Of a stretch of 64,000 nucleotides of DNA, positions 1 through 64,000 are shown piece by piece. The notes below the pieces were generated by a model. It searched no databases and had not been told where the DNA came from. It was given only the letters and a program-made list of their open reading frames with translations. Positions within the stretch are counted from its first letter, which is position 1, and every line of letters starts with the position of its first letter. The translations under genes and the position numbers were made by a program. Source of the DNA: an uncultured Verrucomicrobiae bacterium (GTDB lineage: Bacteria > Verrucomicrobiota > Verrucomicrobiia > Limisphaerales > UBA11358); contig CAVUVT010000002.1 of the NCBI GenBank assembly GCA_963744965.1, forward strand, positions 79,440 through 143,439. The letters run 5' to 3'.

Positions 1-3000
1 AAATCTGCACGCTGGAATTTCGATTACCCTGCCGCAAGATGCGGCCCTCGCGCTGCTCCACGTCGGCGGGTCGCCACGGCGCGTCCAGATGATGCAGCGC
101 AACCAACCGTTCTTGAACATTGGTGCCAGAACCCATTTTCTGCGTGCTGCCGAACAGCACACGAACCTTGCCCGCGCGAACAGCACGAAACAACGCCACT
201 TTTGCGTTGTCGGCGTCGTAATCCTGAATGAAAGCGATGTCATTTTCAGGGACACCAAGGCGTTTCAATTTGTCAGCCATGTCACGGTAAACCGAAAAGC
301 CACGGTCTTGCGGCGTGGATAAATCGCAAAACACTAGCTGCGACAAACGGTCTTCCTTGGTCGCCTCCCAGATGTGATGAATCTTTTCCACCGCGAGATT
401 AACCTTGCTCTGCGGGTCGTCCGGCAGTCCAGGCTTCATCAGCCGTAAATCCAGCGCGGCCTTGCGGCCTTCGGTGGTGATCTTGAGCATATTGTCCACA
501 CGCGGATCAACCCGCCCGGTTTTTAACGCCTCGGCGCGTTTGGCCAGCCCCTCGACAAACTTTTTTAATTCAGGAGAGGCCGGCGCATTGCGGATGGCCG
601 GTTTTTCCCCTTCCAATTTCGGGCGTTTTAGATTGAGCATCTGCGCGGTCTGCACGTCCGCCGTCTGCCGGAAAATCTGCATCAGCTCCGGCACATTGAC
701 GAACCGGGCAAAGCGCGTATTGATCCGGTAGCCCGCGCCGTCCGGCGAAAGTTCCATTGCCGTCACCGGCTCGCCGAAGGTCGCAGCCCATGAATCAAAA
801 TGATTCAGGTTATGTTTTTTCAAATCCTCCGGTTGCAGGTAACGCTGCATGGTGAACATTTCGGCCATGCTGTTAGCGATGGGCGTGCCCGTGGCGAAGA
901 CGACACCGCCGCCGCCGTTCACGGATTGAACATGACGCACCTTCAAATACATATCGAACGCCCGTTCGCTGGCTGTCTGCGGCAGACCGGCGATGCGCGT
1001 CATCTTGGAGACGTAAAAAAGATTTTTGAAGTAGTGCGCCTCGTCCACAAAGAGCCGGTCAATGCCTAGTTCCTCAAAAGTGAGCGTATTGTCCTTCTTG
1101 TGACTCGCGGCGAGAGCTTCAAGTTTTGCTTCCAGGCGTTTTTTGGCCTTTTCCAGTTCCTTCACCAAGCGCCGGTTGTCCGGGTTGGCGTGTTCCCGTT
1201 TGATCTTTTCCAGTTCCTCCAGTTGCTCCTTGAAGAAACGCTCCTGGGTTTCCTGTGACAACGGGATGCGCTCAAAGCCGGAGTGCGTGACGATGACGGC
1301 ATCCCAATTGCCGGTGGCGATGCGGCTGAAAAGTTTCTTGCGGTTCTGCGCCTCAAAATCTTCCTTGCCGGCAACCAGGATGTTTGCGCCAGGATACAAC
1401 ATGAGCAGTTCGGTCGAGAACTGGCCGAGCATGTGATTGGGCACGGCGAACATTGGTTTGCGCGCCAGCCCCAGCCGTTTCAGCTCCATCGCGGAGGCAA
1501 CCATCGTGTAGGTTTTGCCCGCGCCGACGACATGGCCGAGCAGCGTATTGGGCGTTTGCAGGACGCGCCAGACGCCGGATTTTTGATGCGGGTGCAACTG
1601 CACGGCCGCACTGGCTCCCGGCAACGTCAGGTGTTCGCCGTTAAACGTGCGGACCCGTGAATGATTGAACGTATCATTGTAAAGGCGGCAAAGCCGTCCC
1701 CGCCGTTCGTCATCCGACCAGATCCATTTCGCAAACCGCTCCTTGATGCGCTCCTGTTTTTCGCGTGCGGCCTCGGTCGCCTGCGCGTTGACGACGGGCT
1801 TCTTGTCCACGTAATCATAAACCGTGGGCGTTTTGAGATTGAGCGTTTCCTCGATGAGTTCGAGGCCGGTATAACGGTTCGTTCCCCAATCGGTGGTGTT
1901 GGCGGTCGCCCCTTTTGCCTCCCAATTCGCAGTGACGTGCCACGAGCCGAGCGCATGGATGTGGCCGACTTCAACGCCCGAAGGGACACCGAGCAGTTCA
2001 TGAGTGAACTGTTGCACGTCTGACGGTGGCAGCCAGGATGCGCCCAGCCGCACGTCAATTTCGGTCGCGGGCAAATCAGTTGGTTGCACCGATTTCAACG
2101 CCTCGACGTTTTCATGGAAGCGTGGGTCACTGACATTGGCGGAGTCGGCGGCAATGAGTTTCTCGCGGACGTTGCCGGAAAGATATTGGTCTTCGGTTTC
2201 CCATTGCTTGGTCTGCGGGTTAAGAAAAACCATTCCCCGCAAATCCGGCAGAAACTCCTCGACAGGTTTGCCGAGCAAATCGGCCATGTGTGCCAAGTCC
2301 ACCCGGCCTTTTTCATTCAACGAAACGAGTAACGCTTCTTTGGGCGAGCCAACCGATTCAACCGGCTGTTTATGATGGATGGTGCGTTCCCGGAAGATTG
2401 AAGCTTTGACCGCCACTCTGGTTTCTTCGTCGTAGTTTTCCAGCGAGAGCAGCAACGGCAAATCCGGGTCGCCATGAAACGCCCGTTGATTGATCGAGGC
2501 GTTAATTGGGCCGAACCGGGACACAAAACGGTCATAGGCGAAGTTGAGTTGTTCGCGCGCCTCAACAACCTGCCCCTCACCGCTGCCATCGAGTTGCGAG
2601 CGCATACAATCCCGCACCGCGTCCCGCACTTCAATCATCCGCCGGATTCGGGAGCGGGTTTCGACTGGCAGAGCATCCAACGGATGCAGGACACCGTCTT
2701 CGTTAAAGCAGAGCCGGCCATCTTCGTGGACGCAATAGGCATTGGGTTTGATGTAATCCGGCGCGGGAATGGCCGGGTCAAAAGCTTTTTTGGTGACGGA
2801 TTGGGTTTGGGCTTCGTAAATGTTTTGCGGGAGCCAGGCAACGGCCTGCGCCAGTGCCTCGCCCAAATCACGGTCGTCTGGTGCCAGCACCGGCTCGCCG
2901 TCCCGATACATTCCACGCGCGAGCCGCATTTTGCCCAACATCATTTCGGGATGGGTGGCGAAGTATTCGTTGATGGAAAACTTTTCCTGCCGGTCATTGG

Positions 3001-4252
3001 TAAAATCCACCGTTGCTTTCCATGCTGGGCCGCGTGGCGATTCACCGGAGCGCAGTTTGCGGAGCATTACGATGTCGGTGGTTACTTCCGTGCCGGCATT
3101 TTTCTTGAACGCCGTGTTGGGCAGACGGATTGCGCCCAAAAGCTCGGCCTTCTCGGAAAGTGTTTCACGCAAGGTTGAATCCAATTTGTCCAGCGTGTGG
3201 CGCGATGTGACGAACATGAGCAACCCGCCCGGACGCACCTTGTCCAGCGCGGCGGCAAAGAAATAATCGTGGATCGGAAATTTGTGTTCATTCCAGCGCG
3301 GGTCATGGACGGTATAATCCCCGAACGGCACATTGGAGATGGCAAGGTCGAAAGATTCTTCCGTGAGTTTGGATTTTTCAAAGGGTTGCTCGCGGATGTC
3401 GGTGTCGGGATACAACGCCTTGGCGATGCGCGCGGTCAACGGATCAATTTCAATGCCGGTGATGGATGATTTTTTTAGCATCTCCTCCGGCATGAGGCCG
3501 ATGAAATGGCCGATGCCGCAGGCGGGTTCCAAGATGTTACCGCCTTGTAAGCCGAACCACTGCGCGGCCTCATACATGGAGCGGATGACCACCGGAGCGG
3601 TGTAATGGGCGTTGAGCGTGGTGGCGCGGGCGGAGCGGTGTTCTTCGTCGGACAGGATTTCGGAAAGCTGGATTTGTTCTTTGCGCCAGTTCGCGCTGTC
3701 CACGTCGAACACCTGGGGCATCGCACCCCAGCCAACGTATTTGACCAGCATGGCCTTTTCATCCGGTGACGCCGGGCGATTCTCGGCATCAAGCGCCCGT
3801 AAGATTTCAACCGCCTTGATGTTTTGCTGGAACTTTTGTTTTAGACCGCCTTCGCCCAGCCGGTCAGCATCGGTGATGCGATAGCAATTGAGATTCTTCG
3901 GCTCACTGTCTGCTTGGTGGCCGTTCGCTAGGACTCTGGTGGCAGAAGGATGTATTCCTCCCGCACCATTTCCCAGGCGCGGTCGTGGGCCTGCTGCGCC
4001 GTCATTCCTTGATTCCTGAACTGCTGCGTCAGCTCGATCATTTCGTCCTTCGTCCTCTCCTCGGCTTCGAGCAACATCTGTTGCAACAATCCCCTCTGTT
4101 CCAGTTCGCGCACCAGGTTCGGGCAATGTTCGCGCCAGTGTTTCTTGGCCATTCGTCCGTATTGAGTCAGAGTATTCATAACGTCGGTTGAGACTGAAAA
4201 GTTCCAACTGATTTTCTAAACCCGCTTTCGCCGTTTTGTCAACTTTTGGCAT
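1..4252 (-). CDS. DarB-like N6-adenine methyltransferase / SNF2-type helicase (3' end beyond window)
   Basis: Absent from the ORF track because it runs off the edge. Frame read by hand from ATG 4252 (MPKVDKT..QLELF..); motifs YVGWG, LEPACGIG, NVPFG, HVVGAGKT, DEAHYFKN, ATGTPIAN, PWRPADVEQREGRILRQGN. Confidence 0.88.
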   Translation of the reverse strand, partial: MPKVDKTAKAGLENQLELFSLNRRYEYSDSIRTNGQETLARTLPEPGARTGTEGIVATDVARSRGEDEGRNDRADAAVQESRNDGAAGPRPRLGNGAGGIHPSATRVLANGHQADSEPKNLNCYRITDADRLGEGGLKQKFQQNIKAVEILRALDAENRPASPDEKAMLVKYVGWGAMPQVFDVDSANWRKEQIQLSEILSDEEHRSARATTLNAHYTAPVVIRSMYEAAQWFGLQGGNILEPACGIGHFIGLMPEEMLKKSSITGIEIDPLTARIAKALYPDTDIREQPFEKSKLTEESFDLAISNVPFGDYTVHDPRWNEHKFPIHDYFFAAALDKVRPGGLLMFVTSRHTLDKLDSTLRETLSEKAELLGAIRLPNTAFKKNAGTEVTTDIVMLRKLRSGESPRGPAWKATVDFTNDRQEKFSINEYFATHPEMMLGKMRLARGMYRDGEPVLAPDDRDLGEALAQAVAWLPQNIYEAQTQSVTKKAFDPAIPAPDYIKPNAYCVHEDGRLCFNEDGVLHPLDALPVETRSRIRRMIEVRDAVRDCMRSQLDGSGEGQVVEAREQLNFAYDRFVSRFGPINASINQRAFHGDPDLPLLLSLENYDEETRVAVKASIFRERTIHHKQPVESVGSPKEALLVSLNEKGRVDLAHMADLLGKPVEEFLPDLRGMVFLNPQTKQWETEDQYLSGNVREKLIAADSANVSDPRFHENVEALKSVQPTDLPATEIDVRLGASWLPPSDVQQFTHELLGVPSGVEVGHIHALGSWHVTANWEAKGATANTTDWGTNRYTGLELIEETLNLKTPTVYDYVDKKPVVNAQATEAAREKQERIKERFAKWIWSDDERRGRLCRLYNDTFNHSRVRTFNGEHLTLPGASAAVQLHPHQKSGVWRVLQTPNTLLGHVVGAGKTYTMVASAMELKRLGLARKPMFAVPNHMLGQFSTELLMLYPGANILVAGKEDFEAQNRKKLFSRIATGNWDAVIVTHSGFERIPLSQETQERFFKEQLEELEKIKREHANPDNRRLVKELEKAKKRLEAKLEALAASHKKDNTLTFEELGIDRLFVDEAHYFKNLFYVSKMTRIAGLPQTASERAFDMYLKVRHVQSVNGGGGVVFATGTPIANSMAEMFTMQRYLQPEDLKKHNLNHFDSWAATFGEPVTAMELSPDGAGYRINTRFARFVNVPELMQIFRQTADVQTAQMLNLKRPKLEGEKPAIRNAPASPELKKFVEGLAKRAEALKTGRVDPRVDNMLKITTEGRKAALDLRLMKPGLPDDPQSKVNLAVEKIHHIWEATKEDRLSQLVFCDLSTPQDRGFSVYRDMADKLKRLGVPENDIAFIQDYDADNAKVALFRAVRAGKVRVLFGSTQKMGSGTNVQERLVALHHLDAPWRPADVEQREGRILRQGNRNSSVQI
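3928..4179 (-). CDS. TnpV-like small helical protein, nested in another frame of the helicase ORF
   Basis: QYGRMAKKHWREHCP...AWEMVREEYI resembles the TnpV family pattern. Confidence 0.65.
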   Translation of the reverse strand: MNTLTQYGRMAKKHWREHCPNLVRELEQRGLLQQMLLEAEERTKDEMIELTQQFRNQGMTAQQAHDRAWEMVREEYILLPPES

Positions 4253-4557
4253 TTGCGCCGGGGTTTCTTTGGCGGATCAGGATCGGGCAATGGCGCGGGG
4301 GCACGTTTGCCATATTCAAAATCTGAATCCTGAATCTCCTGCGGGAAAAACCGGATGATGGAAAGGCGAAAGACCTTTTGGAAAGCGGCGAGCCAGTTAT
4401 CTTCCACTCCGCGCAAGCCAAGTTCAATTTTAGCCACCGTTTCCCGGCTAATACCGTATCCCAAACATTGGAGCCGTGCCGCCAGTCTGTCCTGTGTCCA
4501 CTTCTTCTGGCAGCGCCAATAGGCCACCTGCCGGCCCGTGATATTCTTTCGGCGCAT
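4216..4557 (-). CDS. XRE-family HTH regulator
   Basis: NITGRQVAYWR..WTQDRLAARLQ..ISRETVAKIELG. Confidence 0.8.
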   Translation of the reverse strand: MRRKNITGRQVAYWRCQKKWTQDRLAARLQCLGYGISRETVAKIELGLRGVEDNWLAAFQKVFRLSIIRFFPQEIQDSDFEYGKRAPAPLPDPDPPKKPRRKCQKLTKRRKRV

Positions 4558-4835
4558 ACCATTGCCTTCCTCAACCTCCGCAACGTTTGTTTCGACCGCG
4601 AAAGCCCAAATGGAGGCGTTTCGGAATTTTTCCGTCGGCGAGGGAAAACCAGAGATGAAGGCAACGAAGATTGTTTGGCTTCTGGCTCACGCTGTCCAGA
4701 AACCTGCCACAGCGCACGCCATGCTGAACAACAGTGTGCATAAACACGCCGCAAGACGACTACCAATCCATTTTTAGCATTTTTAATGCCCATGTGTTTT
4801 TGCCTTTGGTTGTTATGAAAAACTAATCTTCCCAA

Positions 4836-4870
4836 GCCGGTCTAAACTCCATAACCGGAGTCAGACCGGC
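4836..4870 (-). terminator. Hairpin after the T4SS operon (possible terminator)
   Basis: GCCGGTCT..ACTCC/GGAGT..AGACCGGC inverted repeat; weak U-tail. Confidence 0.4.
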
Positions 4871-4884
4871 CTTGAAAGGGACCG

Positions 4885-5322
4885 TCAAACCCTGACGCCT
4901 TCCCTTCTGGTCTGGGTTTGAGTTTGCGGCTGTGACTGCGACTGCGTTTTCTTGTTCAGCCATTTTTCACGTTCCATATTGAGGATGACTTCATCGCGCT
5001 TGTCTTCGGGCACGTCCTTCAAGAGAACGTCATAAGCCGCCTTCAGGTCAGGGTTGTTTTTGACATTTTGCAGCACGCCGGTATCAACATATTGCCGCCG
5101 TTCCACCTGCCGGACTTCGTTCAAGACAACGGTGCGTTCCAGCCGGTCACGCGGCATGGCCTGGATATATTCCCAATTCTTGGAGTTGTTTTTAATCCAA
5201 TCGTTAATTTTGCCCTCGGCTTCAGGATTAGTCCGCTGATAGCGGGTTTCGTTGGGTGCCGATGCTTCGGCGGCGGCAGCAGCGCCATTGGACGGAGGAG
5301 TTCTGGTTCTTGTTGTGCTCAT
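4885..5322 (-). CDS. Hypothetical ICE protein with Q/T-rich basic C-terminal tail
   Basis: Last gene of the tra operon; start taken at MSTTRT. Confidence 0.7.
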   Translation of the reverse strand: MSTTRTRTPPSNGAAAAAEASAPNETRYQRTNPEAEGKINDWIKNNSKNWEYIQAMPRDRLERTVVLNEVRQVERRQYVDTGVLQNVKNNPDLKAAYDVLLKDVPEDKRDEVILNMEREKWLNKKTQSQSQPQTQTQTRREGVRV

Positions 5323-5389
5323 ATATGTGAGGATTATTTGTTTATGTTTTGTTTTGAATTGCCGGCGCGATAACACCGGCAAAGTGACT

Positions 5390-5965
5390 TCAGGGACTCA
5401 ATGAGTCTGGCATTTCATTGGTTGTGGAATTGGCCGGCGGCGACGGCTGCACCTGCGTGGTTTCGAGCGCGTCCAGCCTTTTCTTCATTTGAATCACTGC
5501 GGCTCGCAACACCGCCGTTTCCTGCAAATTGGTTCTGGTCTGTTGCAACGCGGCTTGAAACTGTGCCAGCGACGACGACAAGGTTCGTGCCTGCACCATG
5601 ATTTGAACGGTCGCCAGCTTTTGGGCGTTGATTTCGGCCAGCACCGCGTCATTGACGGGCAACGGACTGAACGCCGCATCATGCGACGACGGCACGGCGA
5701 AAAAAAAGACATCGCCGCCGGCGTTGGCCGGGCGCAAATCCCACCGGGTGTTTTCCTCGACGCGATAGACGACGTGCTGCTCGTGCATCACCAGGTCGTC
5801 ATTGGGATCGGCATAGCGCCCGACGTGATAGGCGCGGACGACTTCGGGGTAGCGGACGGTGGAATTGTCCGCCGCTGGCGGCGGTGATTGCGGGCGCAAC
5901 GCGAGCTTGGGCGTGGTCGAACACGCGGTGAGGAACATCAGGGGAATGCAATAGAATGTTTTCAT
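5390..5965 (-). CDS. Conjugation lipoprotein with coiled coil
   Basis: Lipobox LTAC; ATGA overlap with the VirB10-like gene. Confidence 0.7.
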   Translation of the reverse strand: MKTFYCIPLMFLTACSTTPKLALRPQSPPPAADNSTVRYPEVVRAYHVGRYADPNDDLVMHEQHVVYRVEENTRWDLRPANAGGDVFFFAVPSSHDAAFSPLPVNDAVLAEINAQKLATVQIMVQARTLSSSLAQFQAALQQTRTNLQETAVLRAAVIQMKKRLDALETTQVQPSPPANSTTNEMPDSLSP

Positions 5966-7011
5966 GGTTTTGATTTTGGTGTGGTTGATGGTTGCTCGTC
6001 CTTTTCTTCAACCAGGCCCGCGCCGCCAAACGTGGCATCGGTGCGGTCAATGGTTTGCAGGACGTAGAGATAAAACTGCGTGCCGCTGGGCACGCGGACG
6101 TAGAACCCATTCTTTTGAATCGAGTCTAAAATTTGCTGCGCGTAGGTTTGCAGGACGGCTTGCGCGCCCGCAAACGGAGCGTTGTTGAGCGTGGGACTGT
6201 TGATGGGGCCAAAGATGGTCTGCTGTTTTTCGGTCAGCGCACTGGCCGCGCCCGAAAGGAAGGTAGCGGCAAAGAGTTTGATGTCGGCCAGGTTGTCGGA
6301 CTTGATGATTTCGCCCCGCAACCCGGCGCTGCCATCCGTGATCGCCCAACCGCTTTGATTGGTGTTGTTGTCAAACTCGCGGTCCAGGGCAATGGCTTTA
6401 AGCTGCAATTCCTCGCCGTCCTGCCAGACCAGTTTCCAACTGGTGCTGGTGGAAATGCGGTCGCGCTGCCGGTCGGTCTGCGCCATGCCGTGAACTTCCG
6501 TGCCCGCTGGAATAATCAACCTGCTGCCGTAATAGATGTTCTCGGTGACAAGGCCGACGATGGGTGTCTGCATGGAGGATGAATCCACCGTGATAACGGT
6601 CTCACAGGAGATCAACCGTCCGAACGGCGCATAGGACGCGCTCAATTTTTTCGGGCGGGCCGTGCCCGCCGCGCTGTCGGCAAAAAGGCTGATGGGCGCA
6701 AGCGAATCGGCCTGATGCGGCGGAACATTAGGCAGCGGCTGGGGCAAAGGATTGGTCACAGTGGAAAACTGTGACGGCGACTTGGGCGACGGCGGATTAT
6801 ACACCTGCATTGGCCGCGTGACCGAATGCACCACCTGGGGTTTAGCGGTGGCGTTGGTTGAAAGCGGAGCGACGGCGATGCCATCGTCAGCGGATGGATG
6901 CTGCTTGCGGATGACACCAAAAATAACCAGCCCGGTGGCGAACACCGCGCCGAAGACGACGAGCTTGCCGCTTTTGGTTTTGAAAAAATTGAGGAAATCG
7001 CGCGGTTTCAT
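5962..7011 (-). CDS. VirB10/TrbI-like T4SS core protein
   Basis: N-terminal TM, Pro-rich linker, IIPAGT, DGSAGLRG, YVRVPSGTQFYLYV. Confidence 0.8.
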   Translation of the reverse strand: MKPRDFLNFFKTKSGKLVVFGAVFATGLVIFGVIRKQHPSADDGIAVAPLSTNATAKPQVVHSVTRPMQVYNPPSPKSPSQFSTVTNPLPQPLPNVPPHQADSLAPISLFADSAAGTARPKKLSASYAPFGRLISCETVITVDSSSMQTPIVGLVTENIYYGSRLIIPAGTEVHGMAQTDRQRDRISTSTSWKLVWQDGEELQLKAIALDREFDNNTNQSGWAITDGSAGLRGEIIKSDNLADIKLFAATFLSGAASALTEKQQTIFGPINSPTLNNAPFAGAQAVLQTYAQQILDSIQKNGFYVRVPSGTQFYLYVLQTIDRTDATFGGAGLVEEKDEQPSTTPKSKP

Positions 7012-7928
7012 GGCTGGTTTCTTGGTGAACGGATGGGATGAACGGGGGCATTGGTGGTCGTGACGACGGGCGGCGGTGGCGGCGGCGGTGACAACCGATT
7101 CACCAGCACCGTGAATTGATTTTTCAAAGACAGGTCGTTGCGCCCGCCATCCGGCGTGCCGGTGACGGCGAAATAGACGATGCTCCGGCCTTTGGGCGGA
7201 ACTGTGCCGCTGGCGTCGCTGATGGATTGGGGATAAAGCCGGTTGCCTGCGCGAAGACTAAAACTATCCGGCTGATAAATCAGCGGCGTATCGGTTTCAT
7301 TGGTGATGGCGGCGCGGAAAACCAGCGTGTCCTCGGCGTTGAACCGAAAAGCTGCTTCAATCTGGATTTGATAATCGTTGAAGTCGCTAACCAGCGGTTT
7401 GCCGTCGTAGGTGGTGAAACCGACATCGGCGACACTTTCCGGCTGCTGCGCTTTGAGCAACGGAAAGGCTTTGGCCTTGTCGAGCAACGACAGAAGTTTT
7501 AGCGGACTGACTTCGGGCGCATGGCCAGCGCCCGTTTCCCCCGGCGTCGGCAATGCCGCCAGGTTGAGCGCGAGCACCGGCGCATTGCTTTCGATCAGCT
7601 CAAATACATAGGTGTGTTCGTTCCACCGGACATTGAGATTGGCGGATGCCTTGGGAAAAATCGCCCGCACGGAAAGAAACGCCGAACCTTTGGCGTGGGC
7701 CAGTTGAAACAGTCCCGACGTTTTGCCGTCCACGGTGATGCCCGCGCCGTCAATGGCATCAATCGGACTTGGGAAACTGATGGTCGTGACGCGATTGGTG
7801 GCAACCGGCACGAAGACGGCCACACGGTCGTCCAGCCAGAGTTGTTGAATGGCTGGCGATTCGGCCAGCGCAACCGTCGCAGCCAGCACCGTGACGGTGG
7901 ATGATAAGAGATTAACGATTGATTTCAT
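7008..7928 (-). CDS. VirB9/TraK-like T4SS outer-membrane core protein
   Basis: Signal peptide, VTTISFPSPI, position between VirB8-like and VirB10-like genes. Confidence 0.6.
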   Translation of the reverse strand: MKSIVNLLSSTVTVLAATVALAESPAIQQLWLDDRVAVFVPVATNRVTTISFPSPIDAIDGAGITVDGKTSGLFQLAHAKGSAFLSVRAIFPKASANLNVRWNEHTYVFELIESNAPVLALNLAALPTPGETGAGHAPEVSPLKLLSLLDKAKAFPLLKAQQPESVADVGFTTYDGKPLVSDFNDYQIQIEAAFRFNAEDTLVFRAAITNETDTPLIYQPDSFSLRAGNRLYPQSISDASGTVPPKGRSIVYFAVTGTPDGGRNDLSLKNQFTVLVNRLSPPPPPPPVVTTTNAPVHPIRSPRNQP

Positions 7929-8565
7929 ATTTGAAGTCGCCCACGGCGGTGGGGAAGCGTCCGTTCAAGGCCATGTTGGGGTTGCGGATGAAGCGCAGCC
8001 GGAGCGTGAACGGAAACGCCTCGGTGAACGCCTTGTCTTGAAAGATTCCACTGCGGATGATCTGGCCGGTGACAGCGGCCAGCACCTCATTGTCGCGCGT
8101 GGCCAGAATGTCAATGCGGCCAATCTCGGCTTTCTGGTGCAACTGCTTGGAACGAAACTCAACGGCCTCGCTGATACGCTCGTCCTGCGCCTTGGTGAAC
8201 GCGGGTTTAAGGAACAGCAATTTGAGCAGGTCGGAATTGTCAAAATCCTTCGGATTGCGTTCGAGAAAACACAAAGTCGCCAGTTCTGCCTGTTGAACGT
8301 GCAATTGCTTCGCCTCCTGGAATTGCAGCAACGGACTCAAATAATAGGTGCCGGCAGGGTCAATGATGACGACGCGTTCGCGCTGTTTGAACTGCGAGAC
8401 GATGTGATAACGGTCAATCGCTGACAGCACCAACACGGCAACGGTGAACGCAAACCAGAACCACGGCAGCCGGTCTCGCAGCACCAGCAGACGAGTGAGG
8501 TCAAAGCCCTTGCGGGCGGCCACGCCCGGTTTTAATGAAGGTGAAACGTAATCGTGTTTTTTCAT
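7912..8565 (-). CDS. VirB8-like T4SS inner-membrane protein
   Basis: Single TM, periplasmic domain, C-terminal NP..NG.FP..V..F; operon position. Confidence 0.6.
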   Translation of the reverse strand: MKKHDYVSPSLKPGVAARKGFDLTRLLVLRDRLPWFWFAFTVAVLVLSAIDRYHIVSQFKQRERVVIIDPAGTYYLSPLLQFQEAKQLHVQQAELATLCFLERNPKDFDNSDLLKLLFLKPAFTKAQDERISEAVEFRSKQLHQKAEIGRIDILATRDNEVLAAVTGQIIRSGIFQDKAFTEAFPFTLRLRFIRNPNMALNGRFPTAVGDFKYEINR

Positions 8566-9650
8566 AACTTTGTAGGCAGGCTGGCCGGTGCAATCGGCGG
8601 CAACTGGCCAAGATGTTGAAGTATTTGCATGAGCATTTGGCGAACGGCTTTGTCGCCGCTCGCATCATTTTTTGATGAACCGAGTCCGCCGAGTCCCGAC
8701 ACGAGCGAACCGGCGTTGCCAACGCCGCCGGAAGTGGAAAACAAACTCAAAGTTCCCGCCGTTCCACCGGCGGCGACCGCCGCGACGGGACCAAGCGGGG
8801 CGGCGGCCACGGCACCGCTGACGGTGGAGGTTGCGGTTTGAATGGCGGCCCGCGCGCCGCCTGAAAGCAGTTCGCCGCCTGCCAGCGCACCGTCGGCGAT
8901 CACTTTTTGGATGATGACCGGCGCGGCGATGGTGCTGAAAATAATCCAAAAACCCACGGCGGCGACACCGATGGTCTTTTGCAGGTCGGGCAATGTGGAA
9001 GTCGGGTCAATATATTCAAAACTTGGGTCGGTCATGAAATCGAGAATGCCCTGGGTCACGAGCGCGGCCACGGCCCAGCCCAACGGCCAGAGCAAAACTC
9101 CGGCAAGATTGGTCAGATAACGAGTGCCGGTGTGCTTGAGCGCCGGGATCGCCATGAAACCGATGAGCAACGGTGACAGGGCGTAGCCGAGATTGAGAAT
9201 GACGCTTTGAATGATGTAACCCCAGAACATCAGGAGCGCGGCCAGCCAGCCGATAAGCCAGAGGATGACGGTGATGATGAGATCGGTGGTGAGATTGTGC
9301 AGCAACGACATGACATTCCACCACGACGTTTGCGTGGTGGTGTCGCGCTGGATGATGAGCAACTGGACGAACTGCTGATAAACCTGTTTTGGGTCAACGC
9401 CCAAGCCGGACAGGATTGAATCCTGCAACAATTGCTGGATTTGATTGCCCCATACCGGAAGGAATACGAGCAAGGAAGTCAGCACCAGGATTCGCACCAG
9501 CAAGTGCAGCAGGATTCGGTGTGAGAACTGATGATGCACCGTGACGATGATGCCGGTGACAAAAAGAGCGTAGGCCACGCTCAACAGCAAGGTATGAAGT
9601 TCAGCACATTTGGTAAGAAACGTAGGAAAGATGCTGTCGAACGTGGCCAT
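8562..9650 (-). CDS. VirB6/TrbL-like polytopic membrane protein
   Basis: Multiple TMs, LSPLLIGF, Gly/Ala-rich tail. Confidence 0.75.
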   Translation of the reverse strand: MATFDSIFPTFLTKCAELHTLLLSVAYALFVTGIIVTVHHQFSHRILLHLLVRILVLTSLLVFLPVWGNQIQQLLQDSILSGLGVDPKQVYQQFVQLLIIQRDTTTQTSWWNVMSLLHNLTTDLIITVILWLIGWLAALLMFWGYIIQSVILNLGYALSPLLIGFMAIPALKHTGTRYLTNLAGVLLWPLGWAVAALVTQGILDFMTDPSFEYIDPTSTLPDLQKTIGVAAVGFWIIFSTIAAPVIIQKVIADGALAGGELLSGGARAAIQTATSTVSGAVAAAPLGPVAAVAAGGTAGTLSLFSTSGGVGNAGSLVSGLGGLGSSKNDASGDKAVRQMLMQILQHLGQLPPIAPASLPTKL

Positions 9651-9670
9651 AAGGATGAATGGTTTTGAAG

Positions 9671-10471
9671 TTATTGGGTGGGAAATGTGACCGGCGCGTC
9701 GAGCAACTGGAATTTCGTCGCGTAGTTGCTGAAGGCCTCCGTGAATTCAGCGTTTTGCTGTTCGGTCAACGCCTGAATCTGTTTCTGCTGGTCGTTCCGG
9801 TTCTGAATGTCCTGCACCATTGCCGACGACGCAGCTTGATTCACCTCGTCATCGGTGCTGGCAAGGTCGGCATTCAGGCTGGTGAGCACACCATGCAACT
9901 TCTGGACTTCAGCATCCGTGGTGGCATTCTGAAGCTGCTGGGTCGTCTGTGCGATTTGGTTTTTAATGGTCGCGCGTCGTTTGGCCGCGTCGTCGGCAAC
10001 CGCGACAAAGTTGCTGGCGGAGTTGATGATGGCCGAAAACGGTTCGTATTGGTTGGCGGGCCGTTGGATGGTCTGGCCACGGGGCGTCTGGAAGCTCGTG
10101 CCCACGGTGGCGTAGATGCCAGCATCATCAAAGGTCAACGCAATGTTGCCGTTGGCATTGGCCACCAGATTTTCGAGATTCAGCCCCGGCTCAAGGCTTT
10201 TCAGGTCCGCGTCCAGCGGTGCAACCATTGACAGCACGACCTGGGACGGATTGCCGAACACGGCTTCATAATTCTTGAACTCGGTCAGTTGCGAGTCGAG
10301 CGTTTGAATTTGCTGCACCTGGTTTTCAATCATCTGGATGTATTTGGCGATGTCCTGCGCCTCATCAATTATCTGCTGCGAGTGCATCGCCGGGTCATAC
10401 ACGATCCACTGCGCGCGGGCGGAGAACGCCAGCGGCAGGGCGACTGCGATTATTGCGATTAGCTTTTTCAT
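9671..10471 (-). CDS. VirB5/TrbJ-like protein
   Basis: Signal peptide then AQWIVYDP; Q-rich helices. Confidence 0.75.
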   Translation of the reverse strand: MKKLIAIIAVALPLAFSARAQWIVYDPAMHSQQIIDEAQDIAKYIQMIENQVQQIQTLDSQLTEFKNYEAVFGNPSQVVLSMVAPLDADLKSLEPGLNLENLVANANGNIALTFDDAGIYATVGTSFQTPRGQTIQRPANQYEPFSAIINSASNFVAVADDAAKRRATIKNQIAQTTQQLQNATTDAEVQKLHGVLTSLNADLASTDDEVNQAASSAMVQDIQNRNDQQKQIQALTEQQNAEFTEAFSNYATKFQLLDAPVTFPTQ

Positions 10472-10501
10472 GTTTGTTATCCTTCCTTTGGTTGTTTGTT
10501 T

Positions 10502-10526
10502 ATTGGGTGCAGGCTCCGCCTGCTTA
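10502..10526 (-). repeat. 25-nt intergenic hairpin repeat, copy 1
   Basis: TAAGCAGGCGGAGCCTGCACCCAAT; 24/25 identical to 15809-15833. Confidence 0.85.
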
Positions 10527-10940
10527 TTGTTCAATGCGGAGAAATTGGGTGGTGGGCTGGAAAATCACGCCGTCTATCACTTGTTCGGGCAGATGCACTT
10601 CATAGAGCCGGACGCGGCCATTGTCACCGGCTTTGGCCTGCTGCATGGAAACATAAAGCCAATACTGCTGCTTGACCGCATCACTGCGGCCTTTGTCGTA
10701 GCCGGTCTGATAAGATTGGTCGTTCAGTTTGCCGTTGGCGTAATGGAGCGTTTCGCCAATGAGCGCGCCGCCCGCCGCGCCGCCGACAATGGCATAGGGA
10801 TTATTGTGGGACAGTTCCGCGCCAAGGGCCGCGCCGCCCGCGCCCAAGCCGACATCAGTGGCAGTCCGGGTCACAGCAGCGCAGCCCGTGAACAAGCAGG
10901 CGGCGCAAGCAAGGGGAACGATGAATAATATTTTTTTCAT
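10524..10940 (-). CDS. Glycine-zipper lipoprotein of the conjugation operon
   Basis: Lipobox FTGC; GAGGAALG..GGAAGGALIG. Confidence 0.75.
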   Translation of the reverse strand: MKKILFIVPLACAACLFTGCAAVTRTATDVGLGAGGAALGAELSHNNPYAIVGGAAGGALIGETLHYANGKLNDQSYQTGYDKGRSDAVKQQYWLYVSMQQAKAGDNGRVRLYEVHLPEQVIDGVIFQPTTQFLRIEQ

Positions 10941-11200
10941 AAGGTTGATGATTTTAGGGGGAATTCAGGAAATTTGATTTTATGAAGTGGGCGAATCTGG
11001 GCACAGATGGCTTCGCGATATTTCTTAAAAAATCTCACTTGGTTGAGAGCTTTTCTTGCGTCGTGTCTTGCGTCACGCAAAGCGACTTCAACATGTTCAA
11101 GTGCTGCGAAAAGTTCGGCCCATTTGGCTGCTTCTTCCGGCGTCAGTTCGACAACCAGGACGCCGTCACCCCCTCGTTCAGCTTTGCGTGTAGTGTTCAT
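10937..11200 (-). CDS. Hypothetical protein
   Basis: Co-oriented ORF, ATGA-coupled to the next gene. Confidence 0.55.
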   Translation of the reverse strand: MNTTRKAERGGDGVLVVELTPEEAAKWAELFAALEHVEVALRDARHDARKALNQVRFFKKYREAICAQIRPLHKIKFPEFPLKSSTL

Positions 11201-11209
11201 GTTATGGTT

Positions 11210-12067
11210 TTAGTTTCCGCACAGACCGTTGCATTCCTGGTAAAAGCCCAAAAATTCCTGCTCCCGCCGTGATTGGAGCGTGTCAATGGCGGCCTCGGCC
11301 AACGGCACGCACGAGCGATGCACATAGAGTTTTTGTTCAAAGTTCCGGTTGACGATGTTGCCGGGCGTCCGCAACGCCACGTCAATTTCCACGGCGCGTT
11401 GAAAACCAGCCGGGTCGTTGTCCCGCAGCCAGCGCCATTCATCATTGGAGTGATACGGACAGAACACGCACGCCGAGCGCGGCACTTCATGGGGAACGCC
11501 AAAGGCTTTCAGCCGCTGCTGGCACATGGCGCGGGTGATCTGCCGTTCAATCAATGGAAACACCGGCGTCGCCCAGGGAATTTCCGCATACCGCAGCCGC
11601 ACGCGCGCCGCGCGTCCCGCTTCATCAAAGCTGATGCCGAGATATTGCCGGACGTGAATTTCGTCGCGCGGAAACCACTGGCGCGGTTTCAAGCCGACGA
11701 TTTCATGGCGGATGGCCTGTTCAATGACTTCCAATTTGTATTCCTTGGTGCATTGGCGGCGGACCATCCCTTTGGATGAACCCGGTTTGTCCGTAGTATA
11801 GGCGGGGATGCTGGCAAAACGCTGGCCGGTTGAATTGCGCCCGTGCTTCAAATCCTCTCCGAGCTTGCCGATGGAGCGCACCAGGATACGCGGGCCGTTC
11901 AAGGATTTGAGCCATTCTAAATGCCGATAAACAGGCGTCGGTTCCTCGCCAGTGTCGGCAAATATGGCGCAATCAATCTGCGGCGTCAGGTCGCCGCGCA
12001 TGAACATCAAGTAAAGCGTCGTGGACTGAACACCTGCACCGAGATTGAGGATGTGCAATTCTTTCAT
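11210..12067 (-). CDS. PAPS-reductase-like (adenine nucleotide alpha-hydrolase) protein
   Basis: LNLGAGVQST PP-loop-like motif, FADTGEE, RQCT, SACVFCPY; ATG overlaps the virB4 stop. Confidence 0.75.
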   Translation of the reverse strand: MKELHILNLGAGVQSTTLYLMFMRGDLTPQIDCAIFADTGEEPTPVYRHLEWLKSLNGPRILVRSIGKLGEDLKHGRNSTGQRFASIPAYTTDKPGSSKGMVRRQCTKEYKLEVIEQAIRHEIVGLKPRQWFPRDEIHVRQYLGISFDEAGRAARVRLRYAEIPWATPVFPLIERQITRAMCQQRLKAFGVPHEVPRSACVFCPYHSNDEWRWLRDNDPAGFQRAVEIDVALRTPGNIVNRNFEQKLYVHRSCVPLAEAAIDTLQSRREQEFLGFYQECNGLCGN

Positions 12068-14787
12068 GCTTCCTCCTTTTGTGGGTTGGCGTGGGCGATG
12101 ATGCCCTCGACGATGTTGGGACTCTGGCGCAGTTCGCGGGCGCGTTTGTCGAAATGCTCGCCACTGGAAGAACTGCAATAGAGCATCTCGCGCGACGAAA
12201 TGTTGTGAGCCGTGCCGCAAAGATTTCTGCCGGAGTCGGTGTGAAAATAAGTGAACGGAGAATACTTCTGGCCTGATTGATGGTCAGGCAATGGATAATT
12301 CATAATTGCGTGCTTGGTGACTTCCGGCAGCGCGATGTCCTGCGCCATGTCCTCCAAGTCCGCCCGGTCGTTCTGGCGCATGATGAAAAACTGGCGCGAG
12401 TTGCCGAACACGGCGGAACGGATGCGCGACTGTTTGAACCGTGCGTATTGCTGGACAATGGAAATGTTCCAGCAATTGAATTTCCGCAATTGGGCGTAAC
12501 TCTCTTGGACGATTTCCTGTCCGCCGGGAATGTCGAGAAAGCGGGCGACTTCCTCATACACGTTCCGCTTCCGCAGTGCGCGCGGCAGCGTGATGATGTG
12601 CTTGCGCGCGTGGTTCGTGATGAGGAAGCCCGCCGCCGCTTTCAGCTCCTTGGCGGATTCGGGGATGTAACCGAGTTCAAAGTGGGCAATTTTCCCGGTG
12701 AGCGACAAATTGCTCGTGCCATCGAACAAACAGCCATAGTTGCCGTCCCGACACCAGGGCAATATGAGCGTGGCAATTTCGATGATCTGGTCGCGTTCTG
12801 AACCCACCGGGTCGAGCATCATCAATTCCTGCAACATCCGGTGGGTCGGAAATTCCTCCGGCGTGAAGTAGGCGAAAGCGAGGTTGCGGACTTCGCGGCT
12901 GGTCTTGGGTTCTTTCAAGAACCGGAGCACGTCGCCTTCGTTAAACGCGGCGAGATACTCCATTGCCTCATTGAGGTGGCTGGCCTTCCAGTCTCGGAAG
13001 TCCGCAAAAGTTTCCAAAGTCGTTGCGCCCGGCGGCATCCGCTCGGTGCGGAATTTCTGCAACGCCAGCGCGTGCCGCGCGATGCCGAGCAACTGGTCGT
13101 GCCGTTTTTTCTGCCAGTCCTGAAATGAATCCTCGTAAAGCAGGTTCAGGTATTTGGCGATCTGCGCTTGCCGCAGCATTTGTTTGTCCTCCTGACTCGA
13201 TGTGCCAATCATGCGTGCGACAAGCGCAGTCGCGGCCGAAAGATGGTCGGGCGTGAGCGGCAATCCTTTGGTATCAAGATAATTGATGGTCAAATCGCCG
13301 TCGGGATGAATGATGATGGGCCGCGCACCTTCCTCAACCGTCTGCGTGTAGATGCCGTAGGACAAACCTTCTTCGATGATGACGGTGTAGGCGAAATAAC
13401 CTTCAGTCTGTGACAGCAAATCGCAAACGGTCACGGACTTGCCCGCGCCGCTCATGCCAAGCAATACGGCGTGTTGCGGCGACTGATTATCTTTCGAGCC
13501 GGAGAAAGTTTCCACGCCGATTAAATTATTGTTCGGGCCGTCGTAGATGGCCTCGGCAGTCTTCAGGTGGCCGGTGAATGTGCTGGTGACGGGCAGCATG
13601 TCGGCCAGGTATCGGTGTTCCGAATACAGTTTGCGATGCTCATACCGTCCCCATAACCAGCCCGGCCAGGTCTGGAAAAATAAATTTTTGGACGTGCTCG
13701 GCAGATTGCTCTCGAAATACTGCGCCGAATTCATCGAGTTGATGGCGTTCTTGATGGCGCCGGCCTTTGCGGTCAGGCCGTCCTTGCTCTTGTCCCAAAC
13801 CCGGATGACAAATACCGCATTGAAAGGAATGGTCTGCCCCTGCATGAGCGCGTGGATTTTTTTCTGCTTCTTTTCCATCACCGTGAGCAGCGAGATTTTC
13901 TTTTCACTGGCGTAATCGCCGGCCACGCGGTCATGTTCCTTTTCCTCTTTGTTGATTTCCTGGGTGATGGGCAGCGGGTCAATGTTGACGGTGATGGTGT
14001 AGTCCAGCAGCCGGAGATTGGTGAGGCGTTGGATGATGCCCGGATACGTCGTGCGCGGCCAGCGGGTCAGCGTGATGACGGAGTGATAATGGCCGTCCAA
14101 GTAGAAGCCAAAATCACTTTGGCCGTTGCCCTCGCTGTGCCAGCAATTCTCCTGAATCGAAAGTTCCGGCAGAAAATCCTGGGCTGCGTCAAAGTCAAAT
14201 CGGTCGGCCAGCGACGGATTTAAGAACTGTTTGTAATGCTTGAAATGGTCAACGTTGTTCATCGGCAACACGCGCGTGCCGGTGCTGGCGAAAATGTCCA
14301 TTAACAGTTGGTGAGCGTGCTCAAACTCGCCCCGCAACTGGTCGAGGATCGTCAAGTAATACTCGCGGAGCGCGGTGTCGCCCGAAAGCAGCTTGGGCGT
14401 GTTCTCCAAGGGCCGCGAAATGTAAAGGATCACGCGCTGCCGCCGCAGCTTGCGTTCGACCATTGCCTGCCAGTAACGCACGAACCGCTCGTTACGCGAA
14501 CGCTTCGTCCAAGTGTTCTCAAATTTTTCCGTCTCCTGCTGAAACCGGAGCAATTCGGCTTTGTAGTCCGAATCGGAAAAGTATTGGATTTGCAGCCGTT
14601 GATTTTCGTGCAATGAAGCCAGCAACAAACAGAGTTGTTCCTGAAATTCGTTCAGGTCGGCAATCGGACTGTTGGTGAGGTCGGGGGCTTCAAAGACAAA
14701 GCCTTTGGCGATGTAACCGCCACGCCGGAGCGAATTGAACAAAATCAAGTCGTTCACAAAGAATCCATTGGGAGCGCGTTCAAACAT
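12064..14787 (-). CDS. virB4: VirB4-family T4SS ATPase
   Basis: Walker A GMSGAGKS, YEEVARF, QLRKFN; 907 aa. Confidence 0.88.
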   Translation of the reverse strand: MFERAPNGFFVNDLILFNSLRRGGYIAKGFVFEAPDLTNSPIADLNEFQEQLCLLLASLHENQRLQIQYFSDSDYKAELLRFQQETEKFENTWTKRSRNERFVRYWQAMVERKLRRQRVILYISRPLENTPKLLSGDTALREYYLTILDQLRGEFEHAHQLLMDIFASTGTRVLPMNNVDHFKHYKQFLNPSLADRFDFDAAQDFLPELSIQENCWHSEGNGQSDFGFYLDGHYHSVITLTRWPRTTYPGIIQRLTNLRLLDYTITVNIDPLPITQEINKEEKEHDRVAGDYASEKKISLLTVMEKKQKKIHALMQGQTIPFNAVFVIRVWDKSKDGLTAKAGAIKNAINSMNSAQYFESNLPSTSKNLFFQTWPGWLWGRYEHRKLYSEHRYLADMLPVTSTFTGHLKTAEAIYDGPNNNLIGVETFSGSKDNQSPQHAVLLGMSGAGKSVTVCDLLSQTEGYFAYTVIIEEGLSYGIYTQTVEEGARPIIIHPDGDLTINYLDTKGLPLTPDHLSAATALVARMIGTSSQEDKQMLRQAQIAKYLNLLYEDSFQDWQKKRHDQLLGIARHALALQKFRTERMPPGATTLETFADFRDWKASHLNEAMEYLAAFNEGDVLRFLKEPKTSREVRNLAFAYFTPEEFPTHRMLQELMMLDPVGSERDQIIEIATLILPWCRDGNYGCLFDGTSNLSLTGKIAHFELGYIPESAKELKAAAGFLITNHARKHIITLPRALRKRNVYEEVARFLDIPGGQEIVQESYAQLRKFNCWNISIVQQYARFKQSRIRSAVFGNSRQFFIMRQNDRADLEDMAQDIALPEVTKHAIMNYPLPDHQSGQKYSPFTYFHTDSGRNLCGTAHNISSREMLYCSSSSGEHFDKRARELRQSPNIVEGIIAHANPQKEEA

Positions 14788-14790
14788 AAA

Positions 14791-15069
14791 TCAAATGCGT
14801 TGGGATTTGCCGTGCGTGGCCGCGTCCATCATCTGTTGAACACGGATTAAATCGTTCACCAGTTGTTCAACGGTGCGGGCGCGGTTGATTTCGTTGATGG
14901 CGATGCAGGCTTCCTGAATGTGCGCCCGCGCCCGTTCCATGTGCGCGCGGGCGGTGCTGCCGAAACCATGCGTATGCAGGCCAGTGCGCAATGCGGCTTC
15001 GGCGGCGTTGAGCTGGCCGAGCAATGCCTCCCGTTGACTTTCAATCGTTTTAAGTTCTTCGGAGTTCAT
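14791..15069 (-). CDS. Small coiled-coil hypothetical protein
   Basis: TGATG coupling with the upstream gene. Confidence 0.6.
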   Translation of the reverse strand: MNSEELKTIESQREALLGQLNAAEAALRTGLHTHGFGSTARAHMERARAHIQEACIAINEINRARTVEQLVNDLIRVQQMMDAATHGKSQRI

Positions 15070-15470
15070 CACAAGGCAAGGTTTGCGGGGCGTGGAACGA
15101 TGACGATTTCGGACACCCACGGCTCGCCAATCATCAGCGTGCCGAGATATTTTTCGGCGTGGACACGCTTGACGCGCCCCTGCATCAACGGATCGAGCAT
15201 CAGTTCGAGCCGCCAGCCGAAAAGCAAAGCGACGCGGGTCTCGAAAACCAGGATGAGCATATCCGTGGGCGAAGTTTTTTTGTCGTCCGAATCAGGGTTG
15301 TTGCTCAAGCTGAAAAATTCCAACTGCCGGAAGGGAATTCCCCAAAGCCGATGATGGGTGATAAATTCGATGAACACCGGGCGCAATGGAATGATTTCCA
15401 CCGAACCATTAAACTGCGGTTTGTCCGGCGACGGCCGGTTTGATTGGGAGTGTGATTTTTCAGATTTCAT
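15069..15470 (-). CDS. Hypothetical ICE protein (weakly similar to 49884-50237)
   Basis: Coupled on both sides within the operon. Confidence 0.65.
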   Translation of the reverse strand: MKSEKSHSQSNRPSPDKPQFNGSVEIIPLRPVFIEFITHHRLWGIPFRQLEFFSLSNNPDSDDKKTSPTDMLILVFETRVALLFGWRLELMLDPLMQGRVKRVHAEKYLGTLMIGEPWVSEIVIVPRPANLAL

Positions 15471-15796
15471 AGAAGCGGATGAGTGCAGGAACGGTGAACT
15501 TCGGGGCTGAAGCCGCGTCCCGTCGTGGCGTATTCAAAAATGTCACGGTCGTAACCGGGCGGTTTGCCCTGCCGCAATCCGAAGATGTAAGCGAGGCAAA
15601 CCAGCACCGGCATGAGCGCCACAAGGAAGGATACGGTGAGCGACGAACCAATGACGACGAGCAACACAAAGAACAGGGTGATGCCCGCGCCGATGCCCGC
15701 CACCAACCACCAAAAGAGACCGCCTTCCAATCCCCAGGTGCGTCCCTTGGAATCGGATGCGGCGTTGGTGTCGGTCAATCGAAGTTCGGCTTTCAT
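15467..15796 (-). CDS. VirB3-like membrane protein
   Basis: Two TMs, GKPPGY; lies between pilin and virB4. Confidence 0.6.
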   Translation of the reverse strand: MKAELRLTDTNAASDSKGRTWGLEGGLFWWLVAGIGAGITLFFVLLVVIGSSLTVSFLVALMPVLVCLAYIFGLRQGKPPGYDRDIFEYATTGRGFSPEVHRSCTHPLL

Positions 15797-15808
15797 GTTC
15801 GATAAATA

Positions 15809-15833
15809 ATTGGGTGCAGGCTCCACCTGCTTA
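15809..15833 (-). repeat. 25-nt intergenic hairpin repeat, copy 2
   Basis: TAAGCAGGTGGAGCCTGCACCCAAT. Confidence 0.85.
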
Positions 15834-16187
15834 AAAGTTGCCGACGCCAACGGCGCTATTGGAATCCAGCCCGAAGATTTTGTAGAAGGCGAAGACGATG
15901 GCCGGAGCCGCCGCGATAATCGCGCCGCCGATGATGGACATCTTGCCCTGGTCCACGTCGCCGCGCCGGATGGCAAAACCACCGTAGATGACAGCAAAAA
16001 TGCCAAGCACGAAGCCGAACATCATGATGACGGCAAGGCTGTTGCTGAGGCCGGTTTTCAAGTCGGTGGAATTGAAGGTCGTGCTTTGCGCGAAGGCGGG
16101 CAGGACGTTGAGCGCGAGCAAGGCCGCGACGGTGAACACGGAGCGCATACGCGCACGGACTTTTTTTTGAACGAATAGCTTTTTCAT
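15831..16187 (-). CDS. VirB2/TrbC-like pilin
   Basis: Long signal peptide (PAFA|Q), two hydrophobic helices, first gene of the operon. Confidence 0.75.
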   Translation of the reverse strand: MKKLFVQKKVRARMRSVFTVAALLALNVLPAFAQSTTFNSTDLKTGLSNSLAVIMMFGFVLGIFAVIYGGFAIRRGDVDQGKMSIIGGAIIAAAPAIVFAFYKIFGLDSNSAVGVGNF

Positions 16188-16260
16188 ATCTTGAGTTTTT
16201 TATTTTCGCGGCGGATTCTTCCGCCGATTGACGCGCCCATCTTTTCACTTCTTGAAACGC

Positions 16261-16285
16261 GCTTTGTTCCATTTTGGAACAAAAT
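16261..16285. promoter_or_regulatory. Palindromic operator, copy 1
   Basis: GCTTTGTTCCATTTTGGAACAAAAT, identical to 47053-47077; 9-bp arms. Confidence 0.8.
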
Positions 16286-16315
16286 GAAAAAGTCTTTTGG
16301 GCACGATGGAAGGCC

Positions 16316-17227
16316 ATGAATACAACGACTTTTGATGCCCAAAAACTCGAACGCCTCCGCAAAGTGGAAGGCATCTTGCGAAAAGAAATTCGCGGACAGA
16401 ACCAAGTGCTGCCGCGCGTGGTCTCCGTGGTGCAACGCGGCGAATTAAGTCTGACCAAGCCCGCCCGTCCGCGCGGCAGCTTTCTACTGCTCGGACCTAC
16501 TGGCGTGGGAAAAACGGAAACGGTCGTAGTTCTGACAAATCAGATTTTTGGTGCGGAAAAACTTTTCCGTTTCGATATGTCGGAGTTTCAAACGCAGGAA
16601 TCTTTGGGTCTGCTGCTCGGTGCGCGGCTTGGGGAAGCTGGCTACCTGGGCGCGGTGCGCGAACGCGCCGCCGAAGGATCGCTGTTGTTCGACGAAGCGG
16701 AAAAGGCGCATCCGCGCGTCTTGGACATTTTATTGCAACTGCTCGATGCCGCGCGTATCACGGTGGCGACGGGACAGACTTTGGATTTCAGCGGGTTTTA
16801 TGTGTGGCTGACTTCCAATATCGGTTCTGCCGAATTGATGACCCTGCAACATTCCAATGACGCAACCTTGGAACGCCATGTCCTTTCACGCGCACAGCAA
16901 GCCCTGCGTCCCGAAATTTTCGCCCGTATCACTGAAAAACTCGTGTTCGGTCGCTTGAGCTATGAACACCAGTTGGAAATTGCCGAAAAGTTTTTGTCGC
17001 GTGAAATCGAGTTTCTCGCCGCACGCGGGCACACGTTGGAATTGGACAAATCCGTTTTGCCGTTTCTTGTGCGGAAAGGCTTTCATCCCAAACTCGGTGC
17101 GCGCCCGATGCGCGACGCCGTTGAAAAACAGATCGGCGATGCTCTGGCCGAGCATCTGCTCGCCGGGAAAAATTCCGGCGGCATGTTGCAAGTGGATGAA
17201 TCCCGCGATTGTCTCATTGTCCGTTGA
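16316..17227 (+). CDS. Stand-alone ClpB-D2-type AAA+ ATPase
   Basis: IRGQ, LLGPTGVGKTE, RFDMSEF, LLFDEAEKAHP, LTSNIGS, GARPMR. Confidence 0.88.
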   Translation: MNTTTFDAQKLERLRKVEGILRKEIRGQNQVLPRVVSVVQRGELSLTKPARPRGSFLLLGPTGVGKTETVVVLTNQIFGAEKLFRFDMSEFQTQESLGLLLGARLGEAGYLGAVRERAAEGSLLFDEAEKAHPRVLDILLQLLDAARITVATGQTLDFSGFYVWLTSNIGSAELMTLQHSNDATLERHVLSRAQQALRPEIFARITEKLVFGRLSYEHQLEIAEKFLSREIEFLAARGHTLELDKSVLPFLVRKGFHPKLGARPMRDAVEKQIGDALAEHLLAGKNSGGMLQVDESRDCLIVR

Positions 17228-17507
17228 ACAACCTCTTGATGGCGGCGCGTTGCCGCCGCGCGGCCAGTCGCGCCGCCTTCGCCGCCTTGCGCTCGCACAA
17301 TTTTTCCATGCGAATTTTGTCGGCCTTGCTGCGCTTCATCCACCAAAGCACGTCGTAGATTCGGGCTGTGTCTTTGGTGCGACAGCCAAACTCGCGGATG
17401 CTGATAAGGTCGCCCCGCTCAAATGCGGCAACCAATTTGCGGGCGCGTTTCCCATAGCCGTAGGTTTCTACGGTCACGCGCCGGATGGTTTTTGTAATCG
17501 GTGTCAT
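17214..17507 (-). CDS. Small basic hypothetical protein
   Basis: ATGA-coupled to the upstream ORF. Confidence 0.6.
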   Translation of the reverse strand: MTPITKTIRRVTVETYGYGKRARKLVAAFERGDLISIREFGCRTKDTARIYDVLWWMKRSKADKIRMEKLCERKAAKAARLAARRQRAAIKRLFNGQ

Positions 17508-18113
17508 AACGCGAAATCAATTTGTTGAGGTTGAGTGGCGGGGTCGGATTCGCCCGCGAGCAAGTGGCGCATTTCCTCCTGTGTGCGTGGCATCGCCCGC
17601 GCGCCACATTCAGCCAGTTCTTTGAATCGCGCCGTGTGCCCGTTCTCTGACTGGAGATCAAGTCGGTTGCCGACAAATTCCGTATAGGTGCAATGCGCGG
17701 CAAACAATCCGCCATCGGCATACAAGACGCGGCACAAATGACGCCATTCGTCAATCGTTGGCTCGGACGCGGCGAAAAGGACTTTCGCTCCGAGTTTGAA
17801 AACCTTCCCCTTTGTAGGCCGCTTCGCGCCCCTCATACGAATACGGGACGTTCTCCGCGCCGTGATACTCGTCGGGCGTGATGAGCGGGTAACAGTTGAC
17901 TTCGGCAGCAATGTATTTCGAGTAATTGCAACCACAGTTGGTGAACAATCGTCCCTCGTGCGTGAACACGCTGATTTTTGGAAACGTGTCCGCGCAGTAG
18001 GCGGCGGCGATGTCGCCTTCGGGCACGCGCCAGAGGCCGCTGGAAAATCGCCGCCAATGGGTGACGATGCGCTGGGACGCCGGAGTAATTTTGACCGATG
18101 ATGTTGAGTTCAT
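17504..18113 (-). pseudogene. Hypothetical gene split by a +1 frameshift near 17807-17810
   Basis: ..EAAYKG continues as KVFKLGAKV.. in the next frame across a G4 run. Confidence 0.55.
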
Positions 18114-18178
18114 AATGTCCATTTGTTTGTGCTCGCGCAGCGACAGGTGTGCGCGATGAAAACCTAAAGGCGAGGCTC

Positions 18179-18273
18179 TGGCGCTGGCGGAAAGGTCAAG
18201 GAGGAACGGAAGCGGCGAGTCCTGTTTGAGCCGACCCGTAGTATCCTTTACCTTTCCGCCAACGCCATATAAT
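18179..18273. promoter_or_regulatory. Frpo/ssi-like hairpin (candidate ssDNA promoter)
   Basis: 24-bp arms (22/24) carrying TTGACC/TTTACC, with TATAAT next to the right arm. Confidence 0.5.
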
Positions 18274-18428
18274 TGCCCCGCCTTTTCATCGCTGCGAAAG
18301 CGGGCAGCATCCCGCTGTATGGGTTGGAACTGAGAATCGCCCAGGGAGTGACTACTCAACAAATTAAGAATTGAATTGGTGAATAAAAAAATTGTCATTC
18401 ATGGGACTCGCTTTCATACTTCGCCATT

Positions 18429-18836
18429 ATGCTCAAGCGATGGAAGGTCGCGGTTGCCCTGATAATTGTTTTTCTTGCCGGAATGTTCAACGCACTGGCT
18501 GGCGGGCCGGCTCATCGTTCCGGCATTGCCGGACAGGTTTTGCTTGTGCAATTTCTTGTCCCCGGCTCTCCAGTTTCGCCGGCTGTGCCGCTGCAAGTCA
18601 CGCTTTTGGCCTTTGCCAAAGAAGGTCGTCATTTCCGTTTGATTGGAAAATTTGAGACGGCACAAGACGGAACATTCTCGGTCGCGTTGCCGCCGGGGAC
18701 TTACATTGTTGAACCTGATCCGTTGTCGGGATATGAAGGCATCGGCCAATTGCAAGTCACGGTAGTTCCGCGACAGGTTATATTTGACGAGATTGGTGTC
18801 ATCAGTGGGGGCGGTTTAGGCATGTTCCCGAATTGA
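18429..18836 (+). CDS. Secreted protein, carboxypeptidase-regulatory-like beta-sandwich
   Basis: Signal peptide; GIAGQV..DGTFSVALPPGTY. Confidence 0.65.
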   Translation: MLKRWKVAVALIIVFLAGMFNALAGGPAHRSGIAGQVLLVQFLVPGSPVSPAVPLQVTLLAFAKEGRHFRLIGKFETAQDGTFSVALPPGTYIVEPDPLSGYEGIGQLQVTVVPRQVIFDEIGVISGGGLGMFPN

Positions 18837-19114
18837 TTGAACCTTCGGAATTATCTTCGCGTCCAATCCCGCGTCGCTTCGGGTTGAACCCGCTTCGGTC
18901 GGCAATCGGGGAGCGGGAAGTGGAGCGTGGCGTAGAGACGATATTAGGAACGGAGCCAGCGCGCAACGCCGCTCGCCGATTGCTGACGGAAGCGAACGCC
19001 ACTGCGTTTTCAATTTTCACGCAAGGGACGAGCGGGCGGGAAATGACGGAAGGCGGACCGGAGCGATTTGAGCGAGGCCGCCGTGTCAGTTCCCGCCCGT
19101 TGGTCCCGGCGGCT

Positions 19115-19951
19115 TTATTCCAGATTGATAAACAGGTGGCTCTCACCCATATCCTTCTCGTCCGGCAACCATGCGCCGCCTCGTTTGGCGCATAAATCCT
19201 GACAAATCTTTCGCAGCGCCTTCCGTTTTGACGATGCTTTCGGCAGTTTGACCAATAGCCGGTCGGCAAATTGTTTTCCGCGTCTGCCCGCATAAATAAG
19301 GGCGGCAACGACGGTTTCTGCACCGGCAGCGTATAGCATTTCCACAAATTGAAGCGCCGCTTTTGCCGTGCGAAATCTTGCGAGTGAACAAAGATCAGGA
19401 TTTTTAGCCGCACTCAACCATTGCCGGGCCTCGGCGTGGGATTTTTCCAAGAGGGATTTAATGAACAATTCATGCTGCCGTCGTTGCAGGCTGCGGTTGT
19501 CACGCACCACTTTTCCAGCCGGTTCTCCTTCATGTTGTGGCCAGTCAGGATGTTTCCGGGCGGCTTTCAGGTAGGCGGCGCGGGTCACGTCCACGTTGCT
19601 GATGTAGAAGGTTTCCTGAATCAGTGTGCCGTCCCACAGCCAAAGCCGCATCCGTCCAAAAAATTTGCCGTTGAGTGAATTTATCTCCAGCCTCAATTTT
19701 CCGTTCTGGTGCCAATAACGCTGCGTGCCGGTGCCGTGGTTCATGGTAAAGGAACCGAGCAGTCGTCCGTTTTCATTCCATTGCCGGCTGATGCCGTGCA
19801 AACGACCGCGGTGATAACGCAATTCCTCGGCCAGTTGGCCATTGAAATGCCAAGTGCGGTTGAGACCGTGAAATTGCCCCCCCACCTCCCTGATCTCCGC
19901 GTGGGCACGGTCGTTACGGTAATAAAACCGTTTTATACGAAGTTTCGGCAT
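19115..19951 (-). CDS. MORN-variant repeat protein (YwqK-like)
   Basis: Repeated HG..R.WH.NG.L motifs. Confidence 0.75.
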   Translation of the reverse strand: MPKLRIKRFYYRNDRAHAEIREVGGQFHGLNRTWHFNGQLAEELRYHRGRLHGISRQWNENGRLLGSFTMNHGTGTQRYWHQNGKLRLEINSLNGKFFGRMRLWLWDGTLIQETFYISNVDVTRAAYLKAARKHPDWPQHEGEPAGKVVRDNRSLQRRQHELFIKSLLEKSHAEARQWLSAAKNPDLCSLARFRTAKAALQFVEMLYAAGAETVVAALIYAGRRGKQFADRLLVKLPKASSKRKALRKICQDLCAKRGGAWLPDEKDMGESHLFINLE

Positions 19952-20155
19952 GTCGGCAAATCAACTGTTGTTGTCAGCGTGCCCGCCTGAACGTCCATCC
20001 CCATGCGACGGACGATTAACCAAATGTTTCAAAAAGTGCGGTAGGAATCCGCATTCTTCCGTTGGTAAAAATCGCCTTTTCTGCCAGATGACGATTCACT
20101 TGGTTCTGGTCTAAACTTATGCAATTTCGAGCATAAATGCGATTTATTTTACAAA

Positions 20156-20731
20156 TCATTTGTTCTCGCAGTTTGACATGTTCAATTTCAATCGCCTTAA
20201 CGCAATCAATCCAAAGGCCAAGCCGCCAAGCGCAAATATGGAAGGTTCTGGAACGGGTTGTATTCCCGCTTGATTAAGCTGAATTTGAAAATCTGGCGGC
20301 GGCGCGATGGGAAGCTGTAAAGGCCCGGTTGCATCGTCCACGCGAATCGCTTCCAGCATGGTTGCGCCTGCGGTGGATGAATCTGCTGCTAATGGCAATG
20401 CGACTGGTTGCACAGGCGTATCTACCAATGCCAATACAAACGACGAAGATTGGAAAAGTGTGTTTTCATCGAGTGATGGTGGCGGTGATGGCGTTAAATA
20501 CAGACTTTGAAAGCGGGGAAGTTCAAATTGATGTTGTCCCCAAAGAATTCTGTTTCGCGTGCCGAAAGCGTCTCGCGGCGGATAAAATGTAAAGCCAGAT
20601 TGAACAAAGCCGCCGATGGTCGTCGAACCCAATGCGGTTTGTAATTGCGACAGCCGATCATCTGCTCGCGCCGTGAATACCAGCGCACTCGCAATGACTG
20701 TTAAGGTGAATGTTGTCGGTTGCATCCGCAT
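20156..20731 (-). CDS. PEP-CTERM protein
   Basis: C-terminal VPEPS + TM + RRLK; N-terminal signal peptide. Confidence 0.8.
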   Translation of the reverse strand: MRMQPTTFTLTVIASALVFTARADDRLSQLQTALGSTTIGGFVQSGFTFYPPRDAFGTRNRILWGQHQFELPRFQSLYLTPSPPPSLDENTLFQSSSFVLALVDTPVQPVALPLAADSSTAGATMLEAIRVDDATGPLQLPIAPPPDFQIQLNQAGIQPVPEPSIFALGGLAFGLIALRRLKLNMSNCENK

Positions 20732-21080
20732 GGCGGATAGCATGAGGAAAAGCACATTTTTAGCAAATAATTTCATTCGTCTTTTCTTTCCAAACAATTC
20801 ACAAAACACCGCAATTTCGCGGCACCAATTCGCTCATCCGGTGCAACTCTGGACGTTGAACGAAAATTAGCGTGGCGATTCGATTGTTGTCCAACGGCGT
20901 CAAGAATTTCTTGAGCAGCCTCGATGAGGCCAATTCGCAATTGCGCCGTTGGTTTGCATGATTTGCAAGCGAACTTGATTTTGGATTCATAAGCATTCAA
21001 GGCCACTCACGGTTCGTCCATAATTTAGGACCAAGTCAATTCCGCCTTTTGTCCAATTCGTCAATCCATCTTCGTCCGCA

Positions 21081-24000
21081 TTACCGGCGCACCCGGAAGA
21101 ATTTTGCAGGCGCGGACATATTCAAGTTTGTCCAACTGTTCCCTTGGCTCAGGACATCGGTATAAGGTCCGACCGGCGTGGGTGCCCATTGCAGAATACC
21201 TGTCCCATTCCAATTGACCACCAATCCGTTTCGCGTTAAGTGAGCCTGCAAAACCTGAACGAATGGAATAAGTGCCAATCCATGATAATACCCGGCAGTA
21301 ATCCCAACGACATGAGAACTTGACGGCACGCTTAGTTGGCCAAACGTATCATCACCCCATCCGATAATAGTGCCATTCGACAAGAGCGCCAGTGTGTGGA
21401 AATCACCGGAGGCAATGGCAACAACATTTGAGAGACCCGAAGGAACATTAGTTTGGCCGAAAGTATTATCCCCCCAAGCTGCCACGGTTCCGTTGGAACA
21501 CAACGCAACGCTGTGCAGATAACCGGCGGTGACGGCGACGACATTTGACAGATTTGACGGCGGTGACGACTGGCCAAAACTATTGTCACCCCATGCAACC
21601 ACAATGCCATTTGTAAGCGCAGCAAGATTATGATTGCGTCCAGCGGCAATCGCCTTAACAGGCATCCAATTGGGATTATTCACCCATATCGGCCACCACC
21701 ACGGGCCAGTATAATAACCCGGTATCAGTTGATTAGGCAGGCTCGTCTGTCCAAAAGTATTGTCTCCCCAAGCCACTACAAGGCCCGATGCCAGCAACGC
21801 GAGGCTGTGAGAATCACCCGCCGCCACACTCAGCACGGATGACACCGTGCCGGGAATATCGGTTTGCCCGGAATCATCCTGTCCCCAAGCAACGACGCTG
21901 CCATCTTCCGCAATGGCAAGATTGTGATCCGCTCCGGCAGCGACGGAGACAAAACGCAGGGAATTAGTGGGGACATCAATTTGCCCTTCGTCGTCAATTC
22001 CCCACGCCACCAGCGTTCCATCATGCCGGATGGCAACCGAATGGTAGTCACCGCCTGCCACCGCCACCGCATCGTCAAGGTTGGTTGGCACGTCGGTCTG
22101 TCCGCCCGAATCATCGCCCCAAGCCACAACTTGCGAGGCTGGTAAAAACACACTGATTTTGCCGGTTCCTGAAATACTGCCAAATTGATTGGTGACAGTG
22201 ACCGAATAATATCCCGCCTGCAACGGTGTGATATTGGTCAGGGAAAGGAACGCGGTGCTGTTTGAAAGTGCTGTGGTGTTGAAGCTCCAACTATAGGCCA
22301 GCGGCGGGGTGCCGGCGGCACCGGAATTCAACACCAGATTGCTTCCCTCATCCACAACCTGGTTGGAAAATCCATTTGGCAAAGAAGGAGCTTGATAAAC
22401 CGTCAATTGCACGACGGCACTGGTGGCTGAACCATAGAAATTTGAAGCCACCACATAATATGCCCCCTGATTGGCGGCGACGATTGAAGCCAGAGACAAA
22501 TTGGCGCTGGTTTGACCGGGAATTTGATTGCTCTGGAAATACCAGGCATATCTGATGGGATTCAAGCCATCGTCCGAACCGATGGCCAGGCTTTCAAAAG
22601 CCACACTGGCACCCGGTAGCCCTGCTGTTGAAACTGGTTGCAAGATGAACGATGGCTTGGCAGGCAACACCGTCAAGATTGCGCCAGGGCTGATGGCTGT
22701 TCCCAATGAATTTGAGGCCAGGAGTTGATATGTGCCGGCATCGGCAGCTTGGGCATTGGGAATTATCAATTGCGATGAAACGGCTCCGGCCAAAAGCGCG
22801 CCGTTTTTGTACCATTGGAGTGTCAACGGGGCGCTGCCAACCACATTGGCATTAAATTCAGCTTGAGTTCCGGCCGGAACAGAAATTGATTGCGGGCCAG
22901 AAACAATCAACGCCTTGGAAGGCAATACCCGCAGTAAAATTGGCCCGCTGGTGGCGGTGCCCAAACTGTTTGCCATCGTGACTTGGTAATAGCCTTCATT
23001 GATTGACTGGGCGTTAGAGACGATCAGGGTGCTGTTCGTGGCATCGGCGATCACGGTGCCAGCAAACGCCCATTGATAACTCAGCGGGGGCGTGCCGAAC
23101 GCGCCAACAGTAATGCTGGCGGTGCTGTTGGCTAAAACGCTGATGAAGGCCGGCTGATTTGTAATGTATGGCGGAACTAGAACCGTGACGGTGAAAGTGC
23201 CGGTCAAGATATTCGAGCCAAGGGCGACCGTGCAAACAACGACGTTGGTGCCACCCGGAAAAACTGAACCGGAAGCCGGCACGCAAGTTACCGTTGCCGT
23301 CGGTGTCGCGTCAGGCGCGGGATAAGTGACTACTGCTGAATTTTGTCCAACCGCGGCAATCGCCACAATGTTAGACGGGCAATTTATATAAAGACATGGG
23401 GTTGGTGGTGCGGCGGGATTAAATTCGTAGGCTCCCATGTCCACAATGGCAGAACCGTTGGTATTGCCGGTAAGAATTCGCGGGTTTCCATTAAAATCCA
23501 ATGCCGGCAATAGCGGAGCTCCGTTCGTGCCGGCATCAATGCAACGGGAAACTGTGAACAAACGAAAATCACCGCTGGATAGACAGGCAAAGAATGGGTT
23601 GGTGGAGATGTTGCCCGCAATTCCATTCAAGTTGGTGATAACTCCGCCTGCATAGACGTTTCCGTTAGCAGAGTAAAAGTCGTTGAACTGGATAACCGGC
23701 GGGTTGGTTCCGGATACCGCGCTTATGTAAAGCGCAGGATTTCCAGCCACGATGTTATTGATAATCTCGCAACTGGAAAAATAGCCATCTTCCCCAATGC
23801 CGTTGCCTCCATTCCCGGAAATTGTGTTATTTATTACCCACGGCCCACGCGCCCCGCTGGCCACCTCCGCGCTGATGCCGTTTCCGGTGTTACCCGTAAT
23901 GACATTTTGCACGATGTTGGCATTGCAATAACCACTCATAATTATCGCATCACCGATGTTGTCCTGGATCAAATTGTTGATGATGGTTGGCGAACCGCCG

Positions 24001-26150
24001 ACAGTCATGCTGACACCGCCTCCATGATTGCCCACGAGCGCATTGCCGGAGAGCAGCGGCGAATTGCAAACATAAAGGTTAATGGCGGAGCCGGAACTGT
24101 TGGAAATCACATTATTCAGGATGACGGGCGAGGCGGAATAGCCATAAATCCCGGTTCCGCAGTTGACGATGTTGTTGGAGGCAATCGTGGGAGATGCCCC
24201 GGAAACATATACCCCTGAATTACCACTGGCCAGAGTAAAGCCGGATATTATTGAGTTTGTTGTTTCACCACTGGCGAACGTAACGGCGTTCGAGCCAGCA
24301 GGTGGATTTATCAAGGTCGCGTTGGGACCGCTCACGCTGACCAACAAAGCCGGCTTGCCGTTGAAATTGACCGCTTCATCATATGTTCCCGGCGAAACCA
24401 GCACCGTGTCGTTTGTCAAAGAACTGGCCGCGTTGATGGCTGCCTGAATGGTCGCATAATCAGCCGGCACGCGAATCGTCCTCGGAGTTGAATTTGTTGT
24501 GGGCGAAACTTGAAAGTTTAGAAGCAGATCAATCAGATTGGTTTGTGGCGACCCCCAGCCGGTGCAAAGATCATAACCTGGGATTGCAAAATATTTTGTC
24601 GGATTGCTGCTGTTTGTATTGTTGCCGGAAACAATGTCATGGAAACTTGTGCTGTAACTTGCACTTTTTCCAATCGCGTAGAGGATCGGGTTGAGGAAAC
24701 CGACTGGTTGTTTGCCTTGGGCCGCCGCTTTCTGGTTGACCAGCGCCGTGAATGCCGCCCAGAGGGGAGACGAAAAACTTGTGCCGCCAAGCATTTCCTG
24801 TTGCCCGTTATTGGCGACGACATACATATTGTCAGCCACCATAGCCACGTCCGGCAGGTTCCTCCTGGTTGGCGACCCATTATTGTTGGCCATGTTAATC
24901 CCCTGTTGCCAGCTTGGAATCGCCAGGATTGTGCTGCTGCCGCCACCAGTGGCATCAGTGCCCTCACCAGTGGTCGCCCAGTTCCATGCTGTTTCCGACA
25001 CCCATGAACCATTTGAGGCCGTCGTCAGCGTTGTCCCACCGATCGTCGTAATATACGGATCATCCACGGGAATGTCACTCTGGCTGGTGTAAGCTCCATT
25101 GTCACCAGAGGCATTAAAAAAAGATTGTCCTTGTGCCGCCATCTGCTGGTAAATCAGATCCACCGTCAGCCCGCTTCCGATTGCCCAGGAACAGCTTATT
25201 TGTTTTGCCAGATTATCCGAAACCATGCGCTGGAGAACATCAATTATGCCACCATTACTTTCATAAACAACAATCTGGGCGCCGGGTGCCATTGACGTGA
25301 CCATCTCAATATCCAACGCCACCTCAGCATTGTAAGGACCGGGGTTCCCGTTACCTTCCACAAGCACATTGGTAATCGCCAAAACATTTGTCAATCCGGC
25401 TTGACTCGCATATTGCATGAGATCATTCGTATAATAACCACCAATCTCAAACAGTCCGACCTTCTGGCCCGCGCCGGTTAACGTGACACCAGGCACATAG
25501 GCGGCACGGAAGTCATTCCCAATGTATGTTCCGCTCGGTCCCGAACCGAAAGCCGGTTTAGCATTGGCAGTTTGGGCAACGTTGCTTGACCGGCTGCGAT
25601 ACAACGGACGCGGCAGTACATAATTATCAAGCCCATTCACTTCTAAAATCGGGGCCGCTGTGTCAACCGAAGGCTCGACATCAGGCGCGTAAAATGTCCG
25701 CGATTCAAACGGATGGTTATAGACCAGGAGGTGAACGTGAAAAGCTTGTTCGATGTCTGTAACCGCCCCGCTGACATCTACCAAAGCTCGATTGGAATGA
25801 GTGCCGGTCACGGTCAAGCCCTGCGATTTTACAAAATCAATAACCGCTTGATAATTTTCCCGAGTCGGCCCGAATCTTTCAGTAAACTGTTCAGGAGTCA
25901 GGTAATGGCGAAAATTGGGACTGGTTGGGTCATAGACCTGTTTGAGGAAATCCGCAAGGTCTTCCGGATTGCGCAATGGCAACGATATTGCCAAATTTAA
26001 GCGGCTTGCCGCCTCAAGCCGGTTTATCGAATGCAATTTGGCAACCGCTTGCGAAACAGGGTTGCGTAGGACTTGCCTTTCCGCCGCAGTCAATACCGCG
26101 CTGGACAGGCCAAGCCACAGCAGGATTAAAAAGGAGCATTTAATTTTCAT
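21081..26150 (-). CDS. Secreted S53 (sedolisin) protease with pro-domain, beta-helix, HYR, Ig and RCC1-like repeats
   Basis: Pro-domain YLTPEQF..FGP; catalytic EVALD, SGDNG, GGTS; AWGDN..GQ repeats. Confidence 0.88.
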   Translation of the reverse strand: MKIKCSFLILLWLGLSSAVLTAAERQVLRNPVSQAVAKLHSINRLEAASRLNLAISLPLRNPEDLADFLKQVYDPTSPNFRHYLTPEQFTERFGPTRENYQAVIDFVKSQGLTVTGTHSNRALVDVSGAVTDIEQAFHVHLLVYNHPFESRTFYAPDVEPSVDTAAPILEVNGLDNYVLPRPLYRSRSSNVAQTANAKPAFGSGPSGTYIGNDFRAAYVPGVTLTGAGQKVGLFEIGGYYTNDLMQYASQAGLTNVLAITNVLVEGNGNPGPYNAEVALDIEMVTSMAPGAQIVVYESNGGIIDVLQRMVSDNLAKQISCSWAIGSGLTVDLIYQQMAAQGQSFFNASGDNGAYTSQSDIPVDDPYITTIGGTTLTTASNGSWVSETAWNWATTGEGTDATGGGSSTILAIPSWQQGINMANNNGSPTRRNLPDVAMVADNMYVVANNGQQEMLGGTSFSSPLWAAFTALVNQKAAAQGKQPVGFLNPILYAIGKSASYSTSFHDIVSGNNTNSSNPTKYFAIPGYDLCTGWGSPQTNLIDLLLNFQVSPTTNSTPRTIRVPADYATIQAAINAASSLTNDTVLVSPGTYDEAVNFNGKPALLVSVSGPNATLINPPAGSNAVTFASGETTNSIISGFTLASGNSGVYVSGASPTIASNNIVNCGTGIYGYSASPVILNNVISNSSGSAINLYVCNSPLLSGNALVGNHGGGVSMTVGGSPTIINNLIQDNIGDAIIMSGYCNANIVQNVITGNTGNGISAEVASGARGPWVINNTISGNGGNGIGEDGYFSSCEIINNIVAGNPALYISAVSGTNPPVIQFNDFYSANGNVYAGGVITNLNGIAGNISTNPFFACLSSGDFRLFTVSRCIDAGTNGAPLLPALDFNGNPRILTGNTNGSAIVDMGAYEFNPAAPPTPCLYINCPSNIVAIAAVGQNSAVVTYPAPDATPTATVTCVPASGSVFPGGTNVVVCTVALGSNILTGTFTVTVLVPPYITNQPAFISVLANSTASITVGAFGTPPLSYQWAFAGTVIADATNSTLIVSNAQSINEGYYQVTMANSLGTATSGPILLRVLPSKALIVSGPQSISVPAGTQAEFNANVVGSAPLTLQWYKNGALLAGAVSSQLIIPNAQAADAGTYQLLASNSLGTAISPGAILTVLPAKPSFILQPVSTAGLPGASVAFESLAIGSDDGLNPIRYAWYFQSNQIPGQTSANLSLASIVAANQGAYYVVASNFYGSATSAVVQLTVYQAPSLPNGFSNQVVDEGSNLVLNSGAAGTPPLAYSWSFNTTALSNSTAFLSLTNITPLQAGYYSVTVTNQFGSISGTGKISVFLPASQVVAWGDDSGGQTDVPTNLDDAVAVAGGDYHSVAIRHDGTLVAWGIDDEGQIDVPTNSLRFVSVAAGADHNLAIAEDGSVVAWGQDDSGQTDIPGTVSSVLSVAAGDSHSLALLASGLVVAWGDNTFGQTSLPNQLIPGYYTGPWWWPIWVNNPNWMPVKAIAAGRNHNLAALTNGIVVAWGDNSFGQSSPPSNLSNVVAVTAGYLHSVALCSNGTVAAWGDNTFGQTNVPSGLSNVVAIASGDFHTLALLSNGTIIGWGDDTFGQLSVPSSSHVVGITAGYYHGLALIPFVQVLQAHLTRNGLVVNWNGTGILQWAPTPVGPYTDVLSQGNSWTNLNMSAPAKFFRVRR

Positions 26151-26297
26151 TTTGCTTATTTAATTTGCCAGCATGTCATCCCAAAAATCTCACCGATTAC
26201 CCGTTGCCGCAAAAATATTTTCGATCCAAGAGGACGGTAAATGGAATCGCGCGATTCCACCTCTGTAATTTATCAACTTCATGGATGTCGTTTTAAG

Positions 26298-26822
26298 TCA
26301 AGTCTCCAATGGAAATGGCTCGTCAAGCAACGCATGGTGGAATCGGCCTTCGTAAAGGTCTAGGCCATCCAAGAACCGCGCGAAGCTGTGATGCCCCATA
26401 AAACCGGCGAGCCCCGCGACAGCCCACTTGTAAGCGTCAAAATCCGTGGCTAATGGAAGAAGCGGTGCCAGCATCTTCGCTCCATCCAAAGCTAAAGCCG
26501 TGAACTCCTCTTGCAAAAATACCGGACATGGGACAGCAACAGAACTATCCGAATTCGCATAGATAACTCCGGCGTGAGTCAGCAAAGTAAGTGCATCTGC
26601 AGGCGTTGCTCGACGGGCAAGCTCGATAAGGTGTGTGGCTACGGCATACATCGCGGTGGAAGTACCTCCCTGATGCTGCACCTCGTTGATGAGGTCGCCA
26701 AGACGCTCGCTGGACAAGCCGCCCTTCTGCTGCGCCTCGGTCAGCCAAGCAACGACATCCTCTGTGTCGCCGTAGCTGCTTCGCAACTCACTCCATCGAG
26801 GGTCTGTCAGTGAAATTGGCAT
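26298..26822 (-). CDS. Hypothetical (immunity-like) protein, intact copy
   Basis: WSELRSSYG..HQG...TA.YA; paralogue of 29727-30250. Confidence 0.75.
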   Translation of the reverse strand: MPISLTDPRWSELRSSYGDTEDVVAWLTEAQQKGGLSSERLGDLINEVQHQGGTSTAMYAVATHLIELARRATPADALTLLTHAGVIYANSDSSVAVPCPVFLQEEFTALALDGAKMLAPLLPLATDFDAYKWAVAGLAGFMGHHSFARFLDGLDLYEGRFHHALLDEPFPLET

Positions 26823-26881
26823 AGCGTATATAGGCACGATTTGTTAGGAGGTGGCAATTATATCCTTTGCGACGGTAACAA

Positions 26882-27937
26882 TCAGAACGTCCAGTTGATA
26901 CCAGCAGTAACATAAACCTGTCCGCCCAAATTTAATCGCCCTTCCCGACCGCCGCCGCTGATTGTTGCATCGCCTAGTGACATATATTGCACACCCAGAA
27001 AAAGGTCACCGCCGGGGTCCACATGGTACAGCAACGTGGCGTTTGCATAGCCGCCATATACCAAGTCGGTCGCATCAATCTGGCCACTGTTGCGGATGGT
27101 TCCAATCGTTTCATCAAATTTCATGCTTCCCGACACTATGCCCACGGCTGGACCAACGCCGGCTGACAACCCCCATTTTTCATTTAAATCCCAATAAAAC
27201 GACGGCCCCAATCTCAAGGTGTAAAGCATCACATCCAATGAATGCGAGCCGGTGACTGATTCGGTATCGGTGGCGTTAACCACTGTGTGATTGGTGGAAA
27301 TGGTCGGATTGCCGGGGCTATTGAATGGGCCTTGATAAGGTCCCGGCGCACCCGGCCAAGTGATGCCTCCGGTGTTAAAAGTATAGGTTGATTGGCTGAC
27401 AGATGCCGACATTCCACTCTCAGTAATGGTGATGGGTAGCAGCCCAAATCCCAAATCCCATCCAATGCGCGTGCGACCCCAATCCCAGAGTTCGCCGCCA
27501 TACGCGAGGTCTAATCCGGGGAATACACCACTCCCCGAACTGCTGCCGGAATATGAAGTGATGCTGTGCATGGTCAACGTTTGACTGGCAGGGTTATATT
27601 GGCCCTGGTTGTGAAATCCCCAAAAAGATGTATAGCCTCCTGCGTTTCCAGTGTCATCCACGCGGACATAACCGTCGTCATAAATTCCGTTCGCTGCATT
27701 GTTGGGACGTGTGATTTTTGAACTGAAATTGGCGCTGATATTCAATCCAACGATAGCCCCCACGCGAAAATGCTGCGTCCAACTGTCGTCAGGAGTCTTT
27801 TGGGGAGGCTTTTGAATCCCCCAACGACCATTATCCCAGAGGAGCGGATTTTGGTCGGGAGGCGTTTGGGCTGAGGCAGCAAGCGCCAGCGCAAACCCCG
27901 CGAAGCATCTAAAATATTTCTGAATGACTTTCCTCAT
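26882..27937 (-). CDS. Outer-membrane beta-barrel-like protein
   Basis: Signal peptide, amphipathic strands, C-terminal GINWTF. Confidence 0.75.
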   Translation of the reverse strand: MRKVIQKYFRCFAGFALALAASAQTPPDQNPLLWDNGRWGIQKPPQKTPDDSWTQHFRVGAIVGLNISANFSSKITRPNNAANGIYDDGYVRVDDTGNAGGYTSFWGFHNQGQYNPASQTLTMHSITSYSGSSSGSGVFPGLDLAYGGELWDWGRTRIGWDLGFGLLPITITESGMSASVSQSTYTFNTGGITWPGAPGPYQGPFNSPGNPTISTNHTVVNATDTESVTGSHSLDVMLYTLRLGPSFYWDLNEKWGLSAGVGPAVGIVSGSMKFDETIGTIRNSGQIDATDLVYGGYANATLLYHVDPGGDLFLGVQYMSLGDATISGGGREGRLNLGGQVYVTAGINWTF

Positions 27938-27954
27938 AAATACTGGTGACAGTC

Positions 27955-29538
27955 TCACTGGTTAACAAGCACGCGGTAGAAACGCCAGGCACTGTTAGTC
28001 GCATTGGGGTCTTGCACAGTGATCAAACCGCTCGGACCTGTGAAACTGTAGAGGGAAATCCAAGCTATTAAATTGGTGGTGTATTGAACAGTGTAATTCA
28101 CGCCTGCGCCGGTATCGAAAACGAATTGAAAATTGCCGTTGGTCATCAATGTCGGCCCATTGAGGACAAGCCTAACAATTACTACCGTGAAGCTGTTCGT
28201 GGCCGTTAAATAAGGATTGACCAAATCATACGGGTCGCTGTTGGTCACCACCGTCGTAATTAAATTGGCATCCGGACTCAAACGCGTCGGAGTCCAGGTA
28301 ATGATGCCGTTGCTGCTGATGTTCACGCCGGTTGGCGGGTTAATCAGCCCGTATCCGAAAATGGTGGCATGTGTGTTGGTTTCGGTCGCTGTGTTGGTGA
28401 CCGTCAGGAGCGCCAGTTCATTAACAGTCTGGTCCGGTATCACCGGCAACACCGGTGCCACGTTCACTTCCAGGACAACTACTGTGAAGTTGTTCGTGGC
28501 CGTCAAATTCGGGTTGACCAAGTCAAACGGGTCGCTGTTGGTTACCACTGTCGTAATCGTGTTGATGGAAGGACTCTGGTTCCAAGCCGGCGTCCAGGTG
28601 ATGATGCCATTGCTGCTGATGCTCATGCCAATGGGCGGGTTGACCAGCCCATAACCAAGCGTCGTTGCCCGCGAGTTTGGCTCGGTTGCAGTGTTAGTCA
28701 CCGTCAAGAGGGTTTGTTCATTGACAAACTGAGCCGGTATCGCTGGCAGCACCGGCGGCAAGTTGTCCAATGAAAGCCCAACTGCTGTGTAATTCGTGAC
28801 GGTTACGGGTGTTCGAGTGGGAACAAAGATTTCCAGCACAAGGTTAGTGGATTCATTGGGGGCGAGCTGACCGGAAACCACATAAGGATTGCCGCCGTTT
28901 GTGCCAACGGCATTGTATAACCAGTTGGTCAAACCTGACACGATGATGCGGGCAGTGGGGAGGACATTTGTGCCGATATTGATCAAGCGAATGGTGTTGG
29001 TCATCAATCCAATCTGGGGGTCGTAATTCATTGCAGAAGCATTCGTGGCAATCAATTGACCATAAAGAAAGGTGCCAACCGTAATGCTATTGCTGGCCAG
29101 ATTGTTCGCCAAGTCAGAGTCAATCGGCGACGTGTTTGTAACGAGCGATACAAAGGTCAGTGAGCCTGCGTTGGTGGGCTGGACGGCCAATTGAAAATTT
29201 CTGACCGCCCCGTTCGTCAGTTGCCCGAGATTGAGAATGACGTTGCTTCCTTGAACGGTGGGAATCTGGTTTGAAGGCGAGTAATTTTTGAACCCCATAC
29301 CCGGCGGCAGCATGTTAACCAGAAAAACATTGGACGCGGTATTCGGCCCCAGGTTCACGACGTTGATGCCATAGAAGATCAAGTCGTTGGTGTAAACCGC
29401 CGAAGCCGGTCCGGTCACCGTCACCGCCAAGTCCGCCTGCGCTTCAACTCGCTCAACGGCAAGTATCAGCCCAAGGCCCAGAAGCGCAAACAATCGCAAA
29501 CCGGATGGAATCCGTACGCTAAGAAATGAGAAATACAT
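27955..29538 (-). CDS. Surface protein with DUF11-like and two Ig-like repeats
   Basis: ADLAVTV..NLGP..A; duplicated ~100-aa repeat; C-terminal RFYRV. Confidence 0.8.
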   Translation of the reverse strand: MYFSFLSVRIPSGLRLFALLGLGLILAVERVEAQADLAVTVTGPASAVYTNDLIFYGINVVNLGPNTASNVFLVNMLPPGMGFKNYSPSNQIPTVQGSNVILNLGQLTNGAVRNFQLAVQPTNAGSLTFVSLVTNTSPIDSDLANNLASNSITVGTFLYGQLIATNASAMNYDPQIGLMTNTIRLINIGTNVLPTARIIVSGLTNWLYNAVGTNGGNPYVVSGQLAPNESTNLVLEIFVPTRTPVTVTNYTAVGLSLDNLPPVLPAIPAQFVNEQTLLTVTNTATEPNSRATTLGYGLVNPPIGMSISSNGIITWTPAWNQSPSINTITTVVTNSDPFDLVNPNLTATNNFTVVVLEVNVAPVLPVIPDQTVNELALLTVTNTATETNTHATIFGYGLINPPTGVNISSNGIITWTPTRLSPDANLITTVVTNSDPYDLVNPYLTATNSFTVVIVRLVLNGPTLMTNGNFQFVFDTGAGVNYTVQYTTNLIAWISLYSFTGPSGLITVQDPNATNSAWRFYRVLVNQ

Positions 29539-29726
29539 GGTTCCGATTAAAGGTGATATATTATAGGAGTTTGAGGAATATGACAATCATTTTTTCATAT
29601 TCTTATGAAGGCTTTGAGTTGCAGCAGCCGTGGTCATCTTCGTCATGCGACACCAAAAGGATTGGTTCCAAACCATCTAAAACCTGTCGCATGATTCAGA
29701 GACATGGACACGCCTTGGAGATTTAA

Positions 29727-30250
29727 TCAAGCCTCCGGTGGAAATGGCTCATCAAGCAACGCATGGTGGAATCGGCCCTCGTAAAGGTCCAGGCCATCCA
29801 AGAACCGTGCGAAGTTGTGGTGCCCCATAAAACCGGCAAGCCCGCGACAGCCCACTTGTAAGCGTCAAAATTCGCGGCCAATGGAAGAAGCGGTACGAGC
29901 ATTTTTGCTCCATCCGAAGCCAAAGCCGCAAACTCCGCCTGCAAAAATGCTGGACACGAGACGGCACCGGGGCGGTCCGAATTCGCGTAGATAATCCCGG
30001 TGTGAGTCAGCAAAGTAAGCGCGGCTTCTGGCGTCGCCCGGCGCGCAAGCTCGATGAGGTGGGTGGCCACGGCATACATTGCGGTGGAAGTACCTCCTTG
30101 ATGTTGCACCTCGTTGATGAGGTTGCCAAGACGCTCGCTGGACAAGCCACCTGCCTGCTGTGCTTCGGCCAGCCAAACAACGACATCCTCTGTGCCGCCG
30201 TAGCTGCTTTGCAACTCACTCCATCGAGGGTCTGTCAGTGATATTGGCAT
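29727..30250 (-). pseudogene. Second copy of the immunity-like gene with a 1-bp deletion near 29841
   Basis: gcccc>gccc relative to copy 1; homology continues out of frame to TGA at 29727. Confidence 0.75.
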
Positions 30251-30359
30251 ATGTGATGTTGAACGCCGCGTCCGCGACTCCTACCACGATTGCCTCGGCT
30301 CCCCCCGGAATTTCAATCGCTCTCCAACCCGGCGAATCGCGCAATGATACGCCAATGTC

Positions 30360-30821
30360 TCATGGTCGCATTTCACGTCCACTCGGCTCTGTCTCAAGGA
30401 CAGACTCGTGCAGACCACTGATTGCGGCTATTGGTTTTCCATTTTTATCTACTTCAAACAACCGCCAGGCGACATCGCCGACTTCATCCTCTAAGTTTCC
30501 TGGATCGTCCAAAAGATAACAAAACGCCGACAATAATCTCCACTGCATCACCCGAACAACAGTTGTCAGATCTTCCTCGCTTGCGCCCTTCTCCCGCAGT
30601 CGTTGAAGAGCAGCAGTGATTGCACTTCCTGGATTCGATGAGTCGGTATTTGCTTGCATCCAAGTTCGATCATCTGGGCTGACAACGAGCTTCCATGCTT
30701 GACGCAAGAAGAGAAACCTAGCGAGTTGAGGAATATTTTCATCCAACTGCGACTTGGCCCACTGCTCTGGATTTCGAGCGCCGAGTCCAGCAAATAGCGT
30801 GATGAGTTCCTGCCTATTCAT
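30360..30821 (-). CDS. Hypothetical (immunity-like) protein
   Basis: Co-oriented, downstream of the RHS gene. Confidence 0.7.
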   Translation of the reverse strand: MNRQELITLFAGLGARNPEQWAKSQLDENIPQLARFLFLRQAWKLVVSPDDRTWMQANTDSSNPGSAITAALQRLREKGASEEDLTTVVRVMQWRLLSAFCYLLDDPGNLEDEVGDVAWRLFEVDKNGKPIAAISGLHESVLETEPSGREMRP

Positions 30822-31503
30822 GTCCATCCAGTTTGAACCGCTCCGGGTGTTGATGCATTAACCGCATCTGAGCGTTGTGTGCTTCATTCAGGCGGCGCTG
30901 AGCGTACTTCCATGCAGACGGCATGTCTGGATGATATTCATCAAACCAAATCTCAAACGGCCCATCGTAGCGGCCCGAGAATCGAGGAAAATCATTCGTT
31001 GGAACTATCTCCAAAAGAATCAAGCGACCTCTGCGAAATTCAGACATAGCTTGCATAGCACCCGCTTGACTAGCCATGTGGTCAAGCGACTTCTTCAACC
31101 AGAAGTTCTGCCAAAGTAAACACAATACAAGTACGATACAAATGGTTAGCGCAACACTTAAAAACACGGTTGCCTTTCCACACTTATTTAGAGCGTTCTC
31201 GTTGGTTGAGGATATTCTTGCACGACTTGTCAGGAATGCTATTAGGGACAACACAGCCGGCAGACACGACACCAAGATTCCGAGCCACCAGAATGCTTTC
31301 ACATCTTCGTCCAATGGATCAAAACTCACTGCAAACAGAATGAGCAATGGGGTTGTCCCCAAAAGGACTGCCCTCGACATCCGATAAGCGTAAGGCGCAT
31401 ATTTGGGTGCAAACGACAACGGGATGCAAAGAACTGAAGCCACAAGCGCAATGAAGACCGATATGGCCCAGACCAGACCGAAATGTTCAGAATAGAGTTT
31501 CAT
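30814..31503 (-). CDS. Membrane protein (4 TM), AT-rich
   Basis: Hydrophobic segments; overlaps the next gene. Confidence 0.65.
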   Translation of the reverse strand: MKLYSEHFGLVWAISVFIALVASVLCIPLSFAPKYAPYAYRMSRAVLLGTTPLLILFAVSFDPLDEDVKAFWWLGILVSCLPAVLSLIAFLTSRARISSTNENALNKCGKATVFLSVALTICIVLVLCLLWQNFWLKKSLDHMASQAGAMQAMSEFRRGRLILLEIVPTNDFPRFSGRYDGPFEIWFDEYHPDMPSAWKYAQRRLNEAHNAQMRLMHQHPERFKLDGHE

Positions 31504-31559
31504 CAGACAACATCATTTACTTCGCTTTCTGGAATTTCAACACAGAAACGCAGGGGTCG

Positions 31560-32360
31560 TTAGGCTACTGGATACGTTGGCGTAAATGTCATCCCCGTCA
31601 ATTTCGCGTTAAGAATAGAGCGGTACAACTGTTGTGAAACGAATATGGCTCGAAAACCTGATGCTCCACTCCCAAACCATTCTTCACTCATAAAATAATG
31701 CATTGGAGTCTCATTTGTAATTCCTGGGAAGAAACCTCGGGTTATGGGTAAATACTTCTTTTTGCCACATCGAGAACAAATGTTGTAAGGATATGATTCC
31801 AATTGACAACCACAAGCTTTTATTCCTTGTGGAATAAGCTGAACAATTGATTTTAATTTCTTAGATGATGGATATTCCAGCACTTCCAATGAAGGAATAT
31901 CAAATGGTTTAAAAACGCTTTGCCAAACATCTGGAAGGCAAAAAAATACGTCAAATACCCAATTCAGTTGTAGAATCTGTTTTTTCTTCCATTGTGGTTC
32001 ACCTTTGATTTTGAACGGAGCAGCTTGAATTACTCCACAGCCGCACAATGGGCAGAGGCAATCAGCTTTATACGTTGCCGCCAAATACCCACGTTTAGTT
32101 TCTGGTTGCGGATAACCCAAATGCCATGCTGGTTCCATTTTAAGAAAAGATGCCTCGGAAAGCTCTGTTGAGGCAAACCCAGTCGTTACAACATCCACCG
32201 CTCCCCATTCTTGAATTTTATGCTGAAGCGGTTTCCACGACGATACGCTTTCGTCTATATCAAATGACGCAAAACCGAGAGACACCTCAACCCCGAAGTC
32301 TGATAATTCAGACCTCACTTTATCATCTACGGTGAGCGAAATTCTGTGAATAATCCTCAT
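31560..32360 (-). CDS. Putative cognate immunity protein (double CxxCG)
   Basis: Starts immediately after the toxin stop; CPLCG and CSRCG; AT-rich. Confidence 0.75.
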   Translation of the reverse strand: MRIIHRISLTVDDKVRSELSDFGVEVSLGFASFDIDESVSSWKPLQHKIQEWGAVDVVTTGFASTELSEASFLKMEPAWHLGYPQPETKRGYLAATYKADCLCPLCGCGVIQAAPFKIKGEPQWKKKQILQLNWVFDVFFCLPDVWQSVFKPFDIPSLEVLEYPSSKKLKSIVQLIPQGIKACGCQLESYPYNICSRCGKKKYLPITRGFFPGITNETPMHYFMSEEWFGSGASGFRAIFVSQQLYRSILNAKLTGMTFTPTYPVA

Positions 32361-35300
32361 TTATTTGAATTCATTTTGTGCTGATTTCAACAATTCAGGA
32401 TAATTTTTGTATATTTGCTGCGCAGCAGCACGAACCTGTTCAACTGTAGCATTGGCAGTGCCCTGTCCATATGGGATAGCCTGTCGCCACGCCTTGGTGA
32501 AAGCAGCGTGCTCCGCCCGAGTTAGTGCAACAGCGGACATATCTCCAGCATCTTTTCCTAACAACGCCGCGAATCGTTGTTCTATTATATGATGCGCTTC
32601 TAGGCCTGTGCCAGAAGTTAATTTTCTAAGGTCATTGTATGATTTTATGCCGAATTCCGATGCCCGTGAAAATTGCGATAACCCCTGCTTTGCAGTTTGA
32701 CCTTCGGCAACGATTTCCGCCTTTTCTATGGTTGTTCCTCCTGCTGCCATCCTAGCCTCAGGAGCGACGATACTCGCTTCAACGGTAATGTAAGCACTCG
32801 CCATTCCTCCCGCAGCATGCGCTCCGGCTGTGACTGCCCCAAGATCGTTAGCGGTTGGAATTGCATTTTTTCGGCGCGCATCCATGAACTGCGTGTAGTT
32901 ACCATACTCTGTGTGCGCCCGTACCATCTCATCAACTGCCCACTGACCCTTAACCTCTTCCCACCACGGAACCCATGAATGCCCACTTGGGTCGGTATAT
33001 CGCAGTGGATTATTGAGGACATAGCTGTAACGATTGTAACTCTGTGGATTGCCGAGGTTGGGAATGATGTCATCCGGTTGAATAAACCGTCCTAGTTCAG
33101 GGTCGTAATATCTGGCGTTGTAATAGTACAACCCTGTTTCATCGTCCTTGATCTGGCCGGTAAATTGACGGGAAACTTGAAAAGTTCCCGATTGTGATGC
33201 TGTCGTCTGTATTCGCCCAAACGGGTAATAAACATTTGTCTCTTGAACTGTAACTCCCGAACCACTCAACACACAGGACGAATTCAAATTGTCCTCATGG
33301 TAGTAATACCCGACATTAGTCGTGACGCTGCCCCCATTGAGCACTGAGGTCGGCTCAAACGTACAGACCAGTTGGCCTCCCGCATAAACATGGAAAAGCG
33401 TCTTGTCGCCCTTTTCCTCATAATTGTTTCCGATCCACACCTGGACGTTGGTCGCACTCTGGTCTATGCGCTTCCATAGCCGCGCGCCATTTGCCGCGTA
33501 GCCGTATTCAACCACGATTTGTCCTGCCTGCGAGAACATCTTCAAATGATTTTCAGCGTCATAGACCATCGCCTGCGAATTGGTCAGGCCGCCGTGTCGC
33601 ACAATCATGTTGCCGCACAAATCGTAAAGATTGGTGTAGCCGAAAGCGGTCCTGACCGCCTGTTTGCGGGGGTTGGCATAGCTGTAAGCAACGGCACTGC
33701 CGCTCTCGATGTTGGTAGTCATGTTCCCAACCGAATCATAACCATAGTTGCCGGAGGGTCCTGTATAAGCCTTGATACGATGCAAATTGTCATACGTCAC
33801 GTTGACCGTCCCGCTGATGCCCGTCCCACTCAAAGAAGCGATGTCGTCATTCGTTGTGTAGGTATAGGCCCGGTTGAACACCGAGCCGCCTGAACCGGAG
33901 GAGATATTTTGCAGACGTTTAGACACGGAGTAATAACTGCGGGTGGTCGTTAAAGTGTTTCCATACGTGAATTGCGTCACGTGCCCGAACTCATCAATAT
34001 TGGCGGCATTCACCGTGTAATAATAACCGCTCCCGCCACTGCGCGACACTTGCTGGAGGCTCCCGCCGGTAAAATAGGAATTGGTGATCGTCGGGCCAGA
34101 GTTCGGATAAGTAATTGTCGCTACTTTATCGCCGTCATTGTAGGTGTAACTGTTGGTGTAAGTCTGGTTATTGATATTCAGGTGGCGTGCGGTCTTGATT
34201 ATGCGCGCGAAGGAATCGTACCCAGTTTTCTCCCAGCCCTCGCCGTCGGTCACTTTGTAGAGCAGCCCTGGAAACATCGTGAAGTTGCCGTCGTCACTGT
34301 TGTCATACGTGTACGTGTTGGTGGAAGCCGGGACCAGAACATGATTGGTGTAGTTGGTGCCAAAGACCGTCTGCACTTGCAGGCGGCCCAGCGGGTCCTG
34401 TTGGCCAGAGGCGTTGACATAGGAATTGGAAACCACGTCGCCGCGTGCGTCGGTTTGCACCCGCAGCCGGCCTACGTAATCACGCACGTAAGTCCACTGG
34501 CCCAGATGTGGATCGGCCATCGCAACCAAGCCGCCAACGTCGTTGTACGCATAATAAATGCTTTGGGTGTTGGCATTGACGATATTGGTCAGGTTATTGG
34601 CAAGGTCATATTTCAGCGTGGTGGTGTAGATGCTGCTGCCGTCCACTTCCTGAATCTGATTAGTCCGCCCGAAAGCATCCAGGCCATAGCGGCGGACCTT
34701 GCCGTCTTCGTCGGTGCAGACAACCCACCAAGGGTCGGAGCCGCTCGCATAGCTCCACGTCCTAGCCGCCATAGGAGAGGAAGTCCCATCTCCAGTCAGG
34801 TCCGTCTTGCTGCTGAATGCGCCGTTCGCATCGAACGTGACGCTCACGGGACGGTTGGTCGCCACGCGACCGGGAGCATCATATCCAACCCAGGAAGCCG
34901 TCAGGCCGGAGGCAGGTTTGCTGAAACTGATTGAGTTTATAAAAACTGGCCATGTGGTCAAAAAGGCGTCGCCGCGCTCGTCGTAGGCGATGGCAATCAT
35001 ACGATAATTTCCGTTCTCGCCTTGAGCCCGCGTTTGAATTGGCCGGCCCAAACCGTCAATGTAAGTCCGGCTTTCCACACCACCGACGCCATCGTTGACA
35101 ATCACGTCCGTGTAATTGGTCGCCAGACCGGAGACGATGGGTTTCAGTATGGCCGGGTAGCTGTACTTCTTCATCCAAATGCTCGAACCGCCGCCCGCCG
35201 GAATCCTGTCGCTCTCCACCGGCCGGCAGAAAGCGTCGAAAGTATTGGTTACGGTAACGCCCGTCGGGTCGGTGGATGCGGCCAGCAAACCCGAACGCGC

Positions 35301-38300
35301 ATCGTAGGTCGTCGCGGTGGTGAAACTGCCCCCAACAATTGTTGTCGCTGGGTAAGTGTTATAGGTGGAGTCGTAAGTAATGGTTGTCTGCACGCCAACC
35401 GGGTCGGTCGTCTGGCCGACCATCCCATACAAATTGTAATTGCCGTAACTGTTGGTGGCATAGTAGCCGGCGGAAATTCGGGTCAACTTGGTGGCGATGG
35501 TGCCGCTTCCTGAATTGTAAGTGTAATCGGTTTCCTGAACGACATTGTTGTTCCCGTCGGTGAGCGTGACCTTGTCCGGGTGGTCAACGATGTAAGTACC
35601 AATGGTCGTGAAATGCGTGCTATAGTATTTGGTATCGGCGGCGTTATCCGTGAAGGAAAAGTTGCCGACGTTGGCGGGATTGAAACCGCTCACCTCGCCA
35701 TAAACAATTTTATTGGTCAGGTTGCCGGTGGACGTGTCATAAACAAACTGAGTTGCCGTGACTCGATTGGTTGTGCCACTGTCATAATCGCACTCGAACG
35801 TTGTCTGAACGAACGGAAAATAGCGGCCATTCCCCAAGCTGGCCTGATTCACCTGATTGACGGTGACGTGATAAAGGTTGTTGTCATTGCCGTAGGTTTC
35901 AACCCGATAGGCTATGCCGTCCTTGGCAAAATTGCCGGGGTCAAGATATTCACCCAGGTTGGTGCGGCTCTGTCCGCCGCCCTGATGGAAATAATGCACT
36001 GTCCGCCGGTTGAAGGAAGCTGCAATAGGCTCCGGTGGATTGGTGACGGTGACCATTGCAAAGCCGTGAAACTCCCGGCGAACACCGTCATAAAATCCGC
36101 CCAAATAACCGTAAGAGTTGGTGCGCGGCGGGTTGATGCCATCGGACTCAATGACCGTGGCAGCCGTCTGTTTGACGAAGGGCAACAGACTTCCGCCATT
36201 GGGATTATTCGGGTCCCGGTAATTTGGGTAGGCCGTGGACGGCAGATACTTTACGGCGACGTTGCCGCCAATGCCGTTGGCGATGTTGGTGAGCAAATCC
36301 GGGACCGGCCCGTTGTTCAACTGAACCTTGAAGCCGTAATAGTAATGGTCAACGGTGTTGTTGTAATCGTCCATGACCCGATCCAGCAGCCCGTCGCCGT
36401 TAATGTCCATTAAAGTCACCACGGTGTTGCCGTAATAACTACTCTGAATGCCCCACCAGCCGGGATCGCTGGTTTGGCCCTGCGAGTCAATGTTGGTCAC
36501 CACGATGGGATTGGCGTCAAAACCGTGGCCATTGTTCAGGTAAACGAGCCAACTCTTGGCAACTGTGCCGTAGTTGGTGTCGTTGAGCATGACGCGATCA
36601 GGCAGGCCATCGCCATTGAGATCATACAGACCCACGTAGGGCAGGTTCTGGATTTCGGCGTAGTCGGCATTGCCGCTAATCTGCGGATTGACCCCCAGCC
36701 ATTGGTCGGCCCGGCCGCCAATCGCTGTCGAAGTATTGACCGCTTCAAAGGCATAACCATTGTCGTACTCCACCGCAAAATAGGTTCGCGCCGTATTGGC
36801 CACCGGATTGATGGGGCTGCTGGGATTGATCGGCAACATGACGCGGTCGGGTAGTCCGTCGCCGTTGATGTCAACCATGTGAACGTAATTGGGCGAGCCG
36901 AGATTTTCGAGGCCGGCCCAATAATAGGAGTTGGGGTCCGTGTTCCAGTTCTGGCTGTAATAGGGGCCGAACTGCTTGGCCACGGTAAAATTGGTTCCGG
37001 TGTTAAACTGCACCAGGAAATTGGTCATCGGCCCCTGGGTATAATAGGTGGACAGCACCCGGTCCGGCAGTCCGTCGCCGTTGAGGTCGAAAAGCCCAGC
37101 ATTGACGCCGCCGGCTTCGATGCAATCAAAGAGGGTCGCGTCATTCCCGGCGACCGCCGTGCCGGGGCCGGGATTGATGTTGGTCCACCCAACGACCGAC
37201 GCGAATCCACTCCCGGTGTTCAACATGACATCGAAATTGGTGTAGCAGGACGGGTTGAAACTGCTGTAAGTATTGAAGTAATACCAGTAATACCAGGAAT
37301 CGCACACCCGGTCGGGCAGGCCGTCCCCGTTAATATCCCGCAGGCGGACGTTGGGCGAATTCAAAGAGGACCAATAGGTGCTGCTCGGAATGGGATTGCC
37401 TGCCGAAGGGTTCCCGGTGCCGCCGGTCGCAGTGGGACCAAAGGCATACCGGCTGCCAAACGTGCCGTTGCCATTGGCCTGCATTCCCAGGTTGCGTTGC
37501 ACCTGATATTGGTTGGGCGTGGTGGTGGTGTCATACGCCACCCGGTCGGGCAATCCATCCCCGTCTATGTCCACCAGATCAGCTATCACGTAATTGTCCG
37601 GCGTGTACTCATCTGTCACAAACGGCTGATAGGTGAGGCCGTCCGGCGAGGTCAGGGTCAAATTGGTCCAGGTGATGGTCGAGCCAAACGACACCGCCGA
37701 CCCCTGAAAGGCAAAGCTGTTGGTCAACAGGACGGAGGCGTTGTTGTTGGCGTCGAAGCCTGACACAATGACGTTCGTCAGCAGCGAGCGGTCGGTCGCC
37801 GGAGAGATGCCGTATCTCAAGCGATAGTTCCAGACATTCTGTGAACCGACCTGGCACAGGATGTTGGTCAGTCTCCGGTCGAATTCCGTTCGAAATCCAG
37901 AGCGGTAGGAAAAGTGCCAGTCATTGGGCCGCAATTCGGTTTGAAAGATAATTTTATTCGCGCCGCCAACGTTGGCCGAATAATTATAATTGGTGTGACC
38001 GTTGTAGGTGATTTGGGTGGGATAAAGCGTTTTTTCCGCCGCGCCGGAATAGGGGCTGGTGTAGCTGGTATAGGCAATAGTGGTCCAATCTCCGGTGGCG
38101 GTGACGATCTGATCCAGCGCCCAGCGGAAGGTGGCGCTATAACCGCTCCAGCCGGTCTTGGTATTATCCATTCGGGAACCGCTGGTACCGGAAGTTTGCC
38201 CGAAATAATAGATATTCCCGCTTTTATCATAAACCAGCCAGCGGTTGTTGGCGGTATCGAGAACGCAGTGGAGATAGTCGGTGTCCACCTCGGCGTCATA

Positions 38301-38768
38301 TTCATTGGTTGTTGCCGTCGGCAGCAGTTTGTATTCTTTGCCGAATAGATTCAGCATGAATCCTTTGCTGCCGTCGTATTGATTCAACGGCGCGGGTGGC
38401 GAGGCCGTCGAATACTTGATGGGAAAACCGTCCTTGGTGTTTCGTTCGATATAGCCGATGTCCAGCTTCCAGCCCATGCCGCACCAACCATTCTCGTCGC
38501 CGGAGCAATACGTCAGGGCCAGATTCGGCTCCGAACCATTTCTGGCCGGCGCACAGGAAATGGGAATCGAATACTTGAAAGCGCCAGTAAAGAGGTCCAC
38601 CTGCTCATGCCCACGTTTGCCGGTCAGATCATTGGCTTGAATCTGCTGGTCGGAAGCACTGGTCGGCGGGGCCGGATTCGGATTGTTACCAGGGGTTTGC
38701 GCTAGACTGCTGACTGTCCACAGCACAATGATTCCGAGTGAAAACCGCTTCATGTTTTTAGATTTCAT
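32361..38768 (-). CDS. SpvB/FG-GAP/YD-RHS polymorphic toxin with C-terminal HNH-like (AHH) nuclease
   Basis: Signal peptide, GWCGMGW, DINGDGLPD repeats, YYYNARYYDP, PLRYTDPSG, tip LEAHHIIEQR..EH. Confidence 0.9.
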   Translation of the reverse strand: MKSKNMKRFSLGIIVLWTVSSLAQTPGNNPNPAPPTSASDQQIQANDLTGKRGHEQVDLFTGAFKYSIPISCAPARNGSEPNLALTYCSGDENGWCGMGWKLDIGYIERNTKDGFPIKYSTASPPAPLNQYDGSKGFMLNLFGKEYKLLPTATTNEYDAEVDTDYLHCVLDTANNRWLVYDKSGNIYYFGQTSGTSGSRMDNTKTGWSGYSATFRWALDQIVTATGDWTTIAYTSYTSPYSGAAEKTLYPTQITYNGHTNYNYSANVGGANKIIFQTELRPNDWHFSYRSGFRTEFDRRLTNILCQVGSQNVWNYRLRYGISPATDRSLLTNVIVSGFDANNNASVLLTNSFAFQGSAVSFGSTITWTNLTLTSPDGLTYQPFVTDEYTPDNYVIADLVDIDGDGLPDRVAYDTTTTPNQYQVQRNLGMQANGNGTFGSRYAFGPTATGGTGNPSAGNPIPSSTYWSSLNSPNVRLRDINGDGLPDRVCDSWYYWYYFNTYSSFNPSCYTNFDVMLNTGSGFASVVGWTNINPGPGTAVAGNDATLFDCIEAGGVNAGLFDLNGDGLPDRVLSTYYTQGPMTNFLVQFNTGTNFTVAKQFGPYYSQNWNTDPNSYYWAGLENLGSPNYVHMVDINGDGLPDRVMLPINPSSPINPVANTARTYFAVEYDNGYAFEAVNTSTAIGGRADQWLGVNPQISGNADYAEIQNLPYVGLYDLNGDGLPDRVMLNDTNYGTVAKSWLVYLNNGHGFDANPIVVTNIDSQGQTSDPGWWGIQSSYYGNTVVTLMDINGDGLLDRVMDDYNNTVDHYYYGFKVQLNNGPVPDLLTNIANGIGGNVAVKYLPSTAYPNYRDPNNPNGGSLLPFVKQTAATVIESDGINPPRTNSYGYLGGFYDGVRREFHGFAMVTVTNPPEPIAASFNRRTVHYFHQGGGQSRTNLGEYLDPGNFAKDGIAYRVETYGNDNNLYHVTVNQVNQASLGNGRYFPFVQTTFECDYDSGTTNRVTATQFVYDTSTGNLTNKIVYGEVSGFNPANVGNFSFTDNAADTKYYSTHFTTIGTYIVDHPDKVTLTDGNNNVVQETDYTYNSGSGTIATKLTRISAGYYATNSYGNYNLYGMVGQTTDPVGVQTTITYDSTYNTYPATTIVGGSFTTATTYDARSGLLAASTDPTGVTVTNTFDAFCRPVESDRIPAGGGSSIWMKKYSYPAILKPIVSGLATNYTDVIVNDGVGGVESRTYIDGLGRPIQTRAQGENGNYRMIAIAYDERGDAFLTTWPVFINSISFSKPASGLTASWVGYDAPGRVATNRPVSVTFDANGAFSSKTDLTGDGTSSPMAARTWSYASGSDPWWVVCTDEDGKVRRYGLDAFGRTNQIQEVDGSSIYTTTLKYDLANNLTNIVNANTQSIYYAYNDVGGLVAMADPHLGQWTYVRDYVGRLRVQTDARGDVVSNSYVNASGQQDPLGRLQVQTVFGTNYTNHVLVPASTNTYTYDNSDDGNFTMFPGLLYKVTDGEGWEKTGYDSFARIIKTARHLNINNQTYTNSYTYNDGDKVATITYPNSGPTITNSYFTGGSLQQVSRSGGSGYYYTVNAANIDEFGHVTQFTYGNTLTTTRSYYSVSKRLQNISSGSGGSVFNRAYTYTTNDDIASLSGTGISGTVNVTYDNLHRIKAYTGPSGNYGYDSVGNMTTNIESGSAVAYSYANPRKQAVRTAFGYTNLYDLCGNMIVRHGGLTNSQAMVYDAENHLKMFSQAGQIVVEYGYAANGARLWKRIDQSATNVQVWIGNNYEEKGDKTLFHVYAGGQLVCTFEPTSVLNGGSVTTNVGYYYHEDNLNSSCVLSGSGVTVQETNVYYPFGRIQTTASQSGTFQVSRQFTGQIKDDETGLYYYNARYYDPELGRFIQPDDIIPNLGNPQSYNRYSYVLNNPLRYTDPSGHSWVPWWEEVKGQWAVDEMVRAHTEYGNYTQFMDARRKNAIPTANDLGAVTAGAHAAGGMASAYITVEASIVAPEARMAAGGTTIEKAEIVAEGQTAKQGLSQFSRASEFGIKSYNDLRKLTSGTGLEAHHIIEQRFAALLGKDAGDMSAVALTRAEHAAFTKAWRQAIPYGQGTANATVEQVRAAAQQIYKNYPELLKSAQNEFK

Positions 38769-38796
38769 AAATTGATTGGATTGTTCGCTCTGAGGT

Positions 38797-40434
38797 TTAC
38801 GGGGTTGGGTTTTTGCTGTAGGTGGGTAAACCCAAAGCGCCGGAGCCGGCCATACTTTCGTACAAATCCGGCAACCCATCGCCGTCCGCGTCCAGCTTCC
38901 AGGTGGGATTGTTTGTCAGCATATTACCACCAAACGCTGCCTCCATGAGATTGGCCAACCCGTCCCCGCTGTAATCTTCATAAGCGTCGCTGACCGCGTT
39001 CGTGTTTGAATCCCATACCGTGGGGTTGTAACCCGCCGAGCGCATCAAAAATTCCTGATAATTACTCAGGCCGTCGCCATCAGGGTCCGCATTGGGGTCA
39101 ACGTAGACGTGCCCGAAATACAGGATTTCCCAGCCGTCGCTCATGCCCGTGCCGTCGGTGGAATAAACATTTGGATTGAGCTTTGCGACCAGCAGTTTGT
39201 AGGCATCCGTCAAACCGTCTTGAGTCGAATCTTGCGGCGTCCCCAAAATCAGGAAACACGCGGTGGGCGGCAGATTGCTCAGCAAATAGGTGTTCCCTTG
39301 AAAACCCTGTCCCATCCAACTCCAAGGGATGCCATTGGTGCCAAAAGAAAGCACGGAATTTGCAAAACAATCATACGGAACATTGTTTGAACCACCCTGA
39401 ATGGTGAATTGCAGCACCATATTGTTCGTACCGCTCCCGTTTGCCGTGGCCACGACATTCGTAATCCAGACATTTGAACTGGTGATGCCCGGCCCCGAAC
39501 CAAACGGTTGCAGATAGCCCGGCCCGGTGATTACGTCCGGCACTGCGCCATTAGTCGCGGATGTCGGCGCGGAAACAATGTTAAACATGGCCTGGTTCCA
39601 CGGACTGATCTCGTAATAGGTGTAATCCTGGTTGAAGATGTTTTGAACGTCATTGGAATTGAGCGGATAATTGTAAGTCGCCACCGTGTTGAACAAACCC
39701 TGCGCGTCCATCTGGCCGTTGGTGTCGCTGCCGAAAAATACGCCGTTGGAAAGCACTTCTGAACCCGGCCAGACACTCAAGCCGCCGGGGTCGTTGGTGG
39801 CAAGCTGACCGTCAATATAGATACAAATATCTGTGCTACAGTATGTCATGGCGATGAAGTGGAAATAGTTTGTGGTCCAGGACACCGGAGTCGAAAGGGT
39901 GTAGGTATTTCCCGCCCCGTCCTGCGCCACGAACCAAAGGTTTTCGCCGGGCGGATCAATGGAAAGCCCCCAATAACCATACGAAGAATTCGTCGTCCAT
40001 TCGCCCACGTCAATCAGTTCCGCCCACTGGCCCGGCCCGGTTCCGCCGACGTTGGTGCTCGACCAGTCCGCTGGCGCATACCAGAAGGTAACGCTTCCCG
40101 GCGCATTGACCACCAGATTGGTCGCGCCGGTGCCTGGCTCGTAGATGTTGTAGTTCAACCAGGCGGGAACGTTGGTGTTCACCACCAGCGAGTTTCCGTC
40201 ACCGAGTTGAGAGAACGAGATGTTCGAGAACGAAATCGGGGCGTTGCTCTCGTCGTCTGTCCAGTTCGTGTGGTCGTTGAAAGACCACGAATCCAGCGGC
40301 GTGTTGGTCGGGCCGCCTTTGCCCGGCGGCGGCATTTGCGCGTGAACCATCTGTGCCAGAGAACAGAGGAGAATCACAGGGATTATTAGCCTGAATAACT
40401 GGTATTTTAATTTAATGTGATTAACAGTCTTCAT
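38797..40434 (-). CDS. Secreted LamG-like protein with Ca-binding DxDGDGL repeats
   Basis: Signal peptide, HFIAMTY..IYIDGQL, DPDGDGLSNYQE. Confidence 0.8.
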   Translation of the reverse strand: MKTVNHIKLKYQLFRLIIPVILLCSLAQMVHAQMPPPGKGGPTNTPLDSWSFNDHTNWTDDESNAPISFSNISFSQLGDGNSLVVNTNVPAWLNYNIYEPGTGATNLVVNAPGSVTFWYAPADWSSTNVGGTGPGQWAELIDVGEWTTNSSYGYWGLSIDPPGENLWFVAQDGAGNTYTLSTPVSWTTNYFHFIAMTYCSTDICIYIDGQLATNDPGGLSVWPGSEVLSNGVFFGSDTNGQMDAQGLFNTVATYNYPLNSNDVQNIFNQDYTYYEISPWNQAMFNIVSAPTSATNGAVPDVITGPGYLQPFGSGPGITSSNVWITNVVATANGSGTNNMVLQFTIQGGSNNVPYDCFANSVLSFGTNGIPWSWMGQGFQGNTYLLSNLPPTACFLILGTPQDSTQDGLTDAYKLLVAKLNPNVYSTDGTGMSDGWEILYFGHVYVDPNADPDGDGLSNYQEFLMRSAGYNPTVWDSNTNAVSDAYEDYSGDGLANLMEAAFGGNMLTNNPTWKLDADGDGLPDLYESMAGSGALGLPTYSKNPTP

Positions 40435-40655
40435 AGATTACCTTTTGGAAGTTGACTCCCCTTTTGCGCCCGCAACTCGGCTGGATTCGCCAGATTCATC
40501 TGACCATAAAATCTTGCGGCATGATTCCCCATTCAGTCCAGAAGTTTTTCTGTGACCTTTGGGAAACAAGCTGGCGTTCAATTTGAGCCGTTGTCTGCCG
40601 TTGTCAACCCTTTTTCGCCATGTGTTCATAACTTTGCTTTGGCAGCCTTACATGA

Positions 40656-40880
40656 GTGGCAAAGAAAAATCTTCGATTTAACATTCGCATGTCCGACGAA
40701 CAGCGGGCGGAACTGGAATCCATGTGCCGTCGCCGCGGTCGGCCATTGAGTTTCCAGGTGGAACATTTGATTGCCCTGGCCAAGCTGGTGATTGAATTTT
40801 GCGACGGCAACGACGATCTGGAAATTGTGCGCGAACGTCTGGCTACTGCCAAAAAACGTTTGCCAAAGAAAGGCAGTTGA
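40656..40880 (+). CDS. Ribbon-helix-helix (Arc/CopG-like) DNA-binding protein
   Basis: RFNIRMSDEQRAEL...RPLS. Confidence 0.65.
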   Translation: MAKKNLRFNIRMSDEQRAELESMCRRRGRPLSFQVEHLIALAKLVIEFCDGNDDLEIVRERLATAKKRLPKKGS

Positions 40881-40926
40881 ATTCCCGACAACTGCGCTTC
40901 CCAAACAAATTGTTGGAATGGGTTGG

Positions 40927-41304
40927 TCATGCCATTGCACTTTCTCTGACGAAGGAAAGAATGCGCGAGACAAAATCAGATGCCACAAATGGTTTCTTAA
41001 TGAAGTCCACCACGCCAAGATCACGGCCACGCTGAACGTCGCCCTCACAAAATCGAGCAGAAACAAAGACGATGGGAGTCTGGGAAAAAGGATTTTCATT
41101 TAAAGAACTGCAAATTTCAAAGCCGCCCGGCATGTTCATATCCAGTGCGATCAAATCGAATTCCCTGGTCTGAGCCAGCTTCATTCCTCTTTCAGCATTC
41201 CACGCGGTTTGCACCTCGCAATCGGCCCATGTGAGCAAATAGGCCATCATCATCGCAACGCCCGGTTCATCTTCGATCACCAGAATTTTTAACTTATCTG
41301 CCAT
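40927..41304 (-). CDS. Stand-alone response-regulator receiver
   Basis: ILVIEDE, LDMNMP, FVSA, KPF. Confidence 0.85.
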   Translation of the reverse strand: MADKLKILVIEDEPGVAMMMAYLLTWADCEVQTAWNAERGMKLAQTREFDLIALDMNMPGGFEICSSLNENPFSQTPIVFVSARFCEGDVQRGRDLGVVDFIKKPFVASDFVSRILSFVRESAMA

Positions 41305-41452
41305 AAACCGCTCCCGCATAATCACCAGTTTATCTAACTGGATTTTCAAGATTTTCGTCTATTTCTAAACCTGTTGTTGAAAAACTGCAAGAACAAAATA
41401 AAGGGCTATTCACTGTGTCGTTTGCGCCTGCTTCCTGCTTGCCTGAAAGGGC

Positions 41453-41674
41453 GTGGCTAAAACGTTGCGACATCCGAAAATCATCGGCGAAGCCATTCGC
41501 CGGTTCAGAAAGCGCGCCAAAATGAGTCAGGAAAGACTGGCGGAAAAAGCTGACTTGCATCCGGTTTACATTGGCGAATTGGAACGAGGCGAGGAAGCGG
41601 CCAGTGTTCATGCCCTCATGCGAATCGCCAAGGCCCTTGGCATTCGGGTGCGCGATCTGGTTGACGAACTGTGA
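41453..41674 (+). CDS. XRE/C-protein-like HTH regulator
   Basis: SQERLAEKADLHPVYIGELERG. Confidence 0.88.
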   Translation: MAKTLRHPKIIGEAIRRFRKRAKMSQERLAEKADLHPVYIGELERGEEAASVHALMRIAKALGIRVRDLVDEL

Positions 41675-41862
41675 GTGCCGCGAGCCGCGATCCGCTGTAA
41701 AAGGAAAGTGTGCAGCGATCTTGGCGCATTCCCGTGTCGCCGTTACCTTCTGATTCATTCTGCTATGTTTCTAAATGTTTTATCACAAAATGCAAGAATA
41801 AAAATGATAGCTAATAGAATCTGTGCGCTTTGCCTGCTCCCTGCTTGGCTTTCTGGCCAAGA

Positions 41863-42081
41863 ATGGTCACCAAAAAAGATCGCAAACTATTGGGTGAAGG
41901 TATTCGTAAATACCGCAAGCAAGCTGGTTTGACCCAGGAAAAACTGGCCGAGCGGATAGACATCAATCCCGTTTATATGGGACAAATTGAGCGTGGCTAC
42001 CGGGTGCCGACTGTGGATGTTCTCCTGCGAATCGCGCGGGCGTTAAAAGTTCACTTGCGCGATATTGTCAGCGAACTGTGA
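41863..42081 (+). CDS. XRE/C-protein-like HTH regulator (paralogue)
   Basis: TQEKLAERIDINPVYMGQIERG. Confidence 0.88.
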   Translation: MVTKKDRKLLGEGIRKYRKQAGLTQEKLAERIDINPVYMGQIERGYRVPTVDVLLRIARALKVHLRDIVSEL

Positions 42082-42146
42082 CCAGTAGCGGCAAAAATCA
42101 ACGCCGCAAATGTAAGCATCAAAGCTGGTTTTCATCCGCGGACGCA

Positions 42147-42374
42147 TCATAAAAGCGTTTTGCCCTTGCTGGGATGAATTCTGACTTCCTCACGGATGGC
42201 GGCGCGGACTTTCGCTTCGATGCGTTCAACGAAGCTCATGCCGACCCGGCTGAATTTATTGGCTGGCCGGATCGCGGCGGCAATTTCCAGCGCGGTTTGT
42301 TTCACCTTGCTCCGGCAAAGATGCGGAGTGGTGTTGATACTTTTGAGCGTGTCCGTCATTTCAGTTGTTTCCAT
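42147..42374 (-). CDS. Candidate histone-fold protein (75 aa)
   Basis: LCRSKVKQ..RVGMSFVERIEAKVRAAIREEV..GKTL fits the alpha1-L1-alpha2-L2 pattern of prokaryotic histones. Confidence 0.55.
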   Translation of the reverse strand: METTEMTDTLKSINTTPHLCRSKVKQTALEIAAAIRPANKFSRVGMSFVERIEAKVRAAIREEVRIHPSKGKTLL

Positions 42375-42719
42375 AATTTGCTTTTTTGGTTGCGTCGCTG
42401 ATTCATTCAACGACACCGCTATTTTATCAGGCGCACTTTTGCTGAATTGAAAATTTGGCGACTGAAGCCTTACAAACATTGAACGAAACCACTGTCGCCG
42501 CCGACACTTGACACAAAAGCGCGCTGATTTCACGCGGGGCGACTTGGCCGGTTTTCAACTTCGACGCCATTTTCATTCAATGTTTGCAGGGCAAAAAATA
42601 GTTTGAGATTTTTTTCCATCGGTGCGGACGGCAGACGCGCCGGGTGAGATCAGACCGGCGAAAAAGCGATAGCCGTGATGAACCGGCACTTTTTATCATT
42701 GTCCAAGTGAAACGACTTT

Positions 42720-43355
42720 TCACCGGCGCGTAATGAGCCGCTTTGCGAACATTCCAATTTTTCGCGCCATGCGGGTGAATGGGCTGAATTGCCCATTGCG
42801 CCGCCGGGCCTCAAGCGGATTTTGGAATTGCGGATTGTTATTAAAAGCATCGAGAGAATTTGTTTTCTTCGCTTCCTCTGGAAAAAGCGAGTCCATCGGA
42901 ATCTGCAAGGCTTTGGCAACGAGAACCAAATCGTAATCTTTTACACGAGTGCGCCGCGTTTCAAGATTGGCAATGATTTCGCGCGTCATGGGCGCGCCCA
43001 TCGTTCGGATGACCCCGGCCAGTTTGCTTTGACTCCATTTTTGGTTGCGTCGGAACGTCTGAATCTGCTGGCCGGTCAAATTTCTAATTTTCGCCCCTGA
43101 CAGCGCGAGGCTGGATTCCGACTTCCCGCCGATGGGCGGAAGCAGGTCAGTGATGTCAGCCTTGAGAATATGGGCGATGACGGGAATGAAACGCGCGGGC
43201 ACGTCCGCAATACCGACTTCGTATCTCGCCAACTGACAGCGTGAGACGGGAAATCCCTTTTGCTGACAGGCGGCGGCAAGAGACTTTTGTGTCCAGTGGC
43301 GTGACTGGCGCAGCGCGCGAAGGCGAAATCCGACTTTGGAAAGAGTTCGTTTCAT
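42720..43355 (-). CDS. Tandem double-XRE HTH regulator
   Basis: Two HTH units: WTQKSLAA..LARYE and WSQSKLAG..IIANLE. Confidence 0.8.
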   Translation of the reverse strand: MKRTLSKVGFRLRALRQSRHWTQKSLAAACQQKGFPVSRCQLARYEVGIADVPARFIPVIAHILKADITDLLPPIGGKSESSLALSGAKIRNLTGQQIQTFRRNQKWSQSKLAGVIRTMGAPMTREIIANLETRRTRVKDYDLVLVAKALQIPMDSLFPEEAKKTNSLDAFNNNPQFQNPLEARRRNGQFSPFTRMARKIGMFAKRLITRR

Positions 43356-43365
43356 AGTCAGAGGG

Positions 43366-44826
43366 TCAGAATAATTTGCGCCACAAGGAGAACCATTTGG
43401 CGACTTGCCCATTGGCTTCCAACGGCGGGAGCGTTATCCGTCGAAATCCCTTTTCACAATGCACCAGCACACATTCATGGTCGCGGAGCGTGCGAAGCTG
43501 ATACGGCTTGATTTTGTGTTCTTCGGCCTCGGAATAATTGACGTTGCGCCTTCCGGCACTTGATCCCCACGACCGTTTGATGACGCGCTTTTTGCCGAGA
43601 AAATCCGCAGCTTGGACTGCATCAGCTTCATCGGCGGAACGAAAAATCATCCGGTTGCGGAGATTCAGCGTCAGCACTTTTGATTTGTCCGCACCAAGTG
43701 GGGGCACAAGCGACGTGGTGGACTGCGCGGCGGCAACGATGGTGGCGCCCGCCTCGCGGATCACGTCCACGCAGTTGTAATCGCTGGTGCCGTCCTCGCT
43801 CGCCGTCATAAACCGCTGCGCTTCATCCGCCCACAGGATGAGCAAATTGTTTTTTCCGCGCTGGCTCTTGGCCTGGTCGAACCGGCGCAAGGCGTGATTG
43901 TAAAAGAGCAATTTCAAAAATGTGTTCACATAACGCCGCTCGGTCTGAAATTTTTGCGGCATGGTCACGAGGATGATTTTGCCCTTATCAATTTCCGAAA
44001 AATCGAATGTGCTTTCTTCGACGCAGAAAATTTCCGCCACTTCGGGCGTCAGGAAGTATTGCAGATAATTCCCAATGGTTTCGCGGACGCCGCCAAGCTG
44101 CTCTGCCGGCTGGTCGAGGAAACGATGCTTGAAATGAAAATTCAGGGCATAGCGGCGTGGTGTCTGCAAAGGGAGCTTGTTCAAAAATTCCAATTCCTCG
44201 TCCAGCTTCGGCTTGCTGGAAAGCACATCCAATGCCCCGGATAGCGTTACTGGCCGTGACAATTCGGCGAGTAATTCCAACGCATATGCGATGTGCGTCT
44301 GCGCCTGATTTTTGAAAAAACCTTTGTCCCCGCCCTGGCCGAGACTGGTAGCCGTGTCCACCACGAATTTTGCATACGTCGTGAACGGGATGCTGCGGTC
44401 GCCGGTGAGATTGAACCGATGCAACGATTGTCCGGCTTGGCCGTCGGAATGAATTTTCAAATGAATCAAATCGGTTTCGCGTTCGTAGTGTCGCGCCATT
44501 GCCGAAAGCGTTTCCCAATAGACACCTTTTTCGTCAATGCACAGGCCGCCCCATTTGTCCTCGTTTTGAAACACCTGATGCGCCAGTTGATTGATGCCGG
44601 AAGTGGTTTTGCCGGAGCCGGTGTCGCCGGTGATGAGCCAGCCGCGACAAAATTGATTGCGTTTCCAAGTCAGGCCGCCAAGTCGGGCGACATGGCGATT
44701 GCATAGCAGCAAAAGCCGCCCAGTAATGATTACCAGCAAAAGGGCATATCCAAGCGCGAAGCCGCGCAGCGATTTAGACAACGCTGGAAGATGAAATGTG
44801 GAAAATGGGATAAAATCGAGTTTCAT
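43366..44826 (-). CDS. Type IV coupling protein (VirD4/TraD-like)
   Basis: N-terminal TM, GDTGSGKT, WADEAQRF, AAQS. Confidence 0.85.
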   Translation of the reverse strand: MKLDFIPFSTFHLPALSKSLRGFALGYALLLVIITGRLLLLCNRHVARLGGLTWKRNQFCRGWLITGDTGSGKTTSGINQLAHQVFQNEDKWGGLCIDEKGVYWETLSAMARHYERETDLIHLKIHSDGQAGQSLHRFNLTGDRSIPFTTYAKFVVDTATSLGQGGDKGFFKNQAQTHIAYALELLAELSRPVTLSGALDVLSSKPKLDEELEFLNKLPLQTPRRYALNFHFKHRFLDQPAEQLGGVRETIGNYLQYFLTPEVAEIFCVEESTFDFSEIDKGKIILVTMPQKFQTERRYVNTFLKLLFYNHALRRFDQAKSQRGKNNLLILWADEAQRFMTASEDGTSDYNCVDVIREAGATIVAAAQSTTSLVPPLGADKSKVLTLNLRNRMIFRSADEADAVQAADFLGKKRVIKRSWGSSAGRRNVNYSEAEEHKIKPYQLRTLRDHECVLVHCEKGFRRITLPPLEANGQVAKWFSLWRKLF

Positions 44827-45158
44827 AAAAACTTTCCGATGAGAAAACCGGCGATGGCGGCGGCGAAGACGGCACAAATGGCGGTTGGCAACTCCACCGC
44901 CCGAATTTCTTTCAATGCCCGTTCCTTCAAAATCTTTGTGGCTTCGGTCAAAGCCGCGATGTCTTTTTCAAATTCATCGAGCGATGGCATTTGCCGGTGA
45001 CGTATTTCATCCCAATGGTTTTGGTGAATCCGAAACAAATCCAGCAATAATAAAATCGGGTCATCATCCTTGATTTTGAACTGCTCCTTCCATTTGGCGA
45101 TGGCCTGCAAAAAATCCTCGTCAAAGTCGGGCGGTGTTGGTTGGTCGGGTGCGCTCAT
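44823..45158 (-). CDS. IncP TraM-like protein
   Basis: DDDPILLL motif, C-terminal TM; follows the TraL-like gene. Confidence 0.5.
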   Translation of the reverse strand: MSAPDQPTPPDFDEDFLQAIAKWKEQFKIKDDDPILLLLDLFRIHQNHWDEIRHRQMPSLDEFEKDIAALTEATKILKERALKEIRAVELPTAICAVFAAAIAGFLIGKFL

Positions 45159-45856
45159 GATTTTGCCGGCAACAATAATTCGGCGACGGATTCAATTTCA
45201 GCGTAAAATTTGCGCTGCCACGTTTGCAGCCGCTGGCGGTCCAGTAAATGCAGATGGCCGTCGGCCACGGCGGGCGTGATGGTGAGATTGTTGTGGCTCA
45301 ATTCCTCCACCAGCCAGGGCTGCAATTTGCTCATGGTGATTTCCTTCGCGCCGAGTTCCCTTAACAGCCGCTTGCGGATGACGGAATGGTCAAAAACGGC
45401 AAAATCATTGCTGTGAACCGTGTTTCGCAGCACAACGTAGGCGCAGACGTTTTTGAGTTTGTCGGTAATGCGATTAAGCTGGTCAATGCTGTCGGACTCC
45501 TGATTGACGGGCATGACGAGCGTGAGTGCGGCGGACAGGTCTTTTAGCGTTGGCTGCAAGGCAATCTCGTCGAAATAATTGAAAAACACTTCGGTGGACG
45601 CGGCGCGGCAGTCCACCACGACGAGATCGGTTTTTTCCAGTGCGCGAATCATGGCGTCCAGGCCGCGCGGATGGGACAAATCCAAAAACTGCACATCGTC
45701 GCCGTGAAAGCGTTTCAACGTGGAATTTTCGTTGTCGCAGTCGCAGGCGACAAATTTGATGTTCTTGTCTTTGAGGTATTGGACGAAATTGACGGCAAAG
45801 AAACTTTTGCCGACACCGCCCTTGCCGTTAAAAATCAAATCGAGGCGTTTGTTCAT
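45155..45856 (-). CDS. TraL/ParA-MinD-like ATPase
   Basis: GKGGVGKS deviant Walker A; DCDNEN. Confidence 0.8.
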   Translation of the reverse strand: MNKRLDLIFNGKGGVGKSFFAVNFVQYLKDKNIKFVACDCDNENSTLKRFHGDDVQFLDLSHPRGLDAMIRALEKTDLVVVDCRAASTEVFFNYFDEIALQPTLKDLSAALTLVMPVNQESDSIDQLNRITDKLKNVCAYVVLRNTVHSNDFAVFDHSVIRKRLLRELGAKEITMSKLQPWLVEELSHNNLTITPAVADGHLHLLDRQRLQTWQRKFYAEIESVAELLLPAKS

Positions 45857-46308
45857 ATTGTTTCTCCGGGTGGAAGCATTTCAACTTTGGCGATGCGCGG
45901 CCCGCGCGACGCGAACGCCGAAGTTTCGGCTGGCATGGTTGTTGGTTTGCTGGTTGTGGCCGGCGCGGGCGGCAACTTGGTTTTGGCCGAAGCATCCGGC
46001 GTGGTTTTTGGCGAAGCAGGATGGTTGGCATGACGCGAAGCACGCCCCTTGGCGGATGACTTGTGAGCGAGCTTTTCTTTCAGAACGCGATGACAAAAGT
46101 TGGTGACGCAGGTGTCCGAGGCGGGGATGCCGCTTTGGGTGAGCAGTTCACCGATGGCGCGATAGGAAATGCCGCGTTTGCGAAGCGCGGCGATGTCATC
46201 TTTGAGTGTCAATAGACGCGAAGCACGCGACTTGGCAGTGTGCGTGTATTGTGACGCGGCAGCGCGGAAGCGATCCAACGCTTCTGGTGGGATGGCATTT
46301 CGGTTCAT
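45853..46308 (-). CDS. TraK/StbA-like relaxosome accessory DNA-binding protein
   Basis: LKDDIAALRKRGISYRAIGELL helix-turn-helix plus low-complexity tail. Confidence 0.55.
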   Translation of the reverse strand: MNRNAIPPEALDRFRAAASQYTHTAKSRASRLLTLKDDIAALRKRGISYRAIGELLTQSGIPASDTCVTNFCHRVLKEKLAHKSSAKGRASRHANHPASPKTTPDASAKTKLPPAPATTSKPTTMPAETSAFASRGPRIAKVEMLPPGETI

Positions 46309-46314
46309 GGGCAA

Positions 46315-46500
46315 CGAAGCATGAGCGAGGCGACAGGGTTGGCGGCAAGCGAAGCAGTTGGCGAGGCACTTGACGAAGCAACCGGGCGGTTATGATGCGA
46401 AGCACGAATGTGCGCGCATTTGGTGGCGGCTGACACCGCATTGGCGTGGCAGTGCGCGAAGCGCAGATTCCTTCCTCTTGGAAGGGGTAGGGCGTGCCTT
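46315..46500. other. Candidate oriT region
   Basis: Non-coding; seven CGA(A/G)GC repeats, two hairpins, TAGGGCGTGCC; upstream of traKLM-like genes. Confidence 0.45.
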
Positions 46501-46516
46501 GTTAAAAAATTCATTT

Positions 46517-47023
46517 TCATACTGATTGCGTCACTACTTGCTGCTTCCGCTGTTGGAGCAATTCATCCCGCCAGTTTTGCAACTGCATGGCGACTTTTTC
46601 GATGTGGCTCGTTTGTTCGATGGTTCGGGCTTCAATCTGCTCGGCATATTGGTCGCCCAATTCGGTGTTTGGCAGTTGTCTCACGGAGTGCGCTGCCTGG
46701 TCATTGAGTCGTTGGTCGAGCACCTTCAAAACTTCGATGGCGGTGCGTAATTCGGCGGTGGTTGGTTGCATGGTTATACGGGGTTGTTCCGGGGGCCGTG
46801 TTGCCGACTCCCGGATTGATTTGGTTTGTTCGGCGGTGAGGGGATGCGCCCAGGCGTCAGTCAGGCCAAGCCGGGTGGCGGCTTCCTCGGCGGCGATTTT
46901 TGTTGGTGCTGCAATAACCGCGCGCAACGGGTCGCCCATGACGCGGGCATATTCCCGGTCGGTGAAGTAAATTCCCCAGAGTTCTTCGCCAGACTTTGGC
47001 GTCGGCATTTCGATTACTTTCAT
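46517..47023 (-). CDS. Hypothetical protein
   Basis: ORF divergent from the relaxase. Confidence 0.65.
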   Translation of the reverse strand: MKVIEMPTPKSGEELWGIYFTDREYARVMGDPLRAVIAAPTKIAAEEAATRLGLTDAWAHPLTAEQTKSIRESATRPPEQPRITMQPTTAELRTAIEVLKVLDQRLNDQAAHSVRQLPNTELGDQYAEQIEARTIEQTSHIEKVAMQLQNWRDELLQQRKQQVVTQSV

Positions 47024-47052
47024 GCCTGCCAGTGAACCAGTTTCCGCCGGTT

Positions 47053-47077
47053 GCTTTGTTCCATTTTGGAACAAAAT
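47053..47077. promoter_or_regulatory. Palindromic operator, copy 2
   Basis: Identical to 16261-16285. Confidence 0.8.
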
Positions 47078-47107
47078 AAAACCGGCCTTTTGGCAGACTC
47101 ATTCCCG

Positions 47108-49918
47108 ATGGTCACGGCCAAGACGCAATACAATTTGAAGAACGCAAAGGAATACTTTGAGGAGCATCTTTGCGTGGGCGATTATTACGATGAAGGGCAG
47201 CGGGTGACGGGCCTGTGGTTCGGCGTGGGCGCGGAACGCCTGGGTTTGACCAGCAAGGTTGGCGCAGAAGCGTTTCTTGCCCTATGTGAGAACCGGCATC
47301 CGGCATCCGGCGAGACATTGACGCAACGGCTGAATACCACCCGGAAGGATGATGCCGGTGACAACACTGCCAATCGCCGGATTTTTTATGACTTCACGTT
47401 CTCGCCGCCAAAGTCGGTTTCGGTCGCGGCATTGGTCGGCGCAGATAACCGGATTTTGGAAGCGCACGCACAAGCCGTCCGTTCGGCGATGAAGGAATTT
47501 GAAGCCTTTGCCACAACGCGCGTGCGGGTCGGCAAGGCGAATTGTGACCGCTCCACCGGCAATTTTGTCGCCGCCACGTTCACACACGACACGTCCCGCG
47601 CATTAGACCCGCATTTGCATACTCACTGCATTATCTTCAACGCCACGTTTGATGCCGCCGAAAATCGTTGGAAGGCGCTGCAAAATTATGAACTTCTGCG
47701 GGCGCGGAAATTTGCCGAGAACGTCTATTACCACGAACTCGCCCGCAAGCTGCGCGGGTTCGGTTATGGGATTCACAACCTGGCGCGTGGGGATTTTCAA
47801 ATCGAGGGCATTTCGGATGACATTTGTGAACGCTTTTCCAAGCGGCATACGCAGATTGACGAGGCCATTAAAAAGTTGCTGGCCGAAAAGCCGGAATGCG
47901 TGGGTGGCGATTTGATGGACATGCGCGAGTTGACTGCTACGGCGGAGCGGGCGCGGAAGCAAAAGGAATTGAGCCATGACGAGCAACGGGCGTTATGGGA
48001 TGTGCAGTTGAGTGAAAGCGAGCGCGCCGCCTTGCGCGAGCTTCCGAAGCGTTTGGAAAAAGCCACTGGCAACCGGATGAGCGTGGGTGAGTCGGTGCAA
48101 TGGGCAGAGGATCATCTGTTTGACCGCAACTCGGTCGCGCTGGAATGCCAATTATGGCAGCAGGCATTGGAGCGAGGACGCGGAGAAAACTTCTCCGTGG
48201 ATGAACTCAAAGAGTTCACGCGCCAGCGTCCTTACATTCGCAATTCAGAACGTCCTGCCGAAGTGACGTTGCGGGAAGTGCTGTTGCGGGAGATGGAAAT
48301 TGTCCAGACCGTCAAGGACGGCGCGGGGAATTGCCGGCCACTGGTGGAACATTCCTACACGGCAGATCCAAAACTGGATGACGAGCAACGTCTGGCTTTA
48401 GATTCGCTGCTGCGCTCCACCAATGCGGTTTCGCTGTTCCGTGGCGGCGCGGGCACGGGCAAAAGTTTTGTCCTTGGCGAGCTGGTCGAGCAAGTCCGGC
48501 GATCCGGCAAAAACGTGATTGTCCTCGCACCACAACGCCAGCAAGTAGTGGCAATGGAGCAAGCGAAATTTCCGTCGCCGACGACGGTGACAAGTTTTTT
48601 GCTCAAGCGTGAGTTGGTCGAGGGTGCGGTAATCATCGTTGATGAGGCCGGGCAGATTGGCGGTCGTCAAATGGCTGAACTGCTCCGGTTGGCGCGGGAG
48701 CGAAATGCGCGGGTAATTTTGTCAGGTGACACGCGCCAGCACGGAGCGGTTGAAGCATCGGATGCGTTGCTGGCCATTGAACTGTATTCCGGCGTCAAGC
48801 CGGTCGAGCTTCACACGATTCGCCGCCAAGACCCGGCGCTTGGCCGCAGTAAAAAAGAAAGTTCCAAGATCAGGCAGTATCGCAAGGCCGTTGAGGTGGC
48901 GGCGGCGGGAAAGCTCGCCGAATCATTTGAGCGACTGGACAAAATGGGTGCGGTGGTTTCCTGCGGTTTGGGTGAACAGGCGGACAAGCTGGCCGATGAA
49001 TATGTCCGGCTGGCGGAAGAAAAGGCTTCCGCCGTGGTGGTGTCGCAAACCTGGGCGGAAGTGCATCGCGTCAATTCCAAGGTGCGTGATGGGCTTAAAG
49101 GAAAGGGATTGCTCGGTGCAAATGATGTCACCGTTCAAGCATTGGACAAAATGGATTTAACCAACGCGCAAAAGCGCGATAAACGATTTTATCCGCAAGA
49201 TGCGGTGATTGTGTTCAATCAGAAGGTGCGGCAAACCGAGCCGGGGAAGCGCGGGAAGTTGGCGGGCATCGTGAAGGCCGGTGTGCTGGTCGAGATTGAC
49301 GGCAAGTGCGTTACCGTGTCAAACAAGGTGCTGGATAAAATCACCGTCTGCCTGCCGCGTGAAATTCCGGTCGCGCAAGGCGATAAATTGCATCTCAAGG
49401 CCAATCGCAAGCTGGCCTCCGGCGCGCGCGTCACCAACGGCGAATTGGTCGCCGTCAAATCAGTTCACGCCAACGGAAACATTGAATTAACCGACGGCCG
49501 GGTTCTGGACAAAAGTTTCCGTGAATTTCTTCCCGGCTACGCCGTTACGTCCTACGGTTCACAGGGCAAGACGGTGGATTATGTTCTCTTTTCCGATTCC
49601 ACCATCAAGGCCGCAACCAACGCTCAACAATGGTATGTCACCATTTCGCGCGGGCGGCGTGGCGTCCGCATTTTCACGCCTGATAAGGAGCAGTTGCGCG
49701 AGAATCTGGCACGTTCCGGCCACAGGCCGTTGGCATTGGAATTTGCCGGCGGCTTGCGCCCGCTTACCCGCAATCCACTTTGGGACCGGCTGCATGGTTA
49801 TCTCCTGCGATTCAGCCAGCGCGCCGCCGACACGTTTTGCCGATTGAAACAATCCCGTCGTCATTCTCAACCAGGACAAAAACATGAACACCAAAACGCC
49901 CGAATGTTACACCACTGA
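47108..49918 (+). CDS. MOB_F (TrwC/TraI-like) relaxase-helicase
   Basis: DYY, DFTFSPPKSVS, HDTSRALDPHLHTH, GGAGTGKS, IVDEAG, SQGKTVD. Confidence 0.93.
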   Translation: MVTAKTQYNLKNAKEYFEEHLCVGDYYDEGQRVTGLWFGVGAERLGLTSKVGAEAFLALCENRHPASGETLTQRLNTTRKDDAGDNTANRRIFYDFTFSPPKSVSVAALVGADNRILEAHAQAVRSAMKEFEAFATTRVRVGKANCDRSTGNFVAATFTHDTSRALDPHLHTHCIIFNATFDAAENRWKALQNYELLRARKFAENVYYHELARKLRGFGYGIHNLARGDFQIEGISDDICERFSKRHTQIDEAIKKLLAEKPECVGGDLMDMRELTATAERARKQKELSHDEQRALWDVQLSESERAALRELPKRLEKATGNRMSVGESVQWAEDHLFDRNSVALECQLWQQALERGRGENFSVDELKEFTRQRPYIRNSERPAEVTLREVLLREMEIVQTVKDGAGNCRPLVEHSYTADPKLDDEQRLALDSLLRSTNAVSLFRGGAGTGKSFVLGELVEQVRRSGKNVIVLAPQRQQVVAMEQAKFPSPTTVTSFLLKRELVEGAVIIVDEAGQIGGRQMAELLRLARERNARVILSGDTRQHGAVEASDALLAIELYSGVKPVELHTIRRQDPALGRSKKESSKIRQYRKAVEVAAAGKLAESFERLDKMGAVVSCGLGEQADKLADEYVRLAEEKASAVVVSQTWAEVHRVNSKVRDGLKGKGLLGANDVTVQALDKMDLTNAQKRDKRFYPQDAVIVFNQKVRQTEPGKRGKLAGIVKAGVLVEIDGKCVTVSNKVLDKITVCLPREIPVAQGDKLHLKANRKLASGARVTNGELVAVKSVHANGNIELTDGRVLDKSFREFLPGYAVTSYGSQGKTVDYVLFSDSTIKAATNAQQWYVTISRGRRGVRIFTPDKEQLRENLARSGHRPLALEFAGGLRPLTRNPLWDRLHGYLLRFSQRAADTFCRLKQSRRHSQPGQKHEHQNARMLHH

Positions 49919-50237
49919 TTCACAGGCGCGTTGCTTGCGCGTTGAAATGACGGCAACCCGTTTGCTCGTGCTGCCGCTGGATCAATTCGTGTTTGCTGAA
50001 CTGGACAGCGATGGCAAGGAACAAAAACTGCGTCTGGTTTTTGCCACGCATGAAGTTTTGATTTCCGGTTACGCTTTACGGCGGATTGAAACGGCCATCT
50101 GTCGGCTGGAATTGTCCGGCCTGATGAAATTGCCGGAAAAATATCATGCGCTGATTGCCGAAAACCAGCCCAGGATTCGGGAAATCGTTGTCACAGAAAT
50201 CAAACCCGCTGGCCTACAAACACAGGGGCTTAATTGA
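49884..50237 (+). CDS. Hypothetical relaxase-associated protein
   Basis: Overlaps the relaxase 3' end. Confidence 0.7.
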   Translation: MNTKTPECYTTDSQARCLRVEMTATRLLVLPLDQFVFAELDSDGKEQKLRLVFATHEVLISGYALRRIETAICRLELSGLMKLPEKYHALIAENQPRIREIVVTEIKPAGLQTQGLN

Positions 50238-50326
50238 ACATCGCACTGAACGCCCGTTCCGAAAGCCGGAAGCGAAACGGAGCGGTTCGTGAGTCGGCGA
50301 ACGCGCACGCAGTAGAGAAGCATTAG

Positions 50327-50625
50327 CCCGGATTTCCCAGATTAACTTCAAAAGCCAATATTATTGACTTACAATGGAGCCGCATAAACAAAGGCTTTCA
50401 TCTATGTTAAAGCAACGAAAGACGGAAAATCCAATGGGTGCAGGCAAAAAGCAGGCTTTGCGGGTGACTTTTGATCGTCGTTTGAAGCTGGAGTTTTACG
50501 GTTCCAAGGTCACATCCGACGCCGGGTTATTAGCTTACAGGGAACTTGATGAGGCGCTGGGGCTGACCGACTTGGGAGAGCCGCCTGAAAAAACACGATT
50601 TAACCGTCAAAACCAGCATTATTAG
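50327..50625 (+). pseudogene. IS1380-family transposase 5' remnant with left end
   Basis: LRVTFDRRLKLEFYGSKVTSDAGLLAYRELDEALGL then truncated; CCCGGATTTCCCA upstream. Confidence 0.75.
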
Positions 50626-50756
50626 TGCCGTAAATGCAATGAAAAATTATTAGCCTATGAACTCTTAACATCGCTTTTCCGTTCGACCGTCCTGGAACTC
50701 CGATTCGGCATTCACAAACCAGAATTTTGCTCCGGCGGGTGGCATAACTATTGCGG

Positions 50757-51158
50757 CTATCCCACGGGGACATTTACAATCAACTGGCCTTGTTCGTTCG
50801 TATAGCTGGGAAGCCTCGGCAAATCATGTTTCGCCGGCCCCTGAGTCACAAGACCAGCCGGGTCGAAAGTCGAACCGTGACATTTGCAGTAAAATGAACA
50901 ATCCGGTTTAGCGGCAAGCTTGCATTTCCGATGTGTGCAAATGGCGGACAGGGCAAATAGTGTGTCGTCCCGGCGAATGATAAAAAATCCCGAGTCTCGA
51001 AAATTACTGTAAACCCCGTCGGCAACATAGTTGCTGGCTGACCCGGCATTGATAATTCGTTGCGCATGGGCAGCGGAAGTGCTCACATCGTTCACCGCCT
51101 GACAACCGGCAGCCAGGCCCGCAGTCAGAAGCAGAAATTGCCGCCGGTTTAGCTTCAT
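50757..51158 (-). CDS. Tat-exported Rieske [2Fe-2S] lipoprotein
   Basis: NRRQFL, LAAGC, CTHRKC, CKCHGS. Confidence 0.9.
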   Translation of the reverse strand: MKLNRRQFLLLTAGLAAGCQAVNDVSTSAAHAQRIINAGSASNYVADGVYSNFRDSGFFIIRRDDTLFALSAICTHRKCKLAAKPDCSFYCKCHGSTFDPAGLVTQGPAKHDLPRLPSYTNEQGQLIVNVPVG

Positions 51159-51176
51159 GAGTTATTGTTTCCGCTG

Positions 51177-52088
51177 TTAATATTCAAACACCAGACTCGT
51201 GAAAATGCCAGAGTGGACATCCGCCCGTGCGTTGCTGTTGACCGGGAACACCAATCCCAGCCCCAGCCGAGGCTGCACACGACCGATGGTTTTGAGATTA
51301 ACACGAAAGGCCGCATTTCCAAGCAGGCTGCTTTGTCCGGAGTTGTCGTGATTCATTGCTGTTTCGCCTTTCAATTCAAAAATGGGAATGAATTGTTGCA
51401 CGCCAGGCAATGGCAATTGACTGTGTGGAATGCTGTAGCCAAAGACAAAACCGTATTCAAATGTCTGCAAACCACCGTCCGCGCCACCGCCATAGAGGGT
51501 GGAATATCCAAAAAGGGACTGCATGGTGAAACGTTCACCCACTCTCAGATCATTGAAAATTTTCGGGACAACTTCGGTGTTTTTGCTCACCGCCGAGTTG
51601 ACGGGAATGCCGACTTCCAAGGCAACACCCAAGGTAGTGTCGAAAAATCCAGTGGTCGAAACGAATTGGTAAAATGGATGGCGTGCGCCCACCTCAATGT
51701 TGCCGATGCCCTGCGAAACTTGACCGGACGATGCATCGCGCTCGTATGGAACCTTCAATTCCAAAGTCATCAGGCCAAAACCTTTCTCCACCTCTGCCGA
51801 GGCGATGTCGTTGTGTTGACTGCCGGCTTCAGTGTGCAGCCAGTCCAAGCGGGCTTCATTGATTTCAAGACCGGAATCATCCACTAGAAACGGCTCCGGG
51901 AAGTTTCCCTCATTATACCAACTGCGATGGTCAAGCCCGTTGAAAAGTCCGTAGCGCGTGCCGGGCGTTACGGATGAATTTCCGGCCGCCGGGGCAACCG
52001 GATCATCCGCCAGGGCCGTGGTTTGAACCAAAGTGGCGACAGACATGATTTCCAAAACGGGTGTTAATATTTTCGTTTTCAAATTCAT
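51177..52088 (-). CDS. Outer-membrane beta-barrel-like protein
   Basis: Signal-like N-terminus, GIGNIEVG, C-terminal FEY. Confidence 0.65.
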   Translation of the reverse strand: MNLKTKILTPVLEIMSVATLVQTTALADDPVAPAAGNSSVTPGTRYGLFNGLDHRSWYNEGNFPEPFLVDDSGLEINEARLDWLHTEAGSQHNDIASAEVEKGFGLMTLELKVPYERDASSGQVSQGIGNIEVGARHPFYQFVSTTGFFDTTLGVALEVGIPVNSAVSKNTEVVPKIFNDLRVGERFTMQSLFGYSTLYGGGADGGLQTFEYGFVFGYSIPHSQLPLPGVQQFIPIFELKGETAMNHDNSGQSSLLGNAAFRVNLKTIGRVQPRLGLGLVFPVNSNARADVHSGIFTSLVFEY

Positions 52089-52329
52089 GGCGGTAAAATT
52101 AGCTGATGCTTGGAATTCTGCTTCCGGTCGGTTGCTATTTATTAGCGTTGGCTTGCACCGGACATTTCTTGCCATCACCATGACAGGATATTTGCTCACC
52201 GCCAGGAAAATGGCAGACTATTGCTGTGCCTCAATCTGCCAAACGGCAAATCGAAACCAGCAACGACGTAGAGATTAGCGTCGCGCCTGCGTTCACCGAA
52301 CGACCAGCTTGGCGCTCGGTTGGCGACGG

Positions 52330-52545
52330 CTGGCGGCATTTTCCGAAACCTTCCGGAGTAATTTGGTCTGCTTGGTATATCTGGTATGTCTTGCGCATTT
52401 CGGTGCGGACTTTTTCAATCTGCAGGTTATGCGCCTCAAGCCGATTCTTCTTGTCGGCAAGGTTCTGATTCGCGCATCTCAAGATGCGCTTCGATCTTTT
52501 CCTGGGACACGAAGAAATCATGCAACTTGTCGTGGAATGTTGCTA
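52330..52545 (-). pseudogene. Fragment resembling the coiled-coil region of a large serine recombinase
   Basis: FHDKLHDFFVSQEKIEAHL / ANQNLADKK..YQADQITPEGFG across a frameshift. Confidence 0.4.
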
Positions 52546-52606
52546 ATTGTTTTCAGGATTCAAAAGAACCACTTCAAAAATTTTCCGTTCTATGAGGCAT
52601 GAAAAT

Positions 52607-53089
52607 TTACTGGATTCTTGCGTGTATGCTGGCATCAACGGCGATTCTCAATATAATCGGCTTGGCGGTTCTGTGGAAACTTTTTGATCTGTTAGACGCT
52701 ACTTTCAAAGATATGAAGTCGCGGGTTTCCCTCCGGACTCCCCTTGTTGAGAACAATATCATAAAAAAACGTTCCTGTGACGGCGGCACCACCAAATCAA
52801 GCCAGACAGTGGAAGAAAAAGGCTCGGCTGAGTCCGTATAGACGCCGCTGTTCGGAGCAGTTTCTTGCCCGACTTTTATGCAAAGAGAACTGTCGTCTTT
52901 GACGTAAACAGCTTCCAATTTGATAGCGTAAGCTTCGTCATTATTTTTCAAAGTAACGGTGAGCCTTTGATGCGGCTGCAAGAAGTCACCCGGCTGCTGA
53001 CCACGAATGTCCAAAATTGGTTTACGAGAACGGCCTTTTCGGAAAAGGTTTATGAACAAACCTAACAGAGCTTCGATCAGGTCGCTCAT
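52607..53089 (-). CDS. Hypothetical protein
   Basis: 160-aa ORF 5 nt downstream of 53095-53484. Confidence 0.5.
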   Translation of the reverse strand: MSDLIEALLGLFINLFRKGRSRKPILDIRGQQPGDFLQPHQRLTVTLKNNDEAYAIKLEAVYVKDDSSLCIKVGQETAPNSGVYTDSAEPFSSTVWLDLVVPPSQERFFMILFSTRGVRRETRDFISLKVASNRSKSFHRTAKPIILRIAVDASIHARIQ

Positions 53090-53094
53090 TTAAA

Positions 53095-53484
53095 TCAGTT
53101 GGCGTACCCCACTTCACTCGCCCAGTTTTCCGCTCTTTGTGCGGCTTCTGCAAACGAAAGAATCGCGTAGTTCTGGGCAGCAGGTGCCGCGCTTTCAAAC
53201 CAAGCGGCGATTTTGTTAATTTTCTTCCAAACGGGAACACGATTTAATTGAGGTGGCCAAAAGACGTAAATCGGATACCCGGTCTGCAAAGCTTTTTCAG
53301 CCCACGCTGGCAAAGGGTTGGGCACATCTTCTAGCGGCAGTATTCCACGGTTGCGGGTGAACTCATCAAAATTTTGAACCATATCGGTGGCATCAGGATT
53401 ATCCCCCAAATTCAGGAGATATTCCTTGGGAACGGTCATTATCCAGAGTTGGCCTGCTGGATTGCTGACGTACGCCCAGTTCAT
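53095..53484 (-). CDS. Hypothetical protein
   Basis: ORF with protein-like composition. Confidence 0.55.
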   Translation of the reverse strand: MNWAYVSNPAGQLWIMTVPKEYLLNLGDNPDATDMVQNFDEFTRNRGILPLEDVPNPLPAWAEKALQTGYPIYVFWPPQLNRVPVWKKINKIAAWFESAAPAAQNYAILSFAEAAQRAENWASEVGYAN

Positions 53485-53547
53485 TTTCAATTCGCGGTCA
53501 CTCTCCACCCCGCTCGCCAGCGGCGGTTCGCTAAAGATTAGGCTGCC

Positions 53548-53700
53548 ATGTCACTGCCTGTTCGCCAAGCCATGCCGCAGGACATCAGGATTGTGACCGA
53601 CATTCTCCGGGAGGCCGCTCGCTGGTTAGAGCAGAGCCGTATGCCCACGTGGCAGGATGGTGTTTACGCCACCTGCCGCATCATGTTTTCGCCGCCGTAG
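53548..53700 (+). pseudogene. Truncated GNAT acetyltransferase N-terminus
   Basis: MSLPVRQAMPQDIRIVTDILREAARWLEQSRMPTW; similarity ends at the neighbouring gene. Confidence 0.5.
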
Positions 53701-53957
53701 GGATTCGGCGTGCGCAGAGCGCATTGCGGGTCGTCGCGCCATTCGCCGTCCACGAGGAATCGGTAGTGGTGCGTGCCCGGTTCTATTTCCACAGTTATCT
53801 GCCACACGCCGTCCGCGCCTTTTTGCAAATTGATGGGACGCTCCTGCCACTGCGTAAAATCACCCACCAACTGCACGCTCACCGCGCCGGGCGCGGAGAA
53901 CGCAAAGGCTTGTTTTTGACCACGACCGCCATTACTTGAGTTCGTTTTTTTTGCCAT
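53664..53957 (-). CDS. Glycogen-binding CBM48 / AMPK-beta-like protein
   Basis: APGAVSVQLVGDFTQW..G.W..YRFLVDGEW..DP..NPYG. Confidence 0.85.
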   Translation of the reverse strand: MAKKTNSSNGGRGQKQAFAFSAPGAVSVQLVGDFTQWQERPINLQKGADGVWQITVEIEPGTHHYRFLVDGEWRDDPQCALRTPNPYGGENMMRQVA

Positions 53958-54412
53958 AACTTTTTCCCCTTTCTTTTGTTTTCTTTCCAAGGGCTGAAAA
54001 ACTTGAAGCCCTGAAGTGACGCCAAATACAACCGTCGGGTTAAGATTAACGACCATGCAACCGGCGCAGCAAGATTATTCGTTGATGACATCACGTTACA
54101 GGCGGCACGAGCGGCCTAATTTGAAAACGGCATCCTGAATTCTTCCGGCTTTTCCCGGAGTGAACACTTGCCGGTAATATACGAAAAGACGGGAAGGTTT
54201 CTCCCGATGTGGTGTTCAGTTGCTTGATAGGGTTCGGGGTCTTCATGGTGTTTGTCTGGCATTTCAACTTTGCTAAGGTTTACAGTGCCCCCCAGCAAAC
54301 GCCAGCAATGGCAGCAGGATTGACAGATAAGACTCCAGCCATTGAGGATTTGCCAAACTGGAACGGCTAAAAAAACTTGTCTCTGTGCGATGGTTGCCCA
54401 CAATAGCCAAAC

Positions 54413-54685
54413 ATGAAGCTGCCAGAAGATGGGGTGAGGGACACGCTTGGGCGCATGGCCGACAAGCTGGTTGAACTTGGATATGCAGACAGGGTGATTT
54501 TGGAAGATGCCCCGAAAGTAATCACCGTTTTCTGGACAGATTCAGGAAGGGTTTTGCAGCGGGATATTGGAAATATTTTTGACGGAGTCAGGAAAGGCGA
54601 GGAAATCAACGCACTTGATATTCAGATACTCTTGGCACTTTTCTTCAAAACTAATAGCGGCGAAAATCCCGGCAACAGGGACTGA
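54413..54685 (+). CDS. Hypothetical protein
   Basis: 90-aa ORF. Confidence 0.5.
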   Translation: MKLPEDGVRDTLGRMADKLVELGYADRVILEDAPKVITVFWTDSGRVLQRDIGNIFDGVRKGEEINALDIQILLALFFKTNSGENPGNRD

Positions 54686-54816
54686 GGTACGGCAACATGC
54701 ACAGGTACGATGTGTAATACGGACTCAGCCGTGCGATCTTTCATATTTCGGGAGCTAAAATAGTGGCTAAAAACACCACCCGTTCATGCTTTTGATAAGC
54801 ATGAATTGTTTGTAGG

Positions 54817-55158
54817 TTGAATGCCGTGAAAGATAAATTTGATTATCTATACCGGCTGAAATTAGAAATCGAGCGATTGCATAAGCGCCCGGCCTGTTAT
54901 CTTCGCACCCATTGGGTTGATGTAACCGTCCTTGGGGAAACAGGGTTGGTCGGAGACAAAACAGCATGGGTTGGAGACGTTGAGGTTTTTGCCCTCACAA
55001 AACACCCCAAAGCCAAAATTTGCTACGCATGGAGCCGTCGCGAAGGAAAGAATGACGAAGGCGAACGGATTGTTGTCGTGTTGGAAATTCCGCCGGTGGA
55101 TTCTCCACAAGCGGCCGTCCGCGCCAGCATTGTTTCAGATTCAATAAAAGACCATTGA
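54817..55158 (+). CDS. Hypothetical protein
   Basis: W.G.VEVF..HP.A..CYAWS..VLEIPPVDSP..AVRASI; start uncertain. Confidence 0.6.
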   Translation: MNAVKDKFDYLYRLKLEIERLHKRPACYLRTHWVDVTVLGETGLVGDKTAWVGDVEVFALTKHPKAKICYAWSRREGKNDEGERIVVVLEIPPVDSPQAAVRASIVSDSIKDH

Positions 55159-55464
55159 AGCGTCGTACGCAACGCCGGCATTGCGGCAAAATAGGGCTTT
55201 ATTTCGGAACGAAATCTGCTACGATCCTTTCATCGCTGGTGTTTAGGGTAAGCGCAGCGGATACGCCAGGATGAACGGGTCGCCAGCGTCCCCCAAATAC
55301 CCGTCGTCCCCTTCTGAGCGCCGCGGTGGCCGGCGTTTTGTCCGTGGCCACCGATACCTGCATCGGCCAAAGGCTGAATTTCAACCGATTTCATCCACCG
55401 GCTCAATTTGTCATCAAACCGCGCGTTAGTCATGGCAGATTCAATTTGTTTTTGCCGAACTGAT

Positions 55465-55980
55465 CTATTTGTATTTTACAATTGCCTCATTGATGCTCAA
55501 AACGACTCGTTCAATGTAGGATTTGTTTTTGGAAGTGAGCGCATGGACTTCGCCTGCCGCACTCGAAAGATTAACGTGATACGAGGTTTTCGCAGTGACC
55601 ATCAAAAGAATTCCTCCAATGACCATTGCACCTCCAATGATATAAACGCCTATCGGCGCGGGAGCGTCGCTACGAATTGATATGAACCCGCCGAGCAATA
55701 AAAGCACGCCGAAGGCCAGAAGCAGAAGTGCTCCAAAAACTCGTGGCGGTGTGTATGTCATTTTGACAGATGTGATGTTTCGCAGTGCATAGGTCGTCCC
55801 TCCAACGATCACCCGTGTCGTGGTTACAGCCACAACATTATCGAAATAAATTCGTTCTTCCCTCGGTTGAACAGGCAGCGGCGGCGGCACAGGCCGCTGC
55901 TGCGGTGCGCCACAATGAGGGCAAGCAGCAGCCTCCGTGCTGACAGATTCGTTACATTCTTTGCATTTGATTAAGGCCAT
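55465..55980 (-). CDS. Zinc-ribbon + DUF6232-like membrane protein
   Basis: CKEC..CPHCG; VTTTRVIVGGTTYALRNITSV; 2 TMs. Confidence 0.75.
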   Translation of the reverse strand: MALIKCKECNESVSTEAAACPHCGAPQQRPVPPPLPVQPREERIYFDNVVAVTTTRVIVGGTTYALRNITSVKMTYTPPRVFGALLLLAFGVLLLLGGFISIRSDAPAPIGVYIIGGAMVIGGILLMVTAKTSYHVNLSSAAGEVHALTSKNKSYIERVVLSINEAIVKYK

Positions 55981-55995
55981 ATTTCAATCTGTTTC

Positions 55996-57423
55996 TTAAT
56001 TTTGTGTCGCGTCATTTATTTGGCAATCAGAAAGCAAATTACCAACCGGCAGTATCGCCCGCTGACGCGGGTCAGTATAGTAGCTTGCAGTCATTTGAAT
56101 GGTCGTGTGCCGCAATTGCGCGCTGCCGGCAAAAATGCCGTTTTGTTTGACGATGGCGTCTCCAAAAAGTTTTCGCAACTCATGAACTTTTTTGCGAGCC
56201 GTAATACCCTTTCCCGCAAGCCATTCAATCAACGTTCTCCAATGAGGTTCGCAACGGTAAAAATTATACTTGGTGCTGCTCTTCCATTCCATCGGACTAC
56301 GAATAACAAATTCATCAGTTGAATTGGTCAGGCTCAATAATTCCTTCATCATCGCCGAATCAACATAAACGACCCCGCATGAATCATGTTTTGGCTGACG
56401 GTATGAGGTTGATTCAATGCAAATCGAATTGTCGGCTGGTTGAAGCTGGTTGCGTAAAAGCGTGTCCGCCTCGGCCCGCCGCAATCCTGCGCAAAGGCAG
56501 AGAAGAAACAACTTGTATGCTTCTGGATGTTCAAGCCGCAACTCATCACGCGCGGCTTTCAGCAATCCGGCGTAAGTTACGCCTAGCGGCGCATGAAATT
56601 TCATCGAACCGTTTTTCTCGAATTTCAATGCCTCAAACCAATAGATTTCTCGTTCTCCCTTTTGACCATCTTTCACTTTGAACTTGGGGACGACAACCGA
56701 AAAGTTTGGCTGATTGATAATGTTGGCACTGAACAAACTTTTGCAATGTCGCAAAGCAGCATTAAACGAACGATTCACTTCCAGCCGCCGTTTTGGATCA
56801 ACGCCTGCGCGTGCCAAATAAGCGACTTTCCAATCTGCTGCTGCTGCTGGCGTGATGGTTCGCAGCGGCGTGGCCTCGACTTTTTGCAACCATGCAGAAT
56901 GTTTTCCGTGCTGATAGCTGTATTTAGATTTGTCTTTTGCAAGCCCACGGATTTGCGCTGTCAACATCCGAAAATACTGCGCGTATCTGTGAAAGGTTTT
57001 TGGCTTCAAATTGCTTACGCGCTCCACTTCTCTCAAAAATACACCGATTGTTGCCTCACCAGCCGGCGCAACTGGAGTTGACGGCGGCACGGGTTTGCCG
57101 AAATTAGCCAGAGTTGCATCCCATCCTTTGGCGACGAGAGAAAGATAAATGTCCCGCGCTTTGGTGGCAGCGTCCTCTTTGTTCGCGGTGTCCAGATCAA
57201 AACTTCGACGAATGCCACGGTATTTTATCCGCACCGACCATTCGCCGATTTCAAAATTTTGCCCGCGATAGGAATACGTCCGATGTTCGAGCCGGGCTTT
57301 CCAATAACCGACGTGGGTTTTCGGAAAATGCCGTTGAGATTGCTTGTCTGAAGTGAGGTCAGAATTCTTGGCCACTTCTTGGCCACTTTTTCTGTCGTGG
57401 GCAGTAGTAACGAGTTGTTCCAT
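55996..57423 (-). CDS. Tyrosine recombinase / integrase
   Basis: GLRRAE, HELRK, LRH, ASYY catalytic pattern; next to the tRNA half. Confidence 0.9.
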   Translation of the reverse strand: MEQLVTTAHDRKSGQEVAKNSDLTSDKQSQRHFPKTHVGYWKARLEHRTYSYRGQNFEIGEWSVRIKYRGIRRSFDLDTANKEDAATKARDIYLSLVAKGWDATLANFGKPVPPSTPVAPAGEATIGVFLREVERVSNLKPKTFHRYAQYFRMLTAQIRGLAKDKSKYSYQHGKHSAWLQKVEATPLRTITPAAAADWKVAYLARAGVDPKRRLEVNRSFNAALRHCKSLFSANIINQPNFSVVVPKFKVKDGQKGEREIYWFEALKFEKNGSMKFHAPLGVTYAGLLKAARDELRLEHPEAYKLFLLCLCAGLRRAEADTLLRNQLQPADNSICIESTSYRQPKHDSCGVVYVDSAMMKELLSLTNSTDEFVIRSPMEWKSSTKYNFYRCEPHWRTLIEWLAGKGITARKKVHELRKLFGDAIVKQNGIFAGSAQLRHTTIQMTASYYTDPRQRAILPVGNLLSDCQINDATQN

Positions 57424-57515
57424 AATACGAGCGTAACGCACATAATGTTGATTTCACGTTTGTTATGGCGACTTATTACGACTCGCTACTACTCTGGACG
57501 ACTGCATACATTTCA

Positions 57516-57554
57516 ATTATGAGTCGCCTGCTCTAACCACTGAGCTATGGGCCC
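57516..57554 (-). tRNA. 5' half only of tRNA-Ile2/Met(CAU); att junction
   Basis: GGGCCCATAGCTCAGTGGTTAGAGCAGGCGACTCATAAT, then no 3' anticodon stem or T-arm. Confidence 0.85.
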
Positions 57555-57612
57555 TAACCGGGGCTATTTTGCGACCGGCTGCATTCGCGACAAGTTAATT
57601 TCACCGGATGCT

Positions 57613-58641
57613 TTATTTTCCGGTCGCTGAATTCGCCGCATTGCGTTCCTGTAACGATCTTTGGAGATATTGGTCCTCCGGGGCCTCGAGCCAGGCGGTG
57701 TACCAGATATCGCCCAGCATCTGGCCGGCCTTGACGAGCTGGCCGTCGAGGAACGCACGGCCCTCCAGACCCTTGTCTCCTTCGCCGGTAAGTTTGCCTT
57801 CCTTCTCCAGTTCATAAAGCGGCCCGACCAGTTTGTTTTGCTCAACGATGTAGCTCACGGCATCACGGAACATGCCGTCCGGCTGATCCGCATTCTTGAT
57901 GCGCTCGGCGGGATGAATTTTCCCCGCCAAGTTTGTGACGTCTATGCCACCGATCTGACGAAAATACCCGCCGTCAATCCACGCGTGAAATTTCAGGCTG
58001 GTCGTATAACCGTGCGGATTGTCGCCCATCCAGCCGTTGAAATGCATCGTCGTATGCAGCGGCTGTGAACCGTCACCAACGAAATGCCCCATCACGCCCA
58101 TGACATAGACGACATTGGCCTGCGCGTTGGCGATCTCCTCCGGCGTGCCGCCGTATTTTTGAAACGTTTTCAGGTAACTGAAGCAGGATTTCAGTTTTTC
58201 GTAATATTCCGTGATGGCCCACGGGAGGAAACCGCTCAATTCGCGCGTGTGATCGGCGTCCTTGGCTGGATCAATGGGCGGAAATTTATCCGGGTGCGCC
58301 GCCCGCTCCCGCGCAATGATTGCGACAAAATCGTAACGCATCAACGGCAGCGTCTCCGGTGTCAGGCCGTAAAGTTTCAAGTCCTCCAAATCAATGTAAT
58401 GGTCCGGCCCGTTGAAATGTTTCAGCGGCAAATCGCCCATATTCCGCCAGCGGTCCGGTTCGCCCGCGAGGAACTCGATGCGATGCTTCAATGCCGGCGT
58501 CAACTTGAACCCGCCGAAATCCGCCGGCAACGACGCCAGCGCCAGTTCATTGATGGCGTGATGCCCCTCGTAATCCCACGCCCTGGCGTTCAGAGTCAAT
58601 GCTCCCAGCATTGCTGCCATTGTGAGTAATTTTTGGTACAT
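57613..58641 (-). CDS. S1/P1 nuclease / Zn phospholipase C-like secreted protein
   Basis: A|WDYEGH, PD.W, HYID, HFVGDGSQPLH, HAWID. Confidence 0.82.
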   Translation of the reverse strand: MYQKLLTMAAMLGALTLNARAWDYEGHHAINELALASLPADFGGFKLTPALKHRIEFLAGEPDRWRNMGDLPLKHFNGPDHYIDLEDLKLYGLTPETLPLMRYDFVAIIARERAAHPDKFPPIDPAKDADHTRELSGFLPWAITEYYEKLKSCFSYLKTFQKYGGTPEEIANAQANVVYVMGVMGHFVGDGSQPLHTTMHFNGWMGDNPHGYTTSLKFHAWIDGGYFRQIGGIDVTNLAGKIHPAERIKNADQPDGMFRDAVSYIVEQNKLVGPLYELEKEGKLTGEGDKGLEGRAFLDGQLVKAGQMLGDIWYTAWLEAPEDQYLQRSLQERNAANSATGK

Positions 58642-58750
58642 AATTGTATGCTTGATACGCTCAAGACTAACGGAATCTGCCGCCTTTGCAAAAAGAATTG
58701 GCTTGGGCGGGTAAAAATCGCGATCGCTGGCGGCGAACCGAAGATAGGCC

Positions 58751-58819
58751 CCTGGGAGCGCCGGCGTCTCGCCGGCCAGTTTCGTTGTCGTACGCCGGCG
58801 GGACATCGGCACTCCCAGG
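58751..58819. repeat. REP-like palindrome
   Basis: CCTGGGAGCGCCGGCGTCTCGCCGGC..GCCGGCGGGACATCGGCACTCCCAGG. Confidence 0.75.
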
Positions 58820-58879
58820 CCAAATTCACCTGATGACAAATTCGTGTTTATTTGTGTTCATTCGTGGTTAAATTTTCAC

Positions 58880-59743
58880 GTGAAAATCATCACTGACGAA
58901 CGCTGCGCCGCCTATTCCCATCCCGGCCATCCCGAACGCCCGCTGCGCATCCTCGCCACACTCGAACTCCTGCGCCACCAGACCGAATTGCCCATCGAAT
59001 GGGCCGAACCGGGCCAGGTGAGCGATGCACAAATCCTTCGCGCTCATCCGGCGGAACATCTCGCGCACTTGAACGAGCCGATGGATTTTGACGCCGACAC
59101 GCCGTTTTACGAAAACATCGCCGGTTTCGCCCGCGCCTCCGCTGCCGCCGCGCTCACCGCGCTGACCGCCGCGCGCAAGGGCGAAAGCGTTTTCAGTTTG
59201 ATGCGACCGCCCGGTCATCACGCCACCCGCGACCGGGCGATGGGCTTTTGTTACTTGAACAACATCGCCATCGCCGTGCTCGAAGCTGCCGCCACCGGCG
59301 CAAAGCGGGTCGCCGTTTTCGATTTCGACGTGCATCACGGCAACGGCACCGAAGCCATTCTGCTCGACCGGCCCGGCACCGCGTTTTTCTCCATCCACCT
59401 GTTTCCATGTTACCCTGGAACAGGCAGCGCGAATGTCGGAAAAAACTGTTTCAATTATCCCGTCGCGCCGGGCTTGCCGCGTCGGGACTACCGCGCCGCG
59501 CTTGAGCAGGCGCTGGACGATTTGAAAAAATTCCGGCCCGACCTCGTCGCCGTGTCCGCCGGGTTCGACGCCTACGTGCGCGATCCGCTGGTGCCGGGCG
59601 TGCTGGTGGTGGACGATTTTTACTGGCTCGGCCAGTCGCTGCGCGCGCTCGGCGTGCCCATGTTCAGCCTGCTGGAAGGCGGTTACAGCAAGGATTTGCC
59701 CGAACTCATCCTCGCCTACCTCAAAGGCGTGGAGGGAAAATAA
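58880..59743 (+). CDS. Histone deacetylase family protein
   Basis: HPERP, RPPGHHA, GFCYLNN, DFDVHHGNGT, SAGFD, LEGGY. Confidence 0.93.
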   Translation: MKIITDERCAAYSHPGHPERPLRILATLELLRHQTELPIEWAEPGQVSDAQILRAHPAEHLAHLNEPMDFDADTPFYENIAGFARASAAAALTALTAARKGESVFSLMRPPGHHATRDRAMGFCYLNNIAIAVLEAAATGAKRVAVFDFDVHHGNGTEAILLDRPGTAFFSIHLFPCYPGTGSANVGKNCFNYPVAPGLPRRDYRAALEQALDDLKKFRPDLVAVSAGFDAYVRDPLVPGVLVVDDFYWLGQSLRALGVPMFSLLEGGYSKDLPELILAYLKGVEGK

Positions 59744-59796
59744 TTTTATTCCGGCAAAATAATAGCAGGTTTAGATCCCCCTTGCATGACGGTTTT

Positions 59797-59938
59797 CAGC
59801 CGCGTAGCGGCGGCATCTTTGTAGTTTTTCCGTTTCAAAAAAAGCTCCGTCAGGAGCGGCATATTTCGATGTCGCTCCTGCCGGAGCTGAATTTTATTTG
59901 GGCAAATATTCCACAAAGATGCCGCACCTACGGTGCTG
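59797..59938. repeat. Nested REP-like palindromic element
   Basis: Outer arms CGGCATCTTTGT/ACAAAGATGCCG; inner arms AGCTCCGTCAGGAGCG/CGCTCCTGCCGGAGCT. Confidence 0.7.
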
Positions 59939-59971
59939 GAAGTCTTCGTGTTTTCCATTTAGACTCCGCGC

Positions 59972-60958
59972 ATGACGGTTCTCGAAGCGATCCAAAAGAG
60001 CGCGGAATTTCTCGCCAAAAAGGGCGTCGAGTCGCCGCGCCTGCAAACCGAACTCCTGCTCGCGCATTTGCTCAAACTGCCGCGCATGAAATTGTATCTG
60101 AACTTCGAGCGCATGCTTGCCCCGGCGGAGGTGGATGGCTTTCGCGAATTCATCAAGCGCCGTGGCCAGCACGAACCGCTCCAGCACATCACCGGCTCAA
60201 CCTCGTTCTGCGGTTTCGAAATTGCCGTGAACCGTCACGCGTTGGTTCCGCGTCCCGAAACCGAACTGCTGTCGGAGTTGGGGTGGGAATTCCTGGCGAG
60301 ATTGTTGGCAGAATTGGAGCGCCGGTCTCCGACCCGGCGTGAAGGTGATGAACCGCAAAAACATGCCGGGCCGGAGGCCGGCGCTCCAATTGCGCTGGAC
60401 TTCGGCACCGGCACCGGTTGCATCGCCATCGCGCTGGCCGTGAAATGTCCGTCCGCAAAAATTGTCGCCACGGACGTTTCCCCCGATGCTCTGACGCTGG
60501 CCAGGGAAAATGCGGTGCGAAACAACGTTGCGGAACGGATTGAATTTCTGCAAAGCGATGGTTTTGCCGCCTTGAAGGACGGGTGGGGCGAGCGTCCTCG
60601 CGAGCCGGGAGAAAATACCACAGCCGACGGCTCGCCGGGAGTCTCGCCCCACCAATTCAATCTGATTGTCAGCAATCCGCCCTACATTCCCTCCGCCGAA
60701 ATTGCCACGCTCCAGCCGGAGGTGCGCGATTTCGATCCGCACACGGCGCTGAACGGCGGCGCGGACGGCCTGGACTTTTACCGGAAGCTGGCAGCGGAGG
60801 CGAAACCGTTCCTCAAACCGGGCGGAAAAATCATGCTGGAATTCGGTGACGGCCAGGCTGACGCCGTCCGGAAAATCTTTGAGACCGAAAAGTGGGTTGT
60901 CGAAGCAGTGAAGGAAGACTACTCTCACCGCGCCAGAATTCTGGTCGCGCGACGCTGA
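59972..60958 (+). CDS. prmC: Release factor glutamine methyltransferase
   Basis: EPLQHITG, LVPRPETE, DFGTGTGCIA, SNPPY, GGADGL. Confidence 0.95.
   Translation: MTVLEAIQKSAEFLAKKGVESPRLQTELLLAHLLKLPRMKLYLNFERMLAPAEVDGFREFIKRRGQHEPLQHITGSTSFCGFEIAVNRHALVPRPETELLSELGWEFLARLLAELERRSPTRREGDEPQKHAGPEAGAPIALDFGTGTGCIAIALAVKCPSAKIVATDVSPDALTLARENAVRNNVAERIEFLQSDGFAALKDGWGERPREPGENTTADGSPGVSPHQFNLIVSNPPYIPSAEIATLQPEVRDFDPHTALNGGADGLDFYRKLAAEAKPFLKPGGKIMLEFGDGQADAVRKIFETEKWVVEAVKEDYSHRARILVARR
60312..60391. repeat. REP-like palindrome in frame within prmC (1)
   Basis: 27-bp arms, 25/27 complementary. Confidence 0.85.
60582..60653. repeat. REP-like palindrome in frame within prmC (2)
   Basis: GGTGGGGCGAG..GCGAGCCG / CGGCTCGC..CTCGCCCCACC. 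Confidence 0.8.
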
Positions 60959-60963
60959 TTCTG

Positions 60964-61054
60964 AGCCACAGATTGACACAGATGAACACAGATTTTCCAA
61001 AAATCGTACGCGCGGAAATTCTTTATCTGTGTCAATCTGTGTTCATCTGTGGCT
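60964..61054. repeat. ACACAGAT-type inverted repeat element
   Basis: AGCCACAGATTGACACAGATGAACACAGAT / ATCTGTGTCAATCTGTGTTCATCTGTGGCT. Confidence 0.8.
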
Positions 61055-61074
61055 GAAAAAAAATTCAATTTCAC

Positions 61075-62337
61075 ATGGAAAGTTTTTTGATCAAAGGCGG
61101 CGTGCCCTTGCACGGCGAGGTGACCATCAGCGGCAGCAAAAACGCCGCGCTGCCCATCATGGCGGCGGCGTTGCTGACCGGCGAACCGTGCGTCATCCGG
61201 GGCGTGCCGGATTTGAGCGACACGCGCTTCATGGCGCAGATTCTCGCCTCGCTCGGTGCGATTGTAAAATTCGAGCGCGGCACGCTCACGGTCCGCGCGC
61301 AAAAGGTCCGCGGCTATGCCGATTACGAACTCGTCCGCAAGATGCGCGGCTCGATCTGCATCATGGGGCCGCTGCTGGGCCGCCTGAAAAAAGCACGCGT
61401 GTCGTTGCCGGGCGGCTGCGTCATCGGCGCCCGCCCCATCAATTTGCATTTGAAGGGGTTTGAGGCGCTCGGCGCGAAAATCACGATCGAAGGCGGTTAT
61501 GTCAGCGCCGCGGCGAAACATCTCGCCGGCGCGCCGATGTTTCTCGGTGGCCGCTCGGGCTCGACCGTGCTGGGCACGGCCAACGTGATGATGGCGGCGA
61601 CGCTGGCCGAAGGTGTGACGGTCATCGAAAGCGCGGCGTGCGAACCGGAAGTGGTGGACCTGGCCAAATTCCTCAACGCCATGGGCGCAAAAATTTCAGG
61701 CGCAGGCAGCCCGACGATTACGATTACCGGCGTCAAAAAGTTGCACGGCGCGAAGCATGAAGTCATTCCCGACCGGATTGAAGCGGCGACTTATGCGATT
61801 GCCGCCGCCGCGACCGACGGCGAAGTCACGCTCCGGGGCGCTCGCGCCGACCACCTGCGCGCGGTGATTGACAAATTGAATGAATCGGGCGTGACGGTTG
61901 AACGGCGCGGCGCCAATCTGCTGGCACATCGCAACGGCCAACTCAAATCGGCGGACGTGACCACGCTGCCCTATTCCGGTTTTCCCACGGACGTGCAGGC
62001 GCAGATGATGTCGCTGTTCGCGCTGGCACCGGGCATCAGCATCATCACGGAGCGGATTTTTGAGTCGCGTTTCATGCACGTGAGCGAGCTGGCGCGGCTT
62101 GGTGCGGACATCGAGATTGAGGGGCCGAGCGCCATTGTCAAAGGCGGGAAGCCGTTGAGCGGTGCGCCGGTGATGGCGAGCGACTTGCGCGCATCGGCGG
62201 CACTGGTGATTGCCGGCCTGGCGGCCAAAGGCACGACACAGGTCAATCGCATCTACCATCTGGACCGAGGCTACGAAAAAATGGATGCGAAGCTGCGAAC
62301 ACTTGGCGCACGGATTGAGCGCGTCGAAGAAACGTGA
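61075..62337 (+). CDS. murA: UDP-N-acetylglucosamine 1-carboxyvinyltransferase
   Basis: GSKNAALP, LPGGCVIGARP, PDRIEA, FPTD.Q, DLRA, LDRGYE. Confidence 0.97.
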   Translation: MESFLIKGGVPLHGEVTISGSKNAALPIMAAALLTGEPCVIRGVPDLSDTRFMAQILASLGAIVKFERGTLTVRAQKVRGYADYELVRKMRGSICIMGPLLGRLKKARVSLPGGCVIGARPINLHLKGFEALGAKITIEGGYVSAAAKHLAGAPMFLGGRSGSTVLGTANVMMAATLAEGVTVIESAACEPEVVDLAKFLNAMGAKISGAGSPTITITGVKKLHGAKHEVIPDRIEAATYAIAAAATDGEVTLRGARADHLRAVIDKLNESGVTVERRGANLLAHRNGQLKSADVTTLPYSGFPTDVQAQMMSLFALAPGISIITERIFESRFMHVSELARLGADIEIEGPSAIVKGGKPLSGAPVMASDLRASAALVIAGLAAKGTTQVNRIYHLDRGYEKMDAKLRTLGARIERVEET

Positions 62338-62349
62338 TTTGAAATAATT

Positions 62350-62386
62350 CCGGGGACGCGGACAAATTGCCCGCGTCCCCGGTTTC
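62350..62386 (+). terminator. Hairpin after murA
   Basis: CCGGGGACGCGG/CCGCGTCCCCGG followed by TTT. Confidence 0.6.
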
Positions 62387-62617
62387 CCCACAGACCACCC
62401 CCCGTAGCCGCCGTTGTGAAACGGCGGAAATCAACTCCGCTGGATGGATCCGCCAATTCACATTGGCGGCTACCAGATTTACAAGGCGTGGCGGGAAGCT
62501 GTGGGCGCGAGCGTCAAGAGATACGCCCGTGCCAACAGCTCCCCGCACACGCCCGTCTTCGCGGACGAACCGCTTCGACGCGCCAGGTCTGTGTCCCCAC
62601 TTCAAGCTGGCGCGGTT

Positions 62618-62956
62618 TCATACGGCGAGCAGTTCGCGGCTGCTCTCAAAAATCCGCGCCTGGCGTTCAGCCTGGCGGAGAGCAGCCTGGGTTTTTTCCT
62701 CGAACAGCACGGGGAACACCAGCAAGGGGTAAAGTGTCGCCCAAGCCAGCGCCGCCGCGTCGTTGGCCGCGCGCCGCAACGGAGGGTTCAACTCCGGCGC
62801 CGGCGCCTCGGCCAAATGCCGCGCGAGCAAACGGCTTTTGAGCCGTTCGAACTCGGTTTCCTGCGTGGCGCGAAACGGCGCCGGTGGAGCCGGCCGCACT
62901 TCGAACCGCGTTTCGGGGCCGAACCTGGCCGGCACCCGGGTTTCATTTTTGTTCAT
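62618..62956 (-). CDS. Hypothetical protein
   Basis: 112-aa ORF: RRAANDAAALAW.T.YPLLVFP.LFEEK. Confidence 0.7.
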   Translation of the reverse strand: MNKNETRVPARFGPETRFEVRPAPPAPFRATQETEFERLKSRLLARHLAEAPAPELNPPLRRAANDAAALAWATLYPLLVFPVLFEEKTQAALRQAERQARIFESSRELLAV

Positions 62957-62992
62957 GTTTTTTCCTTTCGTTTGGTTTTGGGTTAAAAAGCG

Positions 62993-63154
62993 AAAAACCC
63001 GCGATTGACTGGCAATCGCGGGTCCTTAAAAACTTGTCCTTTTAAATCAGAACTCCCCCCCCTCGATGCCAGAATGCCGGCAAACGCGCGTCCAAATGGA
63101 CATGCGTCCGTTGGTCTGCGCGTGCTTCAGCGTTGGAGCAAACGTGTTTTTCAT
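62993..63154 (-). promoter_or_regulatory. Attenuator-like leader: 35-aa uORF (63047-63154) plus intrinsic terminator (62993-63023)
   Basis: 11-bp stem with U-tail upstream of the CDS; uORF segment complementary to the terminator 5' arm. Confidence 0.6.
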
Positions 63155-63271
63155 ATTCAACCGGCAGGAAGAAACACCATTGGGGCGCGTTTGTCAAAGG
63201 GTTTTTTATGTTGAAAAGCAGCCTTTCTCAAGGCTTGTCGGATGGAGAAGTGGTGCTAAATTGGTTCAGGC

Positions 63272-64000
63272 ATGAGCGAACAATTACGGATGGTCACATG
63301 CGGGTGGTGTGAGACGAAGGTCTTCATCCCGGGCGACCTGGCGCCGCTGGGCACCGTGCCGTGCAGCAAGTGCGGGCATCCCATCATGATGCCCATGATG
63401 ATTCGGCAATTCGAATTGCGGAGCGTCGTCGGTTCAGGCGGCATGGGCACGGTCTATCGGGCCTGGGATACGACCCTGGAGCGCATGGTGGCGGTGAAGT
63501 TGATGCGGAAGGAACTGCTCAACGATCAGAAGGCACTGGAAAGTTTTTATCGCGAAGCCCGCGCCTGTGCCCGGCTTAACCATACGAACATCGTCCACAT
63601 CTACTCCTTTGACGAATGGGAGGGCCAGCAGTATCTCGTGATGGAGCTCGCCGATCATGGCAGCTTGGACGCGCGCATCGAGAAACTGCGTCTGCTGCAG
63701 GAATTGGACATGCTCGACATCGGCGTCAAAATCGCCTCCGCGCTCGACCTGGCGCTCAAGCACGATTTGCTCCACCGGGACATCAAGCCGGGCAATATTT
63801 TGTTCAACGCGGACCACGAACCCAAGCTGATTGACTTCGGCCTTGCCCGCAAAGCCGACGTGGAACACGAAGTGGAGGACGTGACGTGGGGCACGCCATA
63901 TTACGTCGCGCCCGAAAAAATCAAGCGCGAGCCGGAAACCTTTTTGTCCGATATGTACAGCCTCGGCGCCACGCTCTATCACGCGATGACCGGCCATGTG
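63272..64000 (+). CDS. Ser/Thr protein kinase with N-terminal Zn-finger (runs off window)
   Basis: CGWC..CSKC, GSGGMGTVY, AVK, HRDIKPGN, DFGLA, GTPYYVAPE. Confidence 0.93.
   Translation, partial: MSEQLRMVTCGWCETKVFIPGDLAPLGTVPCSKCGHPIMMPMMIRQFELRSVVGSGGMGTVYRAWDTTLERMVAVKLMRKELLNDQKALESFYREARACARLNHTNIVHIYSFDEWEGQQYLVMELADHGSLDARIEKLRLLQELDMLDIGVKIASALDLALKHDLLHRDIKPGNILFNADHEPKLIDFGLARKADVEHEVEDVTWGTPYYVAPEKIKREPETFLSDMYSLGATLYHAMTGHV

Follow-up and report, generated by a model that had tools for sequence, protein, structure and literature searches.

The window, that is, the whole stretch of 64,000 nucleotides analysed here, encodes a 75-residue basic protein that we interpret as a histone reduced to its first two helices. 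Our preferred explanation, to which we assign a probability of roughly 0.6, is that this minimal histone-fold protein, composed of α1 and α2 only, likely forms a handshake homodimer; the homodimer would likely bind and bend DNA without sequence preference and would serve the conjugative element (ICE) on which its gene lies as an optional nucleoid-associated protein (Table 1). We are least sure of the role, in which the protein would shape the element's DNA locally and so tune the element's own transcription and recombination, by analogy with other element-encoded nucleoid proteins; in our judgment this role has an even chance of being correct. Bacterial histones are reported in <2% of genomes, with those characterised so far encoded on chromosomes; to our knowledge, every described histone type keeps at least one turn of α3. 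The gene is real, ICE-borne and optional, and its product, a probable minimal histone fold, is probably new within the prokaryotic histones.

Table 1. Features of the histone-fold gene and its carrier element (positions in the window).
Feature	Position	Strand	Remarks
Two-helix histone-fold gene	42147..42374	minus	predicted 75-aa product; profile, AF2 model, conservation, selection
Portable cassette	42140..42620	minus	gene + ~240 bp upstream, ~470 bp; ends of homology
Putative hairpin or operator-like palindrome	42394..42414	minus	8–9 bp, conserved; 20 nt upstream of ATG
Predicted extended −10 element	42421..42429	minus	TGnTAAAAT; near-invariant in 31 sequences
Long-range inverted repeat	42467..42592		22-nt arms, 86% complementary, 82 nt apart
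Two convergent XRE-HTH genes (41453, 41866)	41453..42081	plus	downstream of histone gene
Double XRE-HTH regulator	42720..43412	minus	upstream of histone gene; only in some relatives
Type IV coupling protein (T4CP) of ICE	43366..44877	minus	TrwB_AAD_bind E 1e-12
TraL-like P-loop protein	45155..45856	minus	NF010461 E 9e-16, far below cut-off
MobF/TrwC relaxase-helicase	47108..49918	plus	PF08751 E 2e-80; NF041492 above cut-off
Mating-pair formation genes, same ICE	5962..14787	minus	TrbI/VirB10 5962–7011, VirB4 12064–14787
Predicted tyrosine integrase	55996..57441	minus	481 aa; R321, H420-x-x-R423, H445..Y motifs
Split tRNA(CAT), 5′ half with 12-bp att core	57516..57554	minus	right end of ICE

The gene and the fold of its product

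The frame runs from an ATG start to a TGA stop; its translation ends in K-G-K-T-L-L and has a pI of 10.1 (14 Lys and Arg vs 8 Asp and Glu). The preliminary description had recognised this basic ORF correctly; the peptide that it quoted corresponds to residues 17–75. A word-indexed search returned 194 candidates, 192 of them close homologues, and a profile from 26 close homologues identified a wider family of 509 representatives (at 50% clustering) among 1.84 billion. Our selection set consisted of the window and 52 of the 61 genome loci, from which 52 distinct sequences were obtained; L044 (a second copy on the contig of L043) was dropped, as were eight loci whose matches were partial or differed in length. 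These sequences establish a real gene under purifying selection: in pooled pairwise comparisons, in which pairs are not independent, dN/dS is 0.093 for the whole gene, 0.065 for the core (codons 14–75) and 0.32 for the tail, and third positions account for 55 of the 86 core columns that vary. Two of the antisense frames are interrupted in 52/52 sequences and the third in 37/52, so the antisense ORFs at 42174 and 42196 were ruled out. Also ruled out were the longer starts in the databases (110–142 aa), which take in the predicted promoter and which only some relatives have as open frames; the predicted −10 element falls within the 110-aa extension used by gene callers, favouring the 75-aa start. 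Four metatranscriptome runs contained 5–7% of the sampled words; the related-element contigs in these data span the gene, the non-coding DNA upstream and the T4CP gene, although contigs cannot show transcription.

The AF2 model of the monomer (pLDDT 90) has the α1-L1-long α2-L2 topology of the histone fold: a variable N-terminal tail of ~13 residues, α1 (residues 21–35), L1 with R43-V44, α2 (residues 46–66) and an end that reads H-P-S-x-G-K-T-L, with nothing helical beyond residue 66. The model thus reproduces the layout that had been proposed by eye (α1, a loop, a long α2 and a stop just past G-K-T), including the absence of α3. The same absence characterises the family, in which 107 of 123 members terminate 1–2 residues past T73; at least 15 residues follow T73 in only four of the 123, so a C-terminal tetramerisation helix is not found. 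Even the truncated α3 of 3–4 residues that serves to recognise α3 histones (Schwab et al. 2024) is lacking, that is, α3 is wholly absent. With 21 residues, α2 is shorter than that of nucleosomal histones and aligns without gaps to α2 of HTkC, a histone of Thermococcus kodakarensis.

The sequence evidence for the fold comes from profile A2, which contains 125 sequences picked from the listed close and wider-family matches (fragments and doublets excluded). Compared with 177,635 PDB sequences, A2 gives four matches at E values up to 10; HTkC (PDB 9F2C, E 6.3e-5) is the sole significant match and the only one with E < 0.2, in an alignment of 35 residues that spans L1 to L2 only. Profile A4, built from 16 distant members and not including the query, also identifies 9F2C as the top match (E 0.01). 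The single 75-aa sequence retrieves just an SRP protein from the PDB (E 1), and a profile of close members retrieves nothing there.

The structural evidence comes from searches with the monomer model. Rows 1–22 of a VIA search of 48,161 chains are all histones or histone-fold proteins by title, with Z scores of 3.7–4.9; every monomer Z is thus <5, and VIA warns that Z < 8 can mean a common arrangement. HTkC (Z 4.8, rmsd 2.2, 53 residues aligned, 28% identity) and HBb of Bdellovibrio bacteriovorus (Z 4.4, rmsd 2.0, 51 residues, 16% identity) are tied on Z, and HLp of Leptospira perolatii also has Z 4.4. The Foldseek comparison that the preliminary description had called for agrees in kind, with histone-fold entries in 10/14 rows, yet not in significance (best E 0.89). 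Among Atlas neighbours that bear a family name, CBFD_NFYB_HMF is found in 14–47% of members (scores 0.84–0.86); we regard these as leads only. Foldseek against BFVD gives no match at E < 0.001, the best being an uncharacterised Caudovirales protein (E 0.32).

No family in Pfam, NCBIfam or PHROGs matches the 75-aa protein. For the 125 members, 25 of 38 families are listed, each matched by a single member, and Pfam histone, CBFD_NFYB_HMF and DUF1931 are absent from these 25. The preliminary description had expected a histone or DUF1931 profile match from a true histone; the lack of one is offset by the profile match to HTkC. Because independent weak signals agree, we are highly confident that the 75-aa protein has a histone fold. 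We also predict from sequence a kinship to the HTkC-type histones, with archaeal HTkC, and not the Bd0055 (HBb) of the earlier comparison, as the closest solved relative by sequence; HBb shares 16% identity and gives no profile match.

Proposed DNA-contacting residues, known histones and probable oligomeric state

The positions conserved in the 125 members are in α1 (K/R25, 98%; K/R21, 76%), in L1 (R43, 97%; V44, 93%) and at the C-terminal end (P68, 98%; S69, 90%; G71, 99%; K/R72, 76%; T73, 98%), and the pI exceeds 9.5 in 122/125 members. Conservation across the wider family does not extend to the ‘SK’ of the L..SKVK pattern noted earlier (S22, 39%; K23, 23%). In the profile alignment, L1 R-V of HTkC is opposite R43-V44 and its K-T-L is opposite K72-T73-L74. 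Hocher et al. (PMC10627809) describe a DNA-contact pair in the histones of archaea and eukaryotes, an arginine of L1 that is held by a threonine of L2, and report that the L1 arginine is not conserved in bacterial singlets. R43 and T73 would, from their position, be that pair, and DNA contacts would be made by K/R25 and R21 of α1, R43 of L1 and K72-T73 of L2. Non-specific DNA binding is predicted; the conserved basic positions and the pI support it indirectly.

The comparison with the face-to-face (FtF) α3 histones, that is, HTkC (PMC11390915; bioRxiv 10.64898/2025.12.06.692711) and HLp (PDB 9QT0; bioRxiv 10.1101/2025.05.08.652872), identifies a common core of ~60 residues with a short α2, R-V in L1, K-T-L in L2 and a basic α1. 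Unlike the FtF histones, the 75-aa family has no α3, no RxTxxxxD clamp (RD clamp) and no conserved tetramer arginine; it has an H-P-S-x-G motif instead, and it is found patchily on ICEs and phages rather than as a core chromosomal gene. RxTxxx(x)D is absent from the last 25 residues of all 125 members; the RD-clamp arginine of HTkC is opposite a gap or Gly, and the aspartate is missing as well. HBb (PDB 8CMP; PMC10627809, PMC11317129) is likewise a small basic singlet with conserved basic residues in α1, and our prediction for the 75-aa protein is that, like HBb, it goes no further than the dimer and therefore bends DNA. In contrast to HBb, however, the family lacks the RKTxxxD motif of bacterial dimer histones and the one-turn α3, retains the L1 arginine and is accessory, whereas HBb is essential.

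With the catalogued phage histones the family shares a small fold borne on mobile elements, and the A0A2E7QIQ9 group (PMC11390915) also lacks RxTxxxxD. Other phage histones have been named VTTH, VHHH, VFFH and BBVH (bioRxiv 10.1101/2024.12.06.627149). These phage histones are described as having a truncated α3 and, at the C-terminus, an additional helix, a loop or a tail rich in lysine; unlike these, the 75-aa family ends two residues past the L2 threonine. The family may overlap with VHHH or with unclassified clusters, and some of its phage members may already be catalogued. The 75-aa protein falls outside the FtF, bacterial-dimer and phage-histone groups as PMC11390915 defines them. That article's main text, in the part covered, mentions neither Verrucomicrobia nor conjugation nor mobile elements; the sequence table of Hocher et al. 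contains no member with the family motifs; and the supplements of PMC13681535, in the portion available, contain none of four contig or sample identifiers that we tested. A histone without α3, or one borne on an ICE, was not found in the literature covered, which includes few of the subscription papers.

The oligomeric state was considered in the light of HTkC, in which R45 is required for the tetramer; the R45A protein is a dimer, and HTkC lacking R45 gives a gel-shift pattern like that of DNA-bending HBb (bioRxiv 10.64898/2025.12.06.692711). R45 aligns with I66, a position at which Arg is found in 30% of members; the adjacent R65 is K/R in 47%; and the tetramer Asn of HTkC, four residues past R45, corresponds to K70. 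Because the RD clamp, α3 and the arginine of the FtF tetramer have been lost, and because HTkC without this arginine is dimeric, we infer a dimer and not a tetramer; a DNA-binding dimer is, we believe, likely. A tetramer could instead be assembled by a new interface formed by the near-invariant H-P-S-x-G-x-T-L end, wrapping ~50–60 bp as HTkC and HLp do. HTkC, the closest solved relative by sequence, is tetrameric and uses its C-terminal carboxyl in the interface (bioRxiv 10.64898/2025.12.06.692711); also, P68, S69, G71 and the fixed C-terminus are constrained exactly where FtF dimers meet, and the frequently basic position 65 is beside the position aligned with R45. However, the FtF-interface residues (the R45 equivalent, the Asn, the RD clamp and α3) are not conserved, and the conserved end is explicable as a helix cap in place of the RD clamp, so we consider this tetramer unlikely.

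Natural tandem doublets provide a view of how two such units might associate. About six members of the family contain two full repeats (e.g., P0189 and P0254); a larger tandem group (P0149, P0200, P0206, P0236, P0249 and ~40 relatives; alignment A5) consists of proteins of ~100–130 aa with one full repeat and a shortened second repeat, seemingly without α1. The comparison of profiles A2 and A5 gives a probability of 99.7. In the HLp dimer, L1 of one chain pairs with L2 of its partner (bioRxiv 10.1101/2025.05.08.652872). The model of the P0189 doublet (pLDDT 81.5) has four helices, and its only strand residues are R30-V31 and T111-L112; the monomer model has none. As the sole strands, these two must pair with one another, which would be the HLp-type L1-L2′ contact. 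A VIA search with the P0189 model places an AAA+ activator domain at the top (Z 6.1, 63 residues aligned), followed by the histone doublets 9CVT, 7N8N, 8UQE, 1WWI, 1Q9C and 1F1E (Z 4.4–5.4, 82–99 residues aligned, rmsd 3.5–4.6, or 3.0–5.1 for the histone doublets taken together); Foldseek with the same model lists no histone. The AAA+ helical domain is related to the histone fold (Alva et al., PMC1847821), so the doublet searches are compatible with a histone although not decisive.

The carrier element and the mobile cassette

The gene sits in a 58.9-kb tRNA-integrated ICE. An integrase (recognised by motifs only, with no Pfam or NCBIfam match at the thresholds used), att repeats, a relaxase, a coupling protein and VirB4 are found in one bounded segment, along with an SNF2-methylase helicase; the 12-bp att core occurs in the genome only at G000:C2:78054 (left of the window) and at C2:136955 (window 57516), which bounds the 58.9 kb. 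The ICE location that the preliminary description proposed is supported by the split tRNA, the duplicated att core, MobF, the T4CP and VirB4; in the traKLM-T4CP-HTH run that it placed upstream of the gene, the T4CP and the HTH gene are identified, traL has a profile match (NF010461) far below the cut-off, and traK and traM are assigned by position alone. The host tRNA (anticodon CAT) is split in the anticodon loop, its 5′ half at the right end and its 3′ half past the left end; a complete, different tRNA(CAT), apparently a replacement copy, lies just inside the left end (G000:C2:78017–78301 region). An identical 26-bp doublet repeat is found inside both ends (window 57365–57390 and G000:C2:78121–78146); these repeats are likely arm-type sites of the integrase.

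Several other features of these elements were observed. The methylase-SNF2 helicase of 1,700 aa (G000:C2:78535–83691, extending to window 4252; L047:11688–16832), which we take to be DarB-like, is found in 27/60 loci. Window positions 32361–40434 contain cargo: an Rhs/YD-repeat protein of 2172 aa that includes SpvB and TcdB_toxin_midN domains, preceded by a LamG protein and followed by a 266-aa gene that is perhaps an immunity gene; similar LamG-Rhs pairs come after the histone gene in L050, L054, L073 and L090. Two similar copies of a ~177-aa gene (26298–26837 and 29723–30250) bracket another stretch of cargo, the second with an apparent frameshift close to its 3′ end. At 16274–17227, a stand-alone ClpB-type AAA domain protein is encoded divergently from a pilin-like gene, and it is located beside the T4SS in relatives as well. 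Elsewhere in the genome, G000:C5:802834–809248 contains 15 clustered tRNA genes with integrase-like genes on the flanks, possibly an island-borne tRNA array.

The distribution of the gene is that of a mobile cassette. A match is found in 37/163 genomes of the genus (20/84 among the near-complete ones) and in 2/400 other genomes sampled from the phylum; most named relatives belong to the Verrucomicrobiota (Limisphaerales), as the host therefore likely does too. Homology ends at 42600–42639 in 52/57 alignments and at 42140–42159 in 42/57. A survey for ICE linkage, as had been suggested, locates a mobility marker (conjugation, integrase or helicase) in the flanks of 54 of 60 loci (L044 dropped), and of 38 of the 39 loci of ≥15 kb, compared with 13 of 181 20-kb windows of the genome itself (element included); the markers were taken from two gene-carrying elements, which favours matches. 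Two positions recur, one near the coupling-protein gene (18/60 loci) and one near a second, tRNA-targeting integrase (31/60 loci), with both in a single locus; tRNA-Cys, -Ser or -Leu is located ~1.6 kb upstream in 18 of the 53 loci scanned. In the integrase-linked arrangement, as in L047 (10260–10715 and 10945–11691), the histone gene is turned toward a small gene that we label xis-like (no Pfam match) and toward a regulator with an HTH and a sigma-70 region 4.

The cassette and the conjugation genes are separable. The gene is found in 28/72 genomes with VirB4 or the T4CP vs 9/91 without (related genomes do not count as independent, and the assemblies are incomplete); accordingly, 44 of these 72 give no match to the gene, and 9 of the 37 genomes with the gene match neither VirB4 nor the T4CP. 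Five related T4CP regions, selected because no match lay there, encode 76–94% identical coupling proteins, and they lack both the gene and its upstream region; three of the five retain the flanking HTH and response-regulator genes. Because the gene is missing from the five related elements checked, it is an accessory cassette, dispensable for the ICE family.

The wider family extends to viruses. In the three nearest Atlas clusters, 50–90% of the members with a record are viral; six IMG/VR loci are among 34 candidate stretches, and a viral scan with P0353 gives one 604-bp locus. By ORF reading, the phage relatives inspected (L002, L003, L004 and L007) are located among recombination, replication and other non-structural genes, and terminase genes are near two of the inspected viral loci. 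Query P0223 has no match in the INPHARED phages, query P0001 has none in the PLSDB plasmids, and a cluster look-up of ten further family members gives no informative names. The ICE form is thus one branch of a mobile-element family whose distant relatives are largely phage-borne; given a mostly viral wider family and the nine genomes that have the gene without VirB4 or T4CP, the function is not specific to conjugation.

The ~240 bp upstream of the gene are 83% identical by column in 31 sequences, and this conservation suggests that they are the gene's own promoter region. A sigma-70 consensus scan that requires a −35/−10 pair finds no site there, and Rfam has no match to the region. In the putative hairpin, changes on both sides occur at two pairs, in one sequence each. 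A near-invariant TTGACA near 42510 on the plus strand is among further conserved blocks; those at 42467–42592 could be regulator sites, a divergent promoter, or an RNA or ssDNA structure. Compared with shuffled sequences, the region folds with a mean z of −2.2 on the coding strand and −1.6 on the other (31 sequences); for an ssDNA (Frpo-like) promoter, both strands fold better than shuffles, and covariation is slight (5/31 pairs). Terminator-like matches at 42519–42536 are at chance level (2 found vs 2.1 expected) and were rejected.

Role of the protein and its significance

The likely functional analogues are the nucleoid-associated proteins encoded by mobile elements, that is, the plasmid homologues of H-NS, HU and IHF (PMC6606824), which are also small, basic, accessory proteins on transferable elements. 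Their folds are unrelated to that of the 75-aa protein, and nothing in our results points to AT-rich targeting, bridging or silencing by the latter.

Two more specialised roles were considered. The preliminary description had suggested that the protein coats incoming DNA or silences cargo, which we regard as speculative. In a form of the coating idea, the protein could be an establishment or anti-defence factor that, early after entry, coats or occludes the element's DNA against host nucleases or silencers; its accessory, cassette-like distribution, the structured region upstream with a predicted promoter of its own and the non-structural company of the inspected phage relatives speak for this role. 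However, the gene is oriented as the traL operon, away from the presumed oriT, whereas an orientation toward oriT is usual for genes that are expressed from entering ssDNA, and in 31/60 loci it is near the tRNA-targeting integrase instead. We consider this role quite improbable. Still less probable is that the protein is dedicated to the intasome or the relaxosome as an IHF- or Xis-like architectural cofactor: the gene is directly after an integrase and faces the xis-like gene in one arrangement, it comes after the coupling-protein operon in the other, and arm-type repeats are found inside both element ends, but the five related T4CP regions do without the gene, it is found with two different integrases, and the host has two HU/IHF-family genes. 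That the likeness is superficial, the product being a basic two-helix protein (e.g., protein-binding, AAA-lid-like) and either something other than a histone or incapable of binding DNA, would fit the weak structural scores, the lack of family matches and the AAA+ domains at the top of the doublet search but is very improbable, given the HTkC profile match (E 6e-5) with motif-level agreement, three methods that put histones first and the kinship of the AAA+ helical domain with the histone fold (Alva et al., PMC1847821).

We continue to favour a DNA-bending dimer that the element carries as an optional nucleoid protein. A more far-reaching version can be offered tentatively, as a joint proposal that we doubt more than we believe: ICEs and phages of uncultured bacteria would have in common an extensive and uncatalogued family, the smallest histones known, in which an H-P-S-x-G cap replaces α3 and the RD clamp; with it they would package their own DNA as histone-based chromatin that controls their gene expression or conceals them from host defences while they are transferred.

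The family escapes Pfam, NCBIfam and PHROGs, so histone surveys based on those profiles undercount it. Without α3 and the RD clamp and with the DNA-contact residues kept, it defines a minimal histone fold and is a 60-residue test object for what α3 is for. Its element pairs with and without the cassette occur in nature, making the function directly testable. Its spread on ICEs and phages is a route for histones between bacterial lineages, and, if the protein is a DNA-binding histone, histones would join the toolkit of conjugative elements.

Follow-up and report, generated by a model that had tools for sequence, protein, structure and literature searches.

The closest described parallel to the locus reported here is the tRNA-dependent lysogeny of actinobacteriophages, for which the work of Guerrero-Bustamante and Hatfull in 2024 is the defining paper (PMC10865867). 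Table 2 of that paper includes cases at tRNA-Ile2-CAT, those of the phages OneUp and Mollymur. In the excerpted text, the authors speculate that the phage-borne spare can itself become a target, and they call the evolutionary order relative to the systems that restore their target gene "not clear". A similar arrangement has been described for ICEs of the Pasteurellaceae, where an intact copy takes the place of the disrupted tRNA-Leu (PMC6028734, in part), and ICEHpa1 is described, in the portion of the text at hand, as flanked by one truncated and one intact tRNA-Leu (PMC7438473). The restoring rule for tRNA islands is set out in Islander, whose accessible text counts 159 of 3919 islands with a "5' fragment" (PMC4383910).

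The locus described here belongs to the same general class of events. We consider it probable, at roughly 0.8, that the tRNA fragment under study is the junction of a 58.9-kb ICE which splits tRNA-Ile2(CAU) in its anticodon loop, leaves the gene unrestored at both ends, and brings along a replacement tRNA-CAU that likely reads AUA. The window, by which we mean the whole stretch of 64,000 nt that was analysed, is G000:C2:79440-143439, with window position 1 at C2 79440; the assembly G000 comprises 3.73 Mb in 13 contigs and is 83% complete.

The two halves of the host tRNA gene

The features at and beside the two junctions are as follows.

Window 57516..57554, minus strand: host tRNA-Ile2(CAU), 5' half, forming the junction on the integrase side, with the anticodon loop at 57523..57517
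Window 57516..57527, minus strand: 12-bp identity block common to both junctions, containing the 7-bp anticodon-loop overlap
C2 78017-78065, minus strand: second core and, displaced, the 3' half of the host gene with T arm, acceptor 3' strand and CCA, from the genome scan and Rfam
Window 57613..59743: host flank, an unannotated gene on the minus strand, without a match in Pfam or NCBIfam, and an HDAC-domain gene on the plus strand (PF00850)

An earlier note on this DNA had recognized in the 39-nt piece the canonical 5' part of a tRNA-Ile2(CAU), followed by unrelated sequence toward the integrase. This is what is seen at 57554..57516 on the minus strand: the acceptor 5' strand, the D arm, the 5' strand of the anticodon stem, and the CTCATAA loop with one further base, and unrelated sequence thereafter. 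The note had found no T arm or 3' half in the window, which agrees with our analysis because ARAGORN calls no tRNA anywhere in its 64,000 nt. It had also advised looking to the left of the window for the matching half, and there the genome scan places it, at C2 78061..78017 on the same strand, 1.4 kb left of the window and 58.9 kb from the 5' half. The 39-mer has a single BLAST match in the 3.73-Mb genome, as does the 3' half, which is not expected by chance. When the two halves are rejoined in silico they give a 76-nt cloverleaf, and the intact gene that the relative G029 has at this locus is identical to it; the central claim of the note, that integration splits tRNA-Ile2, is thus borne out.

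Both junctions fall in the anticodon loop, and a tRNA is called at neither of them. The 12-bp block has exactly two occurrences in the genome, one per junction. An intact tRNA-CAU stands beside the host flank in 7 of the 29 relative loci fetched, and the misses among the 29 are uninformative because these loci reach only 1.5 kb past the match. A short-read contig of 348 nt from run X1, which was independently built and may come from the source sample, crosses window 57395-57742 with 0 differences; for the far junction, no outside record among the matches listed forms such a bridge.

The element between the halves

Window 1..57516, no strand: in-window part of the 58.9-kb ICE, which runs about 1.4 kb further left
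Window 55996..57423, minus strand: tyrosine integrase, 475 aa from the conserved ATG, with an open frame up to GTG 57441
Window 47051..49918, plus strand: TrwC-type relaxase/helicase (PF08751, E 1.7e-80)
Window 43366..44877, minus strand: type IV coupling protein (PF10412, PF12696)
Window 5962..14787, minus strand: T4SS gene block (PF03743, PF19044), with a TrbI/VirB10-like gene at 5962-7011 and a VirB4/TraG-like ATPase at 12064-14787
Window 1..4252, minus strand: SNF2/methylase-helicase, crossing the left edge of the window, with no other large gene between it and the far end
C2 78350-78538, minus strand: excisionase-like HTH gene of 62 aa (TIGR01764, E 2e-5, below the cut-off)
Window 57367..57388, minus strand: two direct repeats of 11 bp that lie 128 and 139 bp from the loop, overlap the first codons of the integrase and are likely its arm-type sites
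C2 78123-78144, minus strand: the arm-type repeat pair of the far end; the roughly 59 bp after it resemble a decayed antisense tRNA 3' half

By its gene content, with an integrase, a relaxase, a coupling protein and T4SS genes between the att ends, the element that lies between the tRNA halves is an ICE. It measures 58,893 bp between the cores, with a GC content of 53.1% compared with 56.7% in both flanks. The remaining ORFs of the T4SS block have no Pfam match, and the block is collinear with that of the G120 ICE at 81-83%. No virion family was found among the 20 element ORFs scanned, which are a subset of its ORFs.

The integrase ORF starts 74 bp past the 5' half, at GTG 57441; the ATG kept in relatives is that at 57423. 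The window's own integrase has no Pfam match at E 0.01 and no NCBIfam match, and PF00589 is matched by 19 of the 20 aligned members, with R315, K345, H414, R417, H439 and Y449 invariant in the alignment. Going by their titles, the records that contain homologous integrases come mostly from Verrucomicrobiota. Among viral contigs the integrases were all distant, with identities of no more than 35%, and a PDB sequence search returned nothing relevant. A fragment of a second integrase copy, 73% identical to the C-terminal 86 aa, was observed at G000:C5:57954-58211.

The 11-mer has 5 genomic copies, 4 of them being the pairs inside the two element ends; these repeats are likely the arm-type sites of the integrase. 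The xis-like gene is 87-89% identical in the sister elements of G026, G019 and G120. A restoring fragment of the Islander type is absent from the attP, where the far end has just the decayed antisense remnant. Neither an excised circle (attP) nor an empty site (attB) gave a joint in the contig sets of four runs, in which contigs drop rare forms; the single RNA run among those listed matched 0.05 of the words searched. The close sister elements sit in different genomes and flanks, which suggests past mobility of the ICE family.

There are several further observations on the content of the element. Its cargo at window 32361-38879 (minus strand) encodes a 2172-aa protein with Pfam matches to SpvB, FG-GAP and TcdB_toxin_midN and an RHS-like C-terminal part; the small ORFs after this gene, at window 30360-32360 (minus strand), may be immunity genes, and the cargo at 30360-38879 as a whole looks like a polymorphic toxin locus. 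It is missing from the stretch common to G120. A short ORF at window 50374-50625 (plus strand) presumably resembles the start of a transposase. A candidate hairpin between the 5' half and the integrase leader was rejected, being not above shuffles (z -1.0 and -1.4). ATA codons per 1000, counted in mechanical ORFs, amount to 4.4 in the element vs. 3.2, a slight excess that is not used as support.

The replacement tRNA

C2 78224-78300, minus strand: complete replacement tRNA-CAU (ARAGORN; Rfam 73 bits), with a promoter-like motif upstream

This spare sits 160 bp inside the far core, after the xis-like gene, and shares 56 of 77 positions with the host gene. The spare appears to be of the Ile2-type isotype: the pairs G3-C70, C4-G69 and C5-G68 are found in spare and host gene alike, and the same three pairs are given as marks of tRNA-Ile(CAT) in the excerpted text of PMC1635315. 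The remaining intact CAU gene of G000 has C3-G70 and is of the Met type. The sole intact Ile2-type gene in the 83%-complete assembly is therefore the spare inside the element. No credible UAU-reading tRNA was found in G000, the relaxed calls being spurious. A CAU-like member of a tRNA array on C5 was considered as an Ile2 reader and set aside as a Met-like probable pseudogene; the array itself, at G000:C5:802650-809250, holds about 20-30 same-strand tRNA genes, many of them degenerate.

An intact Ile2-type pattern is present in 141 of the 163 genomes of the genus, with exactly one match in 138 of these and two in the other 3. Counted from the listing, 46 of the 141 have the anticodon-stem type of the spare, and in G003 and G112 the only copy at the native locus is of that type. 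ATA codons are present in 1203 of 2071 long host ORFs. The gene tilS was found in 56 of the 61 genomes searched and not in G000; the initiator tRNA (fMet) is missing from G000 too, and because of these two absences the assembly must have gaps. A regex for the promoter-like motif before the spare matches 22 of 31 loci, and G000 and G091 have close variants of it; a promoter scan called nothing for either the host tRNA or the spare and is weak evidence either way.

On this evidence the host likely depends on the spare for reading AUA while the element is in place, because the Ile2 gene is usually single-copy, the only intact one lies in the element, and no credible UAU reader is seen. Two suggestions of the earlier note can be read in this light. 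One was that the tRNA is intact only after excision. This stands for the host gene, which is intact only in the empty site; it does not stand for the function, since the element brings its own complete tRNA-CAU and excision is not needed for AUA to be read. The other was that a separate intact copy would mark the split gene as a mere decayed fragment. A separate copy does exist; since it lies within the element, flanked by the xis-like gene and the arm sites, it speaks for replacement and against decay. We also considered whether the spare had been recoded to resist re-integration, and rejected it, as spare-type genes are split in G026 and occur as displaced 3' halves in L188 and L205, and in G139 a spare-context copy is split by another element.

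Sister elements and the reversed orientation

The integrases of G026, G019 and G120 are 78-79% identical to that of G000, and for 31.7 kb the G000 element runs collinear with that of G120, at 68-92% identity. The same spare near a xis-like gene, with the target unrestored, is found in G026, G019, G120, G184, G127, G119, G167 and G091; past the loop, the sister elements give at most about 13 matching bases. The genome of G120, which is 96% complete, has fMet, an elongator Met, the spare, the displaced 3' half and no other CAU gene. G026 has an intact host-type Ile2 copy besides that of its element, and one of its spare-type genes is itself split.

In one respect the G000 element is the opposite of its sisters: its integrase end joins the 5' half. 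In the sisters the far end joins the 5' half, and the integrase end joins the 3' half where it could be seen (G026, G019, G120, G184 and G167). The count of this arrangement started from 119 integrase loci, from which 17 duplicates, 7 loci without the N-terminus and 2 that were too short were removed, leaving 93. A tRNA 3' half lies antisense before int in 65 of the 93 (25 with the exact CAU loop), and a 5' half lies in sense in one, G000. The other 27 gave no regex call, and 9 of them are 3'-antisense by BLAST. The spacing from arms to loop is equal on both sides in G000 and in G026, G019 and G120, being 128 and 139 bp on the integrase side, where it is also matched in L167, L185 and L147; only the 7-bp loop reads the opposite way in G000 relative to the sisters. 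The anticodon stem of the target is almost palindromic. That the loop sets the direction of integration follows from the established chemistry of tyrosine recombinases, and here the 7-bp loop would do so alone because the stem around it is so nearly symmetric.

A pattern search for a second flipped case covered 163 genomes of the genus and 401 of the order and found none with this integrase family downstream. The pattern for a split 5' half, which by design misses about a quarter of split halves (G184 and G091 among them), matched in 16 of the 163 and 32 of the 401 genomes, many of these matches not being tRNA-like. In the order search, 30 of the 34 matches were fetched as loci, and the D-arm filter dropped L289, L290, L294, L298 and L299, which may be tRNA-like. 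The flip is thus seen in one genome, and of its two junctions only that on the integrase side is bridged by a listed outside contig. In titles and abstracts, a scope outside of which most subscription papers fall, the literature search found neither this element family nor a tRNA at which the overlap is reversed.

The same surveys turned up other arrangements around split tRNA genes. A second set of elements (L129, L130, L285, L286, L296, L302 and L305) leaves 5' halves of tRNA-Ile2 unrestored; its repeat pairs are different ones and lie about 130-150 bp inward of the junction. In L125, L135, L136 and L319 it is a Met-like tRNA-CAU whose 5' half is split off, and two of these halves lie within 1.4 kb in G021. 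At L315 (G554:C9:198005), a family integrase is directly followed by a tRNA-CAU with a different stem, which lies about 1.9 kb from a displaced 3' half and could be an independent replacement gene carried by a very small element. L148 has a displaced 3' half upstream of the integrase with the loop UAU instead of CAU, which is either drift or a tRNA-Ile(UAU) target. A subclade of the integrases, at about 65% identity, has no upstream tRNA piece (L137-L145, L149 and L151), and L137 and L144 are inverted copies on one contig.

Weighing the alternatives

The host could have another tRNA-Ile2, or a reader with UAU, in DNA that was not assembled, in which case the spare would be a passenger with no dependence upon it. 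The gaps of the 83%-complete assembly, from which tilS and the fMet tRNA are missing, leave room for such a gene, and additional copies do occur, as in G026 with its intact host-type copy and in the 3 of 141 genomes with two matches. However, the copy number is one in 138 of the 141, the gene that was split occupies the conserved native locus, and G120 at 96% has no other copy; in G000 itself there is no credible UAU tRNA, and the CAU-like sequence of the C5 array is the Met-like probable pseudogene. We therefore think a passenger role unlikely. It is also conceivable that the reversed orientation is an error of assembly and that the real element is placed like its sisters. A single example among 66 oriented loci invites this suspicion, and among the matches listed no record bridges the far junction. 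Yet the 348-nt contig of X1 spans the junction of 5' half and integrase with 0 differences, both junctions agree on one contig, and a usual repeat mis-join is unlikely because the ends share only 12 bp, which is too short; an error of this kind seems highly improbable.

The earlier note had proposed that a new 5' half and a promoter come from the far end, making a working chimeric tRNA under the control of the element. The far junction does fold in a cloverleaf-like form (z -5.2), its Rfam score lies just over the tRNA threshold (29.8 vs. 29 bits), and a conserved promoter-like motif can be discerned upstream by eye; the scan did not call it. The case does not hold up on closer inspection. ARAGORN is silent even when relaxed, and the 29.8-bit match covers model positions 10-63 only; an acceptor 5' strand of 7 bp is lacking at the canonical distance, and the fold closes only 4 acceptor pairs. 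Most of its stability is owed to the host 3' half and to the palindromic core, while the bases on the element side look like a decayed antisense 3' half, and a complete spare lies 160 bp away. A functional chimera at the far end is extremely improbable in our view.

A series of states and a possible mechanism

A maximum-likelihood tree of 40 chosen integrases, made in a quick version with SH-aLRT and no bootstrap, places G000 as sister to G120, G019 and G026 (SH-aLRT 99) and these four as sister to L167, L185, L147 and L146 (99). Around them, as read from sequence, the ICE family spans restoring, restoring-plus-spare, decayed-plus-spare, flipped and spare-only states. In G550, the genome of L167, a restored gene stands beside the arms and xis, with the displaced copy 128 kb away and no spare. 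In L147 the 3' half is complete and has the spacing at which decayed bases are seen in G000, G184 and others, and G553 has a restored gene plus a spare. At the other end of the series, G061 retains the spare and a broken xis-like gene, its arms, core and host halves being lost, and G006 has the spare only, with no host 3' half; in neither was a close integrase found. It is worth stressing that the series is put together from different genomes and that its steps are undated. The simplest order that we infer would run from restoring elements through the gain of the spare and decay of the 3' half to either the flip or erosion to the spare only.

Under such an order, the ancestral element would have carried a tRNA 3' half and restored the gene; it would then have acquired the spare, and the 3' half in the attP would have decayed afterwards. 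A rare recombination in reverse, with a mismatched overlap, could have left the loop flipped relative to the arms and been fixed by repair or by a second cycle. Such a recombination would no longer be lethal because nothing was left to restore, and it would be survivable only thanks to the spare. The flip could have originated in either an in-place inversion or a reversed re-integration. As a consequence, the host tRNA promoter is now predicted to read in sense toward int, and no minus-strand terminator is called between the 5' half and int. With the host gene split, a cell that lost the spare but did not excise the element precisely would be expected to die, so that the spare can outlast the element.

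A wider interpretation, which we offer tentatively and at somewhat below even odds, is that the spare acts as an entrenchment device that rewrites an essential gene across the genus: repair stops, backward integration is freed with int under the host tRNA promoter, and the spare is left as the sole reader of AUA when the element decays. If this interpretation is true, much of the spare-type allele, present in 46 of the 141 genomes, would have been delivered by ICEs. In G118, G068, G163, G126 and G152 the spare allele is at the native locus, in the native direction and with the element-type motif, which makes these either the donor lineage or a domesticated remnant; G069 and G183 keep 3'-half remnants beside a native-locus spare allele. 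At L019 (G004:C10, about 166800-167500), an intact tRNA-Ile2 lies amid two extra 5' fragments and one 3' fragment, a stack which looks like the scars of repeated integration.

Comparison with known systems

The likeness to the actinophage system is close: a tyrosine integrase, an attB in a host tRNA gene, a tRNA that is not reconstructed and an element-borne tRNA of the same isotype are common to both, and the core of 12 bp in the G000 ICE compares with 8-17 bp in the actinophages (PMC10865867). However, the carrier in G000 is an ICE, which works like the phage system and is not a member of it, and its spare lies 160 bp from the core beside a xis-like gene, unlike what the excerpted text describes for the phages. 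The dependence was established by experiment in the actinophages, whereas for the G000 ICE it is inferred from the genomes, and the reversal of the overlap relative to sister elements seen in G000 is unreported for actinophages in the same text. The ICEs of the Pasteurellaceae differ in the tRNA, the host phylum and the ICE family, and the portion of that paper at hand reports no orientation variant or test of dependence (PMC6028734).

With the anticodon-centred class of Islander, the locus shares a crossover in the anticodon loop and a displaced tRNA fragment that marks the end of the element. The sister-family elements of G550, G554 and L147 are of the canonical restoring kind, whereas the G000 element restores nothing (PMC4383910). 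A layout of the G000 type, with a 5' fragment upstream of a full tRNA on the same strand, would, to judge from the accessible text of that paper, likely pass the Islander filters as a "5' fragment" island, masking its true layout. Island finders that assume a restored tRNA will misread such elements.

The findings bear on the order of events that was left unclear for the phages, as the state series favours a spare gained first and repair lost later, an order that is now testable. The 7-bp reversal offers a natural example of a tyrosine integrase switching direction on a symmetric tRNA target once the selection for rebuilding is lifted, and it may be that an essential tRNA allele spreads by ICE. 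The strategy of splitting a tRNA gene and replacing it is, as far as the excerpted sources go, known from actinophages, including cases at Ile2, and from the ICEs of the Pasteurellaceae; what is new here is the host group, the reversed overlap and the series of states.
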